Part shown: piece after piece, positions 1-64,000 of the stretch
How the letters are laid out: every line of letters starts with the position of its first letter
How positions within the stretch are numbered: the first letter of the stretch is position 1
Assembly (NCBI GenBank): GCA_052327205.1
Contig: CM126215.1
Coordinates: 44,144,001-44,208,000, forward strand
From: Somniosus microcephalus
Lineage: Eukaryota
Direction: 5' to 3'
DNA length: 64,000 nucleotides
Notes under the pieces: generated by a model
The model's database searches: none
The model's input: only the letters and a program-made list of their open reading frames with translations
What the model was told of the DNA's origin: nothing
Translations under genes and position numbers: made by a program

Positions 1-3000
1 CTCTATCCTGGGGGGGGGGAACATCCTCTATCCTGGGGGGGCGGGAACATCCTCCATCCCGGGGGGGGAAACATCCTCTGAACATCCTCTATCCCTGGGG
101 GGGGGGAAAACATCCTCTATCCCGGGGTGGGGGGGAACATAACATCCTCTCTCCCGGGGGTGGGGGGGAGAAACGTCCTCTATCCCAGGGGGGGTTGGGG
201 GGGGGGAAACATCCTTTATCCCGGGGGGAGGGGAAACATCCTCTATCCTGGGGGGGGGGAAGCATTCCTCTATCCTGGGGGGGGAAACATCCTCTATCAC
301 GGGGGGGGGGGCAGAAACGTCCTCTATCCCCCGGGGGGGGGGAGCATCCTCTATCCCGGGGGGGCCAAACATCCTCTATCCCGGCGGGGGGGAAGCATCC
401 TCTAACCCGGGCGGGGGGGGGAGTATCCTCTATCCCGGGGGGGGGGGGAACATCCTCTATCCCGGGGGGGGGGGAACATCCTCTATCCCGGGGGGGGGAA
501 CATCCTCTATCCCGGGGGGGGGGAAAACATCCTCTATCCCGGGGGGGGGAACATCCTCTATCCCGGGGTGGGGGGGGGAAACATCCTTTATCCCGGTGGG
601 GGGGGAAACATCCTCTATCCCGGGGGGGGGGAAACATCCTCTATCCTGGGGGGGTGCAGAAACGTCCTCTATCCCCCGGGGGGGGGGGAGGGGGGGAACA
701 TCCTCTATCCCGGGGGGGGGGGGGAAACATCCTCTATCCCGTTGGGGGGGGAAGCGTCCTCTATCCCGGGGGGGTGGGGAACATTCTCTATCCCGGGGTC
801 GGGGGGGAACATCCTCTATCCCGCGGGGAGGGGGGGGAACATCCTCTATCCTGGGGGGGGAAACATCCTCTAAACATCCTCTATCCCGGGGGGGGGGGGA
901 AAACATCCTCTATCCCGGGGGGGCGCAAACATCCTCTATCCCGGGGGGGTAACATCCTCTATCCCAGGGGGGGGGGGAAGCATCCTCTATCCCGGGGGGG
1001 GAAAACATCCTCTATCCTGCAGGGAAGGGGGAACATCCTCTATCCCGGGGGGGAAACATCCTCTAAACATCCTCTATCCCTGGGGGGGGGGAAAACATCC
1101 TCTATCCTGGGGGGGGGGGAACATCCTCTATCTGGGGGGGCGGGAACATCCTCCATCCCGGGGGGGGGAAACATCCTCTGAACATCCTCTATCCCTGGGG
1201 GGGGGAAAACATCCTCTATCCCGGGGTGGGGGGGAACATAACATCCTCTCTCCCGCGGGTGGGGGGGAGAAACGTCCTCTATCCCAGGGGGGGTTGGGGG
1301 GGGGGAAACATCCTTTATCCCGGGGGGAGGGGAAACATCCTCTATCCTGGGGGGGGGGAAGGATTCCTCTATCCTGGGGGGGGAAACATCCTCTATCACG
1401 GGGGGGGGGGCAGAAACGTCCTCTATCCCCCGGGGGGGGGGGGAACATCCTCTATCCCGGGGGGGCCAAACATCCTCTATCCCGGGGGGGGGAAACATCC
1501 TCTAACCCGGGCGGGGGGGGGGAACATCCTCTATCCCGGGGGGGGGGGGGAACATCCTCTATCCCGGGGGGGGGGGGAACATCCTCTATCCTGGGGGGGG
1601 GGAACATCCTCTATCCCGGGGGGGGGGAAACATCCTCTATCCCGGGGGGGGGAACATCCTCTATCCCGGTGGGGGGGGAAACATCCTCTATCCCGGTGGG
1701 GGGCGGAACATCCTCTATCCCGGGGTGGGGGGGGGAAACATCCTCTATCCCGGTGGGGGGGAAACATCCTCTATCCCGGGGGGGGGAAACATCCTCTATC
1801 CTGGGGGGGTGCAGAAACGTCCTCTATCCCCCGGGGGGGGGGAGGGGGGGAACATCCTCTATCCCGGGGGGGGGGGGAAACATCCTCTATCCCGTTGGGG
1901 GGGGAAGCGTCCTCTATCCCGGGGGGGTGGGGAACATTCTCTATCCCGGGTCGGGGGGGAACATCCTCTATCCCGGGGGGGGCGGAAATATCATCTAGCC
2001 GGGGGGGGGGGAGGAACATCCTCTATCCTGTGGGGGGGAACATCCTCTATCCCGGGGGAGTGGAACATCCTCTTTCCCGGGGAGGGTGGAAACATCCTCT
2101 ATCCCGGGGGGGCGGGAAGCATCCTCTATCCCGGCCGGGGGGGAAGCATCCTCTATCCTGGGGTGGGGGGAATATCCTCTATCCCGGAGGGGGGGGAAAC
2201 ATCCTCTATCCGGGGGGCGGGGGGAAACATCCACTATCCGGGGGGGGGGAAACATCCTCTATCCCGGGAGCTGGGGGGGAAGCATCCTCTATCCCGGGAA
2301 GGGAAGCAGAAACATCCTCTATCCCGGGAGGGGGGAAACATCCTCTATTCCGGGGGGGGAACATCCTCTATCCGGGGGGGGGGGGAAGCATCCTCTATCC
2401 CGGGGGGGGTGTGGAAAACATCCTCTATCCCGGGGGGGGGGCAAACATCCTCTATCCCAGGGGGGGGAACATCCTCTATCCCAGGGGGGGGAACATCCTC
2501 TATCCTAGGCGGTGGGGGGGGGGAATGATCCTCTATCCCGGGGAGGGGGGGGGAACATCTTCTATCCCGGGGGGGTGGGGAACATCCTCTATCCCGGGGG
2601 GGGGAACATCCTCTATCCTGGGGGGGGGGATCATCCTCTATCCCGAGGGGGGGGAAACGTCCTCTATGCGGGAGGGGTGGTGAAACATCCTCTATCCCGG
2701 GGGCGGGGGGGGAACACCCTCTATCCCGGGGGGGGGGGAACATCCTCTATCCCGGGGGTGGGGGGGAACACCCTCTATCCCGGGGGGGGGGAAACGTCCT
2801 CTATTCCGGTGGGGGGCGATCATCCTCTATCCCGGGGGGGGGGAACATCCTCTATCCCGGGGGGGGGCGATCATCCTCTATCCCGGGGGGGGGAACATCC
2901 TCTATCCCGGGGGGGGGCGATCATCCTCTATCCCGGGGGGGGGAACATCCTCTATCCGGGGGGGGCGATCATCCTCTATCCGGGGGGGGGAGGAAACATC

Positions 3001-6000
3001 CTCTATCCCGAGGGGGGGGGAACCATCCTCTATCCCGGGGGGGGGAACATCCTCTATCCTGGGGGGGGGAACATCCTCTATCCCAGAGGGTGGAGAAACA
3101 TCCTCTATCCGAGGGGGAGGTCGGGGTGGAAACATCCTCTATCCCGGGGGGGGGGGGGAACATCCTCTCTCCCGGGGGGAGGGGGAAACATCCTCTATCC
3201 CGGGGGGGTGGGGGGGGCATACATCCTCTATCCCGGGGGGGTGGGGGGGGAAACATCCTCTATCCCGGGGTGCGGGGAGGGAAACAGCCTCTATCCCGGT
3301 GGGGGGGGCGGGAACAGTCCTCTATCCCGGGGGGGGGGAATGATCCTCTATCCCGGGAGGGGGAACATCCTCTATCCCGGGGTACATCCTCTATCTCGGG
3401 GGGGGGAAACGTCCTCTATCCCGGGGGGGTGGGGGACATCCTCTATCCTGGGGGGGTGGGGGGGAACATCCTCTATCCCGGGGGTGTGGGGAAACATCCT
3501 CTATTACGGGGGGGGGGGGAAACATCCTCTATCCCGGGGGTGGGGGGGAACATCCTCTATCCTGGGGGGGTGGTGGAAACATCCTCTATCCCGGGGGGGG
3601 ATACGTCCTCTATCCCGCGGGGGAGAACATCCTCTATCCCGCGGCGGGGGAACATACTCTATCCCGGGGGTGGGTGGGGGGAACATCCTCTATCCGGGGG
3701 GGGGGGAACATCTCTATACCGGGGGGGGAACATCCTCTATCCCGGGGGGGGGGAACATCCTCTATCCCGGGGGGGGGATCATCCTCTATCCGAGGGGGGG
3801 AAACGTCCTCTATGCCGGGAGCGGGGGGAGAAGCCTCCTCTATCCCGGGAAGGGAAGCAGAAACATCCTCTATCCCGGGAGGGGGGAAAACATCCTCTAT
3901 TCCAGGGGGGGGAACATCCTCTATCCCGGGGGGGGGGGGAAGCATCCTCTATCCCGGGGGGTGTGTGGAAAACATCCTCTATCCTGGGGGGGGGCAAACA
4001 TCCTCTATCCCAGGGGGGGGAACATCCTCTATCCCAGGGGGGGGAACATCCTCTATCCTAGGCGGTGGGGGGGGGAATGATCCTCTATCCCGGGGAGGGG
4101 GGGGGAACATCTTCTATCCCGGGGGGTGGGGAACATCCTCTATCCTGGGGGGGGGAAACGTCCTCTATGCCGGGAGGGGTGGTGAAACATCCTCTATCCG
4201 GGGGCGGGGGGGAACACCCTCTATCCCGGGGGGGGGGAACATCCTCTATCCCGGGGGTGGGGGGAACACCCTCTATCCCGGGGGGGGGGGAAACGTCCTC
4301 TATTCCGGTGGGGGGCGATCATCCTCTATCCCGGGGGTGGGGAACATCCTCTATCCGGGGGGGGGCGATCATCCTCTATCCCGGGGGGGGGAACATCCTC
4401 TATCCGGGGGGGGCGATCATCCTCTATCCCGGGGGGGGGAACATCCTCTATCCGGGGGGGGCGATCATCCTCTATCCCGGGGGGGGGAGGAAACATCCTC
4501 TATCCCGAGGGGGGGGGAACCATCCTCTATCCCGGGGGGGGGAACATCCTCTATCCTGGGGGGGGAACATCCTCTATCCCAGAGGGTGGAGAAACATCCT
4601 CTATCCCGAGGGGGAGGTCGGGGTGGAAACATCCTCTATCCCGGGGGGGGGGGGGGAACATCCTCTCTCCCGGGGGGGAGGGGGGAAACATCCTCTATCC
4701 CGGGGGGGGGAACATCCTCTATCCTGGGGGGGGGGAACATCCTCTATCCCAGAGGGTGGAGAAACATCCTCTATCCCGAGGGGGAGGTCGGGGTGGAAAC
4801 ATCCTCTATCCCGGGGGGGGGGGGGAAACATCCTCTCTCCGGGGGGAGGGGGAAACATCCTCTATCCCGGGGGGGCGGGGGGGGCATACATCCTCTATCC
4901 TGGGGCGGGGGGGGGAAACATCCTCTATCCGGGGTGCGGGGAGGGAAACAGCCTCTATCCCGGTGGGGGGGGCGGGAACAGTCCTCTATCCCGGGGGGGG
5001 GGGGAATGATCCTCTATCCCAGGGGGGGGGAACATCCTCTATCCCGGGGTACATCCTCTATCTCGGGGGGGGGAAACGTCCTCTATCCCGGGGGGTGGGG
5101 GACATCCTCTATCCTGGGGGGGTGGGGGGGAACATCCTCTATCCCGGGGTTGTGGGGAAACATCCTCTATTACGGGGGGGGGAAACATCTCTATCCCGGG
5201 GGTGGGGGGGAACATCCTCTATCCTGGGGGTGGGGGGAACATCCTCTATCCTGGGGGGGGTGGAAACATCCTCTATCCCGGGGGGGGATACGTCCTCTAT
5301 CCCGCGGGGGAGAACATCCTCTATCCCGCGGCGGGGGAACATACTCTATCCCGGGGTGGGTGGGGGGAACATCCTCTATCCCGGGGGGGGGGGAACATCC
5401 TCTATACCGGGGGGGGAACATCCTCTATCCCGGGGGGCGGGGGGGAACATCCTCTATCCCGGGGGGTGGGGGGGAACATCCTCTATCCCGGGGGGGTGGG
5501 GTGACCATCCTCTATCCCGGGGGGGTGGGGGTGGGGAACATCCTCTATCCGGGCGGGGGGTGGAACATCCTCTATCCCGGCGGTGGGGGGAGCATCCTCT
5601 ATCCCGGCGGTGGGGGGAACATCCTCTATCCCGGGGGGGGGGGAACATCCTCTATCCCGGGGGGGGGTGGGAACACCCTCTATCCCGGGGCAGGGGGGAA
5701 CATCCTCTATCCCGGGGGGGGGAAACACCCTCTATCCCGGGGGGGGAAACATCCTCTATTCTGGGGGGGGCGGAATTATCCTCTATTCCGGGGGCGGGGG
5801 AATCATCCTCTAACCTGGGGTGGGGGAACATCCTCTATCCGGGGAGGGGGGGAATCATCCTCTATCCCGGGGGGGGGGGAAACGTCCTCTTTCCCGGGGG
5901 GATGGGGAAACATCCTCTATCCTGGGGGGGGGGGGAATGATCCTCTATCCGGGGAGGGGGGGGAACATCCTCTATCCCGGGGGGGGGGAAACGTCCTCTA

Positions 6001-7406
6001 TCCCGGGGGGGGGGAAACGTCCTCTATCCCGGGGGGATGGGGAAACATCATCTATGCCGGTGGGGGGGGGGAACATCCTCTATCCCGGGGGGGTGGGGTA
6101 ACATCCTCTATGCCGGTGGGGGGGGAACATCCTCTATCCCGGGGGCGGGGGGGATCATCCTCTATCCGGTGGGGGGGGAAACATCCTCTATCCCGAGGGG
6201 GGGGGGGCACCATCCTCTATCCCGGGGGGGGGGAACATCCTCTATCCCGGGGGGGGGGAAGACATCCTCTATCCGGGGGGGGCGGCGGGGAAGCATCCTC
6301 TATCCCGGGGGGGGGGGGTAATCCTCTATCCCGGGGGGGGAAACGTCCTCTATCCTGGGGGGGGGGGGCGGAAACATCCTCTATCCCGGGGGGGGGGAAT
6401 GATCCTCTATCCCGGGGGGGGAACATCCTCTATCCCGGGGTACATCCTCTATCTCGGGGGAGGAAACGTCCTCTATCCCGGGGGGGTGGGGGACATCCTC
6501 TATCCTGGGGGGGTGGGGGGGAACATCCTCTATCCCGGGGGTGTGGGGAAACATCCTCTATTACGGGCGGGGGGGGAAACATCCTCTATCCCGGGGGTGG
6601 GGGGGGAACATCCTCTATCCCGGGGTGGGGGGGGAATGATCCTCTATCCCGGGGGGGGGAACATCCTCTATCCCGGGGTACATCCTCTATCTCAGGGGGG
6701 GAAACGTCCTCTATCCCGGGGGGGTGGGGGACATCCTCTATCCTGGGGGGGTGGGGGGGAACATCCTCTATCCCGGGGTGTGGGGAAAACATCCTCTATT
6801 ACGGGGGGGGGAAACATCCTCTATCCCGGGGGTGGGGGGGGGAACATCCTCTATCCTGGGGGGGGTGGAAACATCCTCTATCCCGGGAGGGGATACGTCC
6901 TCTATCCCGCGGGGGAGAACATCCTCTATCCCGCGGCAGGGGAACATACTCTATCCCGGGGGGGGGTGGGGGGAACATCCTCTATCCCGGGGGGCGGGGG
7001 GGAACATCCTCTATCCCGGGGGATGGGGAAACATCCTCTATCCGAGGCGGGGGGGGGGGTGGGGAACATCCTCTATCCCGGGCGGGGGTTGGAACATCCT
7101 CTATCCCGGCGGTGGGGGGAGCATCCTCTATCCCGGGGGGGGGGGGAACATCCTCTATCCCGGGGGGGGTGGGAACATCCTCTATCCCGGGGCGGGGGGG
7201 AACATCCTCTATTCCGGGGGGGGGGAAACATCCTCCATCCCGGGGGGGGGTGGAAACATCCTCTATTCTGGGGGGGCGGAATTATTCTCTATTCCGGGGG
7301 CGGGGGAATCATCCTCTAACCCGGTGAGGGGCGGAATTATCCTCTATTCCGGGGGCGGGGGAATCATCCTCTAACCGGTGGGGGGGAAACATCCTCTATC
7401 CCGGGG
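1..7406. repeat. G-run satellite/minisatellite, unit approx. G(6-14)AAACATCCTCTATCCC (~22-25 bp); runs off the window start
   Basis: Hundreds of tandem copies of ACATCCTCTATCCC separated by variable G tracts; ends abruptly at ...ATCCCGGGG|CAGATAC. Confidence 0.98.
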
Positions 7407-7868
7407 CAGATACTTTGTGAAGGAGATAACAGTAGCAGCAGCATGGTAAGAGCAGGCAAACCACTCTTGTGTGCAGACAAATTCAACTTTGAGCAGCCCT
7501 AGAACTCAGCAGAAATCACTTAGATGTCAAAGCAATAATGCAGCTACTTAGCTGTGGCTCCTGCATGAGCTCTTTAACTAGCGGGGATTCTTTCACACCG
7601 GTTAACATCATCTTCTGCTGAGCGAGGTCAGCACAGGGCATCCGATTCACTGCAGCCTGCACTCAATGTTGCACGCTCACCCACATCAGGATCGCTCTCA
7701 TCTGTATGGTGCTGGTGTTCGAAAATCTCCCAAGCACCACCCCCCATACCGAGATAGCGCAGTGTGCACATCTTGGACGCCATTTTGGGACCTTGTAACC
7801 CCATTACATTTTAGAGCCGCATTCATGTTTTCAATTCCTCTATGCCGCTTTCTGCCGCTCCAACTTCC

Positions 7869-8313
7869 AGCACCCTCACCTCTGAGTCAGAAGGTTGTGG
7901 GTTCAAGTCCCACTCCAGAGACTTCAGCACAGAATCTAGGCTGACACTCCAGTGTAGTGCTGAGGGAGCACTGCACTGTCGGAGGTGTCGTCTTTCAGAT
8001 GAGATGTTAAACCGAGGCCCCGTCTGCTCTCTCAGGTGGACGTAAAAGATCCCATGGCACTATTTTGAAGAAGTGCAGGGGAGTTCTCCCCGGTGTCCTC
8101 GGCCCAATATTTATTCCTCAACTAACATCACTAAAACAGATTATCTAGTTATCACATTGCTGTTTGTGGGACCTTGCTGTGTGCAAATTGGCTGCCACAT
8201 TTTCTACATTACAACAGTGACTACAGTTCAAAAATATTTCATTGCTTGTAAAGCGCTTTTGGGATGTCCTGAGGTCGTGAAAGGCGCTGTATAAATACAA
8301 GTCTTTCTTTTTT
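7869..8313 (+). mobile_element. tRNA-derived Deu-domain SINE (SacSINE1/AmnSINE-like), 5' end clipped
   Basis: B-box GGTTCAAGTCCC at 7900-7911; Deu-like core GTCTTTCAGATGAGATGTTAAACCGAGGCCCC; L2-like tail AAAGGCGCTGTATAAATACAAGTCTTTCTTT. Confidence 0.8.
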
Positions 8314-8421
8314 CAAGGAGCAATGCATTATTTCAGCTTTCCATGTAGCTACAATGACCCGTTTTATAAAGAATGGAAACACTTGGGAATTACATAAAAT
8401 GTAATGAAATTTTAAAAATAC

Positions 8422-9190
8422 TGGGGGAGAAATTTAGTATCGCCCATTTTTGGCATTAATATCGGCCGGGCACAAGGTTTAGCGCCCGGCGCTAATTATC
8501 GCCTCCAACTGCAAAATTCGCCTCTATCGCCCCTGGAGGTGATTTGAGCACTAAATCAGGCGCTACACACCTGTCTTAAGGTGCAAACGTCAGGGAGCAA
8601 GGCGCTACCTCAGAACGCTACAGAAGCTCAGACGATGTCAGTTACCATGGAAGCCAGACAGACTGGCGCCATCCAGTTCTTAAAGGGGAGGGGCCATCTT
8701 GCTGACCAGCCACACCCTGCTCATTGCAGCCTTGAATGTCGTCCTGGAGAGACCTCAAAAGCAATTGTGTTGGAAACACTAATGGATAGTCCCAGGGAAA
8801 AGGCTCGGCGCTTAGGAACCTCAAAAGTGGTGCTGAGGGCCAAAACCCCTTAGAACAGCATTAAAACCAAATATTTTGCCAACAAGAAAAGCCAGGAAGC
8901 ACCCGTCTTTAAATAGCGCTCCTCCAGCCCTTTCCCCTTGAAAACGTTCCCCTCTACCTGTCGTTTCTAGCAGCAGGCGCTAAGGCAGGGGGCGCGACTC
9001 AATATCCAGTCCGGGGCGCTACCGGAGCATGGCAAGCTTGACGGATGTCACGATCTGCGGGCGCAGGAGATCGTGGCGGTAGTGTTTAGCGCTGCCGCAA
9101 AATGACTGGTCAATTTTGCAAGCGGCGGTAAAATCGCCACGCTCGGGCGCTAAGTTCCTAGCATCTCATTAGCGTCCCCCGGAGGGCAAG
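8422..9190. mobile_element. Probable non-autonomous DNA transposon (MITE-like) remnant
   Basis: CpG-rich island rich in GCGCTA/TAGCGC motifs, beginning GGGGGAGAAATT and similar in style to the TIR element at 33691; no matching right TIR found. Confidence 0.45.
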
Positions 9191-9615
9191 GTTACGTCTG
9201 CTTTATTTTGTTGTCTTCAGGAATTTCCTGAGGACATCCCATCTTCCTGCTTAAACAGTGGCTGCAACCCATTTCAAACCTTGGGTTGTCTTTGTGCAAT
9301 TGTGCACACCAACAGGACCCCGACACATTCGAACAGGAATGGTTTACACTGGGGGTATTGATGGCTGGAACTAATGCACAGTTCCATACAGAACTGCCCA
9401 TTAAATGAGCTACAACTGCCAGACCTAATTTGCAGTTTAAAATATTTGTTTATACAGTGCCACCAACTGACTACAGATAGAAACAGTCGCAGTTTCACGA
9501 AAACCTCTTCTGTGGCAGGAAGTATTTAAATTAGTGAAATGTAAGAATGTTCTTGTGAATTTGAGATGTAACTGATGTTGACAGTTTCAGTGGCACCCGT
9601 GTAGTTGAGCGTAAA

Positions 9616-9873
9616 TTTATTTTTATTCGTTCCTGGGATGTGGGCATCGCTGGCAAGGCCAGCATTTATTGCCCATCCCTAATTGCCCTCGAGAAGGTGA
9701 TGGTGAGCCACCTTCTTGAACCGCTGCAGTCCGTGTGGTGAAGGTACTCCCACAGTGCTGTTAGGGAGGGAGTTCCAGGATTTTGACCCAGCGACGATGA
9801 AGGATTGGCGATATACTTCTAAGTCAGGATGGTGTGTGACTGGGAGGGGAATTTGCAGGTGATGGTGTTCCCA
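9616..9873 (-). mobile_element. 3' end of a CR1/L2-group LINE
   Basis: Minus strand encodes ...SWNSLPNSTVGVPSPHGLQRFKKVAHHHLLEGN*, a typical LINE ORF2 C-terminus, followed by a short 3' UTR and an A-rich tail. Confidence 0.75.
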
Positions 9874-10419
9874 TTTTATTGTAATAATTTAACAACTGGA
9901 AATAAACAAAAGAAAAAGCTTGGAAATGGTTCTGGTGGATTTAAGAAATGGCTAGCACGATGAACATCTGATTGCATTATGTGTTACCCCTGGCACTGAA
10001 TGCTATCCCACAGACCCCAGCAACTAATGGAAAAAACATTATTCTCCTGTCAGCAAGCAGAGGCCAGGATTGCAGTAAGAACTTTCACACTCTATATTAA
10101 AGCCAGGCACAAATAAACTGGTCCCTCCACAATAACAACCTCAGCTACAAATGCTTTTTCAATCTTACAGACACTGCGAGCAGGAAGCTGCCATTTTCGA
10201 TATTCAGCTTGAACATGAACTACACGCAGAGCATCCCATAGACCTCAGAAACTGTAGTCGGTTTCTTTATTAAATCAACATCTTTTTTTGGAATTGTACA
10301 AGAAGCTCAGAGTGCTAGAAGTACTTCTGTCATGTTGGAAACAAGTGTTCCAGCCTGATCAATGATGTAGCAGGCAGGTGATGACAATACTGCTGAATAT
10401 GTCAAGATTACAGAATTGA

Positions 10420-10842
10420 TGATAGAATCACACAGCACAGAAAGAGGACATTCGGCCCATCGTGCCTGGGCCGGCTCTTGGAAAGAGCTATCCAATTAGT
10501 CCCACTCCCCCGCTCTTTCCCCATAGTCCTGCAAGTTTTTCTTTTTCAAGTATTTATCCAATTCCCTTTTGAAAGTTATTATTGAATCTGCTTCAGGCAG
10601 CGCATTCCAGATTATAACTCGTTGCATAATTTTTTTTCCCACTGTGTCTTTTGCCAATTACTTTAAATCTGTGCCCTCTGCCTACCGACCCTTCTGCCAG
10701 TCGAAACAGTTTCTCCTTATTTATTCTATCAAAACCATTCATGATTTTGAACCTCTATTAAATCTTCCCTTAACCTTCTCTGCTCTAAGGAGAACAATCC
10801 CAGCTTCTCCAGTCTCTCCACGTAACTGAAGTCCCTCATCCC
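10420..10842 (-). mobile_element. CR1 LINE 3' terminal fragment
   Basis: CR1 3' UTR (GATGGGCCGAATG...GATTCTAT on minus) and ORF2 end; breaks at GGGATGAGGGACTTCAG where the 40-bp satellite begins. Confidence 0.85.
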
Positions 10843-12600
10843 AGCTCCCTCCACATCACCTCCAGCTCTGCTCCTGTCTCCCAGCTCCCTCCACACCACC
10901 TCCAGCTCTACTCATGTCTCCCTATCTCCCTCCACCTCACCTCCAGCTCTACTCATGTCTCCCTATCTCCCTCCACCTCACCTCCATCTCTTGTCCTGTC
11001 TCCCAGCTCCCTCCACCTCACCTCCAGCTCTGCTCATGTCTCCCTATCTCCCTCCACCTCACCTCCAGCTCTACTCATGTCTCCCTATCTCCCTCCACCT
11101 CACCTCCATCTCTTGTCCTGTCTCCCAGCTCTCCCCACCTCACCTCCAGCTCTGCTCCTGTCTCCCTATCTCCCTCCACCTCACCTCCATCTCTTGTCCT
11201 GTCTCCCAGCTCCCTCCACACCACCTCCAGCTCTACTCATGTCTCCCTATCTCCCTCCACCTCACCTCCAGCTCTGCTCCTGTCTCCCTATCTCCCTCCA
11301 CATCACCTCCAGCTCTGCTCCTGTCTCCCAACTCCCGCCACCTCACCTCCAGCTCTACTCATGTCTCCCTATCTCCCTCCACCTCACCTCCAGCTCTGCT
11401 CCTGTCTCCCAACTCCCTCCACCTCACCTCCAGCTCTACTCATGTCTCCCTATCTCCCTCCACCTCACCTCCATCTCTTGTCCTGTCTCCCAGCTCCCTC
11501 CACCTCACCTCCAGCTCTGCTCCTGTCCCCCAGCTCCCTCCACCTCACCTCCAGCTCTGCTCCTGTCTCCCTATCTCCCTCCACCTCACCTCCATCTCTT
11601 GTCCTGTCTCCCAGCTCCCTCCACCTCACCTCCAGCTCTGCTCCTGTCCCCCAGCTCCCTCCACCTCACCTCCAGCTCTGCTCCTGTCCCCCAGCTCCCT
11701 CCACCTCACCTCCAGCTCTACTCATGTCTCCCTATCTCCCTCGACCTCACCTCCATCTCTTGTCCTGTCTCCCAGCTCCCTCCACCTCACCTCCAGCTCT
11801 GCTCCTGTCCCCCAGCTCCCTCCACCTCACCTCCAGCTCTACTCATGTCTCCCTATCTCCCTCCACCTCACCTCCATCTCTTGTCCTGTCTCCCAGCTCC
11901 CTCCACCTCACCTCCAGCTCTACTCATGTCTCCCTATCTCCCTCCACCTCACCTCCATCTCTTGTCCTGTCTCCCAGCTCCCTCCACATCACCTCCAGCT
12001 CTGCTCCTGTCTCCCTATCTCCCTCCACCTCACCTCCAGCTCTACTCATGTCTCCCTATCTCCCTCCACCTCACCTCCACCTGTCTCTCAGCTCCCTCCA
12101 CCTCACCTCCAGCTCTACTCATGTCTCCCTATCTCCCTCCACCTCACCTCCATCTCTTGTCCTGTCTCCCAGCTCCCTCCACCTCACCTCCAGCTCTACT
12201 CATGTCTCCCTATCTCCCTCCACCTCACCTCCATCTCTTGTCCTGTCTCCCAGCTCCCTCCACATCACCTCCAGCTCTGCTCCTGTCTCCCTATCTCCCT
12301 CCACATCACCTCCAGCTCTGCTCCTGTCTCCCTATCTCCCTCCACCTCACCTCCAGCTCTGCTCATGTCTCCCTATCTCCCTCCACCTCACCTCCATCTC
12401 TTGTCCTGTCTCCCAGCTCCCTCCACCTCACCTCCAGCTCTGCTCATGTCTCCCTATCTCCCTCCACCTCACCTCCACCTGTCTCCTATCTCCCTCCACA
12501 TCACCTCCAGCTCTGCTCCTGTCTCCCTATCTTCCTCCACCTCACCTCCAGCTCTGGTCCTGTCTCCCAACTCCCTCCACCTCACCTCCAGCTCTGCTCC
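10839..12600. repeat. 40-bp minisatellite, C-rich orientation (CCAGCTCCCTCCACCTCACCTCCAGCTCTGCTCCTGTCTC)
   Basis: About 43 tandem 40-41-bp units with a few alternating variants. Confidence 0.97.
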
Positions 12601-12856
12601 TATCGACCTAGCGCTCTCCACCTCAGGCCAGAATCCAAACTACTTGCTCACTCCCTCCCGGAAGTGACCGCAAGACCCAGATGGCATCAATTCCTCCCCC
12701 TTGCCAGCAGCCACAGGACCCAGACTTTGTTGCTCTCTTCCCGAGGGCACAAGCTCTGACCCATCTTTTTCTCCATGCCACAGGGTTCCCTTCACTCTTT
12801 CCTAGCTCAAGCTCACTTCTATTTCTACCCCATGTGTTTCTCTCATCTACAACCAT

Positions 12857-12915
12857 AACAACTTGCATTTATATAGCACTTTTAACGTAGTAAAATGTCC
12901 CAAAGCGCTTCACAG
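12857..12915 (-). mobile_element. SINE/L2-type 3' tail fragment
   Basis: ACAACTTGCATTTATATAGCAC...CCCAAAGCGCTTCACAG is the reverse complement of the tail type seen at 8245-8313. Confidence 0.6.
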
Positions 12916-12928
12916 AACCATTATGGAA

Positions 12929-13087
12929 CTTTATAAATAGAGATAGAGTAAAAGCATGGAAGTTATTTTAAACCTTTATAAATCACTGGTTAGGTCCCAG
13001 CTGGAGAATTGTGTCCAATTCTGGGCACCACACTTCAGGAAGGATGTCAAGGCCTCAGAGAGGGTGCCAAGGAGATTTACTAGATGG
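12929..13087 (+). mobile_element. CR1 ORF2 internal fragment
   Basis: Encodes LYKSLVRSQLENCVQFWAPHFRKDVKA...RFTR, nearly identical to 50845-50955. Confidence 0.85.
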
Positions 13088-15190
13088 AGGTGAGGTGCAG
13101 GAAGATAGGGAGGCAGGAGCAGAGCTGGAGGCGAGGTGGAGGGAGCTGGGAGACAGGAGCAGAGCTGGAGGTGAGGTGGAGAGAGCAGGGAGACAGGAGC
13201 AGAACTGGAGGTGAGGTGGAGGGAGCAGGGAGACAGGAGCAGAACTGGAGGTGAGGTGGAGGGAGCTGGGAGTCAGGAGCAGAACTGGAGGTGAGGTGGA
13301 GGGAGCAGGGAGACAGGAGCAGAACTGGAGGTGAGGTGGAGGGAGCGGGGAGACAGGAGCAGAACTGGAGGTGAGGTGGAGGGAGCTGGGAGACAGGAGC
13401 AGAGCTGGAGGTGAGGTGGAGGGAGCTGGGAGACAGGAGCAGAGCTGGAGGTGAGGTGGAGGGGGCTGGGAGACAGGAGCAGAACTGGAGGTGAGGTGGA
13501 GGGAGCTGGGAGACAGGAGCAGAGCTGGAGGTGAGGTGGAGGGAGCTGGGAGACAGGAGCAGAGCTGGAGGTGAGGTCGAGGGAGCTGGGAGTCAGGAGC
13601 AGAACTGGAGGTGAGGTGGAGGGAGCTGGGAGTCAGGAGCAGAACTGGAGGTGAGGTGGAGGGAGCAGGGAGACAGGAGCAGAACTGGAGGTGAGGTGGA
13701 GGGAGCTGGGAGACAGGAGCAGAGCTGGAGGTGAGGTGGAGGGGGCTGGGAGACGGGAGCAGAACTGGAGGTGAGGTGGAGGGAGCTGGGAGACAGGAGC
13801 AGAACTGGAGGTGAGGTCGAGGGAGCTGGGAGTCAGGAGCAGAACTGGAGGTGAGGTGGAGGGAGCTGGGAGTCAGGAGCAGAACTGGAGGTGTGGTGGA
13901 GGGAGCTGGGAGACAGGAGCAGAGCTGGAGGTGAGGTGGAGGGAGATACAGAGACAGGAGCAGAGCTGGAGGTGAGGTGGTGGGAGATACAGAGACAGGA
14001 GCAGAGCTGGAGGTGAGTTGGAGGGAGCTGGGAGACAGGAGCAGAGCTGGAGGTGAGGTGGAGGGAGATACAGAGACAGGAGCAGAGCTGGAGGTGAGGT
14101 GGTGGGAGCTGGGAGACAGGAGCAGAGCTGGAGGTGAGTTGGAGGGAGCTGGGAGACAGGAGCAGAGCTGGAGGTGAGGTGGAGGGAGCTGGGAGACAGG
14201 AGCAGAGCTGGAGGTGAGGTGGAGGGAGCTGGGTGTGAGGGTGCCGGTTAGTTCCCTCAGTAACCCCTAGATGGCACTTTCACTTGTTTTCTTCCCTTTG
14301 CTAATTGTTACTAGTTTCTCCTGTGTTTATTACTTAACTGCCTTTTATCTGGTTTATTGGTTTCACCTGTTTTGCTTGTATTTAAGTTCTGTGGTTTCTT
14401 CCCTCTGTGCTCAGTCTTGACAAGCCGTTTGCCTAGTGGTAGCTTGTCTTGAACTGTTTACCTGTGTGATTCTAGTAAAGTACTTTTATTTAAGACTGCA
14501 TACCTGCTTCTCGCCTCGTCTGTCTGCACTTTGGTCCAGAACCAGCCTCGCCCTGACACTGGGAGACAGGAGCAGAGCTGGAGGTGAGGTGGAGGGAGGT
14601 ACAGAGACTGGAGCAGAGCTGGAGGTGAGGTGGAGGGAGCTGGGAGACAGGAGCAGAGCTGGAGGTGATGTGGAGGGAGGTGGGAGACAGGGGCAGAGCT
14701 GGAGATGAGGTGGAGGGAGGTACAGAGACTGGAGCAGAGCTGGAGGTGAGGTGGAGGGAGCTGGGAGACAGGAGCAGAGCTGGAGGTGATGTGGAGGGAG
14801 GTGGGAGACAGGGGCAGAGCTGGAGATGAGGTGGAGGGTGATACAGAGACAGGAGCAGAGCTGGAGGTGAGGTGGAGGGAGTTGGGAGACAGGAGCAGAG
14901 CTGGAGGTGAGGTGGAGGAGATACAGAGACAGGAGCAGAGCTGGAGGTGAGGTGGAGGGGGCTGGGAGACAGGAGCAGAGCTGGAGGTGAGGTGGAGGAG
15001 ATACAGAGACAGGAGCAGAGCTGGAGGGGGCTGGGAGACAGGAGCAGAGCTGGAGGTGAGGTGGAGAGAGATACAGAGACAGGAGCAGAGCTGGAGGTGA
15101 GGTGGAGGGGGCTGGGAGACAGGAGCAGAGCTAGAGGTACGGTGGAGGGAGCTAGGGAGACAGGAGCAGAGCTGGAGGTGAGGTGGAGGG
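13085..15190. repeat. Same 40-bp minisatellite in G-rich (inverted) orientation, interrupted by a solo LTR
   Basis: Units GGGAGACAGGAGCAGAGCTGGAGGTGAGGTGGAGGGAGCT are the reverse complement of the 10839-12600 array. Confidence 0.97.
14234..14558 (+). mobile_element. Solo LTR (325 bp), probably Gypsy-type
   Basis: Termini TGTGA...TGACA; perfect 5-bp TSD CTGGG (14229-14233 and 14559-14563); internal TATTTAAG TATA-like and AGTAAA polyA-like motifs. Confidence 0.85.
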
Positions 15191-15429
15191 ATCCCACAGA
15201 CAAAATTGTGTCTAATGTCACATGTAATCATTAATGAATCTCACATCTGATTGATAGCTGATGGGACGAGGATGCCAGTGAGCAATTTGAGCTCCCGTTT
15301 AGTGATTTACCTTCCTACAAACCAATAATCTCTACAAAAAGGCACAGAGATGAAAAAGGGTGAGCAGTGAGCAGGCACAATACTTTAATATGGGTATCAG
15401 AGAATTGGCCAGTTTAATCTAGCAAGGAG

Positions 15430-15852
15430 TTAGTCAGCTTGGCTTTGTTGGTAACACTCTAAATCAAAGGTTGCCGGTTCAAGCCCCAATTCAGGGCTGG
15501 AGAGATAATCTAGTGCAATGCTGAGGAAGAACTCAGAAGATACATTAAACTGAGGTCCTATCTGCTTCTTCCCAGTGTGCAGGTAAATGTTACAGATCCC
15601 ACATGTAATTTGAAGTCCAGAGTGCTACGACATTCTAACTGATTCATTCCTCAATCAAGGACACCAGAAATATCACTTCAGGCAATTTGTTATCTATGAA
15701 GCACAAGAGAGACGTCATAAGGTTTTAGATAAAAGCAAGTTTGTCTTCAGAATACAGTTATCAGTTGCATAGGGTACAGCAAACTGGTCTACATTTTACA
15801 ATGCATTTCAAAATAATTTGCAAAAGGCACTGTAGAAATGCAAGTCTTTTTT
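15430..15852 (+). mobile_element. Highly decayed Deu-type SINE
   Basis: B-box-like GGTTCAAGCCCC, TTAAACTGAGGTCCTATCTGC core and tail AAAGGCACTGTAGAAATGCAAGTCTTT; patchy similarity to 7869-8313. Confidence 0.5.
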
Positions 15853-15870
15853 ATTCTGAAGCTACTGTTG

Positions 15871-16361
15871 TAAGAACATAAGAACATAAGAAATAGGAGC
15901 AGGAGTAGGCCAATCGGCCCCTCGAGCCTGCTCCGCCATTCAATAAGATCATGGCTGATCTGATCCTAACCGCCAATCTACTATCACAGAACCATCTCCT
16001 GAATCTAACAGAATTAGACACACGAAATAGGAGCAGGATCAGGCTACACGGCCCCTGGGCCCGCTCCGCTACCCATAGGGCCATGACCGATCCGAACCTA
16101 GACTCATGCCCAAATTCCTGCCCGCTCCCCGTAACCCTTAATTCCCTTTACTTCTAGGAAACTGTCTATTTCTGTTTTAAATTTATGTAATGATGTAGCT
16201 TCTACAGCTTTTTGGGGCAGCATATTCCATGGACCTACCACCCTCTGAGTGAAGTAGTTCCTCCTCATCTCAGTTTTGAAAGAGCAGCCCCTTATTCTAA
16301 GACTATGCCCCCTTGTTCTAGTTTCACCCATCATCGGGAACATCTTCCCCACATCCACCCG
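15871..16361 (-). mobile_element. CR1 LINE 3' fragment with duplicated 3' UTR
   Basis: ORF 16104-16358 is the CR1 ORF2 C-terminus (TRGHSLRIRG...FTQRVV); 8-mer tail (TAAGAACA)n at 15871. Confidence 0.9.
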
Positions 16362-16722
16362 ATAAAATTCCTGCTTTAGGAGATAAAAGCCTCGAAGTTG
16401 CTGTTGGTGCGCAATGGATGGGGTTAACAGATATAAAGAAAGCTGCTTAACACGATTTATGCCTTTTCCTGGTGCTGTGCTGAATCATCCACTTCAACTC
16501 CCACACTGCGGGCCACTGAATGAAGCAGGGAAACAATCACGCGACAGCCAGCTGTGAAATGCAACCAGCAGCCATCGAAACCGCTGCAGTAGTGCTGGGG
16601 CGAGCCAGGACAGATGTACACAGAGCAACACAGAACTGTGGAGCGAGGAAAACTGAATATTCTCACCACGCATTGGTTACGCTCCAGCAGACACCCACAG
16701 ACATTGCTGCCTCCCGCCCCTT

Positions 16723-19700
16723 CCAAGACACTGCCTGACACCTCCAGACACTGCCTGACACCCCGCAGACACCACCTGACACCCCACAGACAACGCCTGA
16801 CACCCCCCGACACCCCACCAGACATTGATGACACCCCCAGACACTGCCTGACACCCCCAGACACCACCCGACACCCCCAGACACCGCCTGACACCCCCTG
16901 ACACCCCACCAGACATTGACGGCCCTCCCCAGACACTGTCTGACACCTCCAGACACTGCCTGGCACACCCAGACACTGCCCGACACCCCAGACATCGCCC
17001 GACACCCCCAGACATCGCCCGACACCCCCAGACACCGCCCGACACCCCAGACACCGCCCGACACCCCCAGACACCCCACCAGACAATGACGGACCCCCCC
17101 AGACACTACCCGACAACCCCAGACATGGCAAGGCACCACCAGACAGCCCCAGACACTGCCAAACAGCGCCCGACACCGCCCGACACCCCCAGACACTGCC
17201 CGACACTCCCAGACACTGCCCGACACCTCCAAGCACTGCCTGACACCTCCAGACACTGCCTGACAACACCAGACATTGCCCGACACCCCCAGATATCCCC
17301 AGAAACTGCCCAACACCCCCAGACATGGCCAGACACCCCCAGACACTGCCAGACAGCCCCAGACAACCCCAAACACTGTATGGCACCACCAGACACCCAC
17401 AAAAACTGCCCGACACGGCCCGACATCGCCCGACACCCCAAGACACCGCCCGACACCTCAAGACACCGCCCTACACCCCCAAGACACCCACAGACACCCC
17501 AAGACACCACACCCACAGACACTGCCAGACACCCACAGACACCGCCAGACGCCCACAGACACCCAGAGACACCGCCAGTCGCCCAAAGACAGCGCCAGAC
17601 GCCCACAGACAGCGCCAGACGCCCACAGACACCGCCAGACGCCCACAGACACCGCCAGACGCCCACAGACACAGCCACACGCCCACAGACACAGCCAGAC
17701 GCCCACAGACACAGCCAGACACCCACAGACACTGCCAGACGCCCACAGACACCCACAGACACCCACAGACACCCACAGACACCGCAAAACACCGCCAGAC
17801 ACCCACAGACACACACAGACACTGCCTGACATGCCCAAACACTGCGTAACAGCCTCAGGCATTGCCTGACACCCCCAGACACTGCCTGACACCTCCAGAC
17901 ACTGCCTGACATCCCAGACACTGCCCGGCACCCCCAGACACTGCCCGGCACCCGCAGACACTGCCCGGCACCCCGAGACACTGCCTGGCACCCCCAGACA
18001 CTGCCCGGCACCCCCAGACACTGCCTGACACCCCAAGACACTGCCTGACACCCAAAACACTGCCTGACACCCCAAACACTGCCTGACACCCCCAGAAATT
18101 CCGAAACACCCCCAGACCCCCCAAGACACCGCCCGACACCCACAGACACCCCAAGACACCCACAGACACCGCCAGACACCGCAAGACACCCACAGGCACC
18201 GCCCGACACCCCAAGACACCCACAGACACCGCCCGACACCCACAGGCACCCACAGACACCCACAGACACCGCCAGACACCGCCAGACACCCACAGACACC
18301 GCAAGACACCCACAGACACCGCCCGACACCCCAAGACACCCACAGACACCGCCCGACACCCCAAGACACCCACAGACACCCACAGACACCCACAGACACC
18401 CACAGACACCGCCAGACACCGCCAGACTCCCAGACACTGCCAGGCACCCACAGACACTGCCAGACATCCCCAGACACGGCCCGACAACCCCAGGCACTGC
18501 CTGCCACTCCCAGACACCCCAAGACATTGCCTGATACCCCAAGACACCGGCTGACACCCCAAGACACCGGCCGACACCCCAAGACACCGGCCGACACCCC
18601 AAGACACCGGCCGACACCCCAAGACACCGGCCGACACCCCAAGACACCGGCCGACACCCCAAGACACCGGCCGATATGCTCGACACTGCCCGACACCCAC
18701 AGACACCGCCAGAGACCCACAGGCACTGCCAGAGACCCACAGACACTGCCAGAGCCCCACAGACACCACCAGAGACCCACAGACACCACCAGAGACCCAC
18801 AGACACCGCCAGAGACCCACAGACACTGCCAGAGACCCACAGACACCGCCAGCGACCCACAGACACCACCAGAGCCCCACAGACACCGCCCGACACCCGA
18901 GACACCGCCCGACAGCCCGAGACACCGCCCGACAGCCCGAGACACCGCCCGACACCCCGAGACACCGCCCGACACCCCGAGACACCGCCCGAAACCCCGA
19001 GACACCGCCCGACACCCGCAGACACCACCCGACAACCCCAGACACCGCCAGACAACCCCAAGACATCGGCCGACACCCCCAGACATTGCTCGACACCCCC
19101 AGACATTGCTCGACACCCCCAGACACTGCCCGACACCCCCAGACACTGCCCGACACCCCCAGACACTGCCCGACACCCCCAGACACTGCCCGACACCCCC
19201 AGACACTGCCCGACACCCCCAGACATTGCCAGACACCCCCAGACACTGCCTGAAACCCCCAGAAACTGCCAGACACACCCAGCCACTGCCAGGCACACCC
19301 AGACACTGCCAGACACCCCTAGATATCCCCACACAATGCCTGACATGCCCAGACAGTGCTTGACACCCCACACACCGCCCAACACCCCCACACTCTGCAC
19401 GACACCCCCGCACACCGCCCGACACCCCAACATACTCCCAGACACTGCCCGACACCCCCAGGCACTTCCTGAAACTCCCAGGCATGGCCTGACAAACCCA
19501 GACACTCCCAGACTACCTAACACTCTCAGACACTGCCTGACAGCCCCAGACATCTCCAAACAACCCGAGTTGCCCCAAACACCCCCAGACACTGACATAC
19601 ACCGCAGGACTCCACCAGACACTGCCCGACACCCCAAGACACTGCACGACACCCCCAGGCGCCCACGGACACCGCCAGCCACCCACGGACACCGCCAGAC

Positions 19701-22700
19701 ACCCACGGACACCGCCAGACACCGCCGGATACCGCCAGACAGCCCCGGACACCGCCAGGCAGCCCTGGACACCGCCAGACAGCCCAGGACACTGCCAGAC
19801 AGCCCAGGACACCGCCAGACTGCCCCGGACACCGCCAGACAGCCCTGGACACCGTCAGACAGCCCCGGACACCGTCAGTCAGCACCAGACAGCACCGGAC
19901 ACCGCCAGACAACCCCAGGCACTGCCGGACACACCCAAACACTGCCGGACAACCCCAGACACCGCCAGACGCCCACAGACACCGCCAGACACCGCCAGAC
20001 GCCCAGACACCGCCAGATGCCCACAGACACCGCCAGATGCCCAAAGACACTGCCAGATGCCCACAGACACCGCCAGACGCCCACAGACACTGCCAGATGC
20101 CCACAGACGCCGCCAGATGCCCACAGACGCCGGCAGACACCCCCAGACACTGCCTGACACCCCCAGACACTGCCCGACACCCCCAGACACTGCCTGACAC
20201 CCCCAGACACTGCCTGACACGCCCAGACACTGCCTGACACCCCCAGACACTGCCTGACACTCCCAGACACTGCCTGACATCCCAGACACTGCCTGACACC
20301 CCCAGAAACACCCCCAGAAACACCCCCAGACACTGCCTGACACCCCCAGACACTGCCTGACACCCCAAACACTGCCTGACACCCCCAGAAACCCTGAAAC
20401 ACCCCCAGACACTGCCTGACACCCCCAGACACTGCCTGACATCCCAGACACTGCCTGACACCCCAAAAACTGCCTGACACCCCCAGAAACCCTGAAACAC
20501 CCCCAGACACTGCCTGACACCCCCAGACACTGCCTGACACCCCCAGACACTGCCTGACACCCCAAACATTGCCTGGCACCCCCAGAAACCCCGAAACACC
20601 CCCAGACACTGCCAGATAGCCTCAGGCTCTGCCAGACACCCCCAAGACATTGTCACACCCCCCAGACATTGCCAACCCCCCAGACACTACCCGACAACCC
20701 CAGACATGGCAGGACACCACTAGACAGCCCCAGACACTGCCAGACAGCGCCCGACACCGCCTGACACTGCCCGACACCCCCAGACACCCCCAAGCACTGC
20801 CTGACACCTCCAGACACTGCCTGACAACACCAGACATTGCCCCGACACCCCCAGACATCCCCAGAAACTGCCCGACACCCCCAGACATTGCCCGCCACCC
20901 CCAGACACTGCCTGACACCCCCAGACACTGCCCGACACCCCCAGACACTGCCCGACACCCCCAGACACTGCCCGACACCTCCAAGCACTGCCCGAAACCT
21001 CCAAGCACTGCCGGACACCTCCAAACACTGCCTGACACCCCCAGAAACCCCAAAACACCCCCAGACACCCAAAGACACCGCCCGACAGCCACAGACACCC
21101 CAAGACATCCACAGACACCGCCAGACACCGCAAGACACCCACAGACACCGCCCAACACCCCAAGACACCCACAGACACCGCCCGACACCCCAAGACACCC
21201 ACAGACACCCACAGACACCGCCAGACACCGCCAGACACCGCCAGACTCCCAGACACTGCCAGGCACCCACAGACACTGCCAGACATCCCCAGACACGGCC
21301 CGACAACCCCAGGCACTGCCTGCCACTCCCAGACACCCCCAGACATTGCCTGATACCCCAAGACACCGGCCGACACCCCAAGACACCGGCCGACACCCCA
21401 AGTCACCGGCCGACACCCCAAGACACCGGCCGACACCCCAAGACACCGGCCGACACCCCAAGGCACCGGCCGACACCCCAAGGCACCGGCCGACACCCCA
21501 AGACACCGGCTGACACCCCAAGACACCGGCCGATATGCTCGACACTGCCCGACACCCACAGACACCGCCAGAGACCCAAAGGCACCGCCAGAGACCCACA
21601 GACACTGCCAGAGACCCACAGAAAACCGCCAGAGATCCACAGACACCGCCAGAGACCCACAGACACCACCAGAGACCCACAGACACCGCCAGAGATCCAC
21701 AGACACCGCCAGAGACCCACAGACACCGCCCGACACCCGAGACACCGCCTGACAGCCCGAGACACCGCCCAACAGCCCGAGACACCACCCGACAACCCGA
21801 GACACCGCCCGACAGCCTGAGACAGTGCCCGACACCCCGAGACACCGCCCAACACCCCGAGACACCACCCGACACCCCGAGACACCGCCCGAAACCCCGA
21901 GACACCGCTCGTCACCCCCAGACACCACCCGACAACCCCAGACACCGCCAGACAACCCCAAGACACCGGCCGACACCCCCAGACATTGCTCGACACCCCC
22001 AGACATTGCTCGACACCCCCAGACATTGCTCGACACCCCCAGACACTGCCCGACAACCCCAGACACTGCCCGACACCCCCAGACACTGCCAGACACCCCC
22101 AGACACTGCCTGACACCCCCAGACACTGCCAGACACACCCAGCCACTGCCAGGCACACCCAGACACTGCCAGGCACACCCAGACACTGCCAGGCACACCC
22201 AGACACTGCCAGGCGCCCCCAGATATCCCCACACAATGCCTGACACGCCCAGACAGTGCTTGACACCCCACACACCGCCCAACACCCCCACACTCTGCAC
22301 GACACCCCCACACACCGCCCGACACCCCAACATACTCCCAGACACTGCCCGACACCCCCAGGCACTTCCTGAAACTCCCAGGCATGGCCTGACAAACCCA
22401 GACACTCCCAGACTACCTAACACTCTCAGACACTGCCTGACAGCCCCAGACATCTCCAAACAACCCTAGTTGCCCCAAACACCCCCAGACACTGACATAC
22501 ACCGCAGAACTCCACCAGACACTGCCCGACACCCCAAGACACTGCTTGACACCCCCAGGCGCCCACGGACAATGCCAGCCACCCACGGATACCGCCAGCC
22601 ACCGCCGGATACCGCCAGACAGCCCCGGACACCGCCAGACAGCCCCGGACACCGCCAGACAGCCCAGGACACCGCCAGGCAGCCCAGGACACCGCCAGAC

Positions 22701-25700
22701 TGCCCCGGACACCGCCAGACAGCACCGGACACCGCCAGACAGCACCGGACACTGCCAGACAACCCCAGGCACTGCCGGACACACCCAAACACTGCCGGAC
22801 AACCCCAGACACCGCCAGACGTCCACAGACACCGCCAGACACTCACAGACACCGCCAGACACCCACAGACACCGCCAGACACTGCCAGGCACCCACAGAC
22901 AATGCCAGGCACCCACAGACACTGCCAGGCACCCACAGACATGGCCCGACAACCCCAGGCATTGCCTGATACCCCAAGACACCGGCCGACACGCCAAGAC
23001 ACCGGCCGACGCCCCAAAACACCGGCCGACGCCCCAAGACACCGGCCGACACCCCAAGACACCGCCCGACACGCCCAACACCCACAGACACCGCTAGAGA
23101 CCCAAAGACACCGCCAGAGACCCACAGAAACCGCCAGAGACCCACAGACACCGCCAGAGACCCACAGAAACCGCCAGAGACCCACAGACACCGCCAGAGA
23201 CCCACAGACACCGCCAGAGACCCACAGACACCGCCCGACAGCCCGAGACATTGCCCGACAGCCCAAGACACTGCCCGACACCCCGAGACTCTGCCCGACA
23301 CCCCGAGACAACCTGACACCCCCAGACACTGCCGGACAACCCCAGACACTGCCTGACACCCCCAGACACAGCCCGACACCCCAAGATGCCGCCCGACACC
23401 CCCAAGACGCCCACAGACACCCCAAGACACCGCCAGATTCCCGAAGACACCCACAGACACCCCCGACTCCCACAGACACCGCCCGACACCCACAGACACC
23501 GCCCGACACCCACAGACACCGCCCGACACCCAGAGACACCCAGAGACACCACCAGACACCCACAGACACCCACAGACACCGCCAGACACCCACAGACACT
23601 GCTAGCCACCCACAGACACTGCCAGGCATTCCCAGACACGGCCCAACAATCCCAGACATTGCCTGATACCCCAAGACACCGGCCGACACCCCAAGACACC
23701 GGCCGACACCCCAAAACACCGGCCGACGCCCCAAGACACCGCCCGACACCCCCAACACTGCCCAGCACCCCCAACACCCCCCGACAGCCACAGACACCGC
23801 CAGACACCCACAGACACCGCCGGACACCCACAGACACTGCCAGGCACCCACAGACACTGCCAGGCACCCACAGACACGGCCCGACAACCCCAGGCATTGC
23901 CTGATACCCCAAGACACCGGCCGACACTCCAAGACACCGGCCGACGCCCCAAAACACCGTCCGACACCCCAAGACACCGGCCGACACCCCAAGACACCGC
24001 CCGACACGCCCAACACCCACAGACACCGCCAGAGACCCAAAGACACCGCCAGAGACCCAAAGACACTGCCAGAGACCCACAGACACTGCCAGAGACCCAC
24101 AGACACCGCCAGAGACCCACAGATACCACCAGAGACCCACAGATACCGCCAGAGACCCAGACACCGCCAGAGAAGCACAGACACCGCCTGTGACCCACAG
24201 ACACCGGCAGAGACCCACAGACACCGCCCAACAGCCCGAGACACTGCCCGACAGCCCGAGACACTGCCTGACACCCCGAGACACTGCCCGACACCCCGAG
24301 ACAACCCGACACCCCCAGAAACTGCCGGACAACCTCAGACACTGCCTGACACCCCCAGGCACTGGCTTACAACCCCAGACACTGCCTGACACCCCCAGAA
24401 ACTGCCAGGCATACCCAGACACTGCCAGGCACCCCCAGATATCCCCACACAATGCCTGACATGCCCAGACAGTGGTCGACACCCCACACACCGCCCAACA
24501 CCCCCACACTCTGCACAACACCCCCACACACCGCCCGACACCCCAACATACTCCCAGACACTGCCCGACACCCCCAGGCACTTCCTGAAACTCCCAGGCA
24601 TGGCCTGACAAACCCAGACACTCCCAGACTACCTAACACTCTCAGACACTGCCTGACAGCCCCAGACATCTCCAAACAACCCTAGTTGCCCCAAACACCC
24701 CCAGACACTGACATACACCGCAGGACTCCACCAGACACTGCCCGACACCCCAAGACACTGCCCGACACCCCCAGGCACCCACGGACACCGCCAGCCACCC
24801 ACGGACACCGCCAGCCACCGCCGGATACTGCCAGACAGCCCCGGACACCACCAGACAGCCCTGGACACCGCCAGACAGCCCAGGACACTGCCAGACAGCC
24901 CAGGACACCGCCAGACTGCCCCGGACACCGCCAGACACCCACGGACACCGCCAGACACTGCCGGATACCGCCAGACAGCCCCAGACACCGCCAGACAGCC
25001 CTGGACACTGCCAGACAGCCCAGGACACCGCCAGACAGCCCAGGACACCGCCAGACTGCCCTGGCCACCGCCAGACAGCCCCGGACACCGTCAGACAGCC
25101 CCGGACACCGTCAGACAGCACCGGACACCACCAGACAGCACCGGACACCGCCAGACAGCACCGGACACCACCAGACAACCCCAGGCACTGCCGGACACCC
25201 CAAGGCACCGCCAGACGCCCACAGACACCGCCAGACGCCCACAAACAGCGCCAGATGCCCACAGACACTGCCAGATGCCCACAGACACCGCCAGATGCCC
25301 ACAGGCGCCGCCAGATGCCCACAGACGCCGCCAGATGCCCACAGACGCCGCCAGACAACCCCAGACACTGCCTGACACCCCCAGACACTGCCTGACACCC
25401 CCAGACACTGCCTGACACCCCCAGACACTGCCTGACACCCCAGACACTGCCTGACACCCCAAACACTGCCTGACACCCCCAGAAACACCCCCAGACACTG
25501 CCTGACAGCCCCAGACACTGCCTGACATCCCAGACACTTCCTGACACCCCAAGCACTGCCTGACACCCCAGAAACCCCGTGACACCCCCAGACACTGCCT
25601 GACACCCCAAACATTGCCTGACACCCCAAACATTGCCTGACACCCCCAGAAACCCCAAAACACCCCAGACACTGCCAGATAGCCTCAGGCTCTGCCAGAC

Positions 25701-28700
25701 ACCCCCAAGACATTGTCACACCCCCCAGACATTGCCAAGCCCCCCAGACACTACCCGACAACCCCAGACACGGCAGGACACCACCAGACAGCCCCAGACA
25801 CTGCCAGATATCTCCAGACACTGCCAGACAGTGCCCGGCACTGCCTGACACTGCCCGACACCCCCAAGCACTGCCTGACACCTCCAGACATTGCCCGACA
25901 CCCCCAGACATCCCCAGAAACTGCCTGACACCCCCAGAGACTGCCCGACACCCCCAGAGACTGCCCGACACCCCCAGACACTGCCGGACACCCCCAGGCA
26001 CTGCCCGACACCTCCAAGCACTGCCTGACACCTCCAGACACTGCCTGACACCACCAGACATTGCCCGACACCCCCAGACATCCCCAGAAACTGCCCGACA
26101 CACCCAGACACTGCCCGCCACCCCCAGACACTGCCCACCACCCCCAGACACTGCTGGACACCCCCAGACACTGCCCGACACCTCCAAGCACTGCCTGACA
26201 CCTCCAGACACTGCCTGACACCACCAGACATTGCCCGACACCCCCAGACATCCCCAGAAACTGCCCGACACACCCAGACACTGCCCGCCACCCCCAGACA
26301 CTGCCCACCACCCCCAGACACTGCCCGACACCCCCAACACTGCCCAGCACCCCCAACACCCCCCGACAGCCACAGACACCGCCAGACACCCACAGACACC
26401 GCCGGACACCCACAGACACTGCCAGGCACCCACAGACACTGCCAGGCACCCACAGACACGGCCCGACAACCCCAGGCATTGCCTGATACCCCAAGACACC
26501 GGCCGACACTCCAAGACACCGGCCGACGCCCCAAAACACCGTCCGACACCCCAAGACACCGGCCGACACCCCAAGACACCGCCCGACACGCCCAACACCC
26601 ACAGACACCGCCAGAGACCCAAAGACACCGCCAGAGACCCAAAGACACTGCCAGAGACCCACAGACACTGCCAGAGACCCACAGACACCGCCAGAGACCC
26701 ACAGATACCACCAGAGACCCACAGATACCGCCAGAGACCCAGACACCGCCAGAGAAGCACAGACACCGCCTGAGACCCACAGACACCGGCAGAGACCCAC
26801 AGACACCGCCCAACAGCCCGAGACACTGCCCGACAGCCCGAGACACTGCCTGACACCCCGAGACACTGCCCAACACCCCGAGACAACCCGACACCCCCAG
26901 AAACTGCCGGACAACCTCAGACACTGCCTGACACCCCCAGGCACTGGCTTACAACCCCAGACACTGCCTGACACCCCCAGAAACTGCCAGGCATACCCAG
27001 ACACTGCCAGGCACCCCCAGATATCCCCACACAATGCCTGACACGCCCAGACAGTGGTCGACACCCCACACACCGCCCAACACCCCCACACTCTGCACAA
27101 CACCCCCACACACCGCCCGACACCCCAACATACTCCCAGACACTGCCCGACACCCCCAGGCACTTCCTGAAACTCCCAGGCATGGCCTGACAAACCCAGA
27201 CACTCCCAGACTACCTAACACTCTCAGACACTGCCTGACAGCCCCAGACATCTCCAAACAACCCTAGTGGCCCCAAACACCCCCAGACACTGACATACAC
27301 CGCAGGACTCCACCAGACACTGCCCGACACCCCAAGACACTGCCCGACACCCCCAGGCACCCACGGACACCGCCAGCCACCCACGGACACCGCCAGCCAC
27401 CGCCGGATACTGCCAGACAGCCCCGGACACCACCAGACAGCCCTGGACACCGCCAGACAGCCCAGGACACTGCCAGACAGCCCAGGACACCGCCAGACTG
27501 CCCCGGACACCGCCAGACACCCACGGACACCGCCAGACACTGCCGGATACCGCCAGACAGCCCCAGACACCGCCAGACAGCCCTGGACACTGCCAGACAG
27601 CCCAGGACACCGCCAGACAGCCCAGGACACCGCCAGACTGCCCTGGCCACCGCCAGACAGCCCCGGACACCGTCAGACAGCCCCGGACACCGTCAGACAG
27701 CACCGGACACCACCAGACAGCACCGGACACCGCCAGACAGCACCGGACACCACCAGACAACCCCAGGCACTGCCGGACACCCCAAGGCACCGCCAGACGC
27801 CCACAGACACCGCCAGATGCCCACAAACAGCGCCAGATGCCCACAGACACCGCCAGATGCCCACAGACACTGCCAGATGCCCACAGACACCGCCAGATGC
27901 CCACAGGCGCCGCCAGATGCCCACAGACGCCGTCAGATGCCCACAGACGCCGCCAGACAACCCCAGACACTGCCTGACACCCCCAGACACTGCCTGACAC
28001 CCCCAGACACTGCCCGACACCCCCAGACACTGCCTGACACCCCCAGACACTGCCTGACACCCCCAGACACTGCCTGACACCCCAGACACTGCCTGACACC
28101 CCAAACACTGCCTGACACCCCCAGAAACACCCCCAGACACTGCCTGACAGCCCCAGACACTGCCTGACATCCCAGACACTTCCTGACACCCCAAGCACTG
28201 CCTGACACCCCAGAAACCCCGTGACACCCCCAGACACTGCCTGACACCCCAAACATTGCCTGACACCCCAAACATTGCCTGACACCCCCAGAAACCCCAA
28301 AACACCCCAGACACTGCCAGATAGCCTCAGGCTCTGCCAGACACCCCCAAGACATTGTCACACCCCCCAGACATTGCCAAGCCCCCCAGACACTACCCGA
28401 CAACCCCAGACACGGCAGGACACCACCAGACAGCCCCAGACACTGCCAGATATCTCCAGACACTGCCAGACAGTGCCCGGCACTGCCTGACACTGCCCGA
28501 CACCCCCAAGCACTGCCTGACACCTCCAGACATTGCCCGACACCCCCAGACATCCCCAGAAACTGCCTGACACCCCCAGAGACTGCCCGACACCCCCAGA
28601 GACTGCCCGACACCCCCAGACACTGCCGGACACCCCCAGACACTGCCCGACACCTCCAAGCACTGCCTGACACCTCCAGACACTGCCTGACACCACCAGA

Positions 28701-28960
28701 CATTGCCCGACACCCCCAGACATCCCCAGAAACTGCCCGACACACCCAGACACTGCCCGCCACCCCCAGACACTGCCCACCACCCCCAGACACTGCCCGA
28801 CACCCCCAGACACTGCCCGACACCTCCAAGCACTGCCTGACACCTCCAGACACTGTCTGACAAAACCAGACATTGCTCGACACCCCCAGACATGCCCAGA
28901 AACTGCCCAACACCCCCAGACATGGCCAGACACCTCCAGGCACTGCCAGACACCGCCAGA
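16723..28960. repeat. 10-bp-period satellite (CCAGACACTG/CCCGACACCC variants) with kb-scale higher-order duplications
   Basis: GACA core recurs every ~10 bp for 12.2 kb; rare marker GACTACCTAA at 19511, 22411, 24627 and 27209. Confidence 0.98.
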
Positions 28961-29360
28961 TGTAATGATATCAGCAAATAGAGATGGTATTTGCCTGTTC
29001 GATTATGATGCCTTAGCAGCATGATTGCAGGTATTGATTGCTTGTGCCTGACCAGCAGAGGTCATGTGACCGAGACAAGCAAGGCAGTGGAGTTTAGTTT
29101 CAGTTTCGTTCTAGATACATCACAGCATCATGTCTCCTGTAAAAGCTGTATAAAAGAGTTGAACAAAGCTTTAGATTAAAAGACATTCTCTTTCATAAAT
29201 GTCTCCTCATTGAACCCACAAAGAAATCAATGCATGGTGTCAGAAGTGACTGAAAGAGATGAAGAGAAAAGATCTGAAGTTACATCAGCTCTCCACAAAT
29301 TAGCAAGCCAAAAGAGAACATCGTTGCTTACCATTAGAGAATAGCTAACGAAGTGAAAAA

Positions 29361-32300
29361 ATGGAAGGTTTACACCCACCAGCGACGCTTCAGTTTACAG
29401 GTAATGTGGCTGAAAATTGGAGGAGATTCAAACAACGTGTGGGGTTGTATTTATCAGCAATCGGAGCTGACGAGAAAAGTAATAAAAGGAAATCGTCACT
29501 GTTCTTACATGTCGTGGGTGATGAAGCGCTGCAGGTGTATAATAACTTCACATTCGCTGTTGATGGAGACAAAATGAAGCTAGATAAAATAATGGAACAG
29601 TTTGAGGCCTACTGCATACCTAAACGTAACGTGACGTTTGAGAGGCACAGATTTTTCACATGTGTACAGAAAACGGGTGAGACTATTGATCAGTATGTGA
29701 CTGAACTGAGAAACCGAAGCAAAACATGTGAATTTGGGGGACTGACAGACTCACTGATAAAAGACAGACTGGTGTGTGGTATTCCAGATAATGGTCTAAG
29801 GGAAAGACTGCTAAGAGAGCAAGATCTAGACCTGGGAAAAGCCATAGCACTGTGTAGGGCTACAGAGACTGTGAAGTTGCAGGCAAAGGAGCTGTTCAGT
29901 GACAAAAGCTGCAACGTGGATGCAGTGAGAAAGAACGGATACAAACTGTTTAACAAAAAGAGCGCCAATGTGAAAAAAGAGGCGTGGCCAGCGAACGAAA
30001 ATGAAAGGGACAATCGAAAGACATGTAGTCGATGCGGTACACAGCATCCACCAAGAAAGTGTCCAGCATATGGTAAAACATGCAATAGTTGCAACAAGAA
30101 TAACCATTATGTCCGTTGCTGTAAGAACCAAATGCAACAAAGCAAGGTCCATGCAGTAGATGAAAGCGACATAGAGGAGTTCTATGTAGATGTTGTGTCT
30201 GAAAACAAAAAAGAAGAAAGAGACTGGATGTTGACACTAAAAGTGAATGACATACACATTCCATTTAAATTGGATACTGGAGCACAAGTTAATGTGATAT
30301 CAGAGACTGATTTTAAGAAAATTAGACCCAGACCAAAGATACATGGAATCAATGTGAAAGTGACAGGATACTCAGGTACTGATATACCAGTGAAAGGAAG
30401 ATGCATTGTCAAAGTAACACACAAGGACAGAGAGCACACGCTAGCATTAATCATGGTGCCAAAGGATGTGCAAGCCATACTAGGTTTAAAAGCCTGTGAG
30501 AGACTGAACCTGGTAAAGAGAGTCCTCGTTGTGGAAAGCGAAAGAGAGACAGTCTATGATGAACTCATGAAAGAGTACAATGACCTATTTAAGGGTCTAG
30601 GCTGCATTCCAGGAAAACACACGATCAGAGTAGATAAAAGTATGACACCGGTCATACATCCATGCAGAAAAGTTCCGTTTGCTCTTCAAAAGCAACTGAA
30701 GGCAGAGTTGGACAGGATGGAAAGCCTGAACGTGATTCAGAAGATAGATGAGCCAACTGAGTGGGTGAGTTCCCTCGTCGTAGTGGACAAAAAGAATGGA
30801 AAGCTCAGAATTTGCCTGGATCCAAGAGATCTAAACAGAGCAATAAAGAGAGAGCACTTCAAGCTTCCTACACGTGAGGAAATCATGGCACAGTTTGCAA
30901 ATGCAAAATATTTCAGCAAGTTAGATGCATCATCAGGATTTTGGCAGATGAAGCTGGACGAAGCAAGTTCAAGACTGTGCACGTTCAACAGTCCATTTGG
31001 CAGATACAGATTCCTAAGGTTACCATTTGGCATTGCCTCAGCTCCTGAAGTGTATCACAAGACTATCCATATGATCTATGAGCACCTGGAGGGAGTTGAT
31101 ACATCAATGGATGACATCATAGTATGGGGAACCACGAGAACTGAGCATGACGAGAGACTGAAAAAAGTGCTGGAAGGAACAAGGAAAACAAACCTGAAGC
31201 TGAATAGAGAGAAATGCCAGCTCGGGGTGACAGAACTGACATTTGTGGGAGATATCCTTAGCAGTGAGTGCATCAGACCAGATCCCAGAAAGGTGTCCGC
31301 CATTGAGAATATGCCAAAGCCACAATGCAAAAAGGACGTGCAGAGGTTTAATGGAATGATCAACTACATGGGGAAATTCATATCCAACCTCTCAGAAAAG
31401 ATGGCGCCACTGAGAAGACTAACTGAAAAGAACATAGAATGGGAATGGAATCATGAGCATGAGAAGTCATGGAGCGATCTAAAGAAACTGCTCACAGGGG
31501 AACCAGTTCTGAGGTTTTATGACCCAGCGAGACCCATCAAGATATCATCAGATGCATCACAGAGTGGGCTCGGTGCCGTTCTTCTGCAACAATATGACTA
31601 CTGGCAACCTATTGCATATGCATCGCGCTCAATGACAGACGCGGAGACACGATATGCTCAAATAGAAAAGGAGCTGCTCAGCATTACATACGCCTGTGAA
31701 AGATTTCACCAGTTTGTGGCAGGACAAGCAATCAGTGTAGAGACTGACCATAAGCCCTTGATTGCATTGTTCCAAAAGCCACTAAATAGCTGTCCGCTTA
31801 GAATACAAAGAATGATGATCAGGCTGCAACGCTATACACTGAATGTTGCGTACACACCGGGTAAGCTGATGTATACAGCAGACACGTTGTCCAGAGCTGT
31901 AGACCCAAGTGAGCCCGCAAACACCGCAATGGATGACAAAGTGAATGCCTACGTGGACATGATCACAAGTGCACTGCCCATAGCAGATGCAAAAATGGAG
32001 CTCATAAAGACTGAGACAAACAAAGATGAAACAATGAGACGACTGAGAAAAAGCATCTTGGATGGATGGCCCAACATGAAGCAAGACTGCTCACCTGATA
32101 TAGCAGAGTACTGGAACTGCAGGGAGGAACTATCAGTGGTCGAAGACATCATCTACAAAGGAAGTAAAATAGTTATCCCAAAGAGTCTGAGAAGAGAGAT
32201 GCTAAAAAAGATCCATGGAGGACATCTGGGAATCGAAAAGTGTAAGAAAAGAGCACGAGAGGTGATGTACTGGCCACGAATCAACCAAGATGTGACAAAT

Positions 32301-33254
32301 GAGGTGTCAAACTGCACAATATGGCTGAAATATCGAGCAAGCAATCCGGTAGAACCACTAAAGCCACACCCAGCACCAGACAGACCTTACCAGAAGGTAG
32401 GCGCTGGCCTATTCGTATGTCAAGGGAAGGACTATCTTGTAGTCACAGACTATTACTCCCTGTATCCAGAGGTTTGTAGACTGCACACCACCACTGCAGA
32501 TGCTGTGATAACATGTATGAAAGCCATATTCTCCAGACATGGCATGGCAAGCGAGGTCTTCACAGACAATGGACCTCAGTTTTACAATGCAAGTTTCTGA
32601 CACTTTGCCAAAGAGTAGGACTTTGTCCACACAATGTCAAGTCCTCACTTTCCACAGTCCAATGGACTAGTGGAAAAATTGGTCCAGACAGTGAAAAGAC
32701 TGATGTACAAGGCAAAAGACAGTGGAACTGACTTCTACCAGAGCATGCTTGTATACCGCACAACGCCGCTCGAGTGTGGTATGTCACCAGCCCAACTCCT
32801 GATGGGACGTCGGCTAAGGTCAAACCTACCCATCCCGGAGAACCTCCTGAAAACAAAAGAGGGGGAGAAAGTGAGGAAGTTCAAAGAACAACAGAAAGAA
32901 AAGCAAAAGTACTACTATGACAGAGGAACACAAAACCTACCTGAACTCCACACTGGTGACCAAGTAAGGTTGAAAGACAAAACAAACACATGGACTCAGA
33001 AGGGAACTGTCCTGAGTGAAGTTCAACCAAGATCATACACCATTCAGACAGATGAGTGTGCTGTTCTGAGAAGTAATCGTCGAGATCGTCTCATGGGACC
33101 AGCCACAGCAGGTCAAGAGACTGATACTGTTGAACAACCTGATCACACAGCTGAGAACACATCATCTGAGGCAACAACTCAGATTCAAGGAGAATCAATC
33201 AGAAAATCCTCAAGACACGTGAAGCCTCCTGAGAGACTCACTGAGCAAATTTAA
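29361..33254 (+). pseudogene. gag-pol of Gypsy A, two in-frame stops in the integrase
   Basis: Two CCHC knuckles, protease FKLDTGA, RT LPFG/SMDD, RNaseH DAS/TDHKPL; TGA at 32598-32600 and TAG at 32616-32618 in the same frame as 32634-33254; integrase VGADLF appears as VGAGLF. Confidence 0.93.
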
Positions 33255-33690
33255 GGACTATTGTTATAGAAGGAAGTAATGTTATCTTATTCTTTCTTCA
33301 AGTTCTAGTGTATTGACATATTTCATGTGAACACACAAAGCAAGGTTAAAAAACCTTGATCATGATAATGATAATGTAAGTTCATTAAGTGTTACAGTTA
33401 AAATGCAGATTAATACAAAGAAAACATGTTGTTAGTTAAAAGTAAAATACTTTTCTTTTAAGAAAAGGAGATGTAATGATATCAGCAAATAGAGATGGTA
33501 TTTGCCTGTTTGATTATGATGCCTTATCAGCATGTTTGCAGGTATTGATTACTTATGCCTGACCAGCAGAGGTCATGTGAAAGACAAGCAGTTTGAGTTT
33601 AGTTTCAGTTTTGTTCTAGATGCATCACAAGCATCGTGTCTCCTGTAAAGCTGTATAAAGAGTTGAACAGACTTTAGATTAAAAGACTTT

Positions 33691-34402
33691 GGGCTAGATT
33701 TTCAGTTGCTTGCGCCAGCAGTTAGCGCCTTAAGAGAAGTGATTTTTGGGCGCTATTCGTGTAGCGCCCGGGCGCAGCGCAGTTTGCGCCCCGCCCCAAA
33801 TTAAGTTGGCCGTTAGCGCCGGCGCAAAGTTTAGCGGCCGCCCGGATGCGCGCGCAGAAAATGGTGTCACATCCTCGTGCAACGCCCTTTGGCCGCCCCG
33901 ATTCCAAACTTCAATCGGACCGCCCCATTGTGCGGCTGGCGTCCAGAGCGTTTGTAAAATGGAACGCAACACACCCTGGGGAGCGCAAATTAAAGGGCAC
34001 TCCTCCTGCACTATAAACGGCAGTCTGCATGTGTTGTGTGGAAGGATCCAGTGTGTTGTTGTGAACGGTGTATTTATGTTTCCGGCCACCACCACCACCA
34101 CCACCTCCTCCTCCTCCTCCTCCTCCTCCTCCTCCTCAAAAAACACATGCACCCTTCCCCTTTAAGAGCTCACTGGCACCAGAGTGTCTGCCGTGCGCTG
34201 CGCCCGAGCTCGGGCGCTGCGCTCTGCACCGCCGGCTTAGCGCCTAAAGATAGTAGTGGAACGCCTCTTTTAGCGCTCCACCAACCTCTTAGGGCGAAGC
34301 CACTGAATTTCCGGCAACGGGGCGCTACTTTGGGGCGGGCACTAACTTCGGGCGGGCGCTAACGTTAGCGCCCCAAAACTGTCTATACTGAAAATCTAGC
34401 CC
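33691..34402. mobile_element. MITE (PIF/Harbinger-like) inserted in the 3' LTR of Gypsy A
   Basis: Perfect 16-bp TIRs GGGCTAGATTTTCAGT/ACTGAAAATCTAGCCC; the empty site GAC-ATT-CTC in the 5' LTR implies a 3-bp TSD (TTT/ATT); internal (CCA)n(CCT)n tract. Confidence 0.88.
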
Positions 34403-34452
34403 ATTCTCTTTCATAAATGTCTCGTCATTGAACCCACAAAGAAATCAATACA

Positions 34453-37400
34453 AATAGTGTCCCCAAGAGTTTCCTTGGGACTAAGTGCGATTACTGTCCC
34501 CGAGAGGTTCCTTGGGAGTAAGCGTGACTAGTGTCCTGGAGAGGTTCCTTGGGAGTAAGCATGAATAGTGTCCCCGAGAGCTTCCTTGGGAGTAAGCATG
34601 AATAGTGTCCCCGAGAGCTTCCTTGGGAGTAAGCATGAATAGTGTCCACGAGAGATTCCTTGGGAGTAAGCATGAATAGTGTCCACGAGAGATTTCTTGG
34701 GAGTAAGCCTGAATAGTGTCACCGAGAGGTTCCTTGCGAGTAAGTGTGAACAGTGTCCCCGAGAGTTTCCTTGGGAGTAAGAGTGAATAGTGTCCCTGAG
34801 AGTTTCCTTGGGAGTAAGTGTGATTACTGTCCCCGAGAGGTTCCTTGGCGGTAAGCGTGACTAGTGTTCTGTAGAGGTTCCTTGGGAGTAAGCGATAATA
34901 GTGTCCCCCGAGAGGTTCCTTGGGAGTAAGCCTTAATAGTGTCGCCAAGAGGTTCCTTGGGAGTAAGCGTGAATAGTGTCCCCGAGAGATTCCTTGGGAG
35001 TAAGCATGAATAGTGTCCCTTAGACGTTCCTTGGGAGTAAGCGTGAAAAGTGTGGCCGAGAGATTCCTTGGGAGTAAGCGTGAATAGTGACCCCGAGAGG
35101 TTCCTTGGGAGTAAGTGTGAACAGTGTCCCCGAGAGGTTCCTTGGGAGAAAGTGTGAATAGTTCCCCCGAGAATTTCCTTGGGAGTAAGCGTGAACAGTG
35201 TCCCCGAGAGGTTCCTTCGGATTAAGTGTGAATAGTGTCCCCGAGAGGGTCCTTGGGATTAAGTGTGAATAGTATCGCCGAGAAGTACCTTGGGAGTAAG
35301 CGGCAATAGTGACCCCGAGAGGTTCCTTTGGAGTAAGTGTGAATAGTGTCCCCGAGAGGTTCCTTGGGTGTAAGTGTGAGTAGTGTCCCCGAGAGCTTCC
35401 TTGGGAGTAAGTGAGAATAGTGTCCCCGAGAGGTTCGTTGGGAGTAAGCGTGAATAGTGTCCCCGAGAGGTTCCTTGGGAGTAAGCGTGAATAGTGTCCT
35501 CGAGAGATTCATTGGGAGTAAGCATGAATAGTGTCCCCGAGAGGTTCCTTGGGATTAAGTGTGAGTAGTGTCCCCGAGAGGTTCCTTGGGAGTAAGCGTG
35601 AATAGTGTCGCCGAGAGGTTCCTTGGGAGTAAGCGTCAATAGTGTCGCTGAGAGGTTCCTTGGGCGTAAGCGTGAAATGTGTCGCCGAGAGGTTCCTTGG
35701 GAGTAAGCGTGAATAGTGTCCCCTAGACGTTCCTTGGGAGTAAGCGTGAAATGTGTCGCCGAGAGGTTCCTTGGGAACAAGCATGAATAGTGTCACCGAG
35801 AGGTTCCTTGGGAGTAAGTGGGAATAGTGTCCACAAGAGGTTCCTTGGGAGAAAGTGTGAATAGTGTCCCCTAGACGCTCCTTGGGAGTAAGCGTGAAAA
35901 GTGTGGCCAAGAGGTCCCTTGGGAGTAAGCGTGAATAGTGACCCCGAGAGGTTCCTTGGGAGTAAGTGTGAATAGTGTCCTCGAGAGGTTCCTTGGGAGA
36001 AAGTGTGAATAGTTCCCCCGAGAATTTCCTTGGGAGTAAGCATGAACAGTGTCCCCGAGAGGTTCCTTCGGATTAAGTGTGAATAGTGTCCCCGAGAGGG
36101 TCCTTGGGATTAAGTGTGAATCGTGTCATCAAGAAGTTCCTTGGGAGTAAGTGGCAATAGTGACCCAAGAGGTTTCTTGGGAGTAAGTGTGAATAGTGTC
36201 CCCGAGAGGTTCCTTGGGAGTAAGCATGAATAGTGTCCCCGAGAGCTTCCTTGGGAGTAAGCATGAATAGTGTCCATGAGAGATTCCTTTGGAGTAAGCC
36301 TGAATAGTGTCCCCGAGAGATTCCTTCAGAGTAAGTGTGAATAGTGTCCCCGAGAGGTTCCTTGGGTGTAAGTGTGAGTAGTGCCCCGAGAGCTTCCTTG
36401 GGAGTAAGTGTGAATAGTGTCCCCGAGAGTTTCGTTGGGAGTAAGCGTGAATAGTGTCCCCGAGATGTTCCTTGGGAGTAAGTGTGAATAGTGTCCTCGA
36501 GAGATTCATTGGGAGTAAGCATGAACAGTGTCCCCGAGAGGTTCCTTGGGATTAAGTGGGAGTAGTGTCCCCGAGAGTTTCCTTGGGAGGAAGTGTGAAT
36601 AGTGTCCTCGAGAGATTCATTGGGAGTAAGCGTGAATAGTGTCGCCGAGAGTTTCCTTGGGATTAAGCATGAATAGTGTCCCCGAGAGGCTGCTTGGGAG
36701 TAAGCGGCAACAGTGCCCCCTAGACGTTCCTTGGGAGTAAGCGGCAACAGTGTCCCCTAGAGGTTCATTGGGAGAAAGCGTGAATAGTGTCGCTGAGAGG
36801 TTCAATGGGAGAAAGTGTGAATAGTGCCCCCGAGAGTTTCCTTGGGAGTAAGCGTGAATAGTGTCCCCTAGATGTTCCTTGGGAGTAAGCGTGAAATGTG
36901 TCACCGAGAGGTTCCTTGGGAGTGCGCATGAATAGTGACCCCGAGGGTTTCATTGGGAGTAAGTGGGAATAGTGTCGCCGAGAGGTTCCTTGGGAGAAAG
37001 TGTGAATAGTGTGCCCGAGAGGTTCCTTGGGAGTAAGTGTGAATAGTGTCCCCGAGAGGTTCCTTGGGAGTAAGTGTGAATAGTGACCCCGAGAAGTTCC
37101 TTGGGATTAAGTGTGTATAGTTTTGCCGAGAAGTTCCTTGGGAGTAAGCGGCAATAGTGACCCCGAGAGGTTCCTTGGGAGTAAGCGTTAATAGTGTCCC
37201 CGAGAGGTTCCTTGGGAGTAAGCGTGAATAGAGTCCCTGAGAGGTTCCTTGGGAGTAAGCATTAATAGTGTCCCAGAGAGTTTCCTTGGGAGTAAGTGTG
37301 AATAGTGTCCACGATAGGTTCCTTCGGAGTAAGTGTGAATAGTGTCCGCAAGAGTTTCCTTGGGAGTAAGCGTGAATAGTGACCTCGAGACGTTCCTTAG

Positions 37401-40400
37401 GTAAGCGTAAATAGTGACCAAGAGGTTCTTTGGAGGAAGCGAGAATAGTGTCCCCGAAAGGTTCCTTGGGAGTAAGCGTGAAGTGACCTCGAGAGGTTCC
37501 TTGGGAGCAAGTGTGAATAGTGTGCAGAGAGGTTCCTTGTGAGTAAGCGTGAACAGTGTCCCCGAAAGGCTCTGGGGAGTAAGCCTTAATAGTGTCGCCG
37601 AGAGGTTCCTTGGGAGTAAGTAGGAATAGTGTCACCGAGAGGTTCCTTGGGAGAAAGTAGGAATAGTGTCACCGAGAGGTTCCTTGGGAGTAAGCGTGAA
37701 TAGTGTCCCCAAGAGGTTCCTTGGGATTAAGTGTGAATAGTGTCCCCGAGAGGTTCCTTGGGATTAAGTGTGAATAGTGCCGCTGAGAAGTTCCTTGGGG
37801 GTAAGCGGCAATCATGACCCCGAGAGGTTCCTTGGGAGTAAGCGATAATAGTGTCCCCTTGGGAGAAAGTGTGAATAGTGTGCCCGAGAGGTTCCTTGGG
37901 AGTAAGTGTGAATAGTGTCGCCAAGAAGTTCCTTGGGAGTAAGCGACAACAGTGACCCCGAGAGGTTCCTTGGGAGTAAGCGATAATAGTGTCCCCTTGG
38001 GAGAAAGTGTGAATAGTGTGCCCGAGAGGTTCCTTGGGAGTAAGTGTGAATAGTGTCGCCGAGAAGTTCCTTGGGAGTAAGCGACAACAGTGACCCCGAG
38101 AGGTTCCTTGGGAGTAAGCCTTAATAGTGTCCCGAGAGGTTCCTTGGGAGTAAGCATGAATAGTGTCCTCGAGAGGTTCCTTGGGAGTAAGCGTGAATAG
38201 TGTCCCCGAGAGGTTCCTTGGGAGTAAGCGTTAATAGTGTCCCCGAGAGGTTCCTTGGGAGTAAGTGTGAATAGTGTCCGCGATAGGTTCCTTCGGAGTA
38301 AGCGTGAATCGTGTCCGCGAGAGGTTTCTTGGGAGTAAGCGTGAATAGTGACCTCGAGACGTTCCTTAGGTAAGCGTAAATAGTGACCAAGAGGTTCTTT
38401 GGAGGAAGCGAGAATAGTGCCCACGAGAGGTTCCTTGGGAGTAAGCGTGAAGTGTCCTCGAGAGGTTCCTTGGGAGTAAGTGTGAATAGTGTCCAGAGAG
38501 GTTCCTTGGGAGTAAGCGTGAATAGTGTCCCCGAGAGCTTCCTTAGGAGTAAACGTGAATAGTGTCCCCTAGAGGTTCATTGGGAGAAAGCGTGAATAGT
38601 GTCGCCAAGAGGTTCAATGGGAGTAAGCGTCAATAGTGTCCCCGAGAGGTTCCTTGGGAGTAAGCATGAATAGTGTCCCCTAGAGGTTCATTGGGAGAAA
38701 GCGTGAATAGTGTCGCCGAGAGGTTCAATGGGAGTAAGCGTCAATAGTGTCCCCGAGAGGTGCCTTGGGAGTAAGCGTGAATAGTGACCCCGAGACATTC
38801 CTTAAGTAAGCAGAAATAGTGACCCTGAGAGGTTCCTTGGAGGAAGCGAGAATAGTGTCCCCGAGAGGTTCATTGGGAGTAAGCGAAAATTGTGACCCCA
38901 AGAGTTTCCTTGGGAGTAAGCGTGAATAGTGACCCCGAGAGGTTCCTTGGGAGTAAGCGTGAATATTTTCCCGAGAGGTTCCTTGGGAGTACGCGTGAAT
39001 AGTGCCCCCGAGAGCTTCCTTGTGAGTAAGCGTGAAGTGACCTCGAGAGGTACCTTGGGAGTAAGTATGAATAGTGTTCTGAGAGGTTCCTTGTGAGTAA
39101 GCGTGAACAGTGTCCCGGAAAGGTTCTGGGGAGTAAGCCTTAATAGTGTCGCCGAGAGGTTCCGTGGGAGTAAGCGGCAATAGTGTCCCTGAGAGGTTGC
39201 TTGGGAGAAAGCGTGAATAGTTTCCCGAGAGGTTCCTTGGGAGTACGCGTGAATAGTGCCCCCGAGAGCTTCCTTGTGAGTAAGCGTGAAGTGACCTCGA
39301 GAGGTTCCTTGGAAGTAAGTATGAGTAGTGTTCTGAGAGGTTCCTTGTGAGTAAGCGTGAACAGTGTCCCGGAAAGGTTCTGGGGAGTAAGCATCAATAG
39401 TGTCGCTGAGAGGTTCCTTGGGAGTAAGCGGCAATAGTGTCCCTGAGAGGTTGCTTGGGAGAAAGCGTGAATAGTGTCCCCTAGATGTTCCTTGGGAGTA
39501 GGCATGAAATGTGTCGCCAAGAGGTTCCTTGGGAGTGAGCGTGAATAGTGACCCCGAGAGGTTCATTGGGAGTAAGTGGGAATAGTGTCCAGAGAGGTTC
39601 CTTGTGAGTAAGCGTGAACAGTGTCCCCGAAAGGTTCTGGGGAGTAAGCCTTAGTAATGTCGCCGAGAGGTTCCTTGGGAGTAAGCGTGAATAGTGACCC
39701 CGAGAGGTTCCTTGGGAGTAAGTGGGAATAGTGTCACTGAGAGGTTCCTTGGGAGAAAGTGTGAATAGTGTCCCCGAGAGGTTCCTTGGGAGTAAGCGTG
39801 AATAGTGTCCCCAAGAGGTTCCTTGGGATTAAGTTTGAATAGTGTCCCCGAGAGGTTCCTTGGGATTAAGTGTGAATAGTGCTGCTGAGACGTTCCTTGG
39901 GGGTAAGCGGCAATAGTGACTCCGAGAGGTTCCTTGGGAGTAAGCCTTAATAGTGTCCCCGAGAGGTTCCTTGGGAGAAAAAGTGAATAGTGTCCCGGAG
40001 AGGTTCCTTGGGAGTAAGCTTTAATAGTGTCCCCCGAGAGGTTCCTTGGGAGTAAGTGTGAATAGTGTCGCCGAGAAGTTCCTTGGGAGTAAGCGGCAAT
40101 AGTGACCCCGAGAGGTTCCTTGGGAGTAAGCCTTAATAATGTCCCCGAGAGGTTCCTTGGGAGAAAGCGTGAATAGTGACCCCGAGAGCTTCCTTGGGAG
40201 TAAGCATGAATAGTCTCCTCGAGAGGTTCCTTGGGAGTAAGCGTGAATAGTGTCCCCGAGAGGTTCCTTGGGAGTAAGCGTGAATGGTGACCTCGAGACG
40301 TTCCTTAGGTAAGCGTAAATAGTGACCGAGAGGTTCTTTGGAGGAAGCGAGAATAGTGTCCCCGAGAGGTTCCTTGGGAGTAAGCGTGTAGTAACCTCGA

Positions 40401-41260
40401 GAGGTTCCTTGGGAGTAAGTGTGAATAGTGTCCAGAGAGGTTCCTTGTGAGTAAGCATGAACAGTGTCCCCAAAAGGTTCTGGGGAGTAAGCCTTAATAG
40501 TGTCGCCGAGAGGTTCCTTGGGAGTAAGCGGCAATAGTGTCCCCTAGACGTTCCTTGGGAGTAATCGTGAAATGTGTCGCCGAGAGGTTCCTTGGGAGTA
40601 AGTGTGAATAGTGACCCCGAGAGGTTCCTTGGGAGTAAGTGGGAATAGTGTCACCGAGAGGTTCCTTGGGAGAAAGTGTGAATAGTGTCCCTGAGAGGTT
40701 CCTTGGGAGTAAGCGTGAATAGTGTCCCCAAGAGGTTCCTTGAGATTAAGTGTGAATAGTGTCCCCGAGAGGTTCCTTGGGATTAAGTGTGAATAGTGCC
40801 ACTGAGAAGTTCCTTGGGGGTAAGCGGCAATAGTGACCTCGAAGGGTTCCCTGGGAGTAAGCCTTAATAGTGTCCCCGAGAGGTTCCTTGGGAGAAAGCG
40901 TGAATAGTGTCCCGGAGAGGTTCCTTGGGAGTAAGAGATAATAGTGTCCCGCGAGAGGTTCCTTGGGAGAAAGTGTGAATAGTGTGCCCGAGAGGTTCCT
41001 TGGGAGTAAGTGTGAATAGTGTCCCCGAGAGGTTCCTTGGGAGTAAGCGTTAACAGTGTCGCCGAGAGGTTCCTTGGGAGTAAGTGTGAATAGTGTCCCC
41101 GAGAGGTTCCGTGGGAGTAAGTGTGAATAGTGACCCCAAGAGGGTCCTTGAGAGTAAGCGTGAATAGTGTCCCCAAGAGGTTCCTTGGGAGTAAGCTTGA
41201 ATAGTGTCCCTGAGAGTTTCCTTGGGAGTATGCGTGAGTAGTGACCCGAGAGGTTCCTTG
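34453..41260. repeat. 37-bp satellite (AATAGTGTCCCCGAGAGGTTCCTTGGGAGTAAGCGTG)
   Basis: About 185 tandem units; the array resumes after the CR1 insertion at 50204-50275. Confidence 0.98.
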
Positions 41261-41265
41261 CTCCA

Positions 41266-41560
41266 CCACAGCGGCGGACCTGGGAGTGTATTGAGGAGCA
41301 CGGCTGCAGTTTAAAAGCGGCGGCAGTGAACGAGGCCCGACCACAGCGGTGGACCTGGGAGTGGATTGAGGAGCGCGGCGGCAGATTAAAAGTGACGGCA
41401 GCGAATGAGGCCCGACAACAGCGGTGGACCTGGGAGTGGATTGAGAAGCGCGGCAGCAGTTTAAAAGCGGCGGCAGCGAACGAGGCTCGACCACAGCGGC
41501 GGACCTGGGAGTGGATTGAGGAGCGCGGCGGCAGATTAAAAGCAGCGGCAGCGAACGAGG
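41266..41560 (+). repeat. Four 75-bp CpG-rich monomers in the CR1 5' UTR
   Basis: Units begin at 41266, 41341, 41416 and 41491 (CCACAGCGGYGGACCTGGGAGTGGATTGAGGAGCGCGGC...). Confidence 0.92.
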
Positions 41561-41795
41561 TTTACTAATTCAGCAGCGGGAGAGAGAGGTAAAAAGTAAT
41601 CAAAATGTGACGTCACCAGAAAGCAGGTAAGTGATTGGTTGGTGAGCATTTCCCTCTTTTTAAACTTTAACTCTGTGGTTTATAGTTACTAAGGTGTCTC
41701 TGGTGTAGCGGGGACTGATGGTAAACCATTTAGCTGTAGTGTAATTAGTGGGATTGATTGATTTAATTTAAATTCAATTAATTAAAGGGTAAGTC

Positions 41796-42746
41796 ATGGC
41801 AGGACAGCCCGGCCACGTGGTATGCTCCTCCTGCGATATGTGGGAACTCAGGGACAGTTCCTGTGTCCCTGACAACTGTGTGTGCAGGAAGTACACCCAG
41901 CTGCAGCTACTGACAGACCGCATTGCGGTGCTGGAGCTGCGATTGGATGCATACTGGAGCATTTGCGATGCTCGGGACGTCGTGAATAGCACGTTTACGG
42001 AGTTGGGCACACCGCAGGTAGAGGTTGAACAGGCAGAAAGGGAATGGGGGACCAACAGGCAGAGTACTAGGCGCAGGCAGGTAGTGCAGGGATCCCCTGT
42101 GGACATCCCCCTCTCAAACAGATACACCACTTTGAGTGCTGTTGGGGGGCATGGCTTACCAGAGGAAAGCAACAGCAGCCAACTTCCTGGCAGCAGGGGT
42201 GGCTCTGCTGCACAGGACGGGAGGAAAAAGAGGGGTAGAGCTATAGTAATAGGGGATTCTATTGTAAGGGGAATAGATAGGCGTTTCTGCGGCTGCAAAC
42301 GAGACTCCAGGATGGTGTATTGCCTCCCTGGTGCAAGGGTCAAGGATGTCTCAGAGCGGCTGCAGAACATCTTGGAAGGGGAGGGTGAACAGCCAGTTGT
42401 CGCGGTGCATATAAGCAGCAACGATATAGGTAAAAAGCGGGATGAGGTCCTAAAAGCGGAATATAGGGAGTTAGGAGGTAAATTAAAAAATAGGACCTCA
42501 AAGGTAGTAATCTCAGGATTGCTACCAGTGCCATGTGCTAGTCAGAGTAGAAATAGAAGGATATTTCAGCTGAATACGTGGCTAGAGTAATGGTGCAACG
42601 GGGAGGGATTCAAGTTCCTGGGACATTGGAACTGGTTCTGGGGGAGGTGGGACCAGTTCAAACTGGATGGTTTGCACCTGGGCAGGGCTGGAACTGATGT
42701 CCTAGGGGGAGTGTTTCCTAGTGCTCTGGGGGAGGGTTTAAAATAA
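41796..42746 (+). pseudogene. CR1 ORF1 (zinc finger/leucine zipper plus SGNH esterase), one premature stop
   Basis: CSSC...CRKY finger, VIGDSIVRG and DGLHL esterase motifs; in-frame TAA at 42588-42590; natural stop at 42744-42746. Confidence 0.9.
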
Positions 42747-44060
42747 AATGGCAGGGGGTTGGGAACCTGAGCAGGGAGACGGAGGAAAGGGAAACAAGGA
42801 TAAAAGCAAAAGATAGGAAGGAGAAAAACAAAAGTGGCAGTCAGAGAAATCAACGGTTTAAATCAAACGCAGCCACAGTAAATAATAATTCTAATAGGTC
42901 TAAGAGCGTTAAAAAAACAAGCCTGAAGGCTTTGTGTCTTAATGCGAGGAGCATTCGTAATAAGGTGGATGAATTGGCTGCGCAAATAGAGGTAAACGAA
43001 TATGATTTGGTTGGGATTACGGAAATGTGGCTCAAGGATGGCCAAGGCTGGGAACTCAACATCCAGGGGTATTCGATATTCAGGAAAGATAGGCAAAAAG
43101 GAAAGGGAGGTGGGGTAGCATTACTGGTTAAAGAAGGGATTAACACAATTATAAGGAAGGATATTAGCTCTGATGATGTGGAATCTGTATGGGTAGAATT
43201 AAGAAATACTAAGAGGCAGAAAACATTAGTGGGAGTGGTATATAGACCTCCAAACAGTAAGGCGGAGGTTGGGAATGGCATTAAAAGGGAAATTAAAGAA
43301 GCGTGCAATAAGAGCACAATAAAATCATGGGTGACTTTAATCTACATATAGATTGGGCTAACCAAATTAGTAACAATACTGTGGAGGAGGAATTCCTGGA
43401 GTGTTTACGGGATGGTTTCCTGGGCCAACCAGAGATCAGGCCATCTTAGACTGGGTATTATGTAACGAGAAAGGATTAATTAGCAATCTTGTTGTACGAG
43501 GCCCCTTGGGTCGGAGCGATCATAATATGAACGAATTCTTCATTAAGATGGAGAATGAAGTAGTTGACTCAGACTAGGGTCCTAAATTTAAATAAAGGAA
43601 ACTACGATGGTCTGAGGAGCGAGTTGGGTAGGATTGATTGGGGAATGTCACTCAAAGGGTTGACGGTGGATAGGCAATGGCAAACATTCAAAGACCAAAT
43701 GGATGAACTACAGAATTTGTTCATCCCAGTTTGGCATAAAAATAAAATAAAAAAGGTGACTCAACCGTGGCTAACGAGGGGAATTAGGGATAGCATAAGA
43801 TCCAAGGAGACGACATATAAATTGGCCAGAAAAAGCAATAATCCTGAGGATTGGGAACAGTTTAGGATTCAACAAAGGAGGACAAAGGGATTAATTAAGA
43901 AAGGGAAAATAGAATATGAGAGTAAGCTTGCAGGGAACATAAAAACTGACTATAAAAGCTTTGTAGATATGTGAACAGAAAAAGATTGGTGAAGTCAAGC
44001 GTAGGTCCCTTGCAGTCAGAATCAGGGGAATTTATAATGGGGAACAAAGAAATAGCAGGC
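42737..44060 (+). pseudogene. CR1 ORF2 5' part (APE endonuclease), frameshifted
   Basis: CLNARSIRNK, ITE.W, GGGVAL and VYRPP motifs; broken after ~43320. Confidence 0.9.
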
Positions 44061-47000
44061 TGTGGCAGATCGCCACCTAAACGGGCGCAATCCACTTTTC
44101 CGTCCGTGGACAATAAATCAGGCACCTTGCCTTTAAGAGGCATGCTGCCTTTAAGGCATTTCAAAGGAGTGGGCGTCGCCCTCAGTGTGTATATAAAAGC
44201 GTGGGCGTCGCCCTCATTGGGCTTCCGGTTTTAGCAGAGAGAGGAGCTGGAGCAGCCATCTCTCAAGAGAATGTAATAAAAAGCCATGTGTTTCTCAGAT
44301 TGGTTCGGCCTCCATTCGTGTTCCGCGGCAGCCGCAACATTGGTGACCCCGACGCTCAGAACATATTCCGAGCACTGCAATGGCGGACACGAACGCAGTT
44401 TCCGTGAAACTGCCGGAGTTTTGGGAAAACCAGCCCGAAGCCTGGTTCCGCCAAGCTGAGTCCCGATTCCGGCTGCGACACATCACCACAGATGGGACGA
44501 CGTATGACTACCTCGTCGCATCACTCGGTAGCTCCACAGTCACGAAGGTCTGGATAGCGCTGCAGAACTCACCAGAGGAGGGCAAGTATGCACATCTTAA
44601 GGCCGTGCTCCTTAAAAAATTTACGACCTCGACATATCAGCGAAACTGCCGCCTCCTCGACCTTCCAGGCCTCGGTGACGCCTTACCGTCAGACCTCCTC
44701 TCCCACATGCTCTCACTCACCGACGAGAGCCCAGCTGGGTCCCTTTTCCGCACGCTGTTCATCCGCCAGCTACCTCCCAGCATCCGCCCAGCGATCGTGG
44801 CGTCCGGCCTCACGGACCTAGAAGCCCTGGCCGACGAGGCCGACAAGCTGCTGTCCGCTCACTCCAGTCGCGACGTCGCTCCGGACCTGGCAGCCACAGC
44901 CTGGGCACGCCCCTCACCGGCCACCACGCGGCCACAAGGCTCAGCCACGGGGCCTACGCGCCCCACAAACCCAGGCTACTGTTACTACCATGCACGGATT
45001 GGCGCCAGGGCACAACGTTGCACACCTCCCTGCTCCTTCAAGTCCACCCCCGTACCAGCCCCCGCGATGGCCGTGGGCCACGCGGGTTCCCTGCTGTACG
45101 TCACAAATGACAAAACCGGCCGCCGGTTCCTGTGCGACACTGGAGCTCAGCACAGCATTATCCCGGCCTCCGCCCTCGACATCCAAAAGGGCGAACGAGG
45201 ACAGGCGCTGGCTGCCGCTAACGGTTCGGATATCCGGACGTACGGCACCCGCACAGTCACCCTCGACCTTGCTGGTCGCTGCTACCGATGGGAGTTCATT
45301 ACTGCCAAGGTACTCTCCCCTCTCATCGGTGCAGATTTCCTGTGCGCACATGGCCTACTGGTAGACATCCCTCGACACCACCTCGTGGACATGAACACCA
45401 TATCCCCCATCCTGGGCACCATGGCCCCCCGTCAACCCGCCGACATGGCGTCACAGTGCCATGCCCGGGCCACGGATGACTACTCGGCACTCCTGGCCGA
45501 ATTCCTGGCCCTCACCAATCCGACCTTCTCTGCGGAGGTCGCCAAACACGGGGTGGAACACTTCATTCCCACTACAGGCCCCCCAGTGTATGCCCACGCC
45601 CGCAGGCTGGACCCGGCCAAACTGGAGATCGCGCGGACCGAGTTTGCCACTATGGAACAGCTCGGCATCATCCGCCACTCCAACAGTCCCTGGGCCTCCC
45701 CACTCCACATCGCCCCCAAACCAGGCGGGGGTTGGCGCCCCTGCGAGGATTACCGCCGCCTCAATGACGCCACCACCCCTGATTGGTATCCTGTGCCGCA
45801 CATTCAGGACTTCTCAGCTAGACTGGCTGGCCGCTCAGTCTTTTCCAAAGTCGACCTGGTGCGCGGCTACCACCAAGTCCCTGTCCACCCCGTGGACGTC
45901 CCCAAGACGGCCGTAATCACCCCCTTCGGGCTTTTTGAGTTCCTGCGGATGCCCTTCGGCCTCAAAAACTCGGCCCAGGCATTCCAACGGCTCATGGACT
46001 CGGTCCTTCGGGACATGAAGTTCCTGTTCGTATACCTGGACGACATCCTGGTAGCCAGTTCCTCCAAGCAGGAACACCTCGAACATCTTCGCATCCTGTT
46101 CGGGCGCTTCAGCGACCACGGGCTCATTCTCAGCCCAGCCAAGTGCCAGTTCGGCCTGGACAAGATCGATTTCCTCGGCCACCACATTACCCATGCTGGG
46201 GCCATTCCCCTGCCCACCAAGGTGCAGGCCGTCCATCAATTTCCCCGCCCCACCACCATCAAAGGACTCCAGGAGTTCCTCGGGATGGTGAACTTCTACA
46301 ACCGCTTCATTCCCAAAGCGGCGTCCCTCATGAGGCCTCTGTATGAAGCCCTCCGGGGCAGGAGCGGCAAGATGGCGGTCGAATGGACGGCAGACGTATC
46401 AGCCGCCTTCAACTCCACCAAGACCGTGCTCGCCGACACCACCCTGCTCGCGCACCCACGGCCCAATGCCAGAGTAGCACTCACCACGGACGCTTCCGAC
46501 CATGCGGTCGGCGCCGTGTATGAGCAGTGGGTCGACGGCGCCTGGCAACCACTTGCCTTCTTCAGCCTCCAACTACACCCCCCGGAGGTCAAGTACAGCA
46601 CCTTCAACCGCGAGCTTCTCGCGCTGTACCTGGCGGTCCGCCATTTTCGGTTTTTGCTGGAGGGTCACCCCTTCACTGCGTTTGTCGACCACAAACCCTT
46701 GACATTCGCAATGGCAAAGACAACCGACCCCTGGTCCGCCAGGCAGCAGCGCCAGCTCGCGGCAGTGTCTGAGTTCACCACGGACATCCAACATGTCTCT
46801 GGCCGAGACAACGTGGTAGCCGACTGCCTCTCCCGCCCCGCCATCCACGCCGCACACCTGGCAGTCGACTACACTCAACTTGCAGCAGACCAGCTCACGG
46901 ACCCTGATCTGCTCTCCGCACCTACCAAGCTACCAGGGCTACGTCTGGTTGATGTCACCTGCGGCCCGACCGCAGTCACGGTCAAGTGCGACATATCCCT

Positions 47001-48482
47001 ATCTCAACCTCGGCCCGTCGTCCCAGCGTCCTGGCGCTGCCGGGTATTCGAGATTCTCCACAACCTCTCCCACCCCGGCGCCCGCGCAGCCATCAAATTG
47101 GTAGCCAACCGCTTTGTCTGGCGCGGCCTTCGCAAGGATGTGCGTACTTGGGCCAACTCCTGCCTAGCCTGTCAATGGGTCAAGGTGCAGCAACACACGA
47201 AAGCACCCCTCGAGGAGTTCACCGTCCCTTCACGTAGATTCGACCACATCCACGTGGACATCATCGGGCCCCTGCCGCCGTCGCAAGGCCACACGCACTT
47301 GCTGACGATCGTCGACCGCACCACGCGCTGGCCCGAGGCAATTCCACTGACCTCTACCACCACCGCTGACATCGCCAGAGCCTTCGTCAGCACCTGGGTC
47401 GCACGGTTCGGCGTCCCCTCCGACATGACGTCGGACAGAGGTCTGCAATTTACCTCTGAACTTTGGACCGCCATCGCACGCAATCTCGGGGTGACCATTC
47501 ACCACACCACAGCGTACCACCCCCAAGCCAACGGACTGTGTGAGTGGTTCCACAGATCCTTGAAGGCATCTCTTCGAGCCAGCCTCCAGGACGGCGCCTG
47601 GACCGACCGACTCCCGTGGGTCCTCCTCGGCCTGCGCTCTGCGGTTAAAGAAGATCTCCAAGCATCGGCAGCAGAGCTCGTGTACAGCCAGCCGCTGCGC
47701 GTACCCGGCGAGTTCCTGCCCACCGCCACGACACCCTGGTCAGCCGACCAGCAACGCCACGACTTCGCCTCACCGGCGCTACAGTTCGCCCCGGTGCCCA
47801 TTGCCCGGCACGGCGAATCCGCCTCACATGTCCCGCTAAGCCTGCACCAGGCACGGTTCATTTTCGTCCGGCACAACGCCCACCGCGGACCTCTTCAACC
47901 CCCGTACGACGGGCCCTACAAAGTGCTACAGGCTGGGGACAAATTTTTCGCCCTACAAGTGGGCGACAGGACTGAAAAAGTGTCGGTTGACCGACTTAAG
48001 CCAGCGCACTCGGAGTCCGGTGAGCAGGTCCCAGTAGCTCGCCCACCGCCACGCGGCCGACCGGCCCTCAAGCCAGTACACTCGGCTGCTCCACGCCTGG
48101 CCGTTCCACGTCCACCGGCGTCCTACAAGAGCCGCTTCGGCCGGCCCATCAGACCGCCGCACCGTTTCGTCCACACCTCCTAAGCGGATTCTGGGGGGAG
48201 CTGTGTGGCGGATCGCCACCTAAATGGGCGCAATCCACTTTTCCGTCCGTGGACAATAAATCAGGCACCTTGCCTTTAAGAGGCATGCTGCCTTTAAGGC
48301 ATTTCAAAGGAGTGGGCGTTGCCCTCAGTGTGTATATAAAAGCGTGGGCGTCGCCCTCATTGGGCTTCCGGTTTTAGCAGAGAGAGGAGCTGGAGCAGCC
48401 ATCTCTCAAGAGAATGTAATAGAAAGCCATGTGTTTCTCAGATTGGTTCGGCCTCCATTCGTGTTCCGCGGCAGCCTCAACA
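44061..48482 (+). mobile_element. Ty3/Gypsy LTR retrotransposon B, tRNA-Trp PBS
   Basis: 279-bp LTRs at 44061-44339 and 48204-48482 (about 5 substitutions), TG..CA ends, TSD AGGC, PBS TGGTGACCCCGACG at 44341, G-rich PPT. Confidence 0.97.
44380..48183 (+). CDS. Uninterrupted gag-pol polyprotein (1267 aa) of Gypsy B
   Basis: Gag KLPEFW and CYYH..C..PC knuckle, FLCDTGA protease, YLDD RT, TDASD/DHKPL RNaseH, HHCC plus DDE integrase, GPY motif. Confidence 0.93.
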   Translation: MADTNAVSVKLPEFWENQPEAWFRQAESRFRLRHITTDGTTYDYLVASLGSSTVTKVWIALQNSPEEGKYAHLKAVLLKKFTTSTYQRNCRLLDLPGLGDALPSDLLSHMLSLTDESPAGSLFRTLFIRQLPPSIRPAIVASGLTDLEALADEADKLLSAHSSRDVAPDLAATAWARPSPATTRPQGSATGPTRPTNPGYCYYHARIGARAQRCTPPCSFKSTPVPAPAMAVGHAGSLLYVTNDKTGRRFLCDTGAQHSIIPASALDIQKGERGQALAAANGSDIRTYGTRTVTLDLAGRCYRWEFITAKVLSPLIGADFLCAHGLLVDIPRHHLVDMNTISPILGTMAPRQPADMASQCHARATDDYSALLAEFLALTNPTFSAEVAKHGVEHFIPTTGPPVYAHARRLDPAKLEIARTEFATMEQLGIIRHSNSPWASPLHIAPKPGGGWRPCEDYRRLNDATTPDWYPVPHIQDFSARLAGRSVFSKVDLVRGYHQVPVHPVDVPKTAVITPFGLFEFLRMPFGLKNSAQAFQRLMDSVLRDMKFLFVYLDDILVASSSKQEHLEHLRILFGRFSDHGLILSPAKCQFGLDKIDFLGHHITHAGAIPLPTKVQAVHQFPRPTTIKGLQEFLGMVNFYNRFIPKAASLMRPLYEALRGRSGKMAVEWTADVSAAFNSTKTVLADTTLLAHPRPNARVALTTDASDHAVGAVYEQWVDGAWQPLAFFSLQLHPPEVKYSTFNRELLALYLAVRHFRFLLEGHPFTAFVDHKPLTFAMAKTTDPWSARQQRQLAAVSEFTTDIQHVSGRDNVVADCLSRPAIHAAHLAVDYTQLAADQLTDPDLLSAPTKLPGLRLVDVTCGPTAVTVKCDISLSQPRPVVPASWRCRVFEILHNLSHPGARAAIKLVANRFVWRGLRKDVRTWANSCLACQWVKVQQHTKAPLEEFTVPSRRFDHIHVDIIGPLPPSQGHTHLLTIVDRTTRWPEAIPLTSTTTADIARAFVSTWVARFGVPSDMTSDRGLQFTSELWTAIARNLGVTIHHTTAYHPQANGLCEWFHRSLKASLRASLQDGAWTDRLPWVLLGLRSAVKEDLQASAAELVYSQPLRVPGEFLPTATTPWSADQQRHDFASPALQFAPVPIARHGESASHVPLSLHQARFIFVRHNAHRGPLQPPYDGPYKVLQAGDKFFALQVGDRTEKVSVDRLKPAHSESGEQVPVARPPPRGRPALKPVHSAAPRLAVPRPPASYKSRFGRPIRPPHRFVHTS

Positions 48483-48486
48483 AGGC

Positions 48487-50111
48487 CAACTAAATACATA
48501 TTTTGGTTCTGTCTTCACAAAGGAGGACACAAATAACCTCCCAGAGATGCCGGGAGTCTGATGAAAGGGTGGAACTGAAAGAAATCAGTATTTGTAGGGA
48601 AATGGTGTCAGGAAAATTGATGGGACTGAAGGCCGATAAATCCCCAGGGCCTGATAATCTACATCCTAGGTTACTTAAGGAAGTGGCCCTAGAAATAGTA
48701 GATGCATTGCTGGTCATCTTCCAGAACTCGATAGACTCTGGAACAGTACCCATGGATTGGAGGGTAGCTAATGTTACCCCACTATTCAAAAAAGGTGGTA
48801 GAGAAAAAGCGGGGAATTATAGACCGGTAAGCCTGACATTGGTAGTGGGGAAAATGCTAGAGTCCATTATAAAAGATGTTATAGCAGAGCACTTGGAAAG
48901 CAGTGACAGGATTGGACAAAGTCAACATGGATTTACAAAAGGTAAATCGTGCTTGACTAATCTACTGGAATTTTTTGAGGATGTAACTGGTAACTGGTAA
49001 AATAGATGGAAAACCAGTGGATGTGGTGTATTTGGACTTTCAGAAGGCTTTCGATAAGGTCCTGCATTAGAGATTAGCGTGCAAAATTAAGGCACATGGG
49101 ATTGGGGGCAAGGTATTGACATGGATAGAGAACTGGTTGGCGGATAGAAAGCAAAGAGTTGGAATAAACGGGTCGTTTTCTGAGTGGCAGGCAGTGACTA
49201 GTGGGGTACCGCAAGGATCGGTCCTAGGACCCCAGCTGTTCACAATATATATTAATGATCTGGACGAGGGAATTGGATGCAATATCTCCAAATTTGCAGA
49301 CGACACAAAGCTGGGAGGGAGGGTATGCTGTGAGGAGGATGTCATGAAACTCCAGTACGATTTGGACAGGTTGGGTGATTGGGCAGAAACATGGCAAATG
49401 CACTATAATGTGGATAAATGTGAGGTTATCCACTTTTGTGGCAAAAACAGGAAGGCAGATTATTATTTGAATGGCAATAGACTGGGAGAAGGGGAAGTGC
49501 AAAGAGACCTGGGTGTCCTTGTGCACCAGTCACTGAAGGTAAGCATGCAGGTGCAGCAGGCGGTTAAGAAGGCAAATGGTATGTTGGCCTTCGTAGCAAG
49601 AGGGTTTGAGTACAGGAACAAGGATGCCTTGGTGAGACCGCACCTTGAGTATTGTGTGCAGTTTTGGTCGCCTTATCTGAGGAAGGACGTTCTTGCCATG
49701 GAAGGAGTGCAGCGAAGATTCACCAGGCTGATACCTGGGATGGCAGGAATGACGTATGAGGAGAGATTTTGTCGATTGGGCTTATACTCACTGGAGTTTA
49801 GAAGATTGAGAGGGGGTCTCATCGAATCCTATAAAATTCTGTCAGGCCTGGACAGACTAGATGCAGGAAGGATGTTTCCAATGGCAGGGGAGTCCAGAAC
49901 CAGGGGTCATAGTCTAAGGATAAGGGGTAAGCCATTTAGGACTGAGATGAGGAGGAATTTCTTCACCCAGAGAGTGGTGAACCTGTGGAATTCTCTGCCA
50001 CAGAGGGCGGTGGAGGCCAGTTCATTAAATATATTCAAGAAGGAGTTGGATATATTTCTTAAGGCTAAAGGGGTCAAGGGATATGGGGAGAAGGCAGGGA
50101 CATGGTACTGA
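48487..50111 (+). pseudogene. CR1 ORF2 3' part (reverse transcriptase), frameshifted
   Basis: KSPGPD, NYRPVSLT, GVPQGSVLGP, KFADDTK; joins 44060 as NKEIAG|QLNTYFGSVF. Confidence 0.92.
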
Positions 50112-50203
50112 ATTTGGATGATCAGCCATGATCTCATTGAACGGCGGAGCAGGCTCAAGGGGCCGATTGGCCTATTCCTGCTCCTATCTTCTATGTTTCT
50201 ATG

Positions 50204-50275
50204 TTGGGAGTAAGCATGAATAGAGTCCCTGAGAGGTTCCTTGGGAGTAAGCATGAATGGTGTTCCCCGAGAGGT
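50204..50275. repeat. Terminal two units of the 37-bp satellite
   Basis: TTGGGAGTAAGCATGAATAG...GAGAGGTT continues the array in register. Confidence 0.9.
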
Positions 50276-50619
50276 TTGCTGTGACTATAGTTGGGCTAGA
50301 AGTTATTACGGGGAAATTCTTTCTGGATTCCATTTCACTGAAAACATCATCTGACCCTGACAATATGGGAGAAATTTTTTTTTGTTCAGATAAAATAGAT
50401 TCATTGTTAAATGCTGGAGAGGTTTGTGTGTCCCAGATGTTTAGGCAGGAACATCAGGGGAATTTGGCAGCTGGCCAGCTTCTGGGTGGATTCTCTTCCT
50501 CTGTGCTGTATTCATTAGCTCGATCCCCATGGAGTCTCTCTTTGTATTTTCAAGATGTTGAATTTCTTATTGGGGAGTTGGAAAAGAAAGGACTCTGCAC
50601 TGTTTATAGTTTGGTAAAT

Positions 50620-51464
50620 AGAGTACACATAGAGTACTTTGTTAGGAAGAATGAGGAGAGGCAATATTAACTAAATGGTACAAATTTAAAGGAGATGCAG
50701 GAACAGAGACACCTGGGGGTGTATGTACTTAAATCTTTGAAAGTGGCAGGACAAGTTGAGAAGGCTGTTAAAAAAGCATATAGGATCCTTGGCTTTATAA
50801 ATAGAGGAATAGAGTACAAAAGCAAGGAAGTTATACTAAGCCTTTATAAATCACTGGTTAGACCCCAGCTGGAGAATTGTGTCCAATGCTGGGCACCACA
50901 CTTTAGGAAGGATGTCAAGGCCTTGGAGAGGGTGCTGAAGAGATTTACTAGAATGGTACCAGGGATGAAAGACTTCAGTTACATGGAGAGACTAGAGAAA
51001 CTGGGGCTGTTCTCCTTGGAGCAGTGATGAGGGACTTCAGTTGGAAAGATTAGAGAAGCTGGGATTGTTCCCTATAGAGCAGAGTAAGTTAAGGGGAGAT
51101 TTAATAGAGGTGTTCAAAATTATTAAGAAATTTGATAGAGTAAACAAGGAGAATGTTTCCAGTGGCAGGTGGATCGGTAACCAGAGGACACATATTTAAG
51201 ATAATTGGCAAAAGAACCAGGGGAGAGATCAGGAGATTTTTTTAATGCAGCTAGTTGTTATGATCTGGAATGAAAGGGCAGTGGAAGCAGATTCAATAGT
51301 AACTTTCAAAAGGGAATTGAATAAATACTTGAAAAGGAAAAAATTGCAGGACTATGGGGAAAGAGCAGGAGGGTGGGACTAATTGGGATAGTTCTTTCAA
51401 AGAGCCTGAACAGGCACGATGGGCCGAATGGCCTCCTTCTCTGTGCTATAAGATTCTATGATTC
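50620..51464 (+). mobile_element. 5'-truncated CR1 3' fragment
   Basis: ORF 50695-51027 CR1 ORF2 (LYKSLVRPQLE); ~60-bp internal duplication around 50962-51082; ATTCTATGATTC tail. Confidence 0.88.
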
Positions 51465-51559
51465 CAAGAAACTCAATGAAAATGGGAATGAAGAGTATGT
51501 TTTAATGACTAGTAAATGCAAGTTTCTGTATTTTGGCAATGCTTTGCAGGCAGCATAAT

Positions 51560-52320
51560 GGCCCAGTAATTCCGGGCACAACGCGTGAGTAAGGACGGGG
51601 TACTCATGCGTGTGCCCGGAGGAATTGCCGGTTTTCAGCATGCACAGCGCATGCACTGAAAACCGGCATTTCCTGTCCTCTGACCCAAGGGGTTAAGAGG
51701 CAGAGCGCGCGCGACTGCACAGGCAGCGCGTGCGCAGTGAAATTCCTTTTTCTTTTCAGAGTTGCTCGAGTGTAAAGGCCTCCGGTTTTTACGCATGGAA
51801 AAACCAGACTTAAGTACTTAGTTTTACAGGTAAGTGTGCTTTTAGTACAATGTAGAAATTTTTTTTCCACAGGTTTATTTAAAGAATTTACAGTAAGGTA
51901 AGTTTAGTTTTAGACCCTATTTTTTAAAAATGTATTTTTTTCAAAAAATTGATTAATTGTTTAAAACATTTTTAAAAACTTATTTATAGTTAATATAATC
52001 AGTGGGATGTTTTTTTAAATGTTATTTAAAGTTAAAGTAGTGTTTTGGCAGCCCATACTTTTCATGAGTTTGACAGCTCTTACTGTCAAACTCATGAATG
52101 AGTTTCCCCTCCCCTGATTGGCTGCACAGTGCTCACCTGATCCCAGCCGGCACATCGCACTAACTACGCCGCTGGATCAGGTAAGCACATCGCGCCGACA
52201 TCTGAACCGGGCCAGTGACAGGAAATGCGAGCAGGCCCGGGCTTCAGATGTCGGCGCGCAGGGTGAGTGCACATCGGGGGCTTGCACGCGCGGCAAGCTC
52301 CCGATCCTAATTTCAGGGCC
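51560..52320. mobile_element. MITE-like element with internal hairpins
   Basis: Imperfect TIRs GGCCCAGTAATT/AATTTCAGGGCC flanked by AAT/ATT; several internal inverted repeats. Confidence 0.65.
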
Positions 52321-54130
52321 ATTATCAAGAGGGTAAAGGCCATCTTTCATGGTAACTTTGATATGCATGGTGTTGACCAACAATACAGTCATAATGGCAC
52401 AGAAGGAGGCCATTTGGCCTATCGAATCCGTGCCGGCCCTCTGTAGAGCAAGCCAGTCAGTCTCATTCCCCTGCTCGATATCCGTAGCCCTGCAAGTTTA
52501 TTTCCCTCAAGTGCCGATCAAGTCTCCCCTTGAAAACATTGAGTGTCTCCACTTCCGTCGGCAGCGAATTCCAGGTCATCACCACTCGCTGCGTAAAAAA
52601 GTTTTCCTCACATTCCCCCCTGTATCTCTTGCCCAAAACCTTAAAACCGTGTCCCCTTGTCCTTGTACCATCAACTAGTGGGAACAGCCTTTCCCTGTCT
52701 AGCCTATCCAAATCCGTCATAATCTTGTACACCTCTATCAAATCACCCCTTAACCACCTTTACTCTAATGAGAACAAATTCAGCTTCTCCAACCTGCCCT
52801 TGTAGCTAAGAGCTCCCATCCCCGGAACCATTCTGGTGAATCTCCTCTGCACCCTCTCAAGGGCCTTGACATTCTTCCTAAAGTGTGGTGACCAGAACTG
52901 GACACAATACTTCAGTTGTGGCCTAACCAGTTCAACATAACTTCTCTACTTTTGTACTCAATACCTCTATTTATGAAGCCCAAGATCCCAGATGCTTTGT
53001 TAATCACTCTCTCAACATGTCCTGCCATCTTCAGGGATCTATGCACATTAACTCCCAAGTCCTTCTGTCCCTGCACACTCTTTAAAACTGTGCCTTAAAT
53101 GTATATTGCCTCTCCCTGTTTCTTCTTTATTAAATTCCATCTGCCACTTGTCTGCCCATTCTGCTAGCCTTTCTATGTCCTGTTGCAGTCACTTGGTATC
53201 ATCATCACTGTTTGCCACACCCTCAAGTTTGGTGTCATCAGCAAATTTAGAAATTCTACTCTGTATTCCAATATCCAGGATACCCTTGGGGAGCACCACC
53301 GTCTACCATCCTCCACTCTGAAAAACAGCCATTTACCACAACTTGCTGTTTTCTGACCTTAAGCCAATTCCTTATCCAAGCTGCCACTGACCCACCTATT
53401 CCATGAGCCTCAATTTTGTTAACCAGCCTTCTATGTGGTACTTTGTCAAACGCCTTCCAAAAATCCATGCAGACAACATCCATTGCATTCCCTTCATCAA
53501 TCCTCTCTGTTACTTCATCAAAAAATTCAATTAGATTAGTCAAACATGATCTGCCTTTTACAATTCCATGTTGGTTCTCCTTAATTAGCATAAAACTCTC
53601 CAAGTGCCCGTTAATTTTTTCCTTGATTATTGTTTCTAAAACTTTACCCACCACTGATGTTAAACTGACCGGCCTGTAGTTACTAGGATTGCCCTTACAC
53701 CCTTTCTTAAACAATGATGTTGTGGCGGAGCCACCAAAGGACTCAGAGCGGTTGTACATAATTCCTTTAACAGCAATGTAGTTACTGTCTGTGCCTGTAC
53801 CTTTAATTACACTGTTTGACTGTACAATGCCAGTTACCTTTACAGCATGTGATGACGTCATGCCGTTAGTCACGTGATGCCCCAACGGCGGGAAGAACGT
53901 GATGACGTCATGACATCACTCTCCTGATTGGGGGATCAGTCCTCGTGGAGCCCTCAAGGAGAATAGACCTGTTACTGATGTGTCCTAGCAGTTTCCAGTT
54001 TAAACACGTTTGTTTTCATTAAAGTTCATTAATTTAATTACCTGAGTCAAACTCAGTCTTTTTGATAGGAACCTCCGTTCCTACATTGGTGACCCCGACT
54101 TCTACGAACGATTTTCGTGGAAAATTCGAC

Positions 54131-55538
54131 ATGGACACGAACGCCGTCACGCTGAAACTGCCACAGTTCTGGGAGCCCAGTTCGCCATTCGGAACATCAA
54201 CGCGGATCAGGCCCGTTATTATTACGTGGTCTCCGCCCTCGACAGTGCAATTGCATCCCGGATTATCAGCCTCATCGGTAGTCCTCCTACTGACAGCAAG
54301 TATGATGCAATTAAGGCGCGGTTGCTTCAGGTTTTCGGGCTATCAAAGTCAGAGCGTGCTCGCCGGCTCATCACGCTGCCCGGCCTCGGGGACTCCAAAC
54401 CGTCCGAGCTCATGAGCCAAATGCTCACGCTCTTGGGTGCTGAACCAGAATGTTTCCTCTTCCGGGAGCTTTTCCTCTATCAACTGCCTGAACAGGTTCA
54501 GGCTGCCCTGGCCAGCTCCGACATTACTGACTGCGCCAAGCTTGCGGCTGAAGCCGATAAGATTTTCATGGTTACCCAGCAGTGCTGCGCGGCCACGAGG
54601 CGCCCACCCCCCCACAGACACGGTCCCGGTTTCTCCTACAGCGGGCTGGTGCTCCTACCACACCCGTTTTGGCGCGAAAGCACGATGCTGCCGCTCCCCC
54701 TGCAGTTTTTTGCCAAAAGAAAAACAAGGCGGCACAGGCGGCGCCCCTGGCGATGGATGACCAAATCTAACGGGCGTTCCGCGGTGGCGATGGCCGTCGG
54801 TTCTACGGGGAAACTCCTCTATATCACCGATTCCCTCTTGGGCCGCCATTTCCTTTGTGACACCGGGGCGTAGTGTAGCATTCTACCTGCGTCGAAGCTC
54901 GACACGCAGACTGGGAACCTCGGTTTTTCCCTCGTAGCGGCTAATGGCGCAGCTATTCGAACGTTCCGAAAGCGGCGGGTCGAAGTCTGTTTCGGCGGTC
55001 AGTGCTTCTTTTGGGATTTTGTCACAGCTACAGTCTCACAGCCTATCCTAGGGGCAGGTTTTCTGTGTGCCAACAGCCTGCTAGTCGATGTCTGACACCA
55101 CCGGCTGATCAACGTGGCCACCTTCCACTCGATCCCGTGCTTCCACGGTACCTCCGTGGCGCGTTCCATTGCCTGTGCTTTTCCTCCTCCAGATGACTTC
55201 ACGCGGCTCCTCGGGGAGTTTCCGGAGCTGACAAGGCCCACCTTCTCCTCTTCAGCGACGAAACATGGTGTTGAACATCACATCACCACTACTGGCTCCC
55301 CGGTTTATGCGTGGGCTAGAAGGCTCGAGCCCGGCAAGCTTGCAGCTGCGAAGGGGAAGTTCGCCACTATGGAGCGGCTCGGCATCATTAGGCGATTGAA
55401 CAGTCCCTGGTCTTCGCCTCTCCACATCCTGCCGAAACCAGGCGGTGGCTGGCAGCCATGCGGTGACTACTGATGCCTCAACGACGCCACCACTCCAGAT
55501 CGGTACCCAATCCCGCATATCCAGGACTTCTCGGTACA
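54131..55538 (+). pseudogene. Gypsy C gag-protease-RT start, degenerate
   Basis: MDTNAVTLKLPQFWE start, FLCDTGA; deletion/frameshifts and stops at 54871, 55093 and 55471. Confidence 0.9.
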
Positions 55539-58500
55539 AGTCGGACGGTTTACACCTGAACCAGAGGGGAACCAATATCCTTGCGGGGAGGTTTGCTAGC
55601 ACTGCTCGGGGGGTTTAAACTAACTTGGCAGGGGGATGGGGTACAGAGTGGAGCTATAGTAGGGGGTGATTTACAGCCAAATACAGAGGGAAAAACAAGT
55701 CAGCTGGGAAGGCAAAGCAAATATGTGAAGGCAAAAGAGAATATGGCAGGGCTGGAAGGCATTTATTTTAATGCAAGGAGTCTTGCAAATAAGGTGGATG
55801 AACTGAAGTTGTTGAACACATGGGAGTACGATATTGTTGCTATCACGGAGACATGGTTGAGGGAGGGTCAGGACTGGCAGCTCAATATTCCGGGGTATAG
55901 AATCTTCAGGCGAGACAGAGGGGGGTGTAAAAGGGGAGGGGGTGTTGCAATATTAATTAAGGAGTCAATTACTGCTGTAAGGAGGGATGATATATTAGCG
56001 GGTTCCTCTAATGAGGCAATATGGGTAGAACTTAAAAACAAAAAGGGGGCAAGCACTTTGCTGGGAGTGTACTATAGGCCCCCAAACAGTCAGGGGGAGA
56101 TAGAGGAACAGATATGTAGGCAAATCTCAGAAAAGTGCGAAAATAATAGGGTAATAATAGTGGGGGATTTCAACTTCCCCAATATAAATTGGGATAGTCA
56201 GAGTGTGAAAGGCTTCGAGGGTGCAGAATTCTTAAAGTGCATCCAGGAGAGCTTTTTGAGCCAACATGTAGAAAGTCCTACAAGAGAGGGGGCGGTACTG
56301 GACCTAATTCTGGGGAACGTAGCCGGGCAAGTGGTGGAAGTGTCAGTAGGAGAGCATTTTGGCGACAGTGACCACAATTCGGTGAGATTTAAGGTGGTCA
56401 TGGAAAAAGACAAAAACGGCCCGGAAATAAGGGTTCTAAATTGGGGGAAGGCCGATTTTAATATGATAAGGCAGGATCTGGCCAAATTGGACTGGGAGCA
56501 GCTACTTATAGGAAAATCCGCATCAAAACAGTGGGAGACTTTCAGAAGGGAAATAGAGAGAGTACAACGCCAACATGTTCCTGTAAAGGTCAAGGGTGGG
56601 ACCAACAAGCAAAGGGAACCTTGGATGACAAGGGATATACAAAAATGCATTAGAAATAAAAGGGGGGCTTTTGGCAGTTACAAAAGACTAAAGACGGAAG
56701 AAGCCCTAGAGGAGTATAAAAAATGCAGGGGCATACTTAAAAAAGAAATTAGGAGGGCGAGGAGGGGCCATGAAATAACACTGGCGAGCAAAATAAAGGA
56801 AAATCCTAAGATGTTTTATAAGTATATTAAGGGCAAGAGGATAACCAGGGAAAGGGTAGGGCCCATTCGGGACCAAAGTGGCAATCTGTGTGTAGAGCCA
56901 GATGATGTAGGCAGGGTTTTAAATGAATTTTTTGCATCTGTGTTCACTATGGAGAAAGACGATGCAGACATAGAAATCGGGCAAGGGGGCTGTGACATAC
57001 TTGAACATATTAGCATCGAGAGGGAGGAGGTGCTAGCGGTTTTAGCAGGCCAAAAAGTGGATAAATCCCCAGGCCCGGACGAGATGTATCCCAGGCTGCT
57101 GTGGGAGGCAAAGGAGGAGATTGCAGGGGCTCTGACACAAATTTTCAGAACCTCTCTGGCCACAGGGGATGTACCAGAGAACTGGAGAACAGCTAACGTA
57201 GTACCATTATTCAAGAAGGGTAGCAGGGATAAACCAGGGAATTACAGGCCAGTGAGCCTAACATCTGTGGTAGGGAAATTATTGGAAAAAATTCTGAGGG
57301 ACAAAATTAGTCTCCACTTGGAGAGGCAAGGATTAATCAGGGATAGTCAGCATGGCTTTGTCAAGGGTAAATCATGTCTGACAAATCTGATTGAATTTTT
57401 CGAGGAGGTGACTAGGGGGGTGGATGAGGGAAATGCTGTGGATGTGGTTTACATGGACTTCAGTAAAGCTTTTGACAAAGTCCCGCATAGGAGACTGGTC
57501 AAGAAGGTAAGAGCCCATGGGATCCAGGGTGCCTTGGCACGTTGGATCCTAAACTGGCTGAGTGGCAGGGGGCAGAGGGTGATGGTCGAAGGTTGCTTTT
57601 GTGACTGGAAGCCTGTGTCCAGTGGGGTACCTCAGGGATCGGTGCTGGGTCCCTTGTTGTTTGTGATCTACATAAATGATTTGGATGAGAATGTAAAAGG
57701 TATGATCAGTAAGTTCGCAGATGACACGAAAATTGGTGGGGTGGTAAATTGTGAGGAGGAAAGCCTCAGGCTACAGGAAGATATAAACGGGTTGGTCAGA
57801 TGGGCGGAAAAGTGGCAAATGGAATTTAACCCTGAAAAGTGCGAGGTGATGCATTTTGGACGGACAAATAAGGCAAGGGAATACACAATGAGTGGTAGGA
57901 CCCTAGGAAGTACAGAGGGTCAGAGGGACCTTGGTGTACATGTACATAGATCCCTGAAGGCAGCGGAACAGGTCGATAAGGTGGTTGAAAAGGCATATGG
58001 GATACTTGCCTTCATTAGCCGAGGCATAGAATATAAGAGCAGGGAGGTTATGATGGAGCTGTACAAAACGCTGGTGAGGCCACAGCTGGAGTACTGTGTG
58101 CAGTTCTGGTCGCCTCACTATAGGAAGGATGTGATTGCTTTGGAGAGGGTGCAGAGAAGATTCACCAGGATGTTACCTGGGATGGAGCGCCTCAGCTATG
58201 AAGAGAGGCTGGACAGGCTGGGGTTGTTTTCCTTGGAGCAAAGAAGGCTGAGGGGGGACCTGATTGAGGTGTACAAAATGATGAGGGGCATAGATAGGGT
58301 AGATAAAGAGGAACTTTTCCCCTTAGTAGGGGGGTCAATAACAAGGGGGCATAGATTCAGGGTAAGGGGCAGGAGATTTAGAGGGGATTTGAGGAGGAAC
58401 TTTTTCACCCAGAGGGTGGTTGGAATGTGGAACTCAATGCCTGAAAGGGTGGTGGAGGCAGGAACCCTCACAACATTCAAGAAGCATTTGGATGAGCACT

Positions 58501-58636
58501 TGAAATGCCATTGCATACAAGGCTATGGACCAAATGCTGGAAAATGGGATTAGACTGGACAGGGATGGATGGGCGGCGCAGACACGATGGGCCGAAGGGC
58601 CTCTTTCTGTGCTGTAAAACTCTATGACTCTATGAC
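55534..58636 (+). mobile_element. Young CR1 LINE, 5'-truncated in the end of ORF1
   Basis: Begins at ORF1 YKSDGLHLN with GTACA microhomology to the target; tail (ACTCTATG)n; splits Gypsy HIQDFSV|LAGNTIFSK. Confidence 0.93.
55581..58553 (+). CDS. Intact CR1 ORF2 (APE endonuclease plus reverse transcriptase); first in-frame ATG at 55743
   Basis: FNARS, ITETW, YYRPP, GDFN, DSDH, PQGSVLGP, KFADDTK; no stops in 990 codons. Confidence 0.93.
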   Translation: MRGGLLALLGGFKLTWQGDGVQSGAIVGGDLQPNTEGKTSQLGRQSKYVKAKENMAGLEGIYFNARSLANKVDELKLLNTWEYDIVAITETWLREGQDWQLNIPGYRIFRRDRGGCKRGGGVAILIKESITAVRRDDILAGSSNEAIWVELKNKKGASTLLGVYYRPPNSQGEIEEQICRQISEKCENNRVIIVGDFNFPNINWDSQSVKGFEGAEFLKCIQESFLSQHVESPTREGAVLDLILGNVAGQVVEVSVGEHFGDSDHNSVRFKVVMEKDKNGPEIRVLNWGKADFNMIRQDLAKLDWEQLLIGKSASKQWETFRREIERVQRQHVPVKVKGGTNKQREPWMTRDIQKCIRNKRGAFGSYKRLKTEEALEEYKKCRGILKKEIRRARRGHEITLASKIKENPKMFYKYIKGKRITRERVGPIRDQSGNLCVEPDDVGRVLNEFFASVFTMEKDDADIEIGQGGCDILEHISIEREEVLAVLAGQKVDKSPGPDEMYPRLLWEAKEEIAGALTQIFRTSLATGDVPENWRTANVVPLFKKGSRDKPGNYRPVSLTSVVGKLLEKILRDKISLHLERQGLIRDSQHGFVKGKSCLTNLIEFFEEVTRGVDEGNAVDVVYMDFSKAFDKVPHRRLVKKVRAHGIQGALARWILNWLSGRGQRVMVEGCFCDWKPVSSGVPQGSVLGPLLFVIYINDLDENVKGMISKFADDTKIGGVVNCEEESLRLQEDINGLVRWAEKWQMEFNPEKCEVMHFGRTNKAREYTMSGRTLGSTEGQRDLGVHVHRSLKAAEQVDKVVEKAYGILAFISRGIEYKSREVMMELYKTLVRPQLEYCVQFWSPHYRKDVIALERVQRRFTRMLPGMERLSYEERLDRLGLFSLEQRRLRGDLIEVYKMMRGIDRVDKEELFPLVGGSITRGHRFRVRGRRFRGDLRRNFFTQRVVGMWNSMPERVVEAGTLTTFKKHLDEHLKCHCIQGYGPNAGKWD

Positions 58637-61138
58637 TTGGCGGGAAATACTATCTTCTCTAAAGTCGACCTCGTCCGTGGATATCACCAGGTTCCAGTGC
58701 ACCCACAAGACGTCCCGAAAACCGCTGTCATCACCCCTTTTGGCCTCTTTGAGTTCCTGCGGATGCCGTTTGGCTTAAAGGACGCAGCACAGGCGTTCCA
58801 GCGTTTAATGGACTCCGTTCTTCGGGACCTGCGTTTCCTTTTCATCTACCTTGACGACACACTCATCGCCAGTCCCAGCAAGGAGGAGCACATCTCCCAT
58901 TTGCGTTCCCTCTTTACGCGCCTCAGCCAACACGGTTTAATCATCAACCCGGCCAAGTGCCAGTGCGGCCTGCAACAAATCGACTTCCTGGGACACCGCA
59001 TAACATCGGACGGCGCCATCCCTTTGGCGACGAAGGTTGAGGCGGTTACTTCTTTCCCGCTGCCGTCGACAGTCAAGGCCTTGCAGGAGTTCCTGGGGAT
59101 GGTCAACTTCTACCACCATTTCATCCCCAAGGCGACTCAACTCATGCAACCCTTGTTCGGGGCCCTCAAGGGCAAGTCCGGTAAAGACCCAATCAGCTGG
59201 ACAGCTGAAATGATCAAGGCATTCGGCGACACCAAGAACGCTTTGGCCAACGCAACCATGCTGGCACACCCACTTCCAGGTGCTACTATCGCCCTTACCA
59301 CCGACACGTCAGACTACACCATCGGTGCGGTGCAAGAACAATGGGTCAACGGCACGTGGCAACCGCTGGCGTTTTTCAGCCGTCAATTGCGAGCAAATGA
59401 AAAAAAGAACAGCACCTTCGATAGGGAGCTACTGGCCCTTTTCCTCGCCATTCGCCATTTCCGGTTTTTATTGGAGGGGCGCCCCTTCACGGCTTTTGTC
59501 GACCACAAACCCCTTACATTCGCCATGGCCAAGACCACCGAACCGTGGTCCGCTAGTCAACAACGTCACTTGACGTTCATTTCCGAATTTACTACGAACA
59601 TTCAACATGTGTCTGGTAAGGACAACCTGGTGGCAGATTGCCTCTCCCGTGCGACGGTCCACGCGGTGCACCTGGGGATCGACTACGCCCTCATGGCGAA
59701 ATATCAGGTTTCGGATTCGGAGGTCCAATCATATCGAACCGTTCCCTCCAGCTTCCAAGCGACCGACGTCGTCATCCAGGACACAGGTGCCATGCTCCTT
59801 TGCGACGTTTCCATGGGAGTTCCTCGTCCCATAGTGCCAGTCGCATGGCGCCGGAGGGTTTTTGATGCCATACACGGGTTGTCGCACCCAGGGATGAAGG
59901 TTTTGCAACGGCTTATGTCAGCCAAGTTTGTCTGGAAGGGGATGCATATCGATGTCCGTGACTGGGCTAATACCTGCGTCGTATGCCAGAAGGCCAAAGT
60001 CCAGCGTCATGTCAAGGCTCCAGTAGCTGCATTTACTGTTCCGGAGCATCGTTTCGACCACGTGCATGTGGACCTCATGGGGCCGCTTCCGCCTTCTCAG
60101 GGTTATACTCATCTCCTTACCATAGTGGACCGCACCACTAGGTGGCCAGAGACAATTCCTTTGGTTTCCACCACGTCGGCAGATGTCGCTAGAGCTTTCA
60201 TCTCCTGTTGGGTCGCCCGTTTCGGGGTACCGGCAGATATCTCCTCTGACCGCGGGCCACAATTTTCCTCGGATCTTTGGAATGCTGTGGCTCAGGGGCT
60301 CGGTACCAAGCTTCATCGCACCACCGCCTATCATCCGCAGGCAAACGGCCTTTGCGAGCGATTCCACAGGTTGCTTAAAGCCTCTCTTCGGGCCAGTCTT
60401 CAAGGTGCAGGATGGGTGGACAGACTCCCATGGGTCCTGTTGGGTCTCCGTATGGCGCCCAAAGATGATCTACAATCGTCTTCAGCTGAACTTGTCTATG
60501 GCCAGCCACTCCGGGTACCAGGAGATTTCGTCCCTTCTCCCACAGAGCCATGGTCCGCCTCCCGGCAACTCGTTCGCCACCAAGAAGCGGCCAGATGCTT
60601 TGCCCCGATCCCTACGTCCAATCACGGTTTGCAGACCTCCTACGTGCCACCGGGATTGAAGAATGCGGAGTATGTCTTCATCCAACACGACGCTCACCGG
60701 GATCCGCTCAAGCCTCCATACACTGGTCCTTTCCGCATCATCGAACCAGGTGACAAATCCTTTGTGGTCGATGTTGGAGGGAAACTGGATCACATCTTGG
60801 TGGACCGCTTGAAGCCGGCTCACCTGGACCTGGACCACCCTGTCGTAGTCGCACAACCACCCAAACATGGCCAACTGCCCGTAGCCGCCGCACCTGATCA
60901 ACCAAAGCCGCCTGGCAACCCATCTGCGCTCGCCGCGCCTGCTCAGCCGCCACCGACTGCCAACGCATCCATCGGTCGTCAACTTCCTCTACCAGGGTAT
61001 CGAAGTCGATCGGACAGGCTCATCAGGCCTCCTCCTCGCCTCACCTTTTCTGTTAAAGACAATTCTCGGGGGGCGCATGTGGCGGAGCCACCAAAGGACT
61101 CAGAGCGGTTGTACATAATTGCTTTAACAGCAATGTAG
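58637..61138 (+). pseudogene. Gypsy C pol 3' part (RT, RNaseH, integrase), open but cut off from gag
   Basis: YLDD, DHKPL, HHCC and DDE motifs; the frame runs through the PPT into the 3' LTR. Confidence 0.9.
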
Positions 61139-61747
61139 TTACTGTCTGTGCCTGTACCTTTAATTACACTGTTTGACTGTACAATGCCAGTTACCTTTAC
61201 AGCACGTGATGACGTCATGCCGTTAGTCACGTGATGCCCCAATGGCGGGAAGAACGTGATGATGTCATGACGTCACTCTCCTGATCGGGGGATCAGTCCT
61301 CGTGGAGCCCTCAAGGAGAATAGACCTGTTATTGATGTGTCCTAGCAGTTTCCAGTTTAAACTCGTTTGTTTTCATTAAAGTTCATTAATTTAATTAACT
61401 CAGTCTTTTTGATAGGAACCTCCGTTCCTACAATGTCACATTTGCCACTTTCCAATCCTCAGGCACCTCCCCCACATCTAGGGAAGATTGGAAAATTATG
61501 GCAAGCCCTTCCGCTATCTTCTCCCCCCAATTCCCTTAGCAACCTAGGATGCAAGCCATCTGGACCAGGCGACTTGTCCACTCTAAGCATACCCAGCCTT
61601 TCTTAAGTCTTAAGAGAAGGGGAAGAATGGGAAATCGGGAAATATCTTGCTTTAACATACATCAATGTTTGCGTTAATGTCATACAATGTCATGCCATGT
61701 CCATTAATCTCAGCGTCAGTTAGCTCTAATTCAGTTTAAAAATTTAC

Positions 61748-61954
61748 CTTGGCTCCAAGGGCTTCACCTGAGATAACAACCACAGTTATGCCATCCTTGC
61801 TGGATTTGGGAATGGTTTTACTCAGCAATTCCAGGTACTGCGGTGCCACCATTTTCTTTGAACTTTTCAAGTTGACCCAAAGCTGAAGTCCATGCACAGG
61901 ATCATCAGATGATGGCATCTCACAGTGGACCACACCTCGACCAGCAGTCATCCA
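61748..61954 (-). CDS. PIR: Pirin internal exon (207 bp, phase 0-0)
   Basis: WMTAGRGVVHCEMP...HGLQLWVNL...VISGEALGAK cupin motif with the Fe-ligand H-x-E; acceptor TTTGACAG, donor GTAAAT. Confidence 0.95.
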
Positions 61955-62885
61955 CTGTCAAATAATCAAACATTGCACAACAACATTACTAAATTAGCTG
62001 ATCCCTCGCTGCGCACTCTCCGGTAGCCAGCCCGATGCTACAAAGTAACTGATTCCAAGGCTCATCCTTGGCAGATTTGCCGTTGAGATACAAACTATTT
62101 TACTGATTTCCATTGGTTGACTGTTATTCTTCTCCAATATCTGTGGACAGGGCAAAGCAACAAAGCAAGTTGAGACAGGAGCATAGGTAGTGAAAGGGGA
62201 TATGGCGTTATAGTCCGAATGATAAGTCACACTCCCATTCTGCAATGCTCTGCTCCATTCTGACAGTGCAGCCTCATCTAATTTACCCGGTTATTAGCTT
62301 GACATTTTTGGTGGAATGCAATTTGAATTATAGAATTATAATCTTTGGAGAAGGAAATGCTATTAGTTTTTATTTTATTAATTTTTACTATTGATTTCTC
62401 CAGAGTTTACACCCACACCTAAATATTTGATGAATCCACTGTACATTTTCATTCCACATTACTTGATCCACTAAAGCTTCTGGGCTTGGTTGCAGCTGTT
62501 CTGGGTGCAATGTCTGTTTAAAGGTTTGAGCAGCTTGTTATTGGTCTCTGGGTGTCAGTTGGTGAGGAAATGGATTGGGGTTATTCCTGAAGGCTGGTCG
62601 TCGCATCGAATGCCTGTTTTTGGGGAGGTTGATGTTGTTCGAGTTGATTTTGTTTGAGTTGTGTGGGGAAATAGGCTTGTAGAAATTGATACTGGGCCCG
62701 GTAGCTCTCGAATTAGGCTGCTTTCCAGGTTGTACCATCACTGGAAGCCCAGAGTGATTCATTTTAAATGGATTAACAACTTTGTTAAAATAGTGCATGT
62801 TTGGGCATCTTGCATATGTAATTGAGTCCCAGGAACTAAAATCTTATTGTGCCTCAGCATGCAAACTTGTCACTAGCTCTGTCAC

Positions 62886-63001
62886 AATTTGACACGCGTA
62901 TGTTAACCAGTGTGTTACTGATCCAGAATTTGACACGTGTATGTTAACCAGTGTGTTACTGATCCAGAATTTGACACGTGTATGTTAACCAGTGTGTTAC
63001 T
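62886..63001. repeat. 41-bp tandem repeat, ~2.8 copies
   Basis: AATTTGACACGYGTATGTTAACCAGTGTGTTACTGATCCAG at 62886, 62927 and 62968. Confidence 0.95.
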
Positions 63002-63246
63002 AACTGTTCTCAGCAGAATTCTGATCCACTAACTTTGAGATTTCTATGGAAATGATGACAGACAAAACAGCAGCAATTCAATTTGGCCACACGGACTTTC
63101 AAAGAACAACAAAAATAAGTAAGCATCAGAAGAAAAATCATGACTTCAAATGCAAGATTAAAATGCATTTTATTTATGCTTTTAAAACATTTTTCTCTGC
63201 TGGAGTAAGCAAGTTTGTAATTCAACAGGTTAGCACTATTTTTGTG

Positions 63247-63519
63247 AACCCACATCAATACTTGCAGACTGCACCCTTGGTGTTGTGCATTAGATATTAA
63301 TCCTCACTCATGTAAACCCACATCAATACTTGCAGACTGCACCCTTGGTGTTGTGCATTAGATATTAATCCTCACTCATGTAAACCCACATCAATACTTG
63401 CAGACTGCACCCTTGGTGTTGTGCATTAGATATCAATCCTCACTCATGTAAACCCACATCAATACTTGCAGATTGCACCCTTGGTGTTGTGCATTAGATA
63501 TTAATCCTCACTCATGTAA
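63247..63519. repeat. 68-bp tandem repeat, 4 copies
   Basis: AACCCACATCAATACTTGCAG... at 63247, 63315, 63383 and 63451. Confidence 0.95.
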
Positions 63520-63548
63520 GTGAAACATGCACCAAATCATTCATTTAC

Positions 63549-63629
63549 CTGCAAATCGCCAGGATTAATGGTTCCTTTGTGGCCACAAAAGTCTTCATGA
63601 TGAAAACTTCCATTCAATATGTAGGTTAC
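63549..63629 (-). CDS. PIR: Pirin internal exon (81 bp), upstream of the 207-bp exon; too short for the ORF track
   Basis: Translates VTYILNGSFHHEDFCGHKGTINPGDLQ; AG acceptor at 63630-63631, GTAAAT donor; splices in frame to WMTAGRG. Confidence 0.93.
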
Positions 63630-64000
63630 CTTTAATACAGAACCATAACGTCAATAGATTTATTCTGGGGTAACTGCAATTCTGTGATCTCGTAATACGG
63701 ATCAGACTAGGATGGGATTGGTTTAATAGTTTTGCTCTCAAACATTTAGTAAGCTAATTCAGGAATGTGTTCAATATGATTGATGACCTGAATTTAGCCA
63801 AATACTAAGTCCCTGATTTTAAGCTTGGGATGCGTTGGGAGCGGGGTGAGGGGTGACGGGCCGATTGTGTGCGGGAAACCCAAAAATAAGTGCAGCACGT
63901 CAGACAGTGGTTTTTTAACCCAGCCAACTCATTATCATTTTACTTCCAGGTTTCCCTGCAGCAGCCCACGTGATGTGATCGCAACTCTAGTGTTTAAAGG

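Follow-up and report, generated by a model that had tools for sequence, protein, structure and literature searches.

A conserved U_UUA_AAC heptamer points to probable −1 ribosomal frameshifting between ORF1 and ORF2 of esterase-type CR1 retrotransposons

Most work on how LINEs produce their ORF2 protein concerns L1 and SART1, in which production proceeds by reinitiation. In retroviruses and coronaviruses, slippery heptamers followed by a 3′ structure drive −1 ribosomal frameshifting. The CR1 copy described here raises the question of which of these routes leads to its ORF2; the original prediction for this locus had been a gag–pol-like fusion of ORF1 and ORF2, produced at a heptamer that directly precedes the ORF1 stop codon.

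The CR1 copy and its ORF1–ORF2 junction

The 64,000-nucleotide stretch of DNA analysed here (the window) contains a copy of one CR1 family (family A) and a second copy of another (family B), the endonucleases of which are 52% alike (Table 1). The best named ORF1 hits suggest that the host is probably a cartilaginous fish. The bounds of the family A copy follow from homology to locus L019, which begins at 41376, and from a 3′ end at about 50200 that was placed from sequence. Its domains, together with matching junctions in consensus rows labelled as CR1, identify the element as an esterase-type CR1 LINE. The esterase of ORF1 scored below the Pfam cut-off on the truncated window copy (GDSL, E = 9e-4), and most of the 121 ORF1 homologues carry PF13472; in ORF2 the endonuclease scored above the cut-off and the reverse transcriptase (RT) motif is visible in the translation. 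Because of the premature stop at 42588, frameshifts in ORF2 and the insertion of an LTR element, the window copy cannot itself make an ORF1–ORF2 fusion.

Table 1 Features of the window that bear on the ORF1–ORF2 junction
Feature	Position	Strand	Basis or remark
Near full-length, dead CR1 LINE (family A), with an LTR element inside	41376..50200	+	Homology to L019; RT motifs
ORF1, 316 codons: zinc-finger/coiled-coil part and SGNH esterase	41796..42746	+	Domain matches, homologues
Premature TAA in ORF1 of the window copy	42588-42590	+	
Putative slippery heptamer (window copy T_TTA_AAA, family T_TTA_AAC)	42737..42743	+	
Open −1 linker from heptamer to endonuclease, basic, low-complexity	42737..42922	+	
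ORF1 stop abutting the heptamer	42744..42746	+	
+1-frame AUG opening a 22-codon ORF, not conserved, falls short of ORF2	42748..42816	+	
G-run at +11 to +15 and second G-run at +18 to +20, candidate linear 3′ stimulator	42754..42763	+	
AP-endonuclease domain of ORF2, −1 frame, broken by an indel near 43320	42923..43348	+	PF03372
Gypsy-type LTR retrotransposon within CR1 ORF2	44061..48482	+	Two LTRs, 98.2% alike (279 bp)
Second, diverged CR1 (family B): T_TTA_AAC and TAA	55614..55623	+	G-run 55631-55635

Several other repeats surround the junction. The inserted Gypsy-type element has a single frame of 1278 codons with RT, RNase H and integrase, and AGGC stands on both of its flanks. The CR1 5′ UTR (41245-41570) is built of tandem units of about 90 bp, and a different tandem array lies upstream of it (35000-41250). 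Long GC-rich, strongly skewed stretches at 1-7000 and 17000-29000 are probably satellite arrays, and remains of a Gypsy-like RT (54900-55550) lie directly before the family B copy, which is 5′-truncated.

At the junction, ORF1 ends GGT TTA AAA TAA with the heptamer in phase, exactly as the original prediction had read it. The final A of that heptamer proved private to the window copy. The family site is U_UUA_AAC, since 29 of 29 other copies (the best of 2,478 candidates, 40 of which were scored) have TTTAAAC followed by TAA, and 5,383 of the 5,533 RNA reads mapped to the window have C at 42743. Between 42722 and 43348 the −1 frame is free of stops, and it arrives at the N(ARS) of the endonuclease 68 codons past the heptamer, so that the predicted open frame stands at a length of 68 codons in place of 65. 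Its first AUG, at 43025, lies within the endonuclease domain. The earlier statement that no AUG precedes this domain holds for the window copy, and for 29 of 53 sampled copies of its family; the other 24 have a linker Met, mostly at one polymorphic GTG/ATG site. An AUG in the +1 frame, which the prediction had overlooked, was rejected as a start for ORF2 because its frame closes after 22 codons, and an AUG of this kind is absent from most other families. The G-rich tract noted just 3′ of the heptamer is present (TGGCAGGGGGTTGGG, from 42749).

Conservation of the heptamer and of the −1 frame

The same word was found in all 30 family B loci, the window locus included. This family (L032–L060) is very young, with many near-identical copies in which ORF2 is open to the end of the locus. 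A pattern of ORF1 motifs that is blind to the heptamer matched the genome 25,625 times, compared with 8 matches for a control; among 50 of these loci (30 first-listed and 20 picked for variety), 38 have TTTAAAC and a stop, and 12 have a junction that is damaged or missing through single changes or deletions. A query lacking the L-N ending gave 15 further loci, every one with the heptamer. All loci pooled comprise 184 distinct segments, which fall into 13 multi-copy clusters and 11 singletons, and the word is present in 157 of the 173 copies within clusters.

Codon use separates the heptamer from its surroundings. The last Leu codon of ORF1 is TTA in all 13 shark-type lineages (12 clusters and L104, 56–90% alike); each of the four other Leu columns that are invariant draws on four codons or more, and TTA accounts for 5 of the 81 other Leu codons. 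About ten other third positions are also invariant within the shark-type set alone, and we therefore added four amniote-type loci, which come from metagenome contigs and were located by profile match. The heptamer is present in four of the five amniote-type loci that cover the end of ORF1, the fifth being degraded, and upstream of it the shark and amniote types are only 43% identical. The 17 lineages share every one of the seven heptamer bases, whereas none of 23 neighbouring third positions is invariant (the best reaches 16 of 17); the lineages are related by descent, so these counts are not independent events. Both comparisons bear out the conservation at synonymous sites that the prediction called for. 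The junction word also occurs in CR1 consensus rows in the parts covered of the PMC13343379 supplement, from alligator, crocodile, bearded dragon, bullfrog and coelacanth as well as bowfin, chimaera, rays and sharks; the 22 rows listed cover up to 400 characters each and so attest presence only, and include 4 chance matches in L2/Rex1 and 1 match at a 5′ end. Taken together, these alignments argue that the word is a real, deeply conserved −1 frameshift signature.

The −1 linker is open in relatives too. In the nine best-resolved lineages (five thin or G-run-scrambled clusters, which lack a clean majority, were left out), the stop lies 149, 155, 164, 170, 173, 197, 200, 206 or 212 nt from the endonuclease; the nine linkers of nine lengths are all in −1 phase and free of stops, and the other frames contain 3–8 and 1–10. 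In-frame AUGs shift position or vanish: six of the nine lineages have them, at +2, +41, +50, +122, +146 and +149, and three have none. The linker 5′ of the first AUG is open as well, over 39–48 codons in three lineages. A young subfamily (8 copies, 96–100% alike) has no AUG because its linker is 15 nt shorter, in frame. Of the 17 lineages, 5 have an in-frame AUG no more than one codon from the stop, namely 1 of 13 shark-type lineages and all four amniote-type loci (0–1 codons past the stop). In one shark-type family (that of L181) and in the amniote-type locus L097, a −1-frame AUG overlaps the ORF1 stop as UAAUG, so that frameshift and SART1-type signals coexist there. Across the 17 lineages we found neither a conserved AUG overlapping or adjoining the ORF1 stop, as in SART1, nor an AUG or near-cognate start common to the −1 frames.

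To what extent the site persists in more distant elements can be followed in the ORF1 C-termini. Among near homologues (121 examined, 88 with the anchor motif), 73 of 81 end in L-N, and the ORF1 alignment has a terminal Asn throughout. The 150 hits of a profile search yielded 104 usable C-termini, of which 48 are LN, 12 GN, 3 KN and 1 NL, and the remaining 40 are dipeptides that fit no heptamer. G or K precedes Asn in 15 of the 21 Asn endings other than LN (binomial 1e-6 if independent), and in 10 of 19 relatives with longer tails K-N occupies the corresponding position, with the stop 2–12 codons later. LN, GN and KN are the peptides of U_UUA_AAC, G_GGA_AAC and A_AAA_AAC, three of the four heptamers named as the shiftiest in the passages covered of PMC5009743. 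The distant GN- and KN-type proteins carry almost no names; DNA for them was obtained neither from genome contigs, viral contigs nor own-genome sequence. The LN/GN/KN swap is therefore a lead at the level of protein, as distinct from a test of G_GGA_AAC and A_AAA_AAC codons. Separate scans that used alignments of the shark type and the amphibian type gave no hits.

The 3′ element, RNA and possible routes to ORF2

The original prediction had drawn attention to the G-rich tract and had suggested a check for a pseudoknot or G-quadruplex. We found no conserved 3′ RNA fold in the 17 lineages (z from −2.5 to +1.8, in folding that covers neither pseudoknots nor long-range pairing) and no stable hairpin 5–9 nt downstream at the window junction (z −1.1 and 0.0); present instead is a linear G-run of fixed position, with G at +11 to +14 in 16–17 of 17 lineages, a second run at +18 to +20 and few C residues to pair with it. 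Quadruplex patterns, the other form of structure considered, are two-tier in only 10 of the 17 lineages and three-tier in one, and G4Hunter scores near the site (1.2–3.55) exceed the remainder of the stretch in 17 of 17. The run could be partly explained by Gly in the −1 peptide; the Gly codon there is GGG or GGC in 16 of 17 lineages, and the preceding base is also G. According to the passages covered of PMC5009743, a 2016 review, some frameshift stimulators, a minority, begin 12–15 nt past the shift site and may be linear elements bound by protein, and natural G-quadruplex stimulators were not known at the time. We give the G-run at +11 an even chance of being a stimulator that acts as a linear element.

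Two runs of raw RNA reads from one study, with the species matched by label only to a run that contains 93% of the words of family B, cover the junction to a depth of hundreds to thousands of reads in families A and B. Neither run contains a splice-like joint or a cluster of starts at the junction, or an indel in the heptamer above thresholds of 3% and 5%. Because the reads pool many copies and both strands, what this result rules out is limited to a spliced or slipped form that is common. Approximately 3 in 100 reads carry an extra G before the heptamer, and these match genomic variants. Among the genomic copies themselves, a one-base gain before the heptamer fuses ORF1 to ORF2 in L150, L154, L157 and L138 of family B, with 508 codons open in three of them. 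We rejected such fusions as a family feature, as they look like private indels, and a search for naturally fused CR1 families among longer homologues gave two single-member gene models, a weak negative.

As ORF1 ends on the heptamer and ORF2 lies one base back, the enzyme is likely to be made by slippage, as an extension of ORF1. We put the probability that CR1 ORF2 is made by −1 ribosomal frameshifting at U_UUA_AAC, as an ORF1–ORF2 fusion, at about 0.8 on these comparisons of sequence. The gag–pol-like fusion originally proposed appears well supported, because the heptamer is conserved synonymously, the −1 linker is open and no AUG is conserved. Most ribosomes would stop at the adjacent stop codon and release free ORF1p, and a fraction would slip to yield a fusion of ORF1, linker, endonuclease and RT; tandem slippage of the Leu- and Asn-tRNAs would take the peptide from ...G-L-N to L-K-W-Q-G. 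The G-run might stimulate this step as a linear element, possibly helped by pausing at the adjacent stop, and lineages with an in-frame AUG may also use reinitiation. More tentatively, and at clearly less than even odds, we suggest that the esterase-type CR1 elements of jawed vertebrates, together with relatives that use G_GGA_AAC or A_AAA_AAC, obtain their RT by a previously undescribed fold-free −1 shift, in which a linear G-run (as a G-quadruplex or bound by protein) sits at the mRNA entry channel.

Termination–reinitiation as in L1 and SART1 would have ribosomes resume in the −1 frame just past the stop, with or without an AUG, and with the conserved bases serving the restart. ORF2 of L1 and SART1 depends on translation of ORF1, and initiation in L1 is thought to be AUG-independent, in the passages covered; a restart right past the stop would likewise keep the linker open. 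Besides the two UAAUG lineages, three more amniote-type loci have their AUG one codon later; as all four amniote-type loci have an AUG at most one codon past the stop, reinitiation stays in play as a parallel route. As the general explanation we nevertheless consider it unlikely, because it leaves the in-phase X_XXY_YYZ word and the LN/GN/KN swap unexplained; the ten relatives in which K-N precedes the stop by several codons, and the lack of a start common to the 17 −1 frames, also argue against it.

Two further explanations were considered. The heptamer might be kept for another reason, such as a C-terminal Leu-Asn or a cis-element in DNA or RNA, with ORF2 translated from an AUG of its own or encoded on a separate RNA. 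The invariant Asn and the AUGs of several lineages agree with this, but a need of the protein would not hold TTA, AAC and the T before them constant, three lineages and the young subfamily have no AUG before the endonuclease, and the RNA runs show no joint or start at the junction; we regard this explanation as very improbable. Still harder to credit is a joining of the frames in RNA, through splicing or through slippage of the polymerase on the G-run or on the T/A run. It could draw on the G8 run before the heptamer in family B, on the in-frame fusion of L150, L154 and L157 by an extra base and on the extra-G reads; however, the upstream G-run is missing in other families, the two runs are without heptamer indels at the thresholds used or junction joints, and the extra-G reads fit genomic variants. 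Slippage of the ribosome at U_UUA_AAC thus remains our preferred reading.

Relation to known systems

CR1 is a major component of genomes outside mammals and makes up 11.8% of the chicken genome, in the passage covered. If frameshifting is confirmed, its enzyme would be tethered to an esterase protein, with the ratio of ORF1p to ORF2p set by the frameshift; the N-terminus of ORF2p would differ from current annotations, which bears on any CR1 retrotransposition assay, and the junction would be a natural −1 site of very wide distribution whose 3′ element is unusual. We found no report of frameshifting in CR1 in the literature covered, which does not extend to the classic CR1 papers (1997, 2001) or a 2003 survey. 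A paper on turtle CR1 is said to describe overlapping ORFs and may already suggest a frameshift (about one chance in three). The closest described elements are esterase-type CR1 (ORF1 type IVB, subgroup 7 of PMC4120745; Canonical-CR1 of PMC13343379), which have the same zf/lz and esterase ORF1 and an APE and RT ORF2; in the passages covered of both papers the word 'frameshift' has 0 occurrences and the production of ORF2 is not addressed.

Frameshifting is not new to LINEs as a class, because a review figure legend (PMC5911963) states that Dictyostelium TRE5-A and TRE3-A both need a −1 frameshift for ORF2, and it has been suggested, in the passage covered, for Paramecium elements; the TRE elements belong to another clade and another host. 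Coronavirus 1a/1b and retroviral gag–pol likewise carry U_UUA_AAC in phase where the upstream ORF ends, and a polymerase ORF in the −1 frame, and the part covered of PMC5009743 names this heptamer as the IBV site. Unlike those sites, CR1 has no conserved 3′ hairpin, and its stop abuts the heptamer. In the 3′ element, CR1 is closer to the PRRSV nsp2 frameshift, in which nsp1beta and PCBP act on CCCANCUCC, a linear motif that is rich in homopolymer and, in the source passage covered, lies 11 nt 3′ of the slippery site; the CR1 G-run likewise starts at +11. The PRRSV motif is C-rich and binds PCBP, whereas that of CR1 is G-rich and has no known binder, so that the likeness is an analogy only. L1 and SART1 share with CR1 a bicistronic LINE RNA, in theirs with ORF2 dependent on ORF1, and UAAUG is found in two CR1 lineages as well; they make a separate ORF2p, whereas what CR1 conserves is the heptamer and the −1 frame rather than an AUG.
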